A stretch of DNA of 64,000 nucleotides from Blasia pusilla (lineage: Eukaryota). Below, piece after piece: positions 1-64,000 of the stretch. The notes under the pieces were generated by a model. The model saw only the letters and a program-made list of their open reading frames with translations. It was not told the DNA's origin and ran no database searches. The position numbers were made by a program, and so were the translations under genes. The stretch covers positions 3,844,001 through 3,908,000 of the forward strand of contig CM114271.1 of assembly GCA_050084515.1 (NCBI GenBank), in the 5' to 3' direction. Every line of letters begins with the position of its first letter. Within the stretch, counting starts at the first letter, position 1.

Positions 1-175
1 GCCAGATACTTAGATACGCGTAAAAAAATCAGGAGTGTGATGTGTTGGGGGCAACGAGACAATCAAAACGACAAGACAAGCTTGGAGAGAACTAGACGCA
101 CATGTAGCCCCCGGGAGAGGACAACAAAGACCATTTGCCAAGACAAAGAAGTGATCGAGAGACAGCACCCGGACT

Positions 176-1379
176 TTGTTCCAAGTCTTCATTTGGAAGG
201 ATCACCTAATTGAGGGGACCAAGTGGTTGGTGAAGATCTTTAAGCACGTCTGCCCAACACACACACAAGGACCCGAGCCAAGGAATCGCCTTAACAACCA
301 AGTAAGTACTAACCTTACAAAGAATCTTGAGATAATCCAAGTGAATGTTAGAGGCATAAGACTCAAAGGGGCGATGATCGGTGCATGGGGACAAACGAAC
401 GAGTGGGATATCATGGGGATCTTGGAAACCCTAGCCACCATATTCTCAATAAAAGGATACGAGGTAGTACAAGCACCACGTTCAAGAAGACTAGGAGAAT
501 TAGGAGTAGCAATGTCCATGCAACGTGGATTGCAAGTAAGAACGATTGAGATTGATCTGTGTTTCATCCTTGTAATGTTGAGGTTGGGGCGGCAAGAAGG
601 CAACGCATGGGTCATTGGAACAGTATATTTACAAGGGTGTCGCGCACAAGACCAAGCAAGGTAGAAAGCAACGGAACGCCTACGTCAGGAAATGGAAAAA
701 GTGTTTGCTAACTTTTCGAGTTGACATGTCATAATAGTGGATGATTTCAATAAAAAGGCCGCCATGGCTCCATCCTTGAGTTTGAATCTCCATGAGCACC
801 TACGATTTATCCCGGCGGCGGGGGACCCAAGATCAAAATACAAATGGACACAAAAAATGGCTCAACACATTGCCAATGCTGGAACCATACTTGACGTTAG
901 ATATTGTCATAGCCTTAGCGATCCCCGTCCTTCTCCCCCCACCCCCTGAAGGTGCTCCATGAGGTTGAAATAAGTCCAAATCATGGACCAATATGGGTGG
1001 AAGTCAAAGAAACGACCCACCCCCAACCTCAAGCATAATGGGCATTCAGGGTAAATGGAGACCAACTCAAGAAGGTGGATCCACTCAAGTTCCTGGCGGA
1101 TAGACAATGGAGGCAGATCATGAGCATGGAATAGATCGAATATGAGGAACTAATGCAAATAATGAGGAATATTACTAAGAGTTGGTGCCTTACGGAGAAC
1201 CTAAAGGAAATAAAGAGGGAGAGACAAGAGAAGCACCAAAGAAACCTCATACAGAAAGTGGAGCGCCTCAGGGAAAGCTCGAGATTTACAAGCGAGAGTG
1301 GGTGCACAGAGAATGACAGAGGAGAGGATCGCTGAAATTATGAGGGATCTGAAACGCACAATCCACGCCAAGAACAAGG
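176..1379 (+). mobile_element. Decayed LINE (non-LTR retrotransposon), 5' part with AP-endonuclease domain, interrupted by Gypsy element 1
   Basis: APE-like motifs IIQVNVRGI...WDIMGILET and VIIVDDFN (GDFN-like) in broken frames. The frame IHAKNK before 1380 continues as GRIQKRIQQR after 11082 once the insertion is removed. Confidence 0.75.
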
Positions 1380-2149
1380 TGTCGTGCGCATACACATCGC
1401 TACACAACATACATCGTTGTCATCAAACATACACATAAACACACACGATCCCATGCTAACTCATGTCATCCATACACATAGGCGAGAAGTACCAAAATAT
1501 CTCCAATAAAGTAAGATCCAATCTCTCTCTACATCATCTCACACTATAGCTCTCAAAGGTGTGCACTCTCTCTCATGTCAAACCAAACGCACTCTCCTAA
1601 TGAGAGGCTTGGGTTACACTCACAAGGCAAGGGACCATAGCTCCGCCGTCTCATGTCAAGAGGTTCAACAAAGAGAGAATGAGCTCTCAAGCTTTCTCTC
1701 CTTGAGGTATACCCCTCCCCTCTCCCAAGCTCTCTCCATGGTAACCTATGCTTCCAAGTCACCTCCTTGGCTCTTGACCTGATGTAGGAGGTCAAGGGCC
1801 ACTTACCAAAAATAGAAAGTCAACAATCCCCAATATGGAAACTTACCCGAAATAGTAAGTTTATCTATATGGCTCCAAATGAGCCGAAACGAAGGGGAAA
1901 CCTGCTCTCTTAGGTTTCTCAGGGCCTCAACAGGTCATTCTCAACCTCCTAGGCGTGTCCTCCACTACTCGTGAAGACGCTCTGCTAGATCCCACCGATT
2001 TATCCTAATAGTCGTGATAGTTGTCGTGCGCATACACATCGCTACACAACATACATCGTTGTCATCGAACACACACACAAACACACACGATCCCATGCTA
2101 ACTCATGGCATCCATACACAGAGGCGAGAAGTACCGAAATATCTCCAAT
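1380..2149 (-). repeat. 3' terminal block of element 1: Y2 (1380-1507), X2 (1508-2019), 2-bp spacer, Y1 (2022-2149)
   Basis: 1380-1507 and 2022-2149 are near-identical 128-bp direct repeats. 1508-2019 matches 10571-11082 (both 512 bp). Confidence 0.92.
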
Positions 2150-2335
2150 CGCCCCCCTAGCTGGTGGTTAGGTCCCTCTAACTCCAGATAGCCATCTATC
2201 CCTACCTACCACGACATACATCTCTAGGACGCTAAGAGCATAAAGGCCGGGTGCTCATGTGGCCCCATCGTTAGTCGCCTTCCTGTCATCCATGTCACAG
2301 AAAAAGTTGGAATCAAAACTTACCTAGTATCTCCT

Positions 2336-3724
2336 CTATGTACATCTGGGACACATCCATCGTCCCCGAGGAACCCTAGTGAGAGGTGGCGTCAGACATG
2401 CCATATGCCAACCTCTCAAACATCCATCACAGACTAGCATCGTGGCCGCACCATGGGTAGAACCACACAACATACAACGCAAGCCTGCAGGAACTACTGC
2501 TAAGCTTGGATCTACTATACCATCAATGTTAGGAAGGTGATATGGCGCACAATTACGCATATGGTCCTTCCATACCATACCATCGCGTTCCTCCAGCAAG
2601 AGAACATCGGATGGCAAAACATCACGCACTCTCAGGATAGTGCGCCATGCAATCACATCCAACGTCGTCGATGCCATCTGTTGGAAGTAGACATAATCTC
2701 CCTGATGAAACCTCCGGATAGTTGGTCGATAACCACCATCCCAAATAGTCGCATACCTCAACGCATCTCGATGCTGCGCAATCGCCAAGTTCTCGAACGC
2801 CATGGGCATCACTCTCCAAAACAACTCAGCCCTCTGAGAACATGCTTGCACCCATACATCTGGGTCATCAAGGTCTAGCACCTCACCAGCATCTCGACGA
2901 ATGGCCGCAGGTAAATCTGGCTCTCGGCCATAAAGTAGCAAGTATGGTGAAAAAGACGCTAAGGATGCATGCCTGCTGAATCTGTATCCCATCGCCAACC
3001 ATGGCAACTAGAGGTCCCAATCTCCTAGGTGATCTCTCTGCAAGCCATACTTGCATAAACCCCTCTTCACCGTCTGCACAACTCTCTTCGCTAATCCATC
3101 CGCCTCGGGATGATCTCGCGAAGTCGTGCGGTGGTTGATCAGCGCCTGATCACACAAGGCTTGGAACTCACCGCAAAACTCGGTACCCTAGTCTGTCAAC
3201 ACCTCAGCCGGTGTGCCATAATGACTTAGAACTCTGTCAAGGAAGGCATAAGCTACTCCCTCACTCGCTTTGTCAGGCAATGCAACCAACTCAATCCACT
3301 TCGAGAAGTGCTCGATCATCACCAACACATAACGACTGTGACGCTCCGTCAAAGGCAAAGGTCCTGCAAAATCCAAACTCCATCTATACCCTAAGCCCAT
3401 GATCGATAATGGATGCAATTATGGAGTCAGAGCATTGAATGATGCTCGGACCCGATCACACACCATGCACCTGGCAACAAACTACTGAACGTCAGTCTGC
3501 ATGCCTCGCCACCAATACTGAATCTGGAGCAAGCTGTAGGTCCGCTTCACCCCAAAGTGACCCAACTCCTCGTGGGCATGCTGCACTAGTCGTGCTCTCT
3601 GCAAAGGATGCAGCACTATGAGTACTTTGCCATCCTCCCAAACCCTCAAAACATGTGTCCCCTCCCAACGAAACCGTCTGGCCCGCTGTAGGAACCGATC
3701 CTCTAGCATCCACGGTGCTCGCAA
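2336..3724 (-). pseudogene. Retroviral-type DDE integrase with C-terminal PHD finger (PHD about 2339-2476)
   Basis: HAHEELGHFG...(C..C) zinc motif, WSLDFAGPLP, EVLTD*G.EF, PYLLLYGREP. The protein ends in CMLCGSTHGAATMLVCDGCLRGWHMACLTPPLTRVPRGRWMCPRC, a C4HC3 PHD. In-frame stops are present. Confidence 0.92.
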
Positions 3725-3899
3725 TGCAGCCAGTACGAAGGTACTCCAAGACTACTCCATCATCATGAATATCTCGGCCAACTCTCGTCTCCTCACTGGC
3801 CCCGGGATCCAAGGACTCTCCACTAGACCTCGCCATCAAAGTCTCCACACTCTGGCTCTCCATAGCCAACATGCCTAAATAGGCTCACGTGTGCCATCC

Positions 3900-5140
3900 T
3901 GGTACCGACTCCTCATCACCCTCTCCATGCCATCGAGCTCCAGTCGCATCTCATGACTCGGGCATGGGTTACGACTTAACCCATCTGCATCTTGGTTGAG
4001 CGTCCCACATATATGTACCACCTGAAAATCATACTCCTGCAACAATAGAGCCCATCTCGCAAGCTTCCCTGTAAGCTTGTCGGACTCCATCAACCACTTC
4101 AGTGGTTGATGATCAGTGATGATGGTAAAGGGGTTGCCGAATAAGTAACACTTGAAATGCGCGACAACCCACACCGGAGCGAAGCACTCACTCTCATAGG
4201 AGCTGTACTTTGCCTCTGTAGCGTTGTTTGAGCGGCTAGCGTAAGCCACCACAAATTCTCTACCCTCATCATCATGCTGGGTGAGCACCGCTCCAAGCCC
4301 CAACATGCTCCAATCTGTGTGCAACTGGAAAGGACGCCCCCTGATCGGTCTCCTCAAGATGGGCGCGGACGTCAACTTGTCCTTGAGCAACTGAAAGGCT
4401 CGCTCTTGCTCATCCCCCCAGTGCCACTCGTGATCCACCTTGGTCAGCAAGGTCAGCGGCTTCGCAATCGAACTAAATCCCGTGACGTATCGCCGATAGA
4501 AATTTGCAAACCCATGAATGCGCGAACACGACTCACATCTGTAGGGCGTGGAATGCGTGAGATAGCCTCTACCTTCATCTGCTGAACACCAAAGCCCCCT
4601 GGGTATATCATATGACCTAAGTACTCAATCTGGTCGTAGAAGAACTTGCACTTGCCTGGATGTAGCTTCAGCCTAGGTAATTGCAATCGTCGAAACACCT
4701 CCTCTAGATGTCGCTCATGCTCCTCAACCGTGGCACTAAAGACTACGATGTCATCAATATAACACCTAGCAAAATCCAGACCAGCCAAGATCCTATCCAT
4801 GACCCTCTGAAACTCAGGCGGGGCATTCGTTAACCCAAGTGGTAAGAACCGCCACTAGTACAAACAATCCTTCCCGTGAGGATCGATGCCCCAAAATGCC
4901 GTCTTCTTCCTGTCCTCCAATCTGATAGGCAGTTGATGGTATCCGGCTCGCAAATCCAATGAACAGAAGATCTTTGCGTGACCAATCGCATCAAAGATCT
5001 CCTCAGGGGTGGGCATGGCATACCTATCGGACTATCTGCCGATTGATAGGTCGGTAATCCCCACACATCTGCCTATCCGTCTAGTTGCCATGCACATCCT
5101 TCTTGGCGGGCATGACAGTGGCAGATGCATACTCCCCATA
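3900..5140 (-). pseudogene. Reverse transcriptase and RNase H (Ty3/Gypsy type), frameshifted
   Basis: RMCGDYR, CYIDDIVVFS, KLHPGKC, IEYLGH, LHTDWSMLGLGAVL, VVAYASR and TDHQPLKWL in ORFs 4453-4800 and 3875-4450 and flanking frames. Confidence 0.93.
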
Positions 5141-5719
5141 AGACATCTCCCCTAGTCTTGCTCCGACCAAGTCATGGCTCCTACTCTGAATCAGAGACCT
5201 CTCCATATCACTGTACCTATAGGGTCGTCGGAAGATCGGCATATCACTCGACAAACTCAATGCGGATCCCCAGTCGCTTCAGCGTACCCAAATCCTCCAT
5301 GCTAAACGCAAAGCAGCTCCTATAACTCCTGAGGAACTGATGTATTCGGTGCCGCTCTCCTCCTGTCAACTTAGGGCCCATATCTGGCTCCCAAGTCTCC
5401 ATCGTGACTACGGTAAGACTCTCCGGCGCGGATATCGGTGGTTGCTATGGTGCAACCCCGTCTCGAACAACAACACTCGATCGCTCTCCTGTAGCCAACT
5501 GCAAACTCCAATCTCCTCCACGTGCAGTGCCTGAAACCACGCTCGATGCTGTGGCTATCATCTCCTTGCGTACCTGCAAAACATCCCAAGAAGTTCAAGG
5601 GTGTTTCTCCCGATCTCCCTTGATGCATAGATCTCCTCGGGTCTTGCCCTGAGCCACTGCCTCCACTGTCTCGGTAGGCATGGGGCTCACCAACGCAACC
5701 ACTGTGATCTATCGCGATC

Positions 5720-6697
5720 TCATACGACACTGCTCAGCCACTCCCAAGCTGAGGATCCATGTCAAGCAGTTCAGGTCCATCGCCTGACCCAAGGCATGAC
5801 GTCGTGATGCCTCTAACACTGAGGGTACTGCCGTCACTCCTGTGGGAAATCCCATCGCTTGCTTTCTCTCGTCGGCGTTGGGCTCCACCAACCGCTGAAC
5901 CTGGTCATCCCAAACCAAGCCACGACCAGCCTCCTTGTATGCATAGAAAGTGGGAAAACTCACAAACGTGGGCAAGGCTGCCCGCGACCTACCTACTCTG
6001 TTGACCACAGTCAACGGTGGTCGATCATCGTGCCTCACTGCATGTGATCGACGACCTGGATCCAGAATGGAATCCACTAACAAATGGGAGGGGCGCTCCA
6101 CTCTCGCATACGCCCTCCATAACACCGCATGGGGCACCAAGTTGGTCCACCATAGACGCGGGCGATGGGCTCTAGAACCTACACTTGCCGCATCCAAGAA
6201 CACTGCTGGGCCGATCCAGGCTCGCTCTTGATGAGCACTCGTCACCACCCGTGACTTGGAGTCTCCTAAGATCGGCACATTCTCCAGAATGTAGGCTGGA
6301 GAACGAGACTGGTGCTCCTGCAACTGCCGTAAGACCCTCAACATCTCCCAATACAACTTGGATCGAGTGTCAGCCAACCCATTGCCTTGTCCAGCACTCG
6401 ATTGGCCCTAACATGGCCAACCGGAAATGACCAAATCAATGGTCCCTACCCGCTCTAAGTCCTGCGCCCCCAACAATGAAATATCCCTCGGTAGGGAACT
6501 CTGGTACCCTTGTACTGTGGACGCACATAATATGTCGGGAAAATGTAGGCATAACTCCACCACATGTCATAGTGAGACGCGCCTCGCAACATCATCACTC
6601 TCCACATACAGGTACTGCTGTACTCGCACTCCTGCCTCAAAACAATAGCTAACCCGGTGCTAATCCCTCCAAAGAGATCTAACACTCGAATACCCTC
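5720..6697 (-). pseudogene. C5 cytosine DNA methyltransferase domain embedded in the pol polyprotein of element 1
   Basis: Motif I IRVLDLFGGISTG, motif II YLYVE.D, motif IV DLVISGWPC*GQSSAG, GLADTRSKLY, motif VI YILENVP, motif VIII RAHRPRLWWTN, motif IX/X MGFP...RRHALGQAMD. One frameshift and two stops. Confidence 0.9.
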
Positions 6698-7099
6698 CTC
6701 CGGGGTACACCACACAATGGATGTGGTATCCAAGGGTGTTATCATAGCACTCCCTGCTACCTCGGGTTCCTCAGACCTGTCACGCTCCGGTGCAAACGCC
6801 TCGCTCCACGCGGTCTGCACGTGCTCATCTGCCAATGGTCGAAGCTCCTCAGTCGAGCCCCACAACGGCATCTCTCCTCCACGGAATGATGTAGCTACCA
6901 TAACACTCCTTTCCATAGAAATGTCAGGAATGGGAGTATCCTCTGCATGGACATGTCCCTCAATCAAATCACTAGGCCAAGTCATGGCACTGTTAAATGG
7001 TGCTAAGGTCGCCATCTCTCCTGGCCGTTGCTCGATCACTGCACCTGTGAATCGAACGGATAATGAGCTAAGGGCCCATCACCTGACTGCCATCCTGGT

Positions 7100-9229
7100 T
7101 TGTAGGATGCTGACTCCTCCCAATAATCTAGGGAAAACCCCATCGGATATAACACTGCTCCACCAACCAAGACGTCGTAGGACTCTGCATCAGTCACTAT
7201 CGCCTTGGCACGCACCACGGACTCATCTGTAGGATGTCCCGGGCGAATCCTCACTACGACCTCATGTCAGGTGATATACTGTGTGGTACTCGCTCCACCC
7301 AAGGATGTCTATATCCGAAATGGACAACGCTCCATATCGGCTCTCGTCAAGCCCAATCCTCTGAATGACGCTTTCTCCAACATCAGGGGTTGCGCTCCTG
7401 AATCCAACAAGACGCGCTGCGGACTAAAAGCTCTACCTACAAGACTCACCAACTGGAAGACCTCTCCTTGGTTATCCACCAACACAACACCAGGAGAAGC
7501 CATGACACGCTCTATCGCGGGTCTAGCGGGCATCTGCGCCATCCTAGCAGCCGCAGCCTGCCATGAATCTGACGTGAACGGTCTGAGCATCCGCTCCAAG
7601 GGCAGGTCCATCACCTCCTCTGCAATCACCTCTGAACATGATGCAGGAACTCCAACTCCGCGCCCACATAGCGAAGCGGCCAGCCGAAAAGCCTTGGTGG
7701 GCGTATCCCCCAACGTCATAACATCGGAAGCAGAAAATAAAGGAGTGCGGTAAACAACGGTGGCCGCTCCCAACAACGTGCTCGACACATGCCCCTCCTG
7801 AGCATCAACAATAGGAGTCGTCGCACTCGCTTCTTCCATCGCCCTCCGTGCCTGCACACCAACAACATCACCAACTCTCAAGGAACTTTGATGAGGACCC
7901 ATCGATGGGGTCCTCATCGCTTCGGACAACATGAAAGAGTGAGGAAGCCTAGTATGTTTTCTGGCTTCCCCTCGCTATGGATCCAACTCTACGGCTCCTC
8001 CACGTGTCACAATTGCGGCGGCCTCCATCTAGGCAACCCCGCACATCCAACCAAGATCCTCTAGATCTTTGGCTGCTCCATATGATGTCGATGCCACGGA
8101 TCCGGCATCGGAAAACCTCAATGCCATAGCGGCAATATGCTTATGTAGCTGCTATATCTGAGCAGCCATCCCAGCCTCACGTCCGGCGTCTCCCTCGGCG
8201 CGTCTAGGTGGTGGTACTCTACCTCCTCCACGGGCAGCTCCACCACCCTGTCGGGCAACTCCAGCTCCTTGTCCCCCAACGGGACCACCTGGTGCATGAT
8301 CTCTAGAACCGGACCGGCTACTCACTCTGGTGCCCTCTCTGGCCCTCGGTCCGGACGTAACTCAAGATGTAAACTCAAACATCTGGCGCGTGTATGACCA
8401 TACCTCTGACAATAGTCACACTGATAACCTCCTGGTGCAACACCATCTCCTCCTCCATACTGAGGCACACGTCCATGACCCTGATGAGTGCAATCGCGTT
8501 GATGATGGGCTCCACCATATGACCAACAAGTAATAGTAAGCGGCTGTTGCTAAGCCGCATATGAAGGTGCAGGTCTCTGTGGCACGGCCTCCCGGTATCC
8601 TCCCTGAGCTCGTGGTGCCACAGTCAACCTATCACGGAATCCACGTTGCTGCACAGGTGGTGCAAACAATCGCAATTGCTCTCGCCCACAACCCATGGTG
8701 GTTACGCTCTCCTTCGCCATGTTGCGCTCAATGTTCTCGGCGGTCCTAAAAACATCTTTCAACGTAGCGGAGGTGTTCATAAGAAGCACCCCCTCCCGCA
8801 CCCGTGTCCGCAGGGTCCGGTCCAGCATCGCGTACCATGACTGGATAGCCTGAGCCTGAGTCACCCCCTGAGTGACCTTGATCAACCTTGATCCTTTTAG
8901 TGCTGGGAGTCGCTCCAACTCCTAAACTCTGCTATGAAATTCTGCAACTTAATCGTGCCTACTGCACCTAAAAACCTACGTGGTCCTCCACCCCGATCGT
9001 CCATCTCGTACGCCCAACTGGTAGGACCACTCACAATGTGTGGCGATGTGCTCAAAAACTCCTCTACACCCTCCCCCTCGTCTGACGATGACACAGAAGG
9101 AGGTCGAGGTGGTCCCTCAGGTGGAGACCCTCGAAACCTCACGCCACTTTGCATAAAACCTCTAGAGCTACTCTTGGGTTCACCACCTCGCCTCTCAAAG
9201 TCCCGAATGGATGCGGTGATGACCCTCAT
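7100..9229 (-). pseudogene. Gag (two CCHC zinc knuckles, about 8380-8535) and aspartic protease of element 1
   Basis: ITCWSYGGAHHQRDC and YQCDYCQRYGHTRQMF knuckles (CWSC and HTRAKC in element 3) and protease RVLLDSGAQ...DVLVG. About 420 bp of gag present in element 3 (about 53180-53600) is missing near 8890. Confidence 0.85.
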
Positions 9230-9834
9230 GCCCCTCTCACTTGATCACTCTCAACCTCGAGAGTAATCCCTCAATCACTCATCCCAAACATGCGGCACTC
9301 GATCTACACTCTCCCTCCTCGAGTCTTGTAACGTGCGGCAACAAGCGGCGTGGTCTCATCGACAACCTACCCTCAACTCCGGACATCCCACACAGGTCTA
9401 TGTCCCCTAAACCACATACATAAATGATGGTCTCAGCATTCACACAACCCAATATCACCAAATCAACAACCCAAATCCCAGAATCCCTCACGCGTGCATG
9501 GTAAAGGACCAGACTGGGTAACCTCAATAAATGTTGAATCGCTCCGCAGCAACTGCAAACCTCGACCCCAACTCGGTCGTGAATCCAAACTCCTCAAACC
9601 AGCAAAACACAATCTGCCCCACAATGACGGTGCAGCTTCGTGATAGAGACGGTGCGGTGCGGCCACGAGTGGCACGGCGCGGCAATCGGCGGCACGTTGC
9701 AGCTACGGGCGTCACGTCACGGTCCTCGTCTTCGTGGAGCGGCTACCAACTCAAAACATAATAATGCGGCTAGAAAACTCTGACCCCATAAATCACTTGG
9801 TCACACGTCGTCCAGAATAGTACTCCAGTCGGTC

Positions 9835-9990
9835 GACGACAGCTTGACGGGTAATGGGCCAGCTGACGGGTTGAAGGGCCTAGCGAAGGGTTGACGTCCT
9901 GGGGACGGGTTAACGACCTGGATGACAGGTTGAAATCCTTGCGATGGGTTGACTTCGTGGATGACGGGTTAATAGCCTGGCCGATGGCTA
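9835..9990. repeat. Degenerate short tandem repeats (GACGGGTTGA-like) in the 5' UTR of element 1
   Basis: About 7 copies of gacgggtt/gacaggtt/gatgggtt. An analogous cgtcaccatcaa array sits at 52410-52505 in element 3. Confidence 0.6.
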
Positions 9991-10570
9991 TGGCGACGGC
10001 GCTGCCAACGGCAGCTGCTGCTTTAGGATTTTGATTTTTACTCTAAAATTGGCAGTTTACAAAATTGGCCATAAAGTTTTGCTCGCAGCTCTAAATTGTG
10101 CACCATCTGTTGCACAACGTGCACAGCTTTAAGATCTAGAATGGCGTTAAAAATTTTTTGAATCGGAAAATCCTATAAAAACTGATGGGGACTGTCGTAA
10201 ACCCCAACGTCTCTTTCTTCTACCCAACATTCGGCAGTGCTTCCGAGTTGATTTCTCCCAACAAAAATGTAAAACTTGTGAAAAGAAAAATTAGAAAGCT
10301 ACATGGTGCTCCCAAGAGCACCATGTAGCTTTCTAATTCATTTGAGTGTGTGGGTAATCCGCCCACACACTCAAATTCTACCAACATTTGGGGAACGCTT
10401 CCGCGCGTCACTCTCCCGTACGAAAAAATGGTAAAGGAAAACAGCAAACTGAATGACTCTTGCTCTCGTGAGCACTCCCATGAGTCATGAAGCAGGGAAC
10501 ATGGTCCCTAACCTGCAAACACAGCGAAACTCTAGCAAGCTCCGCATTGTAGCTCTCATTCTCTCTTTGT

Positions 10571-11082
10571 AAAGTAAGATCGAATCTCTCTCTACACCAT
10601 CTCACACCATAGCTCTCAAAGGTGTGCACTCTCTCTCATGTCAAACCAAACGCACTGTCCTAATGAGAGGCTTGGGTTACACTCACAAGGCAAGGGACCA
10701 TAGCTCCGCCGCCTCATGCCAAGAGGTTCAACAAAGAGAGAATGAGCTCTCAAGCTTTCTCTCCTTGAGGTATACCCCTCCCCTCTCCCAAGCTCTCTCC
10801 ATGGTAACCTATGCTTCCAAGTCACCTCCTTGGCTCTTGACATGATGTAGGAGGTCAAGGGCCACTTACCAAAAATAGAAAGTCAACAATCCCCTATATG
10901 GAAACTTACCCGAAATAGTAAGTTTATCTATATGGCTCCAAATGAGCCGAAACGAAGGGGAAACCTGCTCTCTCAGGTTTCCCAGGGCCTCAATAGGTCA
11001 TTCTAGACCTCTTGGGCATGTCCTACACTACTTGTGAAGACGCTTTGCTAGATCCCACCGATCTATCCTAACAGTCGTGACA
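10571..11082 (-). repeat. 5' terminal repeat X1 of element 1 (not followed by Y)
   Basis: Matches 1508-2019, 55200-55711 and (inverted) 51326-51841. Confidence 0.92.
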
Positions 11083-23312: not shown

Positions 23313-23672
23313 AAGGTTGCACATGAACAAAGTCCATGTCCCTGCGGACTCGGGTATCCGCGGCCCACACCCGAGCCCGCATCCAAGCCCTCCGCGTAGG
23401 CCCGTGCTAACGGAGCCCGCACCCGTTTCGTGGCCCACAACTAGGTCCGCAAGGCAGGCTTGGCCTCCCTTTGGGCTTTGTGCAGGCCCCCAACCCGATA
23501 TGCGGGCCATACGCGGGCTTGAACCCGACTAATAGGGGCCAACCCCGCCTTGCGGGCCTGGTCGCAGGCCATGCAACAGTGTAGGCTTTGTTAGCTGGAG
23601 TCTACGTGGTGGGTTCTGAGCGGGCTAGGCATGACTGTCCCATAGACGGACTGGTCTGTTTCCATGCAACCA
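23313..23672. mobile_element. GC-rich MITE-like element with GGTTGCA termini
   Basis: Begins aggttgcacatgaaca and ends tgtttccatgcaacc, with internal gcccgc/gcgggc motifs. A related copy lies at about 36665-36815 and related ends near 22688 and 23772. Confidence 0.55.
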
Positions 23673-23902
23673 TGCTTTTGAAGCATGTTATCTTTTGTGT
23701 TAACTCATTCCTTACGGTTCTTGTTTTTCCTTGTATTAAGTAGGATCAAGAATGTCGATGCGATACATACAAGGTTGCGTATGGACAAAGTGTGTGTCCG
23801 TGGACTTACGTCCGTCCTATAGAAGGAATTTTTCATATGATCCTTAGGTCCCCCTTCTTTCTCATCCCCTTCAGTTGCCTTTGTGATTGCCACTTTCTCG
23901 TT

Positions 23903-25819
23903 TGTCATGACCATACGGATTATGTCGTAGAGTATGGTGTGCTGGTAGAGGCCATTCCTTATGTAGGACCGTAGTGGCTTGGTAGAGATGCGGTTCCATA
24001 CATAGGGTTGGGGGTTACTCACTTGGGGGTGACTTTCCTAGTAGGGCCCGCTCTTAGGTTGGAGGATATAAGGTGGCTTGCCCTCAAAGAACAGTTAGTT
24101 CTTTGAGTTGAGCCTGTTGCGTTGGGAGTTAGCCTTGGTAGTGAGTAGAGCTCTTGGCTATGGTGTTTCCGCAAGACCCGACCTAGATTCTCCCCATCGT
24201 GGAGTGGGTTTGGCTCGATTGTATGTGATTAAGCGTGTTTTATGACATGGAGGTCTTTCACGGATTTCACTCAAAGAACTCGAGTAGATCGATGGTAGCT
24301 TCGATTGTAGATCAGTATGATGTGGTTAGGGCTGATTGTGTACTCAGCCGTGGATTTTCGTGGCTTGTGGCCTATGTTGGAGGTGTGAATCTGGTGCGCG
24401 GTTGGTAGGGAAAGAAGCGCCTTGCTGAGAGCTTTCCAACGCGCTTTAGATCGCGGATTTTGTCAAGGGAGTTGGAAGTTATCAAGGATTGAAGATTCTG
24501 GTTCGTGTTCGACGGTTTTCGATGTGCTTGGAGAGCTTGGAGTCGGAAGCGTGTGTTGAAGTTCATCCAGATCAGGTGAGAGGTTCCTGTTGCTACTCAT
24601 ATTGTGATCTCCTGTGAATCTATCTGCTCGAGTGTGTGGAGCGTTGCGGATTTCTGCGTGCATGAAACTTGGTGGAAGCGCTGTCGGATTTGCGATTCTG
24701 GAGGTGTATGGACAGCAAGTTTGTTTGATTTTTAGCTCGGAGTACAGAGCTGGGTTGTAGCTGATTTTTTGTGGAGAGATAGCTATGGTGGTCAATTGAA
24801 TTCTGATTGAAACAGATTTGATTTCGGTCACGTATTTGTGAAGTAATTTTTGATCGAAATTTTTCAGACTAGCTCAAGGTCTGTGGCTATGGTGGACAGC
24901 GGATCAGAGGGGCTTGTGTGGATCTACTGGTAACGCAGCCCGTATGTTGGTGTGTGATCGGTATTCTAGGGGTTGGCACATGATGTGTTTGACTCCACGT
25001 TTGGATGTTGTTCCTATTGGAAGGTGGGTTTGTCCTCGATGTACTTAGGAGAGGTAGATGACTTGATCTTTGCATGATATGGATTACGGATGTGCGACTA
25101 ACGATGGGGCAACCTAGCACCCGGCCTAAGTTCTTCCGATTCGGGCACCCAAGAAGGTGTATAGCATGTAGTAGATGTATAGGGCTACAGGAGTTAGAGG
25201 GACCTAACCGCTTGATTAGAAGGGGCGAGTTGTGGTACACTTGCGTTTGTGGATACTCTCGTCTATGTTATGTATGTATGGACAATGCGTATGGTATGTC
25301 GATGTATGTTGTATGCGATGTGAATTCGACGACATTTGTCATGACCATACGGATTATGTCGTAGAGTATGGTGTGTGGTAGTAGAGGCCATTCCTTATGT
25401 AGGACCGTAGTGGCTTGGTAGAGATGCGGTTCCATACATAGGGTTGGGGTTACTCACTTGGGGGTGACTTTCCTAGTAGGGCCCGCTCTTAGGTTGGAGG
25501 ATATAAGGTGGCTTGCCCTCAAAAACGATTAGTTGAGAACACATATCTTTGAGTTGAGCTGTTGCGTTGGGAGTTAGCCTTGGTAGTGAGTAGAGCTCTT
25601 GGCTATGGTGTTTCCCAAGCTTCGACCTAGATTCTCCCATCGTGGAGTGGGTTTGGCTCGATTGTATGTGATTTAAACGTGTTTTATGACAAAGAGGTCT
25701 TTCACTGATTTCAGTTGTGGTACACTTGCGTTTGTGGATACTCTCGTCTATGTTATGTATGTATGTGCGTATGGTATGTCAGCGATGTATGTTGTATGAT
25801 GATGTGGATTCGCACGACA
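23903..25819 (+). mobile_element. Non-autonomous deletion derivative of a second subfamily of the PHD-Gypsy lineage, with split direct repeats
   Basis: X1 23903-24269, Y1 25229-25334, spacer TT, X2 25337-25713, Y2 25714-25819. TGTCA...CGACA termini and flanks CGTT/CATT (4-bp TSD with one transition). Retains PHD-coding sequence. Confidence 0.9.
24914..25048 (+). pseudogene. PHD finger remnant (end of pol)
   Basis: Translates LCGSTGNAARMLVCDRYSRGWHMMCLTPRLDVVPIGRWVCPRCT*, clearly homologous to the C-terminus of element 1. Confidence 0.9.
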
Positions 25820-26037
25820 CATTTCTTCCTCCCTCTTATTTTCAACCGGCCTTCCTTTCATAATTACTAGCAAGTTGCTTGTGCTATCCATAAGAGTACA
25901 CATTATTCCTTGACTTAGCTCTCTTCCATTCTAATTTAACTCCTTAAAATGACATGTGTTATCATGAAAGAAGTCCTTAAAGGATAAATGTGGACCTCAA
26001 AAGGAGGGATTCTACATACCCATCCTCTCTTAATGGT

Positions 26038-26066
26038 ACTAGTTAGCATGCCCATGCTTGCGCACG
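26038..26066 (-). mobile_element. Helitron-like 3' terminus (hairpin plus CTAG|T)
   Basis: Minus strand CGTGCGCAAGCATGGGCATGCTAACTAG|T, next to AT-rich non-coding DNA. Confidence 0.55.
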
Positions 26067-28691
26067 AAAATAAAATTCTTAAAATAATCATATATTTTAT
26101 TTCAAAATTTAAACATAATCTCTATTTTCTTAAATCTGAAAGGAATAATAAAATTTCACTCTTTCTAAGGAACTCTATTCTTTAATTAAAATTTAAATAA
26201 CTCGCCACTCTCCTAAATAATTTCATCCTTCTAAATAAAAGTAAAAAAATACCTTCTACTCTCCTTCCTCTCCACCCATCAAAATAACACACATTATTTA
26301 AATTCTTATTTAATTTTAATTAATAGAATCATTTCTCTTCCCCATTCATTTTCCCTTCCCAAAATATTAAATATGAATTAAGGGAAAAAATTAGGCCTAT
26401 TTTATCTTATTATTTTACTATTGTGTCATATTGTGCATATAGGCTCGCCTATGATAAGATAGATAGATATACATAGATGCTTCACTTCTTTGAGAATAGA
26501 AGTAGTAAGAAAAGATATCCCTTTCCTCCCATTATAATATAGATACATGTTTATTGGAAGCATGCCCCACTCTTCATAGTATCTACTACACCCCTTCCTC
26601 CAAAACTCCAAACTTATAGGGTTAACCTCTAAATTGATTCTAAATTACAATGTAGACTAGAATAATGCCCTTGAAGATTTCTTGGCACCTACTACCGACA
26701 TTTCGAGTGTGGTGAGGGGAAAGGAATTTTAGGCCTTCCTTCAATCTTTCGCCCTCCTAATTTAGTCATTCTCTTAAATAGGACATGTGTTAACACTTGA
26801 GGAGGTTTTTCTAACCGCGTCCATATAATTAAAAGAGGATGGGGTTAGAGAAACCTCCTCTTTTGGTGTTGGCACTTGCCCTTTCAACCCTCATGTGGTG
26901 TTGGCATGTGTCATATTTATGAGAATAGTTAAATTAGCACGCCAAGGATTTATTGGATGTCGTTCCTCTCACCACACTAGAACGGTCGCAGAAGAAGTCT
27001 TCCTATACACGGACATTATGCTAGTCCTCTTTTAATCATATTTATATTATTATTGAGGATAAATGTACATCTCTATATAACTATTCATTCATTAATCCCT
27101 TTCCTTCACAAGTTATACACTAACAAATAAATGTACACACAAATTCAAATATTTCTTTATCGCACCTTGTATAAGGAGACATATTTTCTTGCTCCCTAGT
27201 TGGCACATGTCAAATAGAGAAGTGATGTGTTTGCAAATCAAGATGGCACTCTCCCATAATAAAGTAGACGTTGCCCGTGCCATGCATGCCTAGCACAGTT
27301 TCCTCAATAGAATGGCTTATAAACAGATGTCGATGATAGTTTTAAAAAAATTATATTTAAATTTCAAAATTTAGGTGTAATTTCCACCCTTATAAATCTT
27401 AAAAGAGTAAGAAAATCACTTTTAGATAATATCCATCTCCCTACATAATTACATTCCTCCCTAAAAGTTCCAACAAAAAATATTCTTCCCCTTCCACTCT
27501 TCCTACCAAAATCACATTCATTAAAAAAATCTTAACTAATTTTCCTTTTCCATCCAAATTTATTTTCCTTTCCCAAAATGTCACATGTGAGTTAATAAGA
27601 TTAATTTAAAAATAATCAAATCATTAATTTAAAATTTAAATCTAATAATTATTTTATAAAATCTTAGAAGAATTAAAAAATTTCACTCTTTTAAGTAATT
27701 ACAGTACTCCATTCAAATGATATCCCAATCCTCTAAATAATTTTAACCTTCCATAAAATTTGATCTATTCCTTATCCATTAAAATTTGTGTGAATTAAAA
27801 CACAAATTCTAAATTTTTTTAATTTATTAAGATTTATAATCCTCAATTATAATATTAAATAAAATATTTTTCTATTTTACTCAAATCCAACGAACATTAT
27901 CCCCGTTATTTATACATACCACCCATATTTTCTTGGCTATTTATACGTGTATCTATATTACTATGGCCGACACTTTTGCACAAAATGATTAAATAATTTT
28001 CTAATAAAACAAAATAGTAACATGGTATTATTTTATCTTTCAAGGTTGCATGTTCGCCTGGGGCCCTTGAGGAAGTGAAATTTTTTTATGGGGGGGAAGT
28101 GATATTACTGGAGGAAACAATGAGGTTTTATTTCAGTATCAGAGGTTATGGAATAGTGGAGAATTAAGGAACTGAGGGTGGGGTGTTTAAAAAGAATCTC
28201 CACTCATCTCTAAAAATCAATAATGGTGATCTTAGCATGATTCTTTTTCTAAAAATATTTTAAAAAAATTGCTCTTTTTCATGGGTAGCATGGTCTTGCT
28301 ACCTAGATTCCTCTTGGTCATCAAGCGGTAGATGACCAAGAGGTTAACTAAACAAACATAAGGTCATGTTGAAGAGGTCTTGGTTTCAACTCTCCCCTTG
28401 GACAGTGGGGTGCAATCTCAACCCAAGGGCAATGGCGTCCCCTAGCTAGGGCATGGATGGTCTATGTTCGAGAGAGAGAACGCCTTGTGTGCCTTTCATG
28501 TGTGTGCCTTGACTATGCTCCCCGGTTAAAAATCTGGATAAAGTTCCAGGCCTTCACAAAAGAAAAACAAAAAACAAAAATCGGATGCGATGTCAATTTC
28601 ACATATGTGGAAGGGGTCCCGTAAGCCAGATTCAGCTTCCCGTGGACTAAAAATCTACTCCATCTCTTCTAGTTTTTTCCAATTCTAAAGA

Positions 28692-28718
28692 ACTAGTAAG
28701 GTGCCCGTGCTATGCACG
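28692..28718 (-). mobile_element. Helitron 3' terminus (hairpin plus CTAG|T)
   Basis: Minus strand CGTGCATAGCACGGGCACCTTACTAG|T: a CGTGC/GCACG hairpin 9 nt before CTAG, the classic plant Helitron end. Confidence 0.7.
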
Positions 28719-28880
28719 AAAAATTAAAAAGTGTTTGACTAGTGTATAATCCGTGAAGGGAAACGATTAATGTCATTGCACACAAATTCAAATTTTTTTT
28801 CATGCACTCTGTAATATGTGAAACATTTTCTTGCTTCCCAATTGCAAACATACGAATCTTCACAAATCAAGAAAGCGCTC

Positions 28881-29498
28881 TCACATAATAGTATAGATGA
28901 GGCAAACTTCGGACCTTTCTTCGGAAGTTTCATGCAGTAACAAAATTCTGCGACTATATCCAATCACATTGCGTATGGTGAGATAGAGCTTCTCACCATA
29001 CGAAGAAGTCCATAAGCAAGTTTTCATATTGGGGTGGTCTTGTAAGCACTGCACTAGTACCTCCACCGGTACTCTCTGCCGTCTCTCTGGTTCAAGTAAA
29101 GTGACAAAATTCTTGCGAAAAGCAATCTGGAGCATGTCTCGCGTTCTCGGAAGTCTCATGGCCCAAACTTCGGCTGACATAAGTAGAATCTGCATCCATG
29201 GAGATCCCCACCAGATTCCCATTTCCGTGTCATGAGGAGGCCAGTCAAATAAACCATGTACGGGAGACGGGAAAGAAACCCCTTTCTGCGGTCTAAACGG
29301 AAAGAGTTGACGAGCAGGAAATTGACGACTCCAATGCCCTCCACCACTAAACTTCAATCGGCTCTTTTCGCAGAACTGTCGAATCAGACTCTGAGCTCTC
29401 GAAATCGTACCAACTGATTTGGTACGATTTCGAGACGTATGTAGCAAACGGCCGTCGATGGAGTCTTTGAGACGAACTTCGGATCCAGAGGGTGCCAT
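28881..29498 (-). other. 205-aa ORF of unknown function (possible gene fragment)
   Basis: ATG-initiated ORF in mid-GC sequence next to the Helitron end. No motif recognised. Confidence 0.25.
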
Positions 29499-30686
29499 AA
29501 GATGTCAGCCTGATTTGATTTGATTTGCCAGACGATTTGGAGAGTCGGAACCGATGGGATGGGCCAAGAGTAGACTGAAGAAGCTTCTTGAGTTTGGAAA
29601 GGTGATTGGTAGTGTAGTGGAGTTGGATGAAGAAACTTGACCGACACGATGGAGCTTAGTTTGGAGAACTTGCATCAGAAAACATTACATGTCATGTGTA
29701 GAGGACCCTAGAAAGACAGAGACCGACTATGCGTAGAAAGTACGGATCCGAACTTGTTAGGTTGTGTAGACGCTGGACTGCAATTGAGAATTGAGATCAG
29801 AGGATCAGTGAGAATACATACGATGTCCATAAACTCCATCTCTAGACGCAAAGAGAGGTCTTTGGCCGTAACGCAGAAGATCGGTGGGCCAAATTCCCGG
29901 TTAAGACGACTTCTTGTGCGCAAACTTCATGATAATTTGACAGCTAACTCGCCGAGTCATATTGATTTGAGTGACAGTACATTGCTCAGACGTGTTCAGG
30001 GAGGAGCTTGCCATTCTCCTAAAACTACAAGAATCAGGGAGACTGATTCGCACTGTCGCAGGGTAATCTAGGAGTGAAATGTGCGAGCACTTCCACCGAC
30101 TTCGAAGAGATCCTGTGTTCCACGGAGTTCATATTGGAATCAGTTCAGAAGTAGATAATGGTTTGCGATTCCATCGATCGGAGCAAGAGTTCTTATCAGC
30201 TGATTTGCACCAGCTTTCTCTCGGATCCATACCTCCTAGGCTGGTGGTAAACCGATGTCTCTGCCACCTTTGGAAAGAGGTCACGAATTTTTTTGCCAGC
30301 TCCAGCAATTCAAGCGACTCCTCGAAGTGGACCCAGATGCCAGGCAATTTACACCCAACTCCGGCAGTAAAGGAGATTGAACAGATGGAGGTGAGAACAG
30401 GTCCACAAATTGGCGGACCTTCTCCTCCCTCATGCTGCAGTAGGCGTTCCTTGTAGATTCGCACATTACTCTGCCATGACGTGAGGTGTAGCAAGAGGAG
30501 GTGACGTGAAATGGATCCCACGTTCACGGTGCCCACTCGTGACCTTCACCATCGCCCGAGATTAGGAGACACCACTCTGTTCTGCCAATGCGCGAATCAG
30601 GATTCTCCCACTGTGATGGTAGGGTTCTGAGACTCCAAACTCCGACTTCTCAAAAGATACTTACACAGAGCGCGGGGTCCGGAGGT

Positions 30687-31894
30687 TTATGCCAGGGCTG
30701 TCAAGGAAGGCTCCAATACCCAGCAGAGCAGCACGTAGCCGAACTCCAAATTTGCAGTGCAGGTGCTTGTGTTGGTGGAAAAATCGCGGACGATGAACTC
30801 CAAACGAGTTCGGCATTTCCCTTGAGTTTGGAACTCCCGGATGAAGCAAATAAGTTCTCCGGCTCCGACACAAGATGAATTTTGCACATCGTCCCCATTA
30901 TGTCTTACCAGCTTGACGGTGAGAGGCTTAGGCATCTTCTTTTGTTCAAGGCGGATTTTCTGGCCCGATTCGTGTAACGTACAAGCCCTTCCTTCTTCTG
31001 TCATCAGCACTAGCTGACTGCGGTGCTCTAAGATCCGGACGTCCCAGCCATAACTCGCCAAGAGCAGTGTCGCCCAAGAATCCTTCTCGACGTCATACTT
31101 GAACAATCGAGGACAGCACCGGTCATCATCATCTGCAACCCAATAAAGTGCCCCTTTCCAAGGAATTCCGGGCTTCCGAGAGAAGCAACTGCTGGGAAGT
31201 CTGGGAGAATTGGCGCCTCTGCTCCAAGAACGTTCTCGAGAGTCATACACAAGTGTGGTGCGCTGAGAAGGGTCGTACGTCTCGGCAATGATCAGCTTGT
31301 AGTTCCCGGTGTCCTTGCAAACCATCAGACCAACTAGCAAATGCTCCATGGGACGATGATAATCCGCAGGACGATTGCAATCATTCGGTGGCAAGGCCAG
31401 ATATGGCTCGTCGCTGTCAGGCATGGCAGATGCAGCACTCTCCAGCGCTTCGTCACCGGATTACACACAACAAATTGCGAACATGTATAAGTCGATAGAC
31501 AGAGCAGTCCTCCACCTGACGCGGCCATCTCCCAGGATCCCATAGAGGGGTCCAACCTCAGAAAAGACAGAGACAGCTGCGACCAAGTGTTCCTCCGCGC
31601 GTCGTACGCCGTGAAATACCGATCGTCCGCAGTACCAGCGGCTGGCGTGAAAAAGGTGAAGTGGAACGGAACGCACTTAGCCGGGCAATCTTCCGCAGGT
31701 GTGAAATTTGGCGACAAGATCAGCTCATTCCATCTCTTGCATACAGTGCGACACTTCACTACACTGGAGAGTGGTAGCTTCGTTAACACCCGTTCCATCA
31801 GATCCTCGGGCAACGACGACCACAAATCCGAATTCAGCACCCGTCTGCTGCCCTCCACCACGCCCCCTCGCCCCCTCGGTCTCAGAAAATACAT
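30687..31894 (-). pseudogene. Plant F-box (kelch/FBA-like) protein gene with one frameshift near 31425
   Basis: F-box LWSSLPEDLMERVLTKLP...CRTVCKRWNELI, then ASGGGLLCL and VVCNPVTKRWRVL. It continues in another frame with YKLIIA, TLVYDSRERSWS, GALYW and YDVEKDSW. ATG at 31894. Confidence 0.85.
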
Positions 31895-33346
31895 AGTGCA
31901 GACAATGAGCGAGATCGAGACAGCGAAGGAGAAAGAGCAAAGAACACGCCACCGTCGAGATCCGGAGAAAGTGAGCAGGACGTCGAGATGCGTAGTAGTA
32001 GTAGTATCCGATGCAAATCCCCCGACGACCACCAGGTAAATTCCTTCGCGTTGATATTGCAGCAATTGGTTCAAATTTCTCCTCACGATTCTAAACCCCT
32101 AGATGAACAAGACCAGATGTGCAGATGAAGGAAGTTAAAACCCGAAACAAAATCTCCCGACGACCACCAGGTAGATTCCTTCGCGGCGAGATCGCAGCAA
32201 TTGACTCAATACTGTCCTCGCGATCGTAGACCCCTAGATAAGTACGAGATACGCGGTTGAAGATGGTGACGACTCTCTCCTACGCCCGCTTACGACACTT
32301 AGCCCCGTTCGCGCAGAAGTAAGCAGAAACGTCCTCTGCCTATCGGTAAGATGATACCTGAAACAGACGCCGCCTGAGTGCGATTACATACTTCTCATTG
32401 GGGCTTCCGAAGCGCGTCAAATTTGACCTTCGAGCTTACATTGACGTTGGCATTTATCTTGCGGGGCATTCCATGGATGCCGCTGTAGAGGTAGGGTTTA
32501 CAAACAAACCTGTCGAAGTTTAGGGTAAACACACGACAACAAGGCTAGGGTCGCCGTTTAGTTTAGGGTTAATGCCCCACGAATAGCACGACATTCGGGA
32601 AGAGTGCTTCCAACTCATTAGGGTTCGACAAATCCATGGACGGTAGGGTTTTCGTTGCTCTCCATGTTAGGGCTCGCGGTGTGGACGAGCCTTTGCACTC
32701 GGAAGATCGCAACTCTAGACTTAGGGTTTAACAGGTATGGGTTCGATCGGAACAAACGGTTCATAGTGGGACATTTGCGGTTCGGAAATCTTCAGAGCTC
32801 TGAGGTTCATCATGATCGCTGTCTGTAAACGAAGACAGCCAGCGGTGCTGCTTCGAGTTAGGGTTGTACACGCTGACACACAACAACGACGTGAGTGCAG
32901 AATCCCACCTCTTCCATCATTTCTTCGATGATTGTCGGTCGAAATGACCATAAGAGCATAGGATGTTGAAACAGGATCCACGCAGACATGGCTGCGAAAG
33001 AAATGTCTCGCCTATTCCGCCTAGGGTTTTAGAACCTGCACCATACGTGGAACGCAAGTACGACCCTTGCGGTTGCGATAGCTCTTAGGTGAGCTTCTGC
33101 CTCAGTACGAGTCCGGCAGAGTGTGCAGGAACTCTCTGCTCACTCTCTAGCAGAAAGCGAACTCCTGTACCACGATCCAACAGTTCTAGATGGAGATGAT
33201 GTTGTGCCCTTCCAACCCTCGAGCATCTCTCACGTGAAAAGCATGAATCGTGTCTCCTGTCACGAAGCTCACGAGAACTAAATGAACCGGCTAACTGCGG
33301 TTAATTCTCGGGGCTGGCGATGATTCTGTTCTGGACGTGATTTAGA

Positions 33347-33575
33347 TTCATTCATTCATCCATTCATTCATCCATCCATTCATTCATCCATTCATCCTAC
33401 CGGCGGACGGCGAAAAGAGTTGGCGGACGCCGAGATCTTACATGCATCCCTCTTTCAGACGGACGGCGGAAAGGGATTGGGGGGTTCGTGGTGTGAACGT
33501 AAGTCTGTGCGGCGTGGCGAGGTCTTCCGTTCATTCGTCCGTCCATCCGTCCGTCCGTCCGTCCGTCGTCCGTCT
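33347..33575. repeat. (CATT/CATC)n and (CCGT)n microsatellites
   Basis: Direct reading at about 33347-33396 and 33530-33573. Confidence 0.85.
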
Positions 33576-34651
33576 TTTGGGGTGGACGGCGAACGAGATG
33601 TGTTACTACTGTACAGTAGTGGTGTGCAGCTGATGGACGGCGCTGTGAGGTTCCAACTACGGCGGCTCCAAGCACCGCCGTAGGGCTTCACGGCGATTGC
33701 CGTATGAGTCTAGGAGCCGTGGTGATAAACGGGACATGGGGGCAGTGTCGCTGTCCTAAATGGCACGGAGCTCTTGTACGGAGAAGATTCGAAGTGGTGA
33801 TGGTGGTGGGGGGTTGCACTTGAATCCGCTCTAGATCCACTTAGAAGCCGTTGTGATAGGATTACTCGAACTTAGGTCTGCAACTTGCGAGCGTAATGGA
33901 GTGCTATGTCTGATGTTGGTTGGGGCATACGAAGATGCTCCATTATGTATGGGTCTAATCGAGGATGGGGGATAGTGGAGATCCATGGCCTGGTTTTTGG
34001 GGTTTTATTAATTTAATGTCCCCATAGTATATTGAAATAATACTAACACGGGGTGCATGGTGAACGAAAATGGAGTGGATACAAACACTAACACGGCATG
34101 GAATACTAATATGAAAATTTTTAAGAGTGGATAAGTATTAACGCGGAGCAAAATGAGTCCAAATGTCTTTATTTTGGCTCACATCGGACGGTTGAGAAAT
34201 GAAGTCTTCAAATCGACTTAACGCCCAAGTGGCGGCAGAAGAGAATATGGCCTAGAAGTAGGCTATTTTTTTCTTCTCTATCTTCTAGGGATTCCCCTTT
34301 TTATTTGTGCCCAAGGGGTTGGGTGTAGTCTTTGTCGCGGGCATACACGAGTCACATTGTGAGTCACATTCGCACAACAAAAATTATCGATCTTTCCAAC
34401 ATATGGATAGATCATACACATAAATAATATACTCATACGCCAAGAAAAAATTGAAATAAGAAGGATTGATATAACCAACTCCACTCCCAAGTCTAGATAC
34501 ACATATCAAGTCACATCCATCCTCTGTTATGAGGGAATCCATATTGTAGCCCTTAAGCTCCTACCAAATCTTAAACACGTGAGTATTCCCAAGTCTCAAC
34601 ATGAGAATGTGAAAGTCATCTCCACTAACTTTAGTAAGAGTTAGGATAAGA

Positions 34652-36602
34652 GGACCTACATCTTGCTCCAGATACAGTATTGGTGGCAATGTATGCAGAC
34701 TGACGTTCAACTGTTTCTTGCTAGGTGCATGGTTTGTGATCGGGTCCGGGCATCGTTCAATGCTCCGACTCCACAGTTGCATCCACTTTCGATCATGGGT
34801 TTAGGTTATAGATGGAGTTTGTATTTTGCAAGACTTTTACTCGACACGGTGGTGGAGCTTCTCGTGGAGGAGGTAGAGTCCCACCACCTAGACGCGTCAA
34901 GGGAGACGTCGAGCGTGAGGCTGGGATGGTTGCTCAGATACAGCAACTATAGGAGCAGATTGTTGCTATGGCATTGAGGTTACTCGATGCCGGATCCGTG
35001 GCATCGACATCATAAGGAGCAGCCAGAGATATGGAGGATCCTGGTTGGGTGTGCGGGGTTTCCCAGATGGAGGCCGCCGTAGTTGTGACACGTGGAGCGG
35101 CCGCAGAGTTGGATCCACAGCGAGGGGAAGCCAGAAAACATACCAGGCTTCCTCAATCTTTCACGTTGTCTAAGGCGATGAGGACCCCATCGATGGGTCC
35201 TTATGAGAGTTCCTGGAGAGTTGGTGATGTTGTTGGTGTGCAGGCATGGAGGGTGATGGGAGAAGCAAGTGCGACGACTCCTATTGCTGATGCTCAAGAG
35301 GGGCATGTGTCCAGCACCTTGTTGGAGGCGGCCACCGTTGTGTACCGCGCTCCTTTATTTTCTGTTTCTGATGTTATAACTTTGGGAGGTACGTCCGCCT
35401 CGGTTTTTCGGCTGGCCGCTACGATATGTGAGCGTGGAGTTGGAGTTCCTGCATCACATTCAAAGGTGATTGCAGAGGAGGTGATGGACCTGCCCTTGGA
35501 GCTGATGCTTGGGCCGTCCACGTTAGATTCAAGGCAGGCTGCGGGTGCTAGGATGGCGGAGATGCCCGCTAGACCCACGATAGAGTGTGTCATGGCTTCT
35601 CCTGGTGTTGTTTTTTTGGATAACCGGAGAGAGGTCTTCCAGTTGGTGAGTCCATCCGGTAGAGCTTTTAGTCCGCAGCGTATCTTGTTGGATTCAGGAG
35701 CGCAACCCCTGATGTTGGGGAAATTGTCATTTAGAGGAGTGGATTTGACGAGAGCCAATGTAGAGGGTTGTCCATTCCGGATATAGACATCCTTGGGTGG
35801 AGTGAGTACCACATAGTATATCACCCGACAAGAGGTCGTGGTGAGGATTCGCTCGGGACATCCTACAGATGAGTCCGTGGTGCGAGCCCAGGCAATAGTG
35901 ACTGATGTAGAGTCCTACGATGTCTTGGTTGGTGGAGTAGTGTTATACCCAATGGGGTTTTCCTTGGATTACTGGGAGGAGTCAACGTCCTACAGACCAT
36001 GATGGCAGTCAAGTGATGGGCGCCTTAGCTCATTACTCGTTCGATTCATAGGTGCAGTGATCGAGCGACGGCCAGCGGAGATGGCGACCTTAGCGGCATT
36101 TAGTAGTGCCATCACTTGGCCTAGTGATTTGATTGAGGGACATGTCCATGCAGAGGATACTCCCATTCTTAACATTTCTATGGAGAGGAAGTGTCATGGT
36201 AGCCACATCAATCCGTGGAGGAGAGGTGCTGCTTTGGGGCTCGATTGAGGAGCTTCGACGCTTAGCCACTGTAAGCATGTGCAGACTGCGTGGAGCAAGA
36301 CGTTTGCACTAGAGTGTGATAGGTCAGAGGAACCCCAAGTAGTCAGGAGTGCTGCTATGACCCCTTTGGACACCACCCCGATTGTGTGGTGTATCCAAGA
36401 GGAGAGTATTCGGGTGTTGGATCTCTTTGGAGGGATCAGCAGCGGGTTAGCCGCTGTTTTATACGATGGAGTGCAAATGCAATAACACCTGTATGTGGAG
36501 ATTGATGATGTTGCGAGGCGCGCTTCACTTCACCATGTGGTGTAGTTACACATCCGGTTTCCCGACTTATTATCTGCGTCCGCCATTCAGGGTTACCAGA
36601 GC
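34652..36602 (+). mobile_element. Element 2: internal fragment of the DNMT-Gypsy family (integrase piece fused to gag end, protease and MTase N-terminus)
   Basis: 34652-34835 matches the integrase region of element 1 (LLQIQYWW...LGYRWSL). 34848-36602 matches gag end, RILLDSGAQ and IRVLDLFGGISSG. Confidence 0.88.
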
Positions 36603-37958
36603 ATCTTGGTCCTTTCGGGCTGTTGAGCCCGAGTTTACATTACGAGCAAGACGGGCTCATGGGTAAGGTTGCACATGGACAAAGTTCATGACGGATATGT
36701 CCGTGCGGGCTCGGGTACTTGCGGTCCGCACTCGAGCCCGCTTAGAGCCCATCACCGCGTAGACTTGGGTTGAGGGAGCCCGCAACTAGGCCCGTAGGGC
36801 GGGCTTAGCCTAATGGGTCTAAACATTGCCTCATAGTATATGTGTCAAAGTGGGAGATGTTTGTTGATTGGATGCATGTCTCTAAATATAATATCGATAC
36901 ACATGACATGCATAAAAGAAGATTTGGGGAAATATCATAAGTATACAATCAAACGATCGAGGACTCCAAGCCAGAACGGTCCAAGAAGAATAAAATAGGG
37001 AATCCCTAGGAACTGGCTCCCATACGTTGAATCCGAACCTCCTTGTAAACATAGGGGGCAACACCATTTTCTCCGAAAAAAATGCCCAACATCCTACTAC
37101 CTTATATAGCCGAATAATCAAGGTGTCCGTTTCATTTCTTAGATTTCTTTGCTTGTCCATAATTCAAAAATTATTTCATCTAGGTATGACGAGGCTGGCA
37201 CAACCATCCATGGGATCCGGCCCTAAAATGTACCTTCCCGCAAGAGAATACATATTATTATTGGAGAGTGCCCTCTTGATTTGCAAACCCCTATCTACTT
37301 GACATGTTGCCACTGGACAGCAAGAAACTGTTCTCATACTTCGGGAAACAAGAAAGAAATTTTGAACTTGTGTTCGGCATGTTAGTCCCTTCACTCCTGC
37401 GTGTGGCACGTGTTGTACACTAGTCTCTATTAGTGATATCATCCACTTTCCTGAACGTTACCCAAAAGCCTATTAGAAAAAACATCAAACTTACAAGACC
37501 ACTAAGGGTCCTTCCCCATGGGAAGGTCCCACGAGTCCTAGTAGTCTTGGGCTCGGGTCTTGTATTGTCAATCCAACATGTCCCTTTGCCAGTTCAAGTC
37601 ATTTTTTTCTCCCAATTTGGTTTACCGATTCTGTTGCGTTCCTGAAGACATCAACAACACCACGGATAATCCTCAATATTCCTAAATATAATATAAACCC
37701 TGAATAAATATAAATGAAAGTTCTACCAGTTCAGTAACAACCTAAAAAGTGTTCCATGGGGACCTAGCCGATGCGATGCAGAACTCGACGGACCCGAGAA
37801 CGAATCCATTTCCACCGCACGATCAGTTCCATCCACCATACGCGGCGTCTCAGGCGTCCAGGTGAAGTCACATCGAGCCTACGGGAGGATGCCTACGGAC
37901 CTCATCGTGTTCCTACGTGGCAGTGTGTCAGCCACTGAAAAGTCGCCACATGACTTCA

Positions 37959-38135
37959 CGATGCGACTACTCCGTGTCCTGTGCTCCGGCTATTCCTTCC
38001 CTTTCACGTCTCTGTTCCAAGCGAGAAAGAAAGAAAGAAAGAAAGACGATGCGACTACTCCGTGTCCTGTGCTCCGGCTATTCCTTCCCTTCCACGTCTC
38101 TGTTCCAAGCGAGAAAGAAAGAAAGAAAGGAAGGA
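37959..38135. repeat. Tandem duplication of an approximately 88-bp unit ending in (GAAA)n
   Basis: cgatgcgactactccgtgtcctgtgctccggctattccttccctt...ccaagcgagaaagaaagaaag occurs twice. Confidence 0.9.
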
Positions 38136-38909
38136 AGGAACGACGTCGTCACTTCTGACAGGGTAGGACGGACGGACGGAGCGGCAGGACTCCTCTTCCG
38201 GCCCAAAGCAGGTGCTAGAAAGAGCGTGGAATATGTCAAAGCAAAGGGCAGACCTCGACTTGGATTTGGAAATCTAGGAAGGCTCTCTGGTGCGGCGAGA
38301 CGGGAGGTGGAAGAGGTGAGACGAAGGAAGGAGTCGTCGTTGGCTTTCCGAGGAAGGGATGGCGGGGGAATGAAGGGTTCGGACGCATGGCGGGATCAGA
38401 AGATGGCTTTGCAGAGGGAGATATAGAGTTCGCGAGGGACTTGGGATACGGAGGGAAGTGGTGAAGAAGTTCAACAGGGTTGAATTGATCGATTGTGTCC
38501 GATAGGACTGTACCTAGCTGTGGCCTTTGTGTTCATGTGCATCTCAAGGAGAGGTTCCCGTGGATTGGAATTCTTCGAAGCTGCGGTTTTGTGTGACTTG
38601 ACAGATTGACCATAAGGATAACCCCATTGATCTCAGGACAAGCGTGACGCTGGTCGACGAGACGGGATATATGCGTAGGGTGTTGATCAATTCTGGCAGG
38701 ATCGGGTAGTTTCGGCGAGAGTAGAGAGATCTGGGCACAGGGCTGTGCAGGGTTGAGGGAGGAGGAGCAGTGGTTGCGCGGGGAGGAAGATACGGGAAGA
38801 AAGCGGTTAAATTTCTGGAAGAGCTCTTTGGACAAACACTCTAGGAAGGGCTTCCCAGTGTATAATTTGATTCGCAGGAATCACTAGGGAAAGGTGGCCA
38901 ACCGCGCAA

Positions 38910-39305
38910 ATGTCCGGAGGACTTATTCCATACCCTACCCAGCACCAGGTACAACTCAACGGTTCACAATGTCAACTCGTCTGCGTTTGGTGCGGAACCT
39001 TGCTTGTGTACCCTTATGGTTCCAATCACGTTCGTTGCGCCATTTGCAGCTTCGTGACAACCGTTCCGCCTCCGGTGGCTCACATCAATTGTGGGGGTTG
39101 TGGAGTAACCCTCATGTACCCAGCAGGAGCACACGCAGTGAAGTGTGCCTCTTGTCAATTCATTACATGTCTAACACCGGTTACTGCAGGGCAATCTCAA
39201 CCTCAAACGCAAACTGTAATTGTTGAGAATCCGATGACTATGGATGACAACGGGCAACTGGTTAGTAGTGTAGCCGTTGGAATTACATCCACCAAACGTA
39301 CGTAA
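38910..39305 (+). CDS. LSD1/LOL-family zinc-finger protein with two zf-LSD1 domains
   Basis: QLVCVWCGTLLVYPYGSNHVRCAICSFVT and HINCGGCGVTLMYPAGAHAVKCASCQFIT, plus the family C-terminal motif QTQTVIVENPMTMDDNGQLVSSVAVGIT. Confidence 0.92.
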   Translation: MSGGLIPYPTQHQVQLNGSQCQLVCVWCGTLLVYPYGSNHVRCAICSFVTTVPPPVAHINCGGCGVTLMYPAGAHAVKCASCQFITCLTPVTAGQSQPQTQTVIVENPMTMDDNGQLVSSVAVGITSTKRT

Positions 39306-42300
39306 ATTGATGGCTAAGTGTGGCATCGTGTGACATCCTAATTCACCATCCTTTACATAGGCCCATCACGATGGCACATGTTATTTACCGGTACCAGAGG
39401 TGAAATATGGCGACCCTGAGTTTGAAGACAGTCTGTTGATTCCCATCTTGAGGAACCTCTGTCAGCAGGAGAGCCACCAAATTGAACTTGTATTCCAACC
39501 TAATCTGGTTTTTGGGCTTTGGATCCTCGATTAGTAGCAGAGCAGCTTCGAAATGACCACCATAGAAAATGAAAATCAAGGTGTTCGCATGCTCGATGAA
39601 TTGCAGAGCAGTTCGGAAGTGACTATCCTGGTAAACAAGCTGAGAAACTCTGCAGTGGTTCAACATTTTGTCCTTGGTGTGGTTCAAGGTCTGCCAGCTG
39701 CAGAGGACGTCCCAAGGTCACAGGAAGAAATCTTAAATTGGCATTGACGAAGGGATCTTGGGGGCCGATGTCATTCGAGGCTTGGAGCATGTTTTCTGTA
39801 TGGTGAGGGCAGGCCGTACGTGCGTCAAGAAAAACACTATGTTTGAAAGAGATCAACTGCCAGCCAAGGGCTAAATTTAATATTGGGAGACATGTTTCTG
39901 GGCAATGCCTGCAAGAAAAGGTACTCCAGCGTAGATTTTCTCAAAGGTTAAGGATTTGTCGACGTACAGGAGAAGAAGGACAGCTGTATGCGGTGGTGGT
40001 GTTGGAACGTATAGGTGACAACAAGAGCAAGTATAATATGCTTTTACTGCGAGGCTATTTGGTACTTTGAAAAACAATTCAGAACCTTCGTGGTAGGTTT
40101 GAAAAACTCAATCTAGAGTACTTAAGGTTGTAATTCATGGAGGAGCTTGTGTTTGTCCGTCCTCTCTGAAGAAAGAAAGACGTTCTCGTCCAAGCCCCAA
40201 GACTAACTAAAAAAGAGAGTTGCTGATCTGAGCCTTGAAGACCGGAATCTTCAGGCATACGATGCTGAATAGTGCGGTCGTTTGCAAGCCGAGTGTTGCC
40301 TGTAATTCAACATAGCCAAACCGCTGTGCTTTGAAGAGGGTTTGCGCTGTCACCAGAGTCGATGGTAAAATCTGACCACAAATCGTGATATTAACCCATA
40401 CTCTGCGTTGCCTGCTGTAATTCTGAGAGCCTGCTATCCAAGATATTTCTGCTCTGTTGTTTGTGATGTTGGATTCCGAAAATGTAAAGTTGATTCTCGA
40501 TTGAGGCTATTCCCTACTGTAACTCACTTCTTGTGACTTGATATCCTGAGTAGCGTCTTCTTCTTAGTCTCATCTCATTTGATGTCTTCCCAGTTCACTC
40601 CTCAAGTACTGGCGTCAGCGCTTAGACAACACCGTACAGCAGTTCTCTCATCTATGTCTTCCCCTTGAATGGGTCCAGCCTAGTTTCTTGATTGCACCGT
40701 GAGATCTGAGTAACTACAGTACTTACACTAATGGATCAAGTAGATATATTTGGCAGTACCTCAATGTCGGAGTGTATCATTTTCCCCGCTCCAGAATTGG
40801 ATTATAACTTGCACACGGATCTTCAAAAGACGATGGTGGTCAGAACGAGTTGCAGTGGTCTGCTTGTTTCGGTTTCTGACTACTGGGAGCTATTTCTCAA
40901 ACGTTGTCCTGCTGTACGATTTCCAGAGTCTTAGACCTAATCTTCTGGGTGACAAAGTGTATACATACGGGGCCTTTCTTTCTGTGACTGCATGTCTTGG
41001 GAATATGAGCAGTTGGTCTCCTTGACTTACATCCTAAGCATATGAAGAACTACTCATTGCCTTGCACAAACCAAATTCTGGTTGCTGAGGCCACTGCCTG
41101 ATACTTACGGTTTTGATTGTATGTCATTGCGACGAGTAACTCTCAGATGCGAATTTTAGTTCAAAGTAACAAGTGCGAAGTTTGATACTCGATGCAGAGA
41201 ACGACCCTTTCTCCTGAGCGGAAACTGGTCATTCTACATCCCAATCAGACCAGTCCCATGCGTTCTCGTACTGGTCGAGCAGAAGGGCAGAGCAGTATTC
41301 GCGACGGTCCGTATGTAGTAATACCTCCACTGCAAACGTGAAGGAAGCTTTTATCCTTTCTTGCCAGAACTAACCTTTAAATACAACGTATCTCGTGTTG
41401 GCCGGCATGGTCCGTATTCAGAAAATCAGCGAGGGCTTGTACTTTCTCTGCGTACTGGTGGTACTGATTTGCAGCATAATGCTTTCCAGCCAAATTGTTT
41501 CCTTGCGGTGCAGGGCTGTCTGCAGTGTGAAATCATTCAACGATGCCATTATGCCTTTGTGCTTAAGGCCACAACTGCAGAATGTGTGGGACGCGGAGAT
41601 CTTAGAGGTGTCGCTAGGTTTTCTGATCCAGACGGCCTCTACTAGCTATGAATCGAAAGAAATTATGCACAACTGATTTTGCTCGTTTGTCCATCCGAAA
41701 ATCATTTGGAGTGTCAAAATGAGGTCTCCGTGCCTATGCGTGGGATCCCATGGACATCCGAAGACGTCGCAAGGACCCTCATTTTTGCGTTCATGAAAAT
41801 TATCAATGTACAAAATGCGTAACAAAATGCATCGGGCCCTTAGAATTGGCTACTAGACAAACTCTTCTTCCAGATATGAAAGATCAGTTGAGCTCTTTTA
41901 TCTAACGGCTTCGGTGACGCACCGAAATGGTCAACCCAATTGACATTCCTATGCCGAAGATCTAGAGCAGAACAGACGCCGATTCCAGGAGGAATATTTC
42001 ATATCTGAACTGAACGCATCATTATTTCCCAGCCTCCCGCTTAGCAATGTGGCATGTGCCGAAAAGGCAAACAAACTACACTAGCTCCAATAGCTCATGC
42101 GTCCAAAGCCAGCCAGGAGGGCGGGCAGGTATATCGTGACTCCTACCTTCATACATGTAGGCTTCGGCTTCAGCGGCTGCTCCCGACCTCGAGAACATTG
42201 GTACAACAGTTGTAGCGCTAGGCTCCGTGGGAAGTAGGGAGCTCCAAGAAGGGCGTGGACTTTCTGAGCGAACGGTCGGAGTTTCCAGACATGTCTGCAA

Positions 42301-44757
42301 AGTGAGCTAAGGACCTACAAACAATCACTTCGACAGTGTGGGAGGAAAGCGGAAGGCACGGTCCGGCAGCGAAAAGTTGCGCGATGATGGTTCAAAATGT
42401 GGATCTGCAAGTCAGAAGTGTGTAAAATGGTGCGCAACTTTACTCGAAACGCGGGAGAAGGAAATCCTTAGATTCATTTTGTGGACCTTCGGATCTTTCC
42501 CAGCACATCCGGAATATCTTTCATCGCAACCTAATGTCGGCCACTTTTCTCTGGAAGAAAAGTTTGTAAATGGTATTTTTGCCGTTTCAAAACTTTGTAG
42601 GGTTATTGTGTTTATGGGTTTTTCTAAGGGGTATGAAAGCGTAGCAGTAGAGAAACTAACTAATACGAGGTTCATCCAATCTTATGGTCCAAGAAAACCC
42701 TCAAGAAGGGACTTTGCGTTTAGGGTGCACGGATCCCCATATTCATTCTGTTTAACATGTTTCAATGGCACTCTTTACTAACTAACTCCCCAACTAACAT
42801 GACAAAAGTATTTTCAAGAGAAAGCGTCCTCCGATTATTATATTACTATACAGATTGAAGTTTGAATGGATTCAACCTCCACTATCCATAAATGCATAGG
42901 AGAAAGAGAAAGGCACGGTAGCAGGGGCAGTAATAATTTTCCTCCCACATCCAGAATATAACTCATCGCAATCTACTGTATGTCAATTTTGGTTTGAAGA
43001 AGTGTACACTCCTATCAAATTTAGGCTTAGAATATAAAACTTTTAGAAATGATTTTCTTTTCAACCCCTTCATTGGATATTAGGGAATGTCAAAGACCCT
43101 CATATTTGCAACCGCCTAGGTGATGAGGTAAGCTTGTAGAGAGGACGGTGCTAGAATTTTGTAACAATAAAAATGAGAGTAGCCCAAAAGAAAAGGGCAT
43201 GTGGAGTCTAGTAGAACATACGTCATTTCCCAACTGGCGGACATATCCTGGTGGACAAGATACACCGGATAGGGGATCTTTGACAGCCCTTTTTTAGGTG
43301 ATAATTCATTGGAGGAGGAAGGGTTTCGTGCGGTCACCTTCTGAAATGAAGTTTTCGCAATGGCGCAAGGAAAGTAGGATAAATTTTGGTGTGATATTCC
43401 GAGGCCCTCAAATGAATCTTTGCAACCACAATTTACTAGCGGGCAATACCGAATTCAAAAGTTTTAATAGCATGTTTTAATGTTGTTGAAACTTTTCTTT
43501 TCCATTTTAATTTTTATTTGCGGTAATAACTCTGTTTTCTTTCAAAGCCACCCCCCACACACACGTACACGTACACGTACATAGGATTTTAGTAGTGTAT
43601 ACGGATACATATCCAACTTTGGATGCACATTTCTAAAAATATACGTGTAAGTATTCCTATAGTTTTGTCTAATTTTCTTGGGTAGTTTGGGTACTTTACT
43701 ACTCCACAGCCCCACCATTCGTTTCTACCGGGCTAGTTAAAAATAAAAGAACCGCTCTCTTAAAAATTAATAATCAATACGCTAGTTTGATAAAATGGGA
43801 AGGAGTCGACTAGGTTGTGGGGGAGAAAGAATGACACTATTGGGGATGAGTAGAAACATAACGGGGGCGATTAAGTAGAAGTTTGGCCTCACTCCCGAAA
43901 TATGCAGAACTTTTTCTCTGCAACACAGTCTGGTAACCTGGTTTCAGTAGTACTGTAACCAGGTTACAGGGGAGAAGGGACGTGTTTTTCTGTGTAACTA
44001 TCCCAGCCCTAACTGATTCCTTCCTTCCTTCCTTCCTTTGTATTGATTGCGTGACGGAATCATTAGTCGTTGGCGTACTTTGGAATTTCGCTCAGGTCAG
44101 GTCGGGCAGCTAGCGCTAGCGCATCCCTCTCTGGTCAGTGGTCACTGGTCACCACTCCGGGTTCTTCATGAGAGCAGCAGAGCAGGGGTCCGGGGAGTTT
44201 TTTTACCATAGGGGGTAAATTTTTGGCACTAGGTTGAATAGACCCGTAGTTAAAAAATTTTAACCGGTTTGAAAAGGTAATATTTGAAACTCCCGGGAAA
44301 TTTCTGGAGTTTTTTTAAAGTGTTCAGAAATTTTCCGATATTTTATTACTCTCGGCAGTTCATTTCTGATTAATCGGAATGTTGTTGAGTTGATATCCGA
44401 CACTTGAAAAACTAACCGGAAAAAAATTTTCACGTACTCTTGGACTTAAGCCTCTTTTCATTTCTTCTCCACTTATGGAGTCTTGGACTTAAGCCTCTTT
44501 TCATTTCTTCTCCACTTCTGGAGTCTTGGACCTCAATGTTAATGCAAACATTCATTTCAAAGTTCACACTTTCTTTTAGTGCCCTTTTAGTTCACACTTT
44601 CTTTCATCCTTGGCAGGAATTGAACATGGCTAGGCCTCCCACCAGCTGGAAGCCAAGGATTTTACCCCTCTATAATACATTGAAGCTTTTAGTAAAAGCT
44701 TCAATGTATTAGAAAAGGGACCCCCTTATCCCTACCACTAAGCTTTTCCCCCTCATC

Positions 44758-47012
44758 TTACACATCCACAACAACTTCACTTGGGTCTAAGGCATTTAAA
44801 TTTACGCGAACTTCTGGTGGAATTTCTATCTCAAGAATATATCTCTCGGGATTGGCATACACATACCTAAAGTGTGCTGAATTCTTCCAAAGAACTACAG
44901 ATTCAACCAACAAACCTTCATAATCATCTATTTTCCCCTCCAAGGCAATCCTAAGAACAACATCCAAATGCTTTGTCATTAACCTATTCCTACTTTTAGT
45001 CTTGATCACATTTTGCACAGAGAAAGCTCTCTCACAAATAGCAGTACTAACACACTGTACCCTAGCAATATTCGCTAAAATGAGCAAGTTAGAGAACTTA
45101 CATTGCAAGGACGGGCTCCAACTTACCATAGCCCACAAGTCCTTGAAGTTCCGATCTTTCCACTCCGTCGTGGCCATGAGCTTAAATGATTGAAACTCTT
45201 GTTTCACAGCTCCTACACTCATTAAAGAAGGTTGCAAGTGACCTTTGAAGGGTAAGTCTGTCCCAAAATGTGCAGAGAGGTCATCCAATTCCTTACAACC
45301 CCAACTATTTAGTCCCACTTGCCTTGAAGGCATGTGCAGAGGATTCATTATCCTCATAGCACTAATCAAGTTGTTATCCCTAAACCGATCTCGTAAAGCT
45401 ACACAAACACTCTCAGAAAAATTCTTCTGAAACAACAAGGCAGCCTCTAGATCCTTTCCTGTCCGATTCCTCAACATTTCTATGTTGTGGAACTTTCTGC
45501 CCCTAATCTCAGATTGTAAACGTTTCAAGTAACCCCCTGAAGGACCAAAGTCTGGTAGAATGTGATAACCACTTTCTTCAGAGAAAGTGGAGGCATTCAG
45601 ATCAGGGTTCTCCATTACAAAATTCATTGTTATGGAAGCTATTTCAGAAGTCACTATACTACCTATGGTACTAACATCTACAAACTTATATTGGAACACC
45701 TTACTCAAGTTAGCAAGAAGAAACAAAATATCTGCCAAAAAGTACAGTTGATAGATCATCTGAAATGATCTGAGCTTGTTATACAAATTTGCAGCATAAC
45801 CATCATCTTCCGAAGGCGAGATATCTCTGAAATATGCAAGGATAGATTCCAGTGAGTCACATAAAGTAGTAACAGCCTGCCAACGCGACAACCAGCGAAT
45901 CTTGTGGTACCTCTTCATCACTTTATGAGAATCGTTCAACTTTTCTTGCAAAGTTGCAAGACCACACTTCCTCTTGGACGACCTTCTAAAATATCCAGCT
46001 ACTGCATTCAAAATTGAATCTACTTCTATAGATATTTCCTTACACCCTACACCTTTTGTTGTTAAAAAGCGGCGAGATTAAATCTGTCGCCCACACAATG
46101 CACAGACAACATAAAAGGATTTATCTTATGTTTCAGCTGAGATGCTACTCCGTTTTGGCTTCCTACCATAGTAGAAGCTCCATCAGATCCAAAGGTAACC
46201 AGTTTTGATCCCTCAAGTCCCGAATCCTTTATCAACTCCAACAAATTGTTAGTGATTGCGTTTGAACATTCCTCTGGACATTGGAGCAATCCTATAAAAC
46301 AACTCTCTACTTGCCCCTCATCTAAGTAAGTTGCAAATACAACAAGATGTCCAGTGGTGGATATATCGTGGACTCGTCAATCATTATCCCAAAGAAAGGA
46401 GATTGTTGCACTTTAGAAAGGTTCCTCCTGAGAAGAACCTGGCTAATATAAAAACACATAGCAGCACAACTTTTTTCATCTTGGTACAAGTCGGGATATA
46501 GGTGCATTCACAGATATCAATAACTTACACAGATTTGAGAACTTTGAAAATGGCAGGGCTTCCTTTGCAACGAAATATGCACATTTGAACAGAGTCAAAA
46601 GTGCAATATCACAAGTCCGATTTGTGGTGGCTATAGCCTTGGCCATGGATATGTTCCCCACATTCGTAGCCCATGCAAGCTTCATGTGCTCATTCGACTT
46701 ACCATGATCTGTGAAGGCCGAAACCTTACAGTTAATGGCACCATCCCTGGCAAAGGAGCTTTTCCCCTTACCCTGTCTACAGACTTTGCAAAAAATCCGA
46801 CCAGATTCTACATGGAATTCTATCCAATCGAACAAAGTATACCAAACATCCTTCCAAGCCAATCTATTTTTCTCACTCTGACTTGTCGGATGAGTATTTG
46901 ATTTGTCCCCTTCTCTCCCATCCGATGATCTTGACCTACTGTTCTCCTCTGCAAGGTCTTGACTAACTTCCTTGTGTAGCATCTCATTCATTGTTCGCTG
47001 TCTCTTAGCCAT
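44758..47012 (-). pseudogene. hAT-superfamily transposase (ZNF862/DUF4371-like with hAT C-terminal dimerisation domain), frameshifted
   Basis: N-terminal W...FDWI...IFCKVC...H..S..H zinc finger, FFGIMIDEST, FGSDGASTMVG, SVHCV, IRWLS and VSTAICERAFSVQNVIKTKSRNRL across four ORF pieces. Confidence 0.9.
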
Positions 47013-47579
47013 GTAGAGGCTCAGAGAATGCAGAACAAAGTTCACTAATGTAATCCAAACCCGCGAGCCCTACTGCCCTACCCAAGGCTCCACCTGGGAA
47101 AAACTCTAAGCGAAGCTGTGCAAGCTGCACAACATAAACCTGTCACTTAGTAGGTGCTAATGAAACAATGGAGCTCAAGAAAATGTGGATCTGAAAAGTA
47201 CTCAAGACTCGGCAAAAGATACAATGCCAATGCAATGTGAGCCAGAGCTGTCGATACTCAAGCTGGGGGGAAGATGGGGGATGGCGGGAGGGCAGGGAGG
47301 GGCTTGGAAAGAAGCAGACAGGCAGCAGCGGCGCCGGATCCCTGTCCCTCCCGTTGTAGTTCCCTTCTCTCGAACCCAATCAAAGTCTGCAGTTCAAACA
47401 AGGCACATAGCGAGCAGCAACGAGAGAGCACCAAAAAGCACCTACCTCACAGCGACGCGCAGCAACAAACAAGATAGCATGCGGGTGGAATGGCAAGATA
47501 AAGAAAATTCGAAAGCTCAAGCGAGCTTTGCTTGGATTCAGGAGGTATTGACAGGGATACAGTGGCGGACCTCCGCTCT

Positions 47580-48560
47580 ACCCCATGGACGATCGAGTGA
47601 GGCTACTGAGCCACCGAGGAGCCGGGAGCAGTCGAGGACCAGAGGGCCGAGGTGAGACTCTGAGACGAAAGGAGGCATGCAAATGCGAACCCCTCCACTC
47701 TACCCCTGGACGATCAAGTGAGGGCGCGGGGATGTGTGACTTGCGAGCAGTCGAGGACCCGAAAAGGAGATGAATAAGGCATGCAAATGCCAACGCAGCC
47801 AACCCCTCCACTCTAGCCGTGGACGATCGAGTGAGAAAGCCAATGAGTCGGGACTCGTCACTCCCGAGCAGTCGAGGACCTGAAATGAAAACGGAAGGAG
47901 ACGAATGCACCTTGCAAATGCCAACGCAGCCAACCCCTCCACTCTTCCCCTGGAGTCTGGACGATCGAGTGAGCTCAGTGAGGGCGCCGCGGAGCCGAGG
48001 AGTCGAACCACACGGAATGGAACTTTCTGGCGTCTGTTTTGTACCTAGAAGCTTTTCTCTCTTCTTCTCTCCAAACTTCGGAAGTTCAGAAGCGAGTTCC
48101 GTGGAGTCTGAACGATCGAGTGAGCTCAGTGAGGGCGCCGCGGAGTCGAGGAGTCGAGGACCAGAGGAATCGAGGAGACGAGGAGCCGAGCTGCCGAAGT
48201 GCAAGGAGACGGAAGCACACTTATCACAGTCTTAGCAGACGAAAGGATTGGAGACGAGGCCCAGGTTCGAGTCGAGGAGCCGAAGTGCAAGGAGACGGAA
48301 GTAGACTCGCAGAGTTCCCGCAGAAAAAGCATTGAGACTCGAGGACCGAGGCCAAGCACTCGAGGACCCGAATCGCAAGGAGTCGAAGGAAACTGGAAAA
48401 AGGGGCGACCGCCCTGCATTTAATGCGAACTTTGCGAAGTTGCGAACCTCTCCACTGAGTCCGCTCTACCCAGACTACCCCCCTGAGCCCCCTCGGAGCG
48501 AGTCGAGCGATTGAGTCTCGTCACTCGTGAGTCGTGACTGGAGTCTGGACTCCTCGACGA
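47580..48560. repeat. Degenerate GC-rich repeat array upstream of the hAT transposase
   Basis: Recurring gacgatcgagtgag, cagtcgaggacc, gcaaatgccaacgcagccaacccctccactct and gccgaagtgcaaggagacggaag modules. Confidence 0.7.
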
Positions 48561-50288
48561 GGACGTCCAGGGCCCCACGCCCGAGCCGCCCGACGGCCCC
48601 GACTTGCCGCTTAACCCCCCCGGCCCCGACTCCCCGAGTCCTGACTCCTGAGTCTCCTGACGTTGCGGCTGGCCCTAAGATGGAGGGCCCCGATTACATC
48701 TGAGAATGTTCAGTTTTCCGGCAGCCGGCTACTGATGCGGCAGCAAACCGGCATGACTCTTTTGCCGACTACAGAATCCGACTGGAAAACTGCCGGAACG
48801 GCGTATTTCCGTCACCTGTTCCCGGGGAATCAGTAGAAATCTGCCCTATACCTTTCCGTCCAGCCAGTTTCCGGGAAACCTCTCCCCGGTGTCGGAATTT
48901 CGGCCGGAAAGTTCGAACTCCCCCCGGATTTCTCTGAATTTTCCCGGCTAGGTCAACACGTAGCCCCGGTTCTGCCCGTTCATTGCAGCAGAGTGTGTGT
49001 ACTGTCGTTGTGCATAAATATCGTCTTTATTATTATGAATATTACTATGACTCACTTACTAATCGTAATATACTCAACATCACTAATCGAAGCCACAACT
49101 AGTACCATTTGATCTCGAAAGGAACTAGCCAAAGGACTAATCTTGTTCGGGGAAAAAAAAAATTTACTAGAAAAAGAAAAGATTTACTTGTTGCCCATTA
49201 AAATAAACTTCTTCATGTTTGGTTGCCGTATGTTTGTTACAAAGACGAAGAAAACACTCTCCCGTTATAATATAATTCCGAAAAAGAAATGTAAGCTCAG
49301 CAGGTAACCCGGTTCTTCCCGGACCATGGGGAGGACGTAGAAGCATGGCCGGTAGGTTCAATCTCTGAACGCGTGTAAAGAGGCCACGAGGATTCCTCTT
49401 GCTCGGCAATATAGTTCCTGCACGCCCATAACGTTCTTGCCGTCCGCAATCTGTACGGCCGAGATATCGGATTATTCGAATCCTTCACAACATTCGCTCT
49501 CGGATGAGACTCCATCTCCATCCATCCATCGGTCACTGTAAGAAATGATACCGACTGTCGACAAGAGCCGCTCTTGCATTCCATTCCACTCCACTCCACT
49601 CCGCCGTGGTGTGAACAAAAGCCAAAGATCGCGGACACTATGCTCGGCAAGAACATTCTTTTATGGTTCTTTGTCAAAGCAGCCGGTTGAAAACGTGTCA
49701 TCTCCCGTTCCCATCTGGAAATATGCTCCAATTCCCGACGTGAAAATTGGATTTTCTTTGTTAAGTGTTTTTAAAAAAACTGCCCGGGATGGGGAAGTTC
49801 CCGACTAGAAAGTTCTCTAAAAAAAACCGGTGTGCCTAACACTCCTGTCCGAGCACGGGCGCCGCGAACAAGAACAAGGTGCGGTTAAGAGAACTTAAGA
49901 CGAGGATTGACGTCTGGCATAAGGACGTCTCGCCGGGACTGCACTGGGAATCGTGCTCCGGTACCGAAAGGAAACGAAATTAATAATTAAGTAATTAAAC
50001 ACGTGTGGATGACACGTGGGTAGGGTGCTTGTAAAACAGTGAGTGCTCGTGAGGCCGTGAAAAAAAGTAGTACTTCCTGATGCCTACTTCCATAGAGATG
50101 ATGGGGCCATTGACGTCGAGAAATGGGTTGTCCTTAGAGATCGAAATCTCAGCAGCTGCCCAGGCTAATGATTATTGAGGACTGGGAATGGGCCGGCTGG
50201 CTCAGGCTGTGGGAGACGCCGGCGCTAGAGGCCCACTTAGTAGTAGTCATAGCTCTCTTGTTGTTGCTGATATTGTCTCTGCCGTTGG

Positions 50289-50418
50289 CGTTAGGGGAGG
50301 GAATGCCCCTTCTTCCTTTTTGGTCGTGTTGTGGCCTTCAGGTTTTGACTCTTTGAGTCCCCCTCTTTTGTACTTCCGATGGGTTTCCCATCACTCGTTT
50401 TTATCGAAGTGCATCTTT
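50289..50418 (+). repeat. Dispersed 130-bp repeat, also at 21719-21848 (minus) and partially at 63595-63675
   Basis: Shared core ggttttgactctttgagtccccctcttttgtacttccgatgggttt.ccatcac.cgtttttatcgaa.tgcatc. Confidence 0.85.
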
Positions 50419-53400
50419 CTTCCTGACCATTGACGTCTGGAGATCGAAATGTCAGCTGTGAAGACTGTGATGTACTTGCCGTTGTTGTTGCTCAGAGGTT
50501 TGTCGCGACGCTTGCGCTTTGCTGGACTCATGACGAGAGGACCGATGAGTATGAGTATGACCCGAGCTATTAGCTCACAGCTGGATACCAGCCACGCGTC
50601 AGTGATCTATCTCCGTAAGTATGTCAGCTGACACGGTCTCCGCACGATACGGTACCGTCACTGTACCGCTTCGGTGTTGATAATGTTCCCCTCTCCGGCT
50701 CCATTTCAGTCACGTGGACTCTACTTTCGTGCACGAGCAACTTATTATGCTGTCCAAGGCGCATGACATTTCATCGACATCTGTCAGCGCAGCACCGGCC
50801 CCTTGTTTGCAAGGGCATGCCACGATTTTAGTTTACGTATTAATTCCAGATGATTTTTTTAAATGTTAAAATTTATATTTAAAATTTTGACATTTTTTAT
50901 TTTTTATTATGAAATTTATTAATATCAAATTTATTAATTTAAATTGATGATTTAAATTATCCATCATTATTCAAATATTTCACGAGCATCAACTAATAAT
51001 TATAATTAGGGACACTTAGAGTGTCCTCCTCGTGTCCCCAAACTTGTCCCATCCAATAAATATAGGTTATTGGGTAAATGGGTATAATTGTCTTGTGAAA
51101 TTTATGATAGGTTTCAGTTCCAAATCATGTATTTCTTTGTAATTTGTTGAAATGTCTAATTGAATTCAAAATTTCTTGGACTACAATGGAACCCAAAATC
51201 ATAAATTCCCCAACATGTGACTACCCCGAGCCGAGCCTTGGCCTAGACCGTTGAGGCTAAGAGCATATGGATAGCAACTCATGTATATCATGGCAATTGT
51301 GAAATAAGTTCAAGGATATAGTCTATGTCACGCTTGTTAGGATAGATCGGAGGGATCTAGCAAAGCGTCTGCACGAGTAGTGGAGGTCATGCCTAGAAGG
51401 TCGAGGATGACGTGTTGAGGCCCTGAGAAACCTGAGAGAGCAGGTTTCCTCTTCGTTTCGGCTCATTTGGAGCCATATAGAGAAACAAAAAATATTTCGG
51501 GTAAGTTTCCATGTTGGGGATAGTTGACTTTCCACTTTGGGAAGTGGCCCTTGACTTGCTACAGCAGGTCAAGACCCAAGGAGGTGACCTGCGAGCATAG
51601 GTCACCGTTGAGAGGGCTTGAGAGAGGGAAGGGGATATACCTCCAAGAGAGAGAGCTTGAGAGCTCATTCTCTCTTTGTTGAATCTCTTGGCATGAGGCG
51701 GCGGAGCTGTGGTCTTGCTTGCCTTGTGAGTGTAACTCAAGCCTCTCATTAGGAGAGTGGGTTTGGTTTGACATGAGAGAGAGTGCACACCTTTGAGAGC
51801 TATGGTGTGAGATGGTGTAGAGAGAGATTGGATCTTACTTTACAAAAGAGAGAATGAGAGAGTGAGAGAGCTTCATGGGGGAGCTCGTTGGTCACTCGCT
51901 GTTTTTGCAGGTTGGGGACCGTGTTCCCCGTTCAACGGCTCATGGGAGTGCTCACCGGAGCAAGGGCTGCTTTGATTATTCTTTGCATTTGCCGATTTTT
52001 CGTGTGGAAGAGTGGCGCGTGGAAGCGCTGCCCAATTTCTAATAGAGATTGATTATGGGGGCGGATTGCCCCATACCGGTGCTCTCGAGAGCACCATGTA
52101 GCTTGCTGATTTGTATTTTTACAGGTTTTACATTTTTGTTGGGAGAAATCAACGCGGAAGCACTGCCAAATTTTGTGTAGGAGAAAGAGACATTGGCTTT
52201 ACGATAGACCCCATCAATTTTTACTCGAATTTCTGATTCTAAATATTTTTTGACGCTGCTGTAGATCATGAAGTAGTGCCCGCTTTGCAAAAACAATGCG
52301 CAATTTGGAGTTGTGAGCAAAAATTTATAGTCAATCTTGCAGAATTTCCATTGCTAGGCGATTTCTAGGGTTAAATTGTTCAAACCCTAAACCAGCCGCC
52401 ACGCCGGCGGCGACCGTCACCATCATAGTCACCATCAACGGTCCGCCATCGATGGTCAACCGTCACCATCAATGGTCAAATGTCACCGTCAACGGTCCAC
52501 CGTCCGATCTCCACCCTTTGGTTGCTCTTGCAACCACATGGTGGAGAGTGGAGGATCTTCGGCCGTTACAGAGTGGAGGGTCTTCCACGACATTCGTTGA
52601 TTCTCTGACTTGCGTCGCCACCATGTACTTTTTTTTGGCTACCACCGTCATCGCAGTTTTGTCATCAACCAGTAATGACAGATGACCTCCGATTATGGTG
52701 TTTGAGTTTTGATTTCATGCTGCTATGTTGTGATTGGTAGCCGTTGGACAAAGATCGAGTAGCGTGTCGTCACGCCTGTAGGTGCAACGTGCTGTCGATT
52801 GCCGTGCCGTACCGCTTGTGGCTGCACCACACCGTCTCGATCGCGAGCCGCACCGTCATTGTGGAGCAGAATGTGGGTTTATTGTTGATTGAGAAGGGTA
52901 TGCCGCCGAGTGCCACATCCCACCATCGAGGGCCGTGCCGTTTGGTACCGCCTGCAACGCCGCACCGTTCCGCTGGAACCGCACTATCAATCGAGGAGTT
53001 TTGAGCAGCGTCGGTACGGGAGGAGTATGATTTTCTGATTGGAGGAGTTGTCTCCACGACCAAGTTCGGCGTACGAGATTGACGACCAGGGTAGAGGACC
53101 GCGTAGGTTTTCAGGTGCAGTAGGTACGATTGAGTTGCACAATTTCATAGCAGAGTTTAGGAGTTGGTGCGACTCCCAGCAGGCCAGGAACTCTAGAGAG
53201 TTCAACCCGTTTACATCATGGAATGGTATGTTCCAGCATTTAGAGGGGGCGCCCATGGACGATTACCATGAGTTCTCCCACAGATATGCCCAGGAGATTG
53301 AGGCATGGCGACTCTACTATAACCCACACTTTGTGTCATGGACGGAGCAGTTCCTAGATGAGGAGGAGGAGTCAGGAGAGGCTACTTCCTCTTCCACTAG

Positions 53401-55087
53401 TGATGTTTTAGGAGGGGTCACTCGCATTGGAGCAGTTGCACCATCTAGTCAGGTTCGTCCCAAGTTCAACCCGTGGTTGAGTTCTTCGTTGAGATGAGGG
53501 CCAAGTACCATGGGGTACAAACGGAGAAGTTGCGGAGCATCCACGACTTCCAAAGGAGCCCGGGTGAGAGTTTGCGTGAGGCTTACACTCGCTTGCGCCG
53601 GTTGATCAACATCACTCAAGGGGTGACAGAGGCTCGGGCTATCCAGTCATAGTACGCGATGCTAGACCGGGCCTTGCGAACACGGGTGCGGGAGGGGGTG
53701 CTTCTTATGAACACCTCCCCTACATTGAGAGATGTTTTTAGGACCGCCGAGAACATTAAGCGCAACATGGCGGAGGAGAGCGTAGCCACCATGGGTTTTG
53801 GGCAAGAGCAGTCACGATTGTCTGCACCACCTGTGCAGCAACGTGGGCTCCGAGATAGGTCGAATGTGGCACCACGAGCTCAGGGAGGATACCGGGAGAC
53901 CGTGCCATAGAGACCTGCGCCTTCATATGCGGCTCAACAGCAGCCGCCTACTATTACTTGTTGGTCATGTGGTGGAGCCCATCATCAACGCGATTGCACT
54001 CGTCAGGGTCATGGACGTGTGCCTCAACATGGAGGAGGAGATGGTGCTGCACCAGGAGGTTATCAGTGTGGCTATTGTTAGAGGTATGGTCATACACGCG
54101 CCAAGTGTTTCAGTTTACATCTTGAGTTACGTCCGGACCGAGGACTAGAGAGGGCACCGGAGCGAGTAGCCGGTCCGGGTGGGCCTAGAGATCGTGCACC
54201 ATGTGGTCCCGTTGGGGGACGAGGAGATGGAGTTGCCCGACATGGTGGTGGAGCTGCCCGTGGAGGAGGTAGAGTCCAACCACCTAGACGCGTCGAGGGA
54301 GATGTCGGGCGTAAGGCTAGGATGGCTGCTCAGATACATCAGCTACTGGAGCAAATTGCCGCTATGGCATTGAGATTACCCGATGCCGGATCCGTGGCAT
54401 CGACATAATATGGAGCAGGCAGACATATGGAGGATCCTAGTTGGATGTGCAGGGTTGCCCAGATGGAGGCAAGCTGCAGTTGTGACGCGTGGAGCAACCG
54501 CATAGTTGGATCCACAACGAGGGGAAGCCAAGAAACAGACTAGGTTTCCTTAGTCTTTCACGTTGTCCGAGGGGATGAGGACCCCATCGATGGGTTCTGA
54601 TCAGAGTTCCTGGAGAGTTGGTGATGTTGTTGGTGTGCAGGCATGGAGGGCAATGGGAGAAGCGAGTGCGACGACTCCTATTATTGATGCTCATGAGGGG
54701 CATGTGTCGAGCACGTTATTGGGGGCGGCCACCATTGTGTACTGCGCTCCTTTATTTTTTGCTTCCGATGTTATGACGTCGGGGGTACGCCCATCGAGGC
54801 TTTTTGGCTGGCCGCTACGCTATGTGAGCGTGGAGTTGGAGTTCCAGCAACACGTTGAGAGGTGATTGCAGAGGAGCTGATGGACCTGCCCTTGGAGCGG
54901 ATGCTCGGGCCGTCCACGTCATATTCATGGCAGGTTGCGGCCGCTAGGATGGCGGAGATGCCCGCTAGACCCGCGATAGACTGTGCCATGGCTTCTCTTG
55001 GTGTTGTGTTGCTGGATAACCGAGGAGAGGTCTTCCAGTTGGTGAGTCCCGGAGATAGAGCTTTTAGTTCGCAATGCGTCTTGTTGG

Positions 55088-55711
55088 TGTCGTGCGCATA
55101 CACATCGCTACACAACATACATCGCTGTCACCGAACACGCATGATCCCATGCTAACTCATGGCATCCAAACAACGAGAAGTACCAAAATATCTCCAATTA
55201 AAGTAAGCTCCAATCTCTCTCTACACCATCTCACACCATAGCTCTCAAAGGTGTGCACTCTCTCTCATGTCAAACCAAACCCACTCTCCTAATGAGAGGC
55301 TCGGGTTACACTCACAAGGCAAGGGACCATAGCTCCGCCGCCTCATGCCAAGAGGTTCAACAAAAGAGAATGAGCTCTCAAGCTCTCTCTCCTTGAGATA
55401 TACCCTTCCCCTCTCCCAAGCTCTCTCCATGGTAACCTATTCTCCCAAGTCACCTCCTTGGCTCTTGACCTGATATAGGAGGTCAAGGGCCACTTACCAA
55501 AAATAGAAAGTCGATCATATACTCAAAATGGTACTTACCTAAAATAGTAAGTTCCTCAATATGGCTCCAAATGAGCCGAAACGAAGGGGAAACCTGCTCT
55601 CTCAGGTTTCCCGGTGCCTCAGCGCGTCATCCGCGACCTACTGAGCATGTCCTCCACTACTCACGCAGGCGCTCTATTAGATCTCACCGATCTATCCTAA
55701 AAGACGTGACA
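55088..55711 (-). mobile_element. Solo X-Y terminal unit of the same family inserted into element 3
   Basis: Homologous to 1380-2019. TGTCGTG...CGTGACA termini with perfect 4-bp TSD TTGG, splitting the protease codons VLL|DSG. Confidence 0.93.
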
Positions 55712-56259
55712 TTGGATTCAGGAGTGCAATCCCTGATGTTGGGGAAAACGTCATTAAGAGGATTGGGCTTGACGAGAGCGGATGTGGAGCATTGTCCATT
55801 CCGGATACAGACATCCTTGGGTGGAGCGAGTACCACATAGTATATCACCCAACATGAGGTCGTGGTGAGGATTCGCCCGGGACATCCTACAGATGAGTCC
55901 GTGGTGCGAGCCAAGGCGATAGTGATTGATGCAGCATTTAGCAGCGCCATCACGTGGCCTTAGTGATCGCCATCACGTGGCCTTAGTGATTTGATTGGGG
56001 GACATGTCCATGCAGGGGACAACCCCGGTCTTGACACCCCTGTGGAGAGGAGTGTTATGGTAGCCGCATCATTCCGTGGAGGAGAGGTGCCGTTGTGGGG
56101 CTCGACTGAGCAGCTTCGACGATTGGCAGATGAGCACGTGCAGACCGCGTGGAGCGAGGCATTTGCACCAGAGCATGATGGGTCTGAGGAACCCGAGGTA
56201 GCAGGGAGTGCTAGGATGACACCCTTGGATACCACACCCATTGTGTGGCGTATCCCGGA

Positions 56260-57264
56260 GGAGGATATTCGAGTGTTAGATCTCTTTGGAAGGATTAGCA
56301 TTGAGTTAGCTGTTGTTTTGCAGGCAGGAGTGCGAGTGCAGCAGTACGTGTGTGTGGAGAGTGATGATGTTGAAAGGCGTGTTTGACTACAACATGTGGC
56401 GCAGTTATGCCTACGTTTTCCCGACTTATTATTTGCGTCTGCGGTACAGGGGTACAGGGGTACCATAGTTCCCTACCGAGGGATATTTCGTTGGTGGGGG
56501 CGCAGGACTTAGAGCGGGTAGGGACCATTGATTTGGTCATTGCTGGTTGGCCATGTTAGGGCCAATCGAGTGTTGGACGAGGCAGCGAGTTGGCTGACAC
56601 TCGGTCCAGGTTGTTTTGGGAGATGTTGAGGGTCTTACGGAAATTGCAAGAGCACCAATCTCGTTCTCCAGCCTACATTCTGGAGAATGTGCCAATCTTA
56701 GGAGACTCCAGGTCACGGGTGGTGACGAGTGCTCATCAGGTGCGTGCCTCGATCAGCCCAGCAGTGTTCTTGGATGCGGCGAGTCTAGGTTCTAGAGCCC
56801 ATCGCCCGCGTCTATGGTGGACCAACTTGGTGCCCCATGCGGTGTTACGGAGGGCGTATGTGAGAGTGGAGCGCCCCTCCCATTTGTTAGTGGATTCCAT
56901 TCTGGATCCAGGTCCTCGATCACAGGCACTAAGGCACGATGATCGACCATCGTTGAGTGTGGTCAACAGGGTAGGCAAGCCGCGGGCAGCCTTGCCCACG
57001 TTTGTGAGTTTTCCCGCTTCCTATGAATACAAGGAGGCTGATCCTGGCTTGGTTTGGGATGATCAGCCTCCTTGTATTCAACGGTTGGTGGAGCCCGACG
57101 CCAACGAGAGAGAGCGAGCGATGGGATTTCCCACAGGAGTGACGGTAGTACCATCATTTTCAGAGGCATCACGACGCCATGTCTTGGGTCAAGCGATGGA
57201 TATGAATTTCTTGACATGGATCCTCAGCTTGGGAGTGGCTGAACAGCGCCGTATGAGATCATGA
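56260..57264 (+). pseudogene. C5 cytosine DNA methyltransferase domain of element 3
   Basis: IRVLDLFGRIS, YVCVESD, DLVIAGWPC*GQSS, YILENVP, RAHRPRLWWTN, ERAMGFP and RRHVLGQAMD. Confidence 0.9.
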
Positions 57265-60200
57265 CATATCAGCGGTTGCGTTGGTGAGCCCCATGCCTAC
57301 TGAGACGGTGGAGTCAGTGGCTGGGGGCGAGACCCGAGGAGACCTACACACCAAGGGAGATCGGAAGAGACACCCTTGGACTTCTTGGGATGTTTTGCAG
57401 GTACGCCAGGAGATGATAGCCACAGCATCGAGCGTGGTTGCGGACACTGCACGTGGAGGAGATCAGAGTTTGCAGTTGGCTGCAAGAGAGTAGCCGAGTG
57501 TTGTTGAGGGAATGAGTTCGTAATGTTGGGCCTAGCCCGTATCAAAAGATCCAGAAAAGCAAGAGGAATGCCTTAAACCGAAGGTAACCCGATATCACAA
57601 TATAAGGAGAGCGGTATGTTTGAAATTGCGTATAGGAATCTATGAGCATATTTAGGAGAGAAGGAGGTCCAAAGATCCCAAGAACTTTGGAAAACTCAAT
57701 CTTAAGTGGAAAAAAGAAGAACCCAAAGTTCAAGTTTGAGAAGATGAACACATTGGGCCTTAGATTGAAAAGATTGGATCACCATGGAAATAGTTACAAA
57801 CAAAATTCTGTACGTCCCTCCATCTCCTCCGCCATAGTCCTCCTCCTCCATGTCCTCTCCACATGCTTGAAGGTTAATGAGTGGCACAACACAAGAATAT
57901 GAGATATTAGGTCTCCTTTGTGCATGGGTTTTTTGTCATGCATATCCTATTTGGGTAAAAACCTTATGTCTCTAGTGAAGGTAAGCATGTCATGTTGTAA
58001 TAATGGGATGAAAGATTTATATACATATCTATAGAGGTTTCATTCTTCTAGAGTTGCTCGTTATTAAGAAAGAAATTCCTTAAGATTTATGATGTCTTAA
58101 TGAGTTATAAGTTGTGCAAGGCCTCCTTTCATTACTAGAGAACACATTACTATGGGAGGATGCAAAAGTAGCTAGAAAATAAACTACTAAATGTTTGAAG
58201 TTTGACATGAAAGGAAAATGAAAGACGGATTTGTATGGAGAGAGAAGACAAGACAGATGGGATGATTTTTTCTCTCTCCATACAAAATCATCCCATCCTT
58301 ACTACGACCCTTATATAAATGAAGGTCATATGGTATATCATAGCATAGAGGCCAAAATAGGCCTTAATATTCATATATTATGTGAGTTTTGCTTCACTAG
58401 CTCCCCTAAGTCAAGAGGAGCGGGATATTCGGATAGGGGATATTAAGCGACACTCAAAATTAGAGACCGGACGTTTAGGGACGGCGGAGTGGACCTTGCA
58501 TCTCATGGGTCCTAAGAAAGGATCAACAACTCCCCCTCCCACCGAAGAGAAAATTCTGTAAGGCCTAGCTCCTTCGAAAATCCCGTTCGCGATTTCGGCG
58601 ATGCCCTTGAGGTTCTGCTTTCCCGATTTGCCTTTTGTGTTCAGCCGGCCAAGCACGCACGCGTGCCTAACCGGACTAGGTTATGAGGTTAGTTAGGTGA
58701 GGTTAGTTTCAGGTCAATAAAAAACTACAACCACCACAGAAAATAGCTTTATCAATTACATCTCGATCATCAGCTGACACTCACGGAGCAGTTGGCGGTC
58801 GTATCAAAACAGCTGGTGGTGCACAAGCGCAAAGGATTGGATGCCCTGTCCACAGATCCTTGACGTGTTTTTACCAAAGCATAATGGATCGTCCGCCACC
58901 GTACTGCGAGAAGTGTGAGCGAGCGAGCGATCTCAACCTCCAAAGGACTTTTCTAAGTTTCCTACAGAAATCCAGCTATGGATTATCAGCACATTTACTG
59001 GTCCGCTACACCGCGTATCCTTTGCATCGGACCTGTGTGGCGAACATGTGTCTTCCCTTCCGCATGTACAGCGTGCCGTGCCAAGGTGATGGACAATTGG
59101 CAACAGCTATTCCAGTCCACAAGAAGGAACATATTCTCTTCTTTTCCTGATGGGATAGCAATCGACGGTAGTAGGTTCTTTCGCGCACATGTCGGTCCGT
59201 CTCGGGTGCCGAGATCTTGCTGCTGAGTCTCATATGCGAGTTCAGTTCAGACGATTTCGGTGGAGAGTGAAGAAGAGGGGGGTGAGGGAGTTTCACTGGA
59301 CGCCGAGGGGTCGCAGGTGACGGTGAGAGAAGGCTAGATTGAAAAGAAGCAGCGATACCCACAGCGACTGAAAAAATGCAAGATGGTTTGCACGCTTCAC
59401 GTACCGACGCTGCTTTGGAGCTGAATACGGGGAATACTTTTGGCGCGTCTGTCTGGAACTCCATGGCCTCGACTCGTCTCTCAGGCAGATTCCACGGACA
59501 ACTGGCGGAACGTACAAAACGGTACAAGGTGTAAAGGACTCCTTGCTCTTCTACACTCGCGGAGAATGACTCCGTGTGGTCCACAATTCCACATGCGAAC
59601 AGAATAACGACACTTAAAGATTGCCAAGGACGACTGCAGTGCGTGACTACGGCGCTTCGAGCTGTCCAGCCTTCCGAGTGACCTCCAAAGATATCATTTA
59701 GTAGAAATCGAAAATAAGACTGTCTTCGAGGGTTAGAATTTGACGTCCGCAGGGTGAGGAGGGCAATTCATAGATTCATCCACCGTGCCTACTCGCGGCT
59801 GACACTGAAGCAGACCTTAATCGGGACACGATCCATTTCTATCCTATCCGTAGCTCGACAATTTCAGGAAACTCTTATGGTTTCCGTTGGCTCCGTGGTG
59901 AATCAGTACACCACGGCGAGTAGTTAGAATTTCGAGAAACGCGGTCCCACCGAATCAATCAGTCGGCCTCCTGCCCTATTGGCGTGCCTTGGATGGAAAA
60001 TCCGCCGTGGCACTACAGCTGAGCCAGAGGGTTTTCTTCACATGCTTGGGAGGACCAACACACAATGCATTTGTCCAAATCGAAGGACTAGACGCCTTCG
60101 AGAACATTCGTGGGGCCGAGACCATGAATTCCACAGACTCGAAGTCTTTGCGTAGAGCATACTCCAATTCGAGGAATAAGCTTGTTGACTGCCATGGCAC

Positions 60201-61218
60201 TCTCCATGATTATACTTGTCGAGGGACGGAAGCACTTCAATCACAATTCTTCCGGGGTTTAGGGTGGACCGCGAGAATTCCGACGAGGTCCTACAGGCGT
60301 TTCACAGCGGCAGTGGCTACGACTAGAATGATGATTGTGAGGAATAATGGACACGCGTATGATTTCAGTCGTATTTGTGTTACCTTCCGAACTTCGAAGA
60401 AGAAATTGACGAGATCCTGAAGCTCGAGCGGGGGGGGACCAGTCTACAGAGAGGAGCCGTAGCTTCTCTTGCTTCGGACGCAACATCTGCACGTTCCTCC
60501 TTACAATTTGGACAACTCGAGTGTTTGAATTGCCCATCGTCCTGAGCAGAATTCGCTGATACGCCGAAGAACGGATGGAGGAAGACTCCGAACGAGGCGA
60601 CGACAGGAATAAAGTAGATTCCAGCCTGCAAAAACTTGAAGGGGTGATGAGAAATTCCTCCACGCACTAGTCATTCGTGCAATGCATCAACGAATATTCC
60701 ACGAACGAGGAAGACCGTCTCGAGCGCGGCTCGGGCGACCCACCTTCAACGACAAATCATTGACGAACGGATCAATCTTCTACAATTCATAACTAATGAA
60801 CAAGATGTACAGAGGCAGGAATGTGCTTGAACATTCGCTGTGGGCAGTAGATACAGGTCGTTACGTCCCTAATTCCGGCTAGAATCTCCATTGCAACTGA
60901 AGTTACTGGCGTATCCTAAATAAATCAAAAGCACTTCTCTTCGGAATCTATGGCGGGAAAACGCTCATGGCAATTGAGACCTTCCATGCCATAGTTTTGA
61001 AAGCCCTGTCAGTTGTAGCTTCCTTCATGAAATATTTCAGGCTTTGTTCTGAACACATTCAGGTTTTGGCAATGCAGCTCTGACGGTCCGAAGAAAAGGA
61101 TCTCCCATGCCAATCAGTTGGTCACTCCTTCCAGTTAGTGACCTGATTCTTCGTACGTGCGCGCTCGGTTGAAGCGCCGAAGGCCCAACCCACAAGTAGA
61201 AACAAACAGCTATGGCAC

Positions 61219-62727
61219 TCAGGTGCGCGCTGATATCTGGAAAAGCCCGTCGTCCTTGGGGGAGATGGTGGGAGTGTAGGCCAAATCGTCACAACCGGGA
61301 GTGCGCACGCGAGTGAAGTCGACGAGAGTGGATAAGAGTGCGACGAAGACGGTGAGATGGTTCAACGCGTAGCGTTGTCCTGGACACTGATGAGGACCGG
61401 CTCCAAAGAGAAGCCAGTTGCGCTTGTAGATGACGTCCTCCTGCCTCTCCTTATTGAATCGGTCGGGGTCGAACTGGTAGGGGTTGGTGAAGCCTTGGAA
61501 GGAAGACTCTAGCAGCGATGGGAACACGATGGTGCCCTTGGGAACCTTGTAAGTGTCGGTGATTGGATAATCCGTGTTGGCAATGTGTGGTACCAAAGGT
61601 GCCGGTGGTCGAAATCTCAACACCTCCTTGACGAACATTGTGGTGAATTCCATCTCCCGCAACTGCTCCGGAAATATGGGGGCGAATCTATCACTTCTCA
61701 AGCGCGCTTGCTCTTCACGAATTCTTCTCAAACACTCAGGATTTGATTCCAAGTAGACGCACGACCAAGCCAGAGACGATGTGGATGCATCTTGCGCAGC
61801 GAACAAAAAGTCGAAAACTAGTGCTCCAATCTCCTTGTCAGTGCAGTGCCCTGGAGGTGGATTCCCTGCCGCTTTCGCCTCCTCAACCTCCCTCAGAGTC
61901 TCTACCATGAGGAAGTCCATCAGGCAACCTGGCTTCTCCCCTCCCTCCATCCTCTGCCTGCACAATCTGGCGCTGTTGCCGAGAGTTTCGACGAGGCGCG
62001 GCACCGCACGCTTGGCCTTGCTGTAGGCGAATCCCGGAAGATCCACAGGTAAGCTCATCAGCCCGACGTTGAAGAGATTGTAGTCATTCATGAATTGCTC
62101 GCGCGCAGCGTCTTCCATATAAGGCCCCACGAACGCTGCCTGGGATGTCTCCAGGTTTAAATCACGCAACAGCAGTCTCATTTTTAAAGGCCCATCCTTG
62201 GCCAGCTCGATCCAATTCGCTATATGCTTCCTGATTAGCTTCTCCTGAATGGCTACATACACCCCCAAAGCTTTGTAAGTGAAATTGGGGGCAAGCCGCC
62301 TGCGCAAGTCCCGGTGGTAATCCCCGAACAGGAAGATGAGATTATCCTCACCGAACAGTTTCTTCCCGAACGGGTGGCCGATCAGCTGGAACACTTCCGG
62401 TTTCACATTCGCGAAAATTTTCTGCGACAGCTCCGTATCTCTAACGAAAACAATGAACCTACCGAACAACACATTCCAAGACAAGCCGACCTTAGACGCA
62501 GCCTTGGCCTGGTCGTTCCAGAACTTCGCTGGGTCTCGCACCATGCCAATCGCATCTCCCAAGAATGGCACTACCAACCACGGTCCGGGCAAGTGCTTCC
62601 CCTTAAAAACGTAGGACAGTTGCTCGAACACTAACCACAACGCCACCACTACTCCCACGATCAGCTGCCATTCCATCCACGACTGGAATCCCCACCGTGC
62701 AGTCCTGGTTTCTGTCGTCAATTCCAT
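61219..62727 (-). CDS. CYP710A: Cytochrome P450 CYP710-family sterol C22-desaturase, intronless
   Basis: N-terminal TM anchor, GHPFGKKLFGEDNLIF, FDFLFAAQDASTSSL (CYP710/ERG5 signature), EVLR, FDPDRF and heme motif FGAGPHQCPG. The first ATG is at 62727; the ORF track starts at an upstream non-ATG codon. Confidence 0.96.
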   Translation of the reverse strand: MELTTETRTARWGFQSWMEWQLIVGVVVALWLVFEQLSYVFKGKHLPGPWLVVPFLGDAIGMVRDPAKFWNDQAKAASKVGLSWNVLFGRFIVFVRDTELSQKIFANVKPEVFQLIGHPFGKKLFGEDNLIFLFGDYHRDLRRRLAPNFTYKALGVYVAIQEKLIRKHIANWIELAKDGPLKMRLLLRDLNLETSQAAFVGPYMEDAAREQFMNDYNLFNVGLMSLPVDLPGFAYSKAKRAVPRLVETLGNSARLCRQRMEGGEKPGCLMDFLMVETLREVEEAKAAGNPPPGHCTDKEIGALVFDFLFAAQDASTSSLAWSCVYLESNPECLRRIREEQARLRSDRFAPIFPEQLREMEFTTMFVKEVLRFRPPAPLVPHIANTDYPITDTYKVPKGTIVFPSLLESSFQGFTNPYQFDPDRFNKERQEDVIYKRNWLLFGAGPHQCPGQRYALNHLTVFVALLSTLVDFTRVRTPGCDDLAYTPTISPKDDGLFQISART

Positions 62728-63469
62728 TCCTCCCTGTCCGCGACTCTCTCGACTTGATCGGCCTCGGGGGAACAAGAGCGATGATACGCCGAGAGATGTA
62801 TATATCACTATAGCCGGAAAAGCCCTCCCCGTGGAAACGCTCGCAGCTGGTTGGGCAGACTAGAGTATGCGCGGAGACAGACCACGGAGACGCAGTGGCA
62901 ATGACACCTCTATTTATGCCTGCCCCGACGCTGACGGACCTGCCTGCTGCTTCTTGTGCTGCATCGGCCACTCCAGACTCCAGACGCCACAGCGGCCCCG
63001 CCAGCGACCCACCCTGCGCTTCTAATGAGGGCAGCTTCTGGGACAGCTGCATTCTCACACTGTTATCGCGCCTGTGCGCTTCGCGATTTGTCAGACTGAC
63101 GGAACTTCACGGAAGTCCTTACATGGGCCGTATGTCCGTTGTGGCTAGGACCCGTCACTAGCCAAAATGCCCTACGCACACAAAGAGTACGGCTTCCAAA
63201 GATAGACGGATTTCCCGAGGACACGTGCTGCGAAGCGAAGAGTGTTGCTTTACGATCCAACATACTTTCGCATTTCTTACCCGAACACGTGAAGTAATCG
63301 TACTAAACGCACGGCCAAGATGCATTCGGCTAGTCCACCCGTGAGATACGGGTAAAGGGTAAAGGGCAAAGGACTCGAGGCGCATTCAGAAATCATTCTT
63401 GAAAGTAGGAGGCTAAAAAATGATGCCTATTTTTTATTTGAACTGTTAACTTTTTGTATTATCATATGT

Positions 63470-63780
63470 TACTTTGAGAAAGAAATTCTGAGACTTTTTA
63501 TTGTTATATTTTTAGGCTAATGGGATTTTGAAGAGGATTAGAAAGCTCTCTTGTTGTTTTTTTCTGTGATTTCATGTTAGGGGGAATGTACTATTTCAGG
63601 TTTTGACTCTTTGAGTCCCCCTCTTTTGTACTCCGATGGGTTTTCCATCACTCGTTTTTATCGAAGTGCATCTTTTCGTTTTGAGAAAGAAATTCTGAGA
63701 CTTTTTATTGTTATATTTTTTACAATGTTTAGAAGGATTAGAAATTATTTTTTTCTGTATTTCATGTGTACTATTTCAAC
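63470..63780. repeat. Local AT-rich duplication flanking a copy of the dispersed repeat
   Basis: tttgagaaagaaattctgagactttttattgttatattttt...ggattagaaa...tttcatgt...tgtactatttca occurs twice. Confidence 0.7.
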
Positions 63781-64000
63781 GCATTAGGTGCTAACTAAAA
63801 CAAGAATTTCGGAGGAGATGTAAGAATGAATCTTTTCTTTTATGAGACAAAAGAAAGGGATAAATTTTAAACAAGCCTTTCATGAGGAAGTTTTTTTCAA
63901 AGTGTAAAGTTTTTCAATTTGTGAGGGGGAAGGAAGGGATAAATTTTGAACCAGAAAGGGCTTTGAACGGGATTTTTTTTTAAATGGCTTAATTTGCAAT

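What the first reader, a model, noticed from the sequence alone, without database searches (positions are those of the whole stretch)
2020..2165. Junction geometry suggests integration from a circular cDNA cut at an att site inside the repeat
Seen: a purine-rich tract ending GGGGCGA directly precedes Y1 in both subfamilies (minus strand of about 2149-2160, and 25219-25228). The Y1/X2 junction is CA-tt-TG at 25333-25338 and CA-ac-TA (mutated TG) in element 1. The X2/Y2 junction differs by 1 nt between element 1 and the solo unit. Inference: if the replicated terminal repeat is Y-nn-X, primed at that PPT, the linear cDNA is YnnX-internal-YnnX. Joining its ends and cleaving one CA-nn-TG site with loss of the dinucleotide, as DDE integrases do at processed ends, gives exactly X-internal-YnnX-Y.
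Basis: inference. Interest (0 to 1): 0.8.

Follow-up and report, generated by a model that had tools for sequence, protein, structure and literature searches.

The report
Retrotransposon integrating through an internal site
This plant jumping gene appears to join the two ends of its DNA copy and be cut for insertion at a site inside its terminal repeat instead of at the ends, a route that retroviruses are thought to use only as a back-up.

Summary
The elements belong to a high-copy Ty3/gypsy family (C5-methylase, RT, RNase H, DDE integrase, PHD; no tyrosine recombinase found) laid out X-internal-Y-nn-X-Y, with TG...CA ends and 4-bp target duplications.

New here: no tRNA primer site is apparent; instead a Tf1-like self-primer pairs with the bases after X1. 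Self-primer and PPT predict both cDNA ends, and joining them flush gives the commonest X|Y joint in two subfamilies. Longer joints carry PBS or PPT letters and show no tree signal, while Y2 follows its own Y1. So the joint is remade at each insertion and integrase acts at the internal CA-nn-TG site.

Circle-before-integration versus repair-after is not settled.

The layout was noted in a figure legend for Klebsormidium KnitGypsy-Dnmt3 (2018), and this scan met it on another genome (e1-7364823). My ten literature searches found no mechanism for it. New variant of a known kind.

The parts
1376..1379 (.). Element 1 target-site duplication, 3' copy (4 bp)
   Evidence: identical to 11083-11086
1380..1507 (-). 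Y2: outer copy of the 5' part of U3; ends in CA, the right end of element 1
   Evidence: 95% identical to Y1; CA then TSD
1508..2019 (-). X2: rest of U3 plus R and U5. The 1508|1507 boundary is the X|Y joint, read as the joined cDNA ends
   Evidence: 96% identical to X1; joint statistics
2018..2023 (-). Retained att site CA-nn-TG (here CA-AC-TA); spacer at 2021-2020
2022..2149 (-). Y1: first 128 nt of U3, directly after the PPT
2150..2158 (-). Polypurine tract ending GGGGGCG (inferred plus-strand primer)
   Evidence: same tract before Y1 in both subfamilies and in relatives from other hosts
2339..3751 (-). Integrase (H2C2 zinc finger, rve core) with C-terminal PHD finger; broken in this copy
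   Evidence: Pfam PF17921, PF00665, PF00628; natural open frame of L229 aligns to Ty3 and PFV integrase
3878..4854 (-). Reverse transcriptase (C-terminal part) and RNase H, broken
   Evidence: PF00078, PF17917, PF17919
5712..6407 (-). C5 cytosine methyltransferase fragment inside pol
   Evidence: PF00145 E=1.4e-4, just under the curated cut-off; Atlas features 0.96 to a DNA-methylase cluster
7312..8921 (-). gag zinc knuckle and aspartic-protease-like remnants, broken
   Evidence: PF16588 weak; LDSG motif seen by eye, no Pfam hit
10555..10570 (-). Primer-binding site, 16 nt complementary to a stretch inside X; not a tRNA site
10571..11082 (-). X1: left end of element 1, starts TG; holds a TATA-like box at about 10774
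10731..10746 (-). Predicted self-primer (5' end of the RNA)
   Evidence: perfect 16-bp complement of the PBS; fold z=-3.5
11083..11086 (.). Element 1 target-site duplication, 5' copy
23903..24268 (+). Element 2 (short, subfamily 2) X1, with TATAA at 24067 and self-primer at 24097-24108
24269..24280 (+). Element 2 primer-binding site (12 nt)
25219..25338 (+). Element 2 PPT (to 25227), Y1 (25228-25334) and retained att CA-TT-TG (25333-25338)
25337..25819 (+). Element 2 X2 (to 25712) and Y2 (25713-25819); flanked by a 4-bp duplication with one mismatch (23899-23902, 25820-25823)
55088..55711 (-). Solo X|Y unit with 4-bp TSD, inside another copy's internal region; the paralogous empty site at 35688-35691 has the 4 bp once

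Best explanation
A self-priming Ty3/gypsy element whose replicated LTR is Y-nn-X (U3a, att site, U3b-R-U5). Step 1 (inferred from anatomy): RNA starts about 30 nt after a TATA box in X1, and its 5' end pairs with the PBS just after X1 to prime minus-strand synthesis; the PPT primes the plus strand. Step 2 (standard LTR reverse transcription): this gives linear YnnX-internal-YnnX. Step 3 (shown by junction statistics): the two cDNA ends are joined flush, sometimes keeping primer or PPT letters; this is the X|Y joint. Step 4 (product shown, chemistry inferred): the DDE integrase nicks after CA on each strand of the att site in the PBS-side LTR, the 2-nt spacer is lost, and strand transfer leaves TG...CA ends with a 4-bp duplication. 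Step 5 (inferred): joining comes first, so the substrate is a two-LTR circle. Step 6 (shown, cause unknown): the PPT-side att is spared, which keeps PPT-U3-R intact so the progeny can transpose again.
For: 4-bp TSD in 14 of 15 two-ended copies (8 exact, 6 with one mismatch; 83% identity against 30-31% for 3, 5, 6 bp). DDE integrase present; no tyrosine recombinase in 64 frames or in the Pfam lists of 120 homologues. Self-primer perfect over 13 bp or more in 23 of 30 subfamily-1 copies and over 10 bp or more in 19 of 20 subfamily-2 copies, with different sequences. The flush joint predicted from primer end plus PPT end is the commonest: 54 of 80 copies; by eye, 73 of 100 and 94 of 100 listed matches have that length. 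Extra letters match each subfamily's own PBS or PPT. Joint type has no tree signal (22 changes, shuffled 22.1), while 8 of 9 polymorphic Y2 columns do (1-10 changes against about 25). Y1 and Y2 of one copy share 106 of 196 minor transversions against 48 expected and agree in clade in 79 of 80. Same layout in relatives at 59-78% integrase identity. HIV integrase can cut a palindromic two-LTR junction (PMC1905944 abstract; PMC4372172 passages).
Against: No circle or cDNA was observed; all evidence is from decayed genomic copies. A free circle has two identical att sites, yet 0 of 95 anchored loci show the mirror form, so an extra, unidentified asymmetry is needed. The commonest extra letter is a single A, which could also be untemplated addition or slippage. 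RNA reads show no sharp start at the predicted primer. The element-2 leader fold as a whole is not significant (z=-1.1). Eleven query-biased subfamily-2 copies share Y1 lesions that their own Y2 lacks, and L003 has X1 from a different clade than its X2, Y1 and Y2; neither follows from a single-template cycle.
Confidence: 0.58

Rival explanations
1. Cut and insert first, join later. Integrase opens the left att site of the linear YnnX-internal-YnnX cDNA and transfers both new ends to the target; the natural cDNA ends are left as a break inside the insertion and host end-joining seals them, giving the same X|Y joint with no free circle.
For: Gives the same product and the same PBS/PPT remnants. 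End proximity could explain the bias: the used site lies about 100-130 bp from a cDNA end, the spared one about 280-510 bp.
Against: Joints are mostly flush (54 of 80; 28 of 30), with few deletions, and intact TSDs link the two halves; repair of a chromosomal break would be expected to be messier. This expectation is inference, not a test.
Confidence: 0.24
2. Reverse transcriptase, not a ligase, closes the molecule: the finished plus strand jumps from the right end to the left end over one shared A and copies on through Y to the left att site, making a nicked circle or over-length cDNA that hands this site to integrase.
For: In both subfamilies the PBS and Y begin with A, giving 1-nt microhomology at the joint. 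It would explain the strict use of the PBS-side site.
Against: Joints that keep 2-7 PPT letters or 2-4 PBS letters look like ligated unfinished ends. Some relatives start Y with G and lack the shared A (L251, L311).
Confidence: 0.12
3. A PAT/Ngaro-like cycle: a tyrosine recombinase integrates a circle, or Y2 is inherited from the parent's Y2 by a read-through transcript.
For: The A-coding-B-A-B layout is that of DIRS-type elements (PMC5890265 figure legends). Some subfamily-2 copies have Y1 lesions absent from Y2.
Against: No recombinase domain found; variable 4-bp TSDs and TG...CA ends; no column separates Y1 from Y2 after correction (lowest p=0.025 of 129); the joint is not inherited.
Confidence: 0.03
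4. An ordinary LTR element whose layout arose after insertion, by nesting, recombination or mis-assembly.
For: The region is heavily nested and decayed; solo X|Y, X-internal-Y and tandem forms exist.
Against: Hundreds of independent loci in two subfamilies and other hosts share the layout, each with its own TSD; no ordinary YnnX...YnnX insertion was seen in the anchored sets.
Confidence: 0.01

Closest known systems
KnitGypsy-Dnmt3 of Klebsormidium nitens (de Mendoza et al. 2018, PMC5890265; passages read; three supplements searched without hits)
   Same: Gypsy domains, a C5 methyltransferase inside Pol, and DIRS-like repeats (A-coding-B-A-B) per the Fig. 4c legend.
   Different: In the passages I read there is no TSD, att site, priming signal or mechanism, and the word PHD does not occur in the main text. 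I did not obtain its sequence, so kinship is by architecture only.
Tf1/sushi and plant Tcn1 chromoviruses (passages of PMC6317226 and bioRxiv 10.1101/2022.12.06.519325)
   Same: Self-primer at the RNA 5' end pairing with a PBS just after the 5' repeat; Ty3/gypsy domain order.
   Different: They have two whole LTRs with CA at the U5 end next to the PBS and a chromodomain; here the att is inside U3 and the tail is a PHD finger.
Retroviral two-LTR circle junction cut by HIV-1 or foamy-virus integrase (PMC1905944 abstract; PMC4372172 passages; the 1984 circle-precursor proposal is recalled, not read)
   Same: DDE integrase opens a near-palindromic CA-spacer-TG site inside continuous DNA to give CA-3' ends.
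   Different: There the site is made by the end ligation and is a back-up route. Here it is templated inside U3, is separate from the end joint, and appears to be the normal route.
PAT, Ngaro and TOC1 split-direct-repeat DIRS elements (layout from PMC5890265; other details recalled)
   Same: A-internal-B-A-B repeats and a presumed circular intermediate.
   Different: They use a tyrosine recombinase; this family has a DDE integrase, TG...CA ends and 4-bp TSDs.
IS3/IS911 circle-junction transposition (recalled)
   Same: A DDE enzyme cuts abutted ends separated by a short spacer.
   Different: There the spacer comes from donor flank and is random; here it is templated and purine-pyrimidine in 86 and 81 of 100 listed sites.
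Gypsy-7a_cRei of Chlamydomonas reinhardtii (PMC9940879 passages)
   Same: Gypsy element with a PHD finger and unequal LTRs: the left lacks the last 8 bp of the right, as a very short Y would give.
   Different: Active in laboratory strains. Its sequence was not retrieved (supplement cut when stored), so this is a lead only.

Membership tests
Ty3/gypsy LTR retrotransposons | Domain order gag-PR-RT-RH-IN | tested here: met
   protease seen by motif only
Ty3/gypsy LTR retrotransposons | DDE integrase | tested here: met
   rve and H2C2 hits; aligns to Ty3 IN at E=6e-22, D/D/E at 379/439/474 of the L229 frame
Ty3/gypsy LTR retrotransposons | TG...CA termini and 4-6 bp TSD | tested here: met
   4-bp TSD in 14 of 15 copies
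Ty3/gypsy LTR retrotransposons | Two complete, collinear LTRs flanking the internal region | tested here: not met
   X-internal-Y-nn-X-Y is the rule; no YnnX...YnnX insertion in the anchored sets
Ty3/gypsy LTR retrotransposons | RT phylogeny inside Metaviridae | not tested
   no reference RT set was treed; best solved-structure match of the integrase is Ty3
DIRS order (PAT, Ngaro) | Split direct repeats A-internal-B-A-B | tested here: met
DIRS order (PAT, Ngaro) | Tyrosine recombinase instead of DDE integrase | tested here: not met
   none in 64 frames of a decayed copy or in 120 homologue domain lists
Tf1/sushi-Tcn1 group | Self-primer complementary over 10 bp or more to the bases after the 5' repeat | tested here: met
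   23 of 30 and 19 of 20 copies; transcript start itself not shown
Tf1/sushi-Tcn1 group | Chromodomain after integrase | tested here: not met
   PHD finger instead
KnitGypsy-Dnmt3-like elements | C5 methyltransferase within Pol | tested here: met
   weak Pfam hit, Atlas 0.96, PF00145 in homologous polyproteins such as P0012 and P0040
KnitGypsy-Dnmt3-like elements | Sequence kinship to the Klebsormidium element | not tested
   no Klebsormidium sequence retrieved; a Coleochaete protein is 74% identical over the integrase region
Troyka | CG...CG termini and 3-bp TSD | tested here: not met
   TG...CA and 4 bp; definition from PMC12440569, parts 1-3 of 5 read

The most novel reading that the evidence does not exclude
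A clade of gypsy elements spanning green algae, charophytes and non-seed plants has made the two-LTR circle its obligatory integration substrate. It moved the integrase site from the cDNA ends to a templated palindrome inside U3 and picks one of two identical copies of it every time, possibly because the element's own methyltransferase or the order of strand synthesis marks the other. It converged on the DIRS layout with a DDE enzyme.
Probability: 0.5. Interest if true: 0.87.

Novelty: new variant of a known kind. Interest (0 to 1): 0.7.

Why it matters
The standard view is that LTR elements integrate from linear cDNA ends and that two-LTR circles are side products or at most a back-up. Here thousands of natural insertions record an integrase that ignores the cDNA ends and works at an internal site, with the joined ends preserved inside each copy. 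That makes the old circle-precursor question testable in an element where it would be the main route, and poses a new one: how one of two identical sites is chosen. In practice, programs that look for two matching LTRs should mis-call or miss these families, which may be why they are barely described.

Tried and rejected
Troyka as the known name: different termini and TSD. A donor-excision circle of the IS911 type: the spacer would be random flank, but is purine-pyrimidine in 86 and 81 of 100 listed sites. The spacer as a special AGCT methylation target: the two spacer positions are the most mutated CHG sites in 24 young copies (0.30 each, mean 0.084), but other CTG sites reach 0.25-0.26 and other AGCT sites are low, so ordinary CTG decay is enough and marking by the element's methylase is unsupported. 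A strict need for a GC palindrome: not shown, since T-rich spacers cluster on a tree (query-biased). No RNA holder was listed for the stretch. Three raw RNA runs of the same species label show sense transcription of the family but no sharp start or end: inconclusive. A scan of viral contigs with an algal homologue found nothing. The Gypsy-7a sequence was not in the readable supplement. Paper searches for split or permuted gypsy repeats and their mechanism gave only the 2018 legend; the library lacks most subscription journals, theses and Repbase reports. Look-ups of earlier notes by place and sequence were empty.

Full report
WHAT IS THERE. The finding lies at the 3' end of a 9.7-kb decayed element on the minus strand (11082 to 1380). 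Self-comparison gives X1 (11082-10571), an internal region, Y1 (2149-2022), a 2-nt spacer, X2 (2019-1508) and Y2 (1507-1380). A short element at 23903-25819 has the same layout with different sequence (subfamily 2), and a solo X|Y unit lies at 55711-55088. The genome is 390 Mb; the host was not identified and looks like a non-seed plant.

CODING. The internal region holds remnants of gag, protease, a C5 methyltransferase, RT, RNase H, integrase and a PHD finger. A natural open frame in another copy (L229) aligns to Ty3 and foamy-virus integrase, catalytic residues included. No tyrosine recombinase was found in 64 frames of element 1 or in the domain lists of the 120 best of 379 homologues. Named homologues come from Coleochaete and volvocine algae.

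ENDS. I fetched 10 kb upstream of 20 copies. With element 1 that makes 21; six had no usable 5' end and were dropped. Of the other 15, eight have an exact 4-bp duplication, six have one mismatch and one fails; identity is 83% for 4 bp and 30-31% for 3, 5 or 6 bp. The solo unit has a paralogous empty site in the window that holds the 4 bp once. These are integrase ends.

PRIMING. The bases after X1 do not begin TGG as a tRNA site would. They are the perfect complement of a stretch inside X about 30 nt after a TATA-like box: 13 bp or more in 23 of 30 subfamily-1 copies and 10 bp or more in 19 of 20 subfamily-2 copies, with a different sequence. Two relatives from other hosts fold the same way (z=-4.4 and -2.2). 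Element 1 gives z=-3.5; element 2 forms the helix but only z=-1.1 overall. This is the Tf1-type criterion used in PMC6317226 (passages). The primer fixes the right cDNA end and the PPT the left one, so the replicated LTR is Y-nn-X.

THE JOINT IS THE JOINED cDNA ENDS. Putting the two predicted ends flush gives the commonest X|Y joint: 54 of 80 complete subfamily-1 copies, with 21 carrying one extra A and five other forms. Counted by eye in the first 100 listed of 1236 matches: 73 base length, 22 one longer, four two longer (three AC, one AG), one with ACAA. In subfamily 2, first 100 of 888: 94 base length, three with an extra A, one with ACTC, one with CG, one shorter. AC and ACAA open the subfamily-1 PBS, ACTC opens the subfamily-2 PBS and CG closes the PPT; L126 and L180 keep seven PPT letters. 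On a tree of Y1 plus X2, joint type needs 22 changes (shuffled 22.1, p=0.59), while eight of nine polymorphic Y2 columns need 1-10 against about 25. A lone extra A could also be untemplated addition or slippage.

Y2 IS RECOPIED WITH Y1. A copy's own Y1-Y2 distance is 0.054 against 0.084 across copies; 106 of 196 minor transversions in Y1 recur in the same copy's Y2 (48 expected); no column separates Y1 from Y2 after correction. Clade types agree in 79 of 80. The own Y2 is the nearest in only 11 of 80, as expected for short, decayed, star-like families.

THE SPACER. It is purine-pyrimidine in 73 of 80 copies. By eye, the first 100 of 607 subfamily-1 sites read AC 39, GT 23, GC 12, AT 12, other 14 (2-nt spacers only). 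The first 100 of 726 subfamily-2 sites read GC 35, GT 22, AC 20, AT 4, TT 4, other 2-nt 4, 3-4 nt 10, 1 nt 1. AC, GT and AT are one or two C-to-T changes from GC, which makes the site a 10-bp palindrome. The four states show no tree signal (37 changes, shuffled 37.4), and both positions are CTG-context sites with high decay. So the spacer is templated and then decays; it is not donor flank.

ASYMMETRY. Cutting the other att site would give X|Y-nn-X-PBS-internal-Y. It was seen in 0 of 45 loci anchored on the att site alone, 0 of 30 anchored on X|PBS and 0 of 20 in subfamily 2; the sets may overlap slightly, and nine of the 45 had a truncated X. L057, L122 and possibly L347 have Y-nn-X between two internal stretches (tandem forms). 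Four of 30 PPT-anchored copies end at Y1; two proved to be X-internal-Y with a TSD, two had no 5' end within 10 kb. The mirror form could not transpose again, so a bias is adaptive, but its cause is unknown.

AGAINST A SIMPLE CYCLE. Among 30 subfamily-2 copies picked by likeness to element 2, eleven have T-rich spacers, cluster on a tree (4 changes against 9.2) and share small Y1 lesions that their Y2 lacks. The query held Y1 but not Y2, so ascertainment may explain part; a lineage whose left LTR came from a second template is the alternative. L003 has X1 from another clade than its other three repeats.

OTHER HOSTS. Of 80 metagenome loci I examined 51; 21, some redundant, show the Y...Y repeat after the integrase with like PPT and att letters, and 30 do not (short or decayed; not pursued). 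Five reach X1; four of them show a 4-bp TSD by eye. These five are 59-78% identical over the integrase and carry the methylase.

EXPRESSION. Three RNA runs under the same species label give 1500-2200 reads each, mostly in the element's sense, including X-into-PBS reads, but no sharp ends; most reads are under 95% alike. This is inconclusive on the transcript start.

MECHANISM AND STANDING. Shown: integrase-type ends, a templated internal att site, a joint remade from cDNA ends, and one-sided site use. Inferred: self-priming, the nicking chemistry and circle-first order (0.58), against insert-then-repair (0.24) and a reverse-transcriptase end jump (0.12). The layout is in the Fig. 4c legend of PMC5890265 for KnitGypsy-Dnmt3, and the word 'circular' does not occur in its main text. 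This scan reported it on another genome (truncated note). Ten paper searches found no mechanism; unread supplements, theses and Repbase reports may hold one. It works like a retroviral circle-junction integration turned into the main route; it is a gypsy variant, not a DIRS element.

Noticed in passing
window 14364-14435 and 14708-14781: Two tRNA-Met genes 344 bp apart, with a third decayed partial copy near 14980-15025.
   Followed up: no
window 51325-57506: A further plus-strand copy of the family that starts with X1, carries the solo X|Y unit in its internal region and has no PPT or Y end in the window.
   Followed up: partly
window 34648-36601: Fragment of the family's internal region with no terminal repeats; provides the empty site for the solo unit.
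   Followed up: partly
L164-L166 (G000:C1:7356262-7361356): A 1036-bp unit of a subfamily-2 X1 abutting the end of a subfamily-1 X|Y piece is repeated at least three times in tandem.
   Followed up: partly
copies of Y1-nn-X2: In 24 young copies cytosines in CTG context decay more than those in CAG or CG context, which hints at uneven CHG methylation in this host.
   Followed up: no
L257, L265, L272, L310 against window 23903-25819: Autonomous relatives in metagenome contigs have terminal repeats much closer to the window's subfamily 2 than to subfamily 1.
   Followed up: no
P0151 (cluster of P0006): A close homologue of this plant-type polyprotein is labelled as an uncultured cyanobacterium protein; probably mis-binned eukaryotic DNA.
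   Followed up: no
window 16114-17193, 31334-32098, 44758-47069, 61219-62859: DnaJ, F-box/Kelch, hAT-like transposase with zinc finger, and cytochrome P450 frames.
   Followed up: no
window 18125-18984 and 21719-21848, 50289-50418, 63595-63675: A tandem array of about 145-bp units, and three dispersed copies of an 80-130 bp repeat in both orientations.
   Followed up: no

What the first reader, a model, noticed from the sequence alone, without database searches (positions are those of the whole stretch)
5720..6697. A C5 cytosine DNA methyltransferase inside a land-plant Gypsy polyprotein, between protease and RT
Seen: C5-MTase motifs I, II, IV (PC), VI (ENV), VIII, IX and X in canonical, non-permuted order. 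They are colinear with pol, at the same position in three copies (also about 36400-36600 and 56260-57264). Known: plant DRM catalytic domains are circularly permuted, so this is not a captured DRM. RAHRPRLWWTN resembles DNMT3 AHRARYFWGN, and WPCQG.S.AG resembles bacterial/viral MTases. From memory, DNMT-carrying retrotransposons are reported in dinoflagellates and charophyte algae, so the novelty would be presence in a land plant plus the PHD and split-repeat combination. Inference: the enzyme may methylate the element's own cDNA or new insertions.
Basis: partly seen in the sequence, partly recalled or inferred. Interest (0 to 1): 0.92.

Follow-up and report, generated by a model that had tools for sequence, protein, structure and literature searches.

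The report
Decayed methyltransferase-carrying Gypsy retrotransposon in a liverwort-like plant
The window holds three broken copies of a jumping gene that carries its own DNMT3-like DNA methylase, a kind first described in a freshwater alga and shown here to extend, with a rearranged domain order, into liverworts and mosses.

Summary
On the minus strand, 6685-5712 encodes a non-permuted C5-MTase domain: PF00145 scores 42 bits (E 1e-10) with stops read as X, and the closest solved proteins are DNMT3A/B/C. It lies between protease and RT of a 9.7-kb Gypsy-type element (1380-11082). The order is gag-PR-DNMT-RT-RH-IN-PHD, with split direct repeats (A-coding-B-A-B), TG..CA ends and a 4-bp target duplication.

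All three copies are dead. Copy 1 has a frame break and in-frame stops, one right after the catalytic Cys codon. Copies 2 and 3 are truncated.

The host is a land plant: its ERdj3B gene is 77% identical to Marchantia paleacea. Uninterrupted predicted proteins covering this domain are annotated as hypothetical proteins in Marchantia, Calypogeia and Sphagnum.

The domain belongs to a very large family (513 clusters at E<=1e-30), most of whose members have the order RT-RH-DNMT-IN-PHD. The plant-type order forms one clade. RNA reads of the host show sense transcripts of related copies.

This is the KnitGypsy-Dnmt3 kind (de Mendoza 2018) in a new host group with a new domain order. It is not a new category. 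Enzyme activity and its target are untested.

The parts
1380..11082 (-). Copy 1: full-length but decayed element (9703 bp), order A1-coding-B1-A2-B2, ends TG..CA
   Evidence: Self-BLAST and end sequences. Domain hits lie in three different frames.
11083..11086 (.). Target-site duplication AAGG (+ strand), right copy. The left copy is at 1376-1379.
   Evidence: A second insertion (solo A-B in copy 3) also has a 4-bp duplication.
10571..11082 (-). Repeat A1 (5' end of the element, 512 bp)
   Evidence: 95.9% identical to A2 over 511 bp.
2022..2149 (-). Repeat B1 (128 bp). It is preceded by a purine-rich run and followed by 2 nt, then A2.
   Evidence: 94.7% identical to B2 over 131 bp. Junction read.
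1508..2019 (-). Repeat A2
1380..1507 (-). Repeat B2 (3' end of the element)
8379..8528 (-). Gag zinc-knuckle region (two CCHC-like knuckles, the first degenerate)
   Evidence: Read from the translation. Matches the CCHC region of Marchantia relatives. No Pfam hit.
7312..7974 (-). Protease region with LLDSGAQ (7410-7390)
   Evidence: No Pfam hit. Assigned from the D-S-G motif and colinearity with relatives.
5712..6685 (-). DNMT3-like C5-MTase domain of copy 1, a pseudogene: frame break near 6637, stops at 6569-6567 and 6410-6408
   Evidence: PF00145 42 bits, E 1e-10. DNMT3A is the best solved match. Motif coordinates.
4606..4995 (-). Reverse transcriptase (RVT_1)
   Evidence: E 1.1e-24.
4031..4420 (-). 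RNase H (RT_RNaseH, RT_RNaseH_2)
   Evidence: E 2.7e-34.
3107..3601 (-). Integrase: H2C2 zinc domain 3601-3443 and DDE core (rve) 3388-3107
   Evidence: E 4.9e-16 and 1.2e-12.
2342..2476 (-). PHD finger at the C-terminus of the integrase ORF
   Evidence: PF00628 E 4e-11. Closest solved PHDs are CHD4, PHF12, KDM5A/B PHD1, ATXR5, KAT6A/DPF3, PHF21A and AIRE.
34648..36601 (+). Copy 2: rearranged fragment (PR region, then DNMT motifs I-II), cut off at 36601
   Evidence: 86.7% identical to copy 1 over 1760 bp. Translation.
51326..57506 (+). Copy 3: 5' part (A1, gag, PR, whole DNMT domain 56273-57261), cut off before RT
   Evidence: 89-90% identical to copy 1. Alignment.
55088..55711 (-). Solo A-B unit inserted into copy 3 in the opposite orientation, flanked by TTGG/TTGG. 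Copy 1 shows the empty site at 7404-7407.
24914..25209 (+). Fourth, more diverged fragment of a related element's PHD end
   Evidence: 67% nt identity to 2166-2470. PHD E 3.6e-8 with stops read as X.

Best explanation
WHAT IT IS.
The window holds one full-length and two truncated, mutationally decayed copies of a Ty3/Gypsy-type retrotransposon family. It also holds a solo A-B unit and a fourth diverged fragment.

The single polyprotein runs gag(CCHC)-protease-DNMT3-like C5-methyltransferase-RT-RNase H-DDE integrase-PHD finger. The element is bounded by split direct repeats (A-coding-B-A-B), not by two equal LTRs.

The family is the land-plant (bryophyte) branch of a very large green-lineage group of DNMT-carrying Gypsy elements, the kind described as KnitGypsy-Dnmt3 in Klebsormidium. 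Most other members carry the DNMT between RNase H and integrase. The bryophyte branch carries it between protease and RT. DNMT and RT-RH are about equally diverged between the two forms. I therefore infer one old capture of a DNMT3-type domain followed by one move within pol.

HOW IT WORKS.
Shown:
- The copies here cannot make an enzyme.
- Related copies in the same organism are transcribed in sense.
- The catalytic residues are kept across the family.

Inferred for intact members:
- The DNMT domain, made as part of Pol, methylates cytosine C5 in double-stranded DNA using SAM. The most likely substrate is the element's own new cDNA or fresh insertion (my odds about 0.4).
- The PHD finger fused to the integrase tethers integration, and perhaps methylation, to chromatin with unmethylated H3K4 (my odds about 0.4).
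- The integrase inserts a linear DNA whose ends are the start of A and the end of B, making a 4-bp duplication.
- The internal B1-A2 copy holds the information for both ends. A transcript that starts inside A1 and ends inside B2 therefore still carries everything needed.
For: - Domain map of copy 1.
- PF00145 at 42 bits, E 1e-10.
- Family profile against solved structures: DNMT3A E 9.6e-19, colinear over profile positions 4-325. DRM matches only positions 3-133. Bacterial MTases score about 5e-6.
- Model of an uninterrupted Calypogeia DNMT domain: pLDDT 85.5. All 33 listed Foldseek matches are DNMT3A/B/C, with target-normalised TM up to 0.82.
- Split repeats, TG..CA ends and 4-bp duplications in 2 of 2 insertions with both flanks visible.
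- Relatives: 25 hits, of which 14 Marchantia polymorpha, 1 Calypogeia, 2 Sphagnum and 8 unnamed.
- Family size: 513 representative clusters at E<=1e-30.
- Architectures of 174 proteins: 103 with DNMT after RT/RH or before IN, 24 with DNMT after PR or before RT, 47 with the DNMT alone.
- The PR-DNMT-RT form is one side of one branch: SH-like 98 on 168 rows and SH-aLRT 99 on 54 rows.
- Marchantia P0007 against P0022: RT-RH 41% over 476 aa and DNMT 41% over 321 aa, in swapped order.
- Window IN-PHD is 45% identical to P0022.
- Catalytic Cys in 164 of 164 rows with a residue; Glu of ENV in 167 of 167.
- DNMT Ka/Ks between copies 1 and 3 is 0.49 (301 codons, Fisher p 0.0018).
- RNA reads: 3473, 3412 and 3692 reads in 3 of 3 runs. 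About 10-fold or more have the first mate on the + strand. Depth is 17-54 over the DNMT bins.
- Host: ERdj3B is 77% identical to Marchantia paleacea.
- Paper: A-coding-B-A-B with Gypsy domains and Ka/Ks<0.2 in KnitGypsy-Dnmt3 (PMC5890265, passages).
Against: - Every copy in the window is broken, so nothing here shows activity.
- The one published activity test of a KnitGypsy-Dnmt3 domain (yeast) found no methylation and was called inconclusive (PMC5890265 section 10).
- No Klebsormidium sequence came up in my searches (0 of 25 and 0 of 88 hits carry that name). Kinship to the published element rests on shared design, not on an alignment. Its domain order is in a figure I could not see.
- My trees have no outgroup. 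'Nested in' the other form and 'inside the DNMT3 clade' are therefore not shown.
- Ka/Ks of 0.49 is only moderately below 1. The protease block gives 1.05 between the same two copies.
- 85-86% of the RNA reads are only 90-95% like copy 1. They come from other copies. The strand call assumes the usual stranded library chemistry.
- In 90 of 165 family rows the Pro of the canonical Pro-Cys motif is Glu. That is unusual for active C5-MTases.
Confidence: 0.8

Rival explanations
1. Separate capture. The bryophyte elements picked up a host DNMT3 on their own, independently of the algal RT-RH-DNMT-IN elements. The shared design would then be convergence.
For: The DNMT lies at a different place in pol. 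Recurrent capture is documented for other retrotransposon classes (PMC5890265 abstract and passages).
Against: - The two forms align over the whole domain, including the stretch between motifs VIII and IX (38-43% identity).
- DNMT and RT-RH are equally diverged (41% each).
- Both forms end in IN-PHD with 45% identity.
- One change of architecture explains the tree.
Confidence: 0.1
2. Passenger domain. The DNMT is carried along without use to the element and decays neutrally.
For: All copies here are broken, and two share a stop in motif IV. No activity was seen in the published yeast test.
Against: - The catalytic Cys, ENV and RxR residues are kept in nearly all of 168 rows from hundreds of diverged clusters.
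- Uninterrupted predicted proteins covering the domain occur in three bryophyte genera.
- Ka/Ks is 0.49, p 0.0018.
- Ka/Ks<0.2 is reported for the K. nitens copies.
Confidence: 0.07
3. The domain is kept but acts otherwise than on the element's own DNA. It could methylate host or rival-transposon DNA in trans, mimic gene-body CG methylation, or serve as a non-catalytic DNA- or SAM-binding module.
For: Glu replaces Pro before the catalytic Cys in 90 of 165 rows. The authors of PMC5890265 leave the role open (discussion passage).
Against: The bryophyte form mostly keeps Pro-Cys: 15 of 22 rows read GWPCQG. The fold and all SAM and catalytic motifs match active DNMT3 enzymes. There are no data on targets either way.
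Confidence: 0.2
4. Artefact: a host DNMT3 gene next to a transposon, or a chimeric assembly.
For: None beyond the general risk in repeat-rich assemblies.
Against: The same PR-DNMT junction occurs in three copies on both strands of the window. It also occurs in single ORFs of relatives from several genomes. No introns and no PWWP or ADD domains are present.
Confidence: 0.01

Closest known systems
KnitGypsy-Dnmt3 of Klebsormidium nitens (de Mendoza et al. 2018, PMC5890265)
   Same: A Gypsy-type pol carries an intronless, non-permuted Dnmt3-like domain. The repeats are arranged A-coding-B-A-B. The copies are methylated and silent in the host, according to the paper (passages read).
   Different: The host here is a land plant of liverwort affinity. 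No sequence comparison was possible: no K. nitens protein came up. The position of the DNMT in the published element is shown only in a figure not held. The word PHD does not occur in the paper's main text.
Unnamed RT-RH-DNMT-IN-PHD elements of green algae and metagenome contigs (e.g. P0022; named hosts Cymbomonas tetramitiformis, Monoraphidium neglectum)
   Same: The DNMT domain is homologous along its whole length (38-43%). RT-RH is 41% and IN-PHD 45% identical.
   Different: The DNMT lies after RNase H instead of before RT. Most have Glu-Cys instead of Pro-Cys in motif IV.
Animal DNMT3A/3B/3C catalytic domains
   Same: They are the best sequence and fold matches, colinear over motifs I-X.
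   Different: Identity is only 22-24%. There are no PWWP or ADD domains. The stretch between motifs VIII and IX is longer. The domain is part of a retrotransposon polyprotein.
SymbioDIRS-Dnmt3 of Symbiodinium
   Same: A Dnmt3-type domain sits in a retrotransposon pol with A-coding-B-A-B repeats. Its position in pol differs between subfamilies (passages). De novo CG methylation was shown in yeast (section 10).
   Different: It is a DIRS class element with a tyrosine recombinase. The element here has a DDE integrase (rve) and target-site duplications.
Chromoviruses and PHD-bearing Gypsy elements such as Gypsy-7a_cRei of Chlamydomonas
   Same: A chromatin-reader domain is attached to a Gypsy pol (PMC9940879 passage). 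That the chromodomain targets integration in chromoviruses is recalled, not taken from a call.
   Different: Those elements carry no methyltransferase. In Gypsy-7a_cRei the PHD lies between RH and IN according to the figure legend; here it follows the integrase.

Membership tests
C5 cytosine DNA methyltransferase (PF00145) | Profile match above the curated cutoff | tested here: met
   42 bits against a cutoff of 22, E 1e-10, with stops read as X. Only 21.8 bits on the uninterrupted ORF.
C5 cytosine DNA methyltransferase (PF00145) | Motifs I, IV (Pro-Cys), VI (ENV), VIII, IX and X in canonical order | tested here: met
   Coordinates. The family profile aligns colinearly with DNMT3A.
C5 cytosine DNA methyltransferase (PF00145) | Open reading frame able to give an enzyme | tested here: not met
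   Frame break and in-frame stops in copy 1; copies 2 and 3 are truncated or broken.
DNMT3 subfamily | Closest to DNMT3 among solved MTases, by sequence and by fold | tested here: met
   DNMT3A E 9.6e-19, DRM about 1e-8 to 1e-10, bacterial about 5e-6. All 33 listed fold matches are DNMT3A/B/C (the model is of the Calypogeia relative).
DNMT3 subfamily | Placement inside the DNMT3 clade in a rooted phylogeny | not tested
   No host DNMT3, DNMT1 or DRM sequences could be brought into my trees. The paper places the K. nitens element domains as a divergent Dnmt3-related clade.
DNMT3 subfamily | PWWP and ADD reader domains N-terminal of the MTase (animal type) | tested here: not met
   None found in any frame of the element. 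A PHD finger lies elsewhere, after the integrase.
DRM (plant domains-rearranged methyltransferases) | Circularly permuted motif order | tested here: not met
   The element domain is colinear with DNMT3A. DRM chains match only profile positions 3-133, with their residues 226-351.
Ty3/Gypsy LTR retrotransposons | pol order PR-RT-RH-IN with H2C2 and DDE integrase | tested here: met
   The DNMT is inserted between PR and RT.
Ty3/Gypsy LTR retrotransposons | Two equal long terminal repeats | tested here: not met
   The 5' end has A only; the 3' end has B-A-B.
Ty3/Gypsy LTR retrotransposons | TG..CA termini and a short target-site duplication | tested here: met
   AAGG for copy 1 and TTGG for the solo A-B unit, with the empty site visible in copy 1.
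KnitGypsy-Dnmt3 kind | Gypsy-type pol with a Dnmt3-like domain plus A-coding-B-A-B repeats | tested here: met
   compared with the description in PMC5890265.
KnitGypsy-Dnmt3 kind | Sequence kinship with the K. nitens copies | not testable with these tools
   No protein named Klebsormidium among 25 hits or 88 hits. The paper's supplements are closed.
DIRS-like elements | Tyrosine recombinase and no target duplication | tested here: not met
   rve integrase and 4-bp duplications. Only the repeat layout is DIRS-like.

The most novel reading that the evidence does not exclude
Bryophytes harbour a living lineage of retrotransposons that encode their own DNMT3-type de novo methyltransferase. The lineage descends from green-algal elements by a single move of the DNMT domain to the front of RT. 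The enzyme, with an H3K4me0-type PHD finger on the integrase, marks the element's new insertions. A mobile element would then be a second source of de novo cytosine methylation in land plants, beside the host's DNMT3, DRM and CMT enzymes. The split-repeat layout combined with a DDE integrase would also point to a reverse-transcription route different from that of ordinary LTR elements.
Probability: 0.35. Interest if true: 0.75.

Novelty: new variant of a known kind. Interest (0 to 1): 0.55.

Why it matters
Methyltransferase-carrying retrotransposons have so far been described in print for dinoflagellates and one charophyte alga.

This case shows three things:
- The Gypsy-DNMT3 kind reaches into land plants (liverworts and mosses).
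- It is a very large and old family in the green lineage.
- It exists in two pol layouts.

That gives experimentally tractable hosts, Marchantia above all, for an open question: why would a transposon carry the very enzyme that hosts use to silence transposons?

It also warns annotators. DNMT3-like hits in bryophyte genomes can be transposon genes rather than host methylation machinery.

The particular copies in this window are ordinary dead repeats.

Tried and rejected
- Whole-genome search of the window's own assembly: no genome is held.
- Pfam on the bare ORFs gave only a borderline PF00145 hit. A first read-through reference failed on a stop codon and was redone with stops as X. One reference for copy 3 was in the wrong frame, so its blank means nothing.
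- Naming the hosts of the RT-RH-DNMT-IN form:
  - Cluster look-up of 10 representatives gave no organism names, only metagenome contigs of about 7-14 kb.
  - The two Atlas searches gave only PF00145 clusters with almost no taxa.
  - The last protein search named Cymbomonas and Monoraphidium but no Klebsormidium.
- Sequencing-run search: no RNA holder was listed by the index, and organisms are coded.
- Whether transcribed copies carry the motif-IV stop could not be read. Only 40 of 1211 differing places were printed and the cap is one call.
- I looked for a PBS after A1 and tried to derive the A-coding-B-A-B layout from the canonical LTR reverse-transcription scheme. No version of that scheme gives the observed ends, so the replication route is left open.
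- Two scripts failed on a motif look-up. The cause was a split HMMER domain, and the count was redone.
- Literature searches found no paper in the held library describing a DNMT-carrying retrotransposon in Marchantia, liverworts, mosses or bryophytes (passages checked). Two recent papers speak of 'streptophytes (Gypsy-DNMT3)', citing the 2018 paper. Their supplements, and subscription journals, could not be checked.
Full report
THE OBSERVATION

The element lies on the minus strand. Three-frame translation of 7200-5600(-) shows the C5-MTase motifs in canonical order:
- VLDLFGG, 6685-6659
- YVESDD, 6608-6591
- GWPC-stop-G, 6422-6405
- ILENV, 6290-6276
- RAHRPRLWWTN, 6173-6141
- EPNADE...MGF, 5885-5847
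- LGQAMD, 5792-5775

On the uninterrupted ORF alone PF00145 is borderline, 21.8 bits against a cutoff of 22. With the two internal stops read as X (P0001) it scores 42 bits, E 1e-10. This is not a chance match.

The same domain recurs in copy 3 on the + strand and, in part, in copy 2. What it did not note is that every copy is broken.

ANATOMY OF COPY 1

Self-comparison and reading of the ends give an element of 9703 bp, 1380-11082. In its own orientation it is laid out as follows:
- A1 (11082-10571)
- coding region
- B1 (2149-2022)
- two bases
- A2 (2019-1508)
- B2 (1507-1380)

A1 and A2 are 95.9% identical over 511 bp. B1 and B2 are 94.7% identical over 131 bp. The element starts with TG and ends with CA, and is flanked by a 4-bp duplication (AAGG on the + strand).

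A solo A-B unit (55088-55711) sits inside copy 3 between TTGG and TTGG. Copy 1 shows the unoccupied site with a single TTGG. So 2 of 2 insertions with both flanks visible have a 4-bp duplication. That fits integration of linear DNA by a DDE integrase.

The internal B1-A2 junction reproduces the two element ends joined head to tail with two bases between.

Pfam on the three frames with stops as X gives:
- PF00145, 6485-6249
- RVT_1, 4995-4606
- RT_RNaseH, 4420-4031
- Integrase_H2C2, 3601-3443
- rve, 3388-3107
- PHD, 2476-2342

Two CCHC-like knuckles (8528-8379) and a D-S-G protease motif (7410-7390) lie upstream. These two are read from the translation and from colinearity with relatives; they have no Pfam hit. 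The hits are spread over all three frames, so the element has many frame breaks.

Copy 2 (34648-36601) is a rearranged fragment cut off after motif II. Copy 3 (51326-57506) has A1, gag, PR and the whole DNMT domain, then ends before RT.

WHAT KIND OF METHYLTRANSFERASE

The broken window domain already finds the DNMT3A catalytic domain first among solved proteins (E 3.5e-7), with DRM2 at about 0.1.

A profile of seven uninterrupted relatives (A1) gives:
- DNMT3A: E 9.6e-19, aligned colinearly over profile positions 4-325
- DNMT3B and 3C: about 5e-17
- DRM: 1e-8 to 1e-10, covering only profile positions 3-133 against DRM residues 226-351, as expected for a permuted enzyme
- M.HhaI and M.HaeIII: about 5e-6

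An AlphaFold model of the Calypogeia relative's domain has pLDDT 85.5 and pTM 0.87. All 33 listed Foldseek matches in the PDB are DNMT3A, 3B or 3C. The best E is 1.8e-18, target-normalised TM reaches 0.82, and identity is 22-24%.

The domain is therefore DNMT3-like and not a DRM. A rooted phylogeny with host DNMT3 genes was not possible with the sequences I could obtain.

THE HOST

The window also holds ordinary plant genes:
- ERdj3B-type DnaJ, 16141-17190(+)
- F-box/kelch, 31337-32098(-)
- LSD1 zinc finger, 38871-39302(+)
- cytochrome P450, 61222-62859(-)

The DnaJ protein is 77% identical over its full length to Marchantia paleacea and 66% to Calypogeia fissa. It is 54-69% identical to the other listed proteins, mostly seed plants but also a fern, a lycophyte and unnamed entries (best 120 of 5136 hits listed). 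The host is thus a land plant with liverwort affinity, but not one of the named species.

RELATIVES

A word-indexed search for longer proteins found 25 hits. Fourteen are Marchantia polymorpha gene models, one is Calypogeia fissa (66% identity, the best) and two are Sphagnum. Three are unnamed close hits, and five are unnamed distant ones (34-38%).

The bryophyte proteins carry uninterrupted gag-PR-DNMT(-RT-RH) reading frames with GWPCQG, ENV and RAHRxRLWWTN. The distant ones have another layout, RT-RH-DNMT-IN-PHD.

An exhaustive profile search of 1.84 billion representatives found 10418 proteins at E<=1e-3, 2104 at E<=1e-10 and 513 at E<=1e-30. The best 150 all lie below 1e-76.

- 103 have the DNMT after RT/RH or directly before the integrase.
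- 24 have it after gag/PR or directly before RT.
- 47 are DNMT-only fragments.
- 60 have a PHD finger after the integrase.

Named hosts of the first layout are the green algae Cymbomonas tetramitiformis and Monoraphidium neglectum. One record labelled as a bacterial MAG I take for a mis-binned contig. None of the 88 hits is named Klebsormidium. Cluster look-ups gave no further names.

ONE FAMILY, TWO LAYOUTS

The DNMT domains of both layouts align from motif I to motif X, including the stretch between motifs VIII and IX, at 38-43% identity.

Marchantia P0007 and the distant P0022 share 41% identity in RT-RH (476 aa) and 41% in DNMT (321 aa), with the two blocks in swapped order. The window's integrase-PHD end is 45% identical to that of P0022.

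In a FastTree of 168 DNMT rows, all 23 PR-DNMT-RT rows (window included) plus 6 rows of unknown layout form one side of a branch (SH-like 98), with no row of the other layout inside.

An IQ-TREE quick search used 54 rows, leaving out 114 of the 168. These were 18 PR-DNMT-RT rows of at least 280 aa, the 8 nearest rows of the other layout, and 28 randomly drawn from those of at least 300 aa. It separates the layouts by one branch (SH-aLRT 99).

The trees are unrooted. The simplest reading is one capture and one later move of the domain inside pol.

IS THE DOMAIN UNDER SELECTION?

Across the 168 rows:
- The catalytic Cys is present in 164 of 164 rows that have a residue there.
- The Glu of ENV is present in 167 of 167.
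- The two Arg of motif VIII are present in 164 of 166 and 164 of 165.

Oddly, the residue before the Cys is Glu in 90 rows, Pro in 65 and another residue in 10. The bryophyte layout mostly keeps Pro.

Between copies 1 and 3 of the window the DNMT block gives Ka/Ks 0.49 (301 codons; Fisher p 0.0018). The protease block gives 1.05 for the same pair and 0.68 for copies 1 and 2. Differences between copies 1 and 3 are mostly transitions, 112 against 38, as expected for methylated repeats.

The published K. nitens copies have Ka/Ks below 0.2 (passage).

EXPRESSION

Three RNA-seq runs labelled with the same coded organism laid 3473, 3412 and 3692 reads on the element.
- Only 12, 17 and 11 reads were at least 99% alike; 2967, 2927 and 3188 were 90-95% alike.
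- First mates lie on the + strand about ten times or more as often as on the minus strand. In the bin 5934-6264 the depths are 35.7 against 2.0, 24.7 against 1.2, and 53.5 against 5.3.
- In the usual stranded libraries this means RNA of the minus strand, the sense strand of the element.
- At the frame break between motifs I and II, 69 of 81 reads differ from copy 1 in length.

So the transcripts come from related copies that do not share that break, not from this copy.

The DNA contigs of the same organism hold very many pieces of the family (235,445 laid). They include joints that correspond to solo A-B units and to forms lacking A2-B1.

MECHANISM

Shown:
- the domain set and its order
- the decay of these copies
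- conservation of the catalytic residues in the family
- sense transcription of relatives
- integrase-type insertion footprints

Inferred:
- Intact members make a Pol polyprotein whose DNMT3-like domain methylates cytosines in double-stranded DNA.
- The most likely substrate is the element's own cDNA or new insertion, as de Mendoza et al. proposed (abstract).
- The only activity test of the K. nitens domain was negative and inconclusive (section 10).

The PHD finger is closest to CHD4, PHF12, KDM5A/B PHD1, ATXR5, KAT6A/DPF3, PHF21A and AIRE fingers. From recall, not from a call, these mostly bind H3 tails with unmethylated K4. A tether of the integrase to such chromatin is therefore my guess. 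It would be analogous to the chromodomain of chromoviruses and to the ADD domain of DNMT3.

The A-coding-B-A-B layout keeps an internal copy of both ends. A transcript starting inside A1 and ending inside B2 would therefore hold all the information. That is the logic proposed for DIRS-like elements (recalled). How a linear DNA with these ends is actually made is unexplained.

COMPARISON AND NOVELTY

The closest known thing is KnitGypsy-Dnmt3 (PMC5890265; I read the abstract, section 10 and passages). It has Gypsy domains, an intronless non-permuted Dnmt3-like domain in pol, and A-coding-B-A-B repeats.

What I add:
- a land-plant host group (liverworts, mosses)
- the PR-DNMT-RT layout as a separate clade
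- the size of the family
- the PHD finger
- the 4-bp duplication with TG..CA ends
- transcription in the host

Seven literature searches found no paper in the held library that describes such elements in bryophytes. Two later papers speak loosely of 'streptophytes'. Supplements and subscription journals were out of reach, and the Marchantia proteins are public. I therefore rate it a new variant of a known kind, of moderate interest. The window's own copies are dead repeats.

Noticed in passing
window 2019-2022 and 1380/11082: The internal B1-A2 junction is the element's two ends (..CA and TG/TA..) joined head to tail with two bases between, like an LTR-LTR circle junction. A purine-rich run (AGGGGGGCG) lies directly 5' of B1. 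No canonical reverse-transcription scheme I tried gives A-coding-B-A-B with these ends.
   Followed up: partly
relatives P0021, P0023 and others (168-row alignment): In 90 of 165 rows the Pro of the canonical Pro-Cys catalytic motif is Glu (GWECQD), mostly in the RT-RH-DNMT-IN layout. The Cys itself is never lost.
   Followed up: partly
window 6410-6408 and 56557-56559: Copies 1 and 3 share a stop codon at the same place, directly after the catalytic Cys codon, while their other breaks are private. This is either inheritance from an already defective master copy or a recurrent change at a methylated site.
   Followed up: partly
window 1300-11200, DNA contigs of run X1: Contigs of the same organism show joints skipping about 648 bp (1505 to 2154: forms without A2-B1) and about 9064 bp (solo A-B units). 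There are 235,445 laid pieces, so the family is very abundant there.
   Followed up: no
window 16141-17190 (+): Single-exon ERdj3B-type DnaJ gene (DnaJ plus DnaJ_C), 77% identical to Marchantia paleacea. It was used to place the host.
   Followed up: yes
window 44761-47069 (-): Long ORFs of 439 aa and 197 aa. One has a weak hAT dimerisation match (19.9 bits, below cutoff). The other has a zf-C17orf113 zinc finger (E 2.8e-12). This is probably a domesticated or decaying hAT-like transposase.
   Followed up: partly
window 11038-12400 (+): ORFs with a weak RVT_1 match (22.7 bits, below cutoff) right next to copy 1's 5' end. By eye this is a non-LTR (LINE-like) retrotransposon fragment.
   Followed up: partly
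window 23901-25823: A direct repeat (23901-24269 against 25335-25713, 92%) surrounds a diverged PHD-bearing fragment (24914-25209) and a B-like piece (25756-25823). This is the 3' end of an older relative of the same element group.
   Followed up: partly
protein P0350: A 1974-aa RT-RH-IN-PHD polyprotein of this eukaryotic family is labelled in NCBI as coming from a 'Minisyncoccia bacterium' MAG. It is probably a mis-binned eukaryotic contig.
   Followed up: no
window 30690-32098 (-), 38871-39302 (+), 61222-62859 (-): Host genes: an F-box/kelch protein, an LSD1-type zinc-finger protein and a cytochrome P450.
   Followed up: partly

Follow-up and report, generated by a model that had tools for sequence, protein, structure and literature searches.

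The window analysed here, a 64,000-nucleotide stretch of the Blasia pusilla genome, contains retrotransposon copies and host genes. At positions 23903-25819 lies a 1.9-kb element built from two repeated sequences, X and Y, in the order X1, internal part, Y1, TT, X2, GT, Y2. Element 1, a full-length copy of a second subfamily, and a solo X-Y unit of that subfamily lie elsewhere in the window. The features are as follows (window coordinates unless stated otherwise).

1380-11082 (-): element 1, full-length second-subfamily copy; X 513 bp, Y 127 bp, CCTT duplication, 15-nt self-primer match, methyltransferase, PHD
5439-5447 (-), and L071:6021-6029 in the least interrupted copy of the 1.9-kb element's own subfamily: in-frame TAG with readthrough-like motif
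23899-23902 (+): left target-site duplication, CGTT
23903-24269 (+): X1, putative downstream LTR part (rest of U3, then R-U5); first bases TGTCA, the left integration end
24066-24071 (+): TATA-like box by motif match, about 30 nt before the predicted transcription start
24097-24107 (+): predicted start of the RNA, with an 11-nt self-primer whose complement follows X1
24270-24280 (+): putative self-priming primer-binding site abutting X1; differs from tRNA-type (TGG) sites
24281-24913 (+): 5' leader, cut ahead of gag
24913-24914 (+): junction of an internal deletion of about 7.9 kb, unique in the assembly
24914-25048 (+): PHD-finger remnant, a passive leftover of the integrase tail; first cysteine missing
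25218-25230 (+): polypurine tract plus GT, directly before Y1
25231-25334 (+): Y1, putative upstream part of the replicated LTR (U3 start); ends in GACA
25331-25340 (+): internal attachment-like site GACA-nn-TGTC; nn is TT here, family form GACAGCTGTC, a palindrome
25337-25713 (+): X2, by repeat alignment with X1
25714-25715 (+): GT spacer, the candidate joint of right and left cDNA ends
25716-25819 (+): Y2; last bases GACA, the right integration end
25820-25823 (+): right target-site duplication, CATT, one CpG-type transition from CGTT
55088-55711 (-): solo X-Y unit, second subfamily; CCAA duplication; nested in a third partial copy

The copy that hosts the solo unit is a 5' part of an element of the element-1 subfamily (51326-57506, +), and internal fragments of the same subfamily, without ends, occupy 34648-36601. 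The window also holds pieces of a hAT-like transposase with a C17orf113-type zinc finger (44758-47069, -), degenerate tandem copies of a unit about 145 bp long (18125-18984) and two tRNA-Met genes 344 bp apart (14364-14435 and 14708-14781). The host genes, for DnaJ, F-box, LSD1 zinc finger and P450 proteins (16114-17193, 31334-32098, 38871-39305 and 61219-62859), are each in a single frame; plant DnaJ genes of this type usually have introns.

The first-pass annotation had proposed the order X-internal-Y-nn-X-Y within a 4-bp duplication CGTT/CATT, and both are borne out by the repeat alignments and coordinates. X1 and X2 are 91.9% identical over 384 columns and Y1 and Y2 are 89.3% identical; the GT between X2 and Y2 had been overlooked. 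The PHD-coding and 3' UTR sequence is homologous to that of element 1, as had been claimed (24914-25209 against 2470-2166, 67%), and the Y end matches at 77%, whereas X, described as distinct, finds no match in the X of element 1 at E<1e-3. X1 and X2 differ by 11 substitutions and 9 indel events over 361 columns; an age estimate from this divergence was set aside as dominated by errors.

The deletion, of about 7.9 kb, starts in the leader and ends just within the PHD finger, eliminating gag, protease, methyltransferase, RT, RNase H and integrase. The annotation was right that PHD-coding sequence is kept, but the remnant lacks the first cysteine and any upstream start. Perfect microhomology at the junction is at most 1 nt, and a 30-base pattern across it, allowing up to 3 mismatches, matches once in 390 Mb. 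We also paired copy ends along one contig, C1, where 47 of 70 left ends could be matched with a right end: 44 of these copies span 8.1-11.9 kb and three are short (1893, 1914 and 5646 bp), the 1893- and 5646-bp copies having breakpoints unlike those of the 1.9-kb copy. When the two halves of the 1.9-kb copy were used as separate queries, they lay 9.0-9.8 kb apart within one element in 8 cases among the best 40 candidates of several thousand for each half.

These data bear on the proposal that the element is a mobile miniature akin to the TRIMs. TRIMs are terminal-repeat retrotransposons in miniature. The 1.9-kb copy resembles them in being short and non-coding while retaining priming sites and ends; it has its own target duplication and every predicted cis signal (self-primer, primer site, tract, Y-nn-X and both ends) for a non-autonomous family copied in trans. 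It differs in being a single copy with no amplified family. Several independent insertions of one short form would mark a TRIM, but this junction occurs once in the genome, the annotation itself having named a unique deletion as evidence against mobility; all 29 other loci compared continue beyond the breakpoint or lack the joined 3' part, and the other short copies are broken elsewhere. We regard a mobile miniature as extremely improbable. Misassembly of a full-length copy, very improbable in our estimate, would draw on an assembly that is error-prone within young copies and on the lack of a bridging contig for the junction among the contigs shown for 4 public runs; against it stand the matching target duplication at both ends and the existence of further internally deleted copies with their own breakpoints. 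About 2,200 joints show the end structure, which misassembly of this copy would in any case leave untouched. The 1.9-kb element is almost certainly a dead, one-off internal deletion of a DNMT3/PHD Gypsy retrotransposon of about 9.8 kb.

The parent, present in about 1,000 copies, encodes gag, protease, a DNMT3-like methyltransferase, RT, RNase H, DDE integrase and a PHD finger. This identifies the autonomous partner, sharing X and Y, that the annotation had suggested seeking, and the partner encodes the methyltransferase. In L071, the least interrupted of 26 full-length copies examined, two long frames are split by one in-frame stop: the first carries gag, a protease motif and a C5 methyltransferase, and the second RT, RNase H and DDE integrase. 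The Pfam order RVT_1, RT_RNaseH, Integrase_H2C2, rve is that of Gypsy elements. The protease of L071 gave no Pfam hit; its motif, LDSGA, was recognised by eye upstream of RT. The integrase terminates in a PHD finger (Pfam PF00628, E 6.8e-10 in copy L066) and no chromodomain follows it. Pfam scans of L071 (its two long frames) and of L066 and L063 (11 frames) detected no tyrosine recombinase.

The methyltransferase (Pfam PF00145) lies between protease and RT, ahead of the in-frame stop. A search against solved structures placed DNMT3A first (E 7e-15), with DNMT3B, ahead of DRM2 and bacterial enzymes, identifying it as a DNMT3-related C5 enzyme of the non-rearranged type. Its best named relatives are from Marchantia and Calypogeia (67-79%) and Sphagnum (54%), after which come Closterium and numerous unnamed proteins sharing this domain set; a search with RT among long proteins was crowded by multi-copy artefacts and gave no placement for the lineage. 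In two PHD-containing relatives, P0043 and P0047, read by eye, the methyltransferase sits after RNase H and before integrase; its place is thus variable among members of the lineage.

In both subfamilies an in-frame TAG, followed by CAG CCA or CAA CCA, divides gag-protease-methyltransferase from RT, a context which we take to fit the readthrough motif UAG-CAR-YYA. The motif is exact in 9 of 28 copies and noisy in the others, and the Marchantia proteins P0001 and P0003 terminate at the matching place. Judged from this arrangement, the methyltransferase would be produced at the level of Gag.

The unusual ends are general. Exact patterns for the subfamily of the 1.9-kb copy recovered 961 X-Y joints, 804 Y-nn-X junctions, 700 spans from X into the primer site and 998 tract-Y junctions in the 390-Mb genome, and the element-1 subfamily has 1284 X-Y joints. 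That the split ends are heritable, as the annotation had supposed, is seen in their presence in this second subfamily too. Among 30 consecutive tract-Y loci, 25 run Y-X-Y, one stops at Y, four are truncated or rearranged and none stops as Y-X; none of 30 consecutive loci running from X into the primer site has Y upstream of X. Two whole terminal LTRs, which would have spoken against the split structure, were found at 0 of 30 5' ends, 0 of 30 3' ends and 0 of 6 genome-wide pattern matches. The parent has TG...CA ends and a target duplication within the 4-6 bp range: 4 bp are duplicated perfectly in 23 of 27 copies with both ends, with one mismatch in 3, and not in one, and lengths of 3, 5 and 6 give no fit. 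The copy that stops at Y (L247, G000:C1:2483200-2493199) has X-internal-Y without the X-Y tail, within a GGTA duplication, and is either a Y1/Y2 recombinant or an opened one-LTR circle. A 1036-bp tandem triplication over the ends of both subfamilies was also observed (L122-L124, G000:C1:7357853-7360302).

The predicted signals for reverse transcription indicate which sequence is replicated as the LTR. The polypurine tract lies directly 5' of Y1 and not of X2. At the other end, an 11-nt stretch after X1 is complementary to X from position 195, 30 nt past the TATA-like box; in element 1 a different 15-nt stretch in the same place pairs with position 337 of an unrelated X. Shuffled sequences reached the 11-nt complement in 9 of 5000 trials and the 15-nt complement in 0 of 5000. 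The 11-nt self-primer is paired in the minimum-energy fold, but the 5' region as a whole folds no better than shuffles in the subfamily of the 1.9-kb copy (z -1.0), compared with z -3.8 in element 1. The complement in both subfamilies would correspond to the self-priming arrangement of Tf1. With the tract ahead of Y and a Tf1-like self-priming site behind X, the replicated LTR is read as Y-X.

Allele sharing within elements was consistent across sites. Y alleles were common to both Y copies of an element in 41/41, 34/35 and 26/27 cases (83 elements; 20, 15 and 9 expected), and Y divergence was 4.0% within elements against 6.0% between them, a difference reached in 0 of 10000 permutations. Alleles in the U3 part of X were common to both X copies in 9/9 and 10/10 cases (28 elements). 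We conclude that in each cycle the two Ys of an element are made from a single template, as is the U3 part of its two Xs.

The outer ends of the insertions are themselves informative, since they start with TGTCA and finish with GACA, the two halves of the internal Y-nn-X junction. A hand count of the first 100 of the 804 junctions gave the spacer as GC in 34, GT in 23, AC in 19 and AT in 5 (81 with GC or its transitions), and TT in 4. The spacer being mostly GC or a transition from it, the family form of the site is a palindrome, GACA-GC-TGTC (GACAGCTGTC). Foamy-virus integrase is reported to cleave a palindrome at 2-LTR circle junctions (PMC1180852). The GACA-nn-TGTC site is conserved in the second subfamily, whose predicted cDNA ends read TT and TA, not TG/CA. 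The TT at 25335-25336, which the annotation had taken for the spacer, is present in the assembly but is not that of the family; with GC as the family spacer and a heavy indel load in the interiors of young copies (8-19 events per kb against 23-38 substitutions per kb), it is probably an assembly error. The spacer had also been considered as a record of flanking DNA or of repair, a reading not adopted in view of the preponderance of GC and its transitions and the occurrence of odd values in indel-noisy copies.

The second joint, between X2 and Y2, appears to carry traces of its formation. By hand count, the first 100 of 961 joints read GT in 78, AT in 14, AGT in 4, CT in 3 and CTCAGT in one, GT being the two bases before Y1. 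Among 54 longer joints, 38 are AGT, 7 consist wholly of primer-site or tract letters, one nearly does and 8 do not; 45 of the 54 are thus tract-end or primer-site letters, and one of the 8 that do not is a chance match. In the second subfamily, the first 100 of 1284 joints (hand count) comprise 68 direct joints and 32 with inserts (A in 24, CA in 3, GA and CAAA in one each, longer primer-site pieces in 2 and a tract piece in one), and all 32 inserts begin or end with primer-site or tract letters. We placed the joint classes on a tree of 83 copies built with the junction bases left out, whose bootstrap is not fully settled. The AGT class needs 15 changes for 16 rows against a shuffled mean of 14.9, with starred branches forcing at least 8; the primer-site class is slightly clustered (6 changes for 8 rows, as few in 16 of 500 shuffles). 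Given the remnants of primer site and tract, and their scatter on the tree, the joint looks remade at each insertion.

Long primer-site remnants end at 11 nt in 4 of 4 cases; the 12 cases in the second subfamily end no later than about 18 nt. Of 15 independent loci whose joints hold such long remnants (a duplicate among the 12 second-subfamily loci having been removed), 12 are without a Y upstream, compared with 12 of 47 loci in comparison samples that were not random draws and from which 3 identical-flank solo copies and 4 truncated or tandem fragments were dropped (Fisher p 0.0004). Target duplications at the 12 long-remnant loci without upstream Y are perfect in 4, have one mismatch in 4 and are absent or undecided in 4. 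Such solos would fit self-joining of plus-strand strong-stop DNA, followed by opening at the one internal site it contains; ordinary X1/X2 recombination also produces solo units, which counts against this argument. The solo X-Y units L105, L204, L210 and L211 lie on different contigs and have identical flanks; the four are one insertion moved along by another repeat.

Our best model for the ends of the family, to which we assign a probability of about 70% from sequence evidence, is an end-joined intermediate opened inside its LTR. Transcription would start inside X, and the first 11 nt of the RNA (15 in the second subfamily) would prime the minus strand as in Tf1. The tract before Y would prime the plus strand, yielding an ordinary linear cDNA with Y-nn-X as its LTR. 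The joints strongly indicate that the two cDNA ends are then joined anew to form the X-Y joint, which might occur through host ligation or an end-to-end jump of RT. The DDE integrase would open GACA-GC-TGTC within the left LTR and insert the product with a 4-bp duplication, giving X-internal-Y-nn-X-Y. Because the promoter core lies in X, the inserted product could be transcribed again.

A plain closed 2-LTR circle has two equal sites, so the mirror product X-Y-nn-X-internal-Y would be expected about half the time. None was found: a genome-wide pattern running from Y-nn-X into the primer site gave 6 matches, comprising 3 chance flanks and 3 rearranged 3' ends, one of the 6 being a single insertion with a TCTC duplication whose joint extends 160 nt into the leader. 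The joint is 104-127 bp away from the left site and 367-513 bp away from the other. Coupling of joining and cutting at the left end would most likely account for the use of this site only, at roughly even odds. A closed circle might instead form first and have its right-hand site methylated by the element's own DNMT3-like enzyme, leaving only the left to be cut. The site does contain CG and CAG/CTG, its central bases show transitions in 47 of 81 cases, an enzyme encoded ahead of the conserved stop should match Gag in abundance, and the layout and a methyltransferase co-occur here and in Klebsormidium; host CHG methylation after insertion, or basecalling error, should however produce such transitions too, and we consider this role of the enzyme quite doubtful.

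The order is also that of the split direct repeats of PAT, TOC, Ngaro and VIPER (A1-coding-B1-A2-B2, as described in parts of PMC4157794). If the family replicated in a PAT- or Ngaro-like manner, the RNA would span X1 to Y2, the X-Y joint would be inherited, and Y1-X2 would serve as a splint restoring the ends before the circle is cut. Variants restricted to the inner copies could then mean separate inheritance: at one site 12 of 28 X2 but 0 of 28 X1 copies carry the variant, and at another 12 of 83 Y1 but no Y2 copies. If real, they would mean that the ends are not templated by Y1-X2. Odd nn spacers likewise cluster on the tree (12 changes against 25.7 when shuffled). At 25378 the family base makes up 92-100% of depth in contigs of three public DNA runs, from which the sequenced individual may differ (shares under 0.2 in other organisms were left out); the public runs listed as holding the sequence included no RNA run. 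In view of this and the indel load, the inner-only variants, and with them the odd spacers, are likely uncorrected long-read error. PAT-like replication would further leave unexplained the primer site fixed at the end of X, the tract at the start of Y, the remnants of both in the joints, the scattered AGT class and the full allele sharing near the start of Y. Those elements use a tyrosine recombinase, of which no domain was found in the frames searched, whereas a DDE integrase, 4-bp duplications, a tract and a primer site are present here. We judge it unlikely. The end-joined model itself does not account for everything, as 8 of the 16 long joints other than AGT are unexplained by remnants.

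The layout is already known from KnitGypsy-Dnmt3 of Klebsormidium nitens (de Mendoza 2018, PMC5890265), which, in the passages concerned, combines DIRS-type A-coding-B-A-B repeats with Gypsy domains and, as here, a DNMT3-related methyltransferase within the element. Judged by these features, rather than by an RT or DNMT phylogeny, the family is of the KnitGypsy-Dnmt3 type. It differs in comprising about 2,200 joints in two subfamilies, in an enzyme whose nearest named relatives are from liverworts and a moss, in the placement of that enzyme after protease and ahead of the in-frame stop and RT, and in its PHD finger, a domain to which the main text of PMC5890265 makes no reference. Passages of that paper contain neither the word 'circular' nor a mechanism, and a search of its text supplements, as far as these were covered, gave no hits for KnitGypsy. 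No Klebsormidium-named protein occurred among 58 hits or in the best 120 of 760 in length-limited searches. Within the literature searched, which stops short of subscription papers and Repbase, PMC5890265 holds the sole description of such a Gypsy element and no mechanism for the layout was found. What is new here is the evidence for how it forms, in two subfamilies.

Tf1/sushi elements and Tcn1 offer the closest parallel for priming. They have no tRNA primer site, and the RNA 5' end is complementary to sequence after the LTR (passages of PMC6317226 and 10.1101/2022.12.06.519325), an arrangement that, together with the RNA start, is predicted here from sequence. They have ordinary LTR pairs and a chromodomain in the descriptions available, whereas the Blasia family has a PHD finger, a methyltransferase and permuted ends. 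Some fission-yeast members of the Tf1/sushi type are described as reading through an in-frame stop; the stop here follows protease and methyltransferase, not Gag. Retroviral 2-LTR junctions (foamy virus, HIV-1) provide a palindromic CA-nn-TG integrase substrate comparable to the internal site (parts of PMC1180852, PMC1905944 and PMC4372172). As portrayed there, however, that site is the end-to-end joint itself and a side path, while here it is internal to the LTR, inserted copies retain the joint, and the route is apparently the rule.

The 1.9-kb miniature itself is ordinary debris; the significance lies in the ends that it shares with its family. Surveys that require two whole terminal LTRs (as in sections of PMC6317226) would miss at least 961 and 1284 joints in this 390-Mb genome, and the model suggests how a layout that de Mendoza 2018 (PMC5890265) mentioned in a single figure legend could arise. 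More broadly, we lean towards a green-plant Gypsy lineage in which the attachment site would have shifted to a palindrome in the LTR and the end-joined intermediate become obligate, possibly with the methyltransferase choosing the cut site. The usual view is that LTR elements integrate by the ends of linear cDNA and that joined circles are mostly dead ends. Thousands of insertions here keep a joint like that of a circle junction, which makes the route testable in a bryophyte-type host; Marchantia has close relatives. If true, the family would exemplify, naturally and at high copy number, the old circle-precursor model of retroviral integration.
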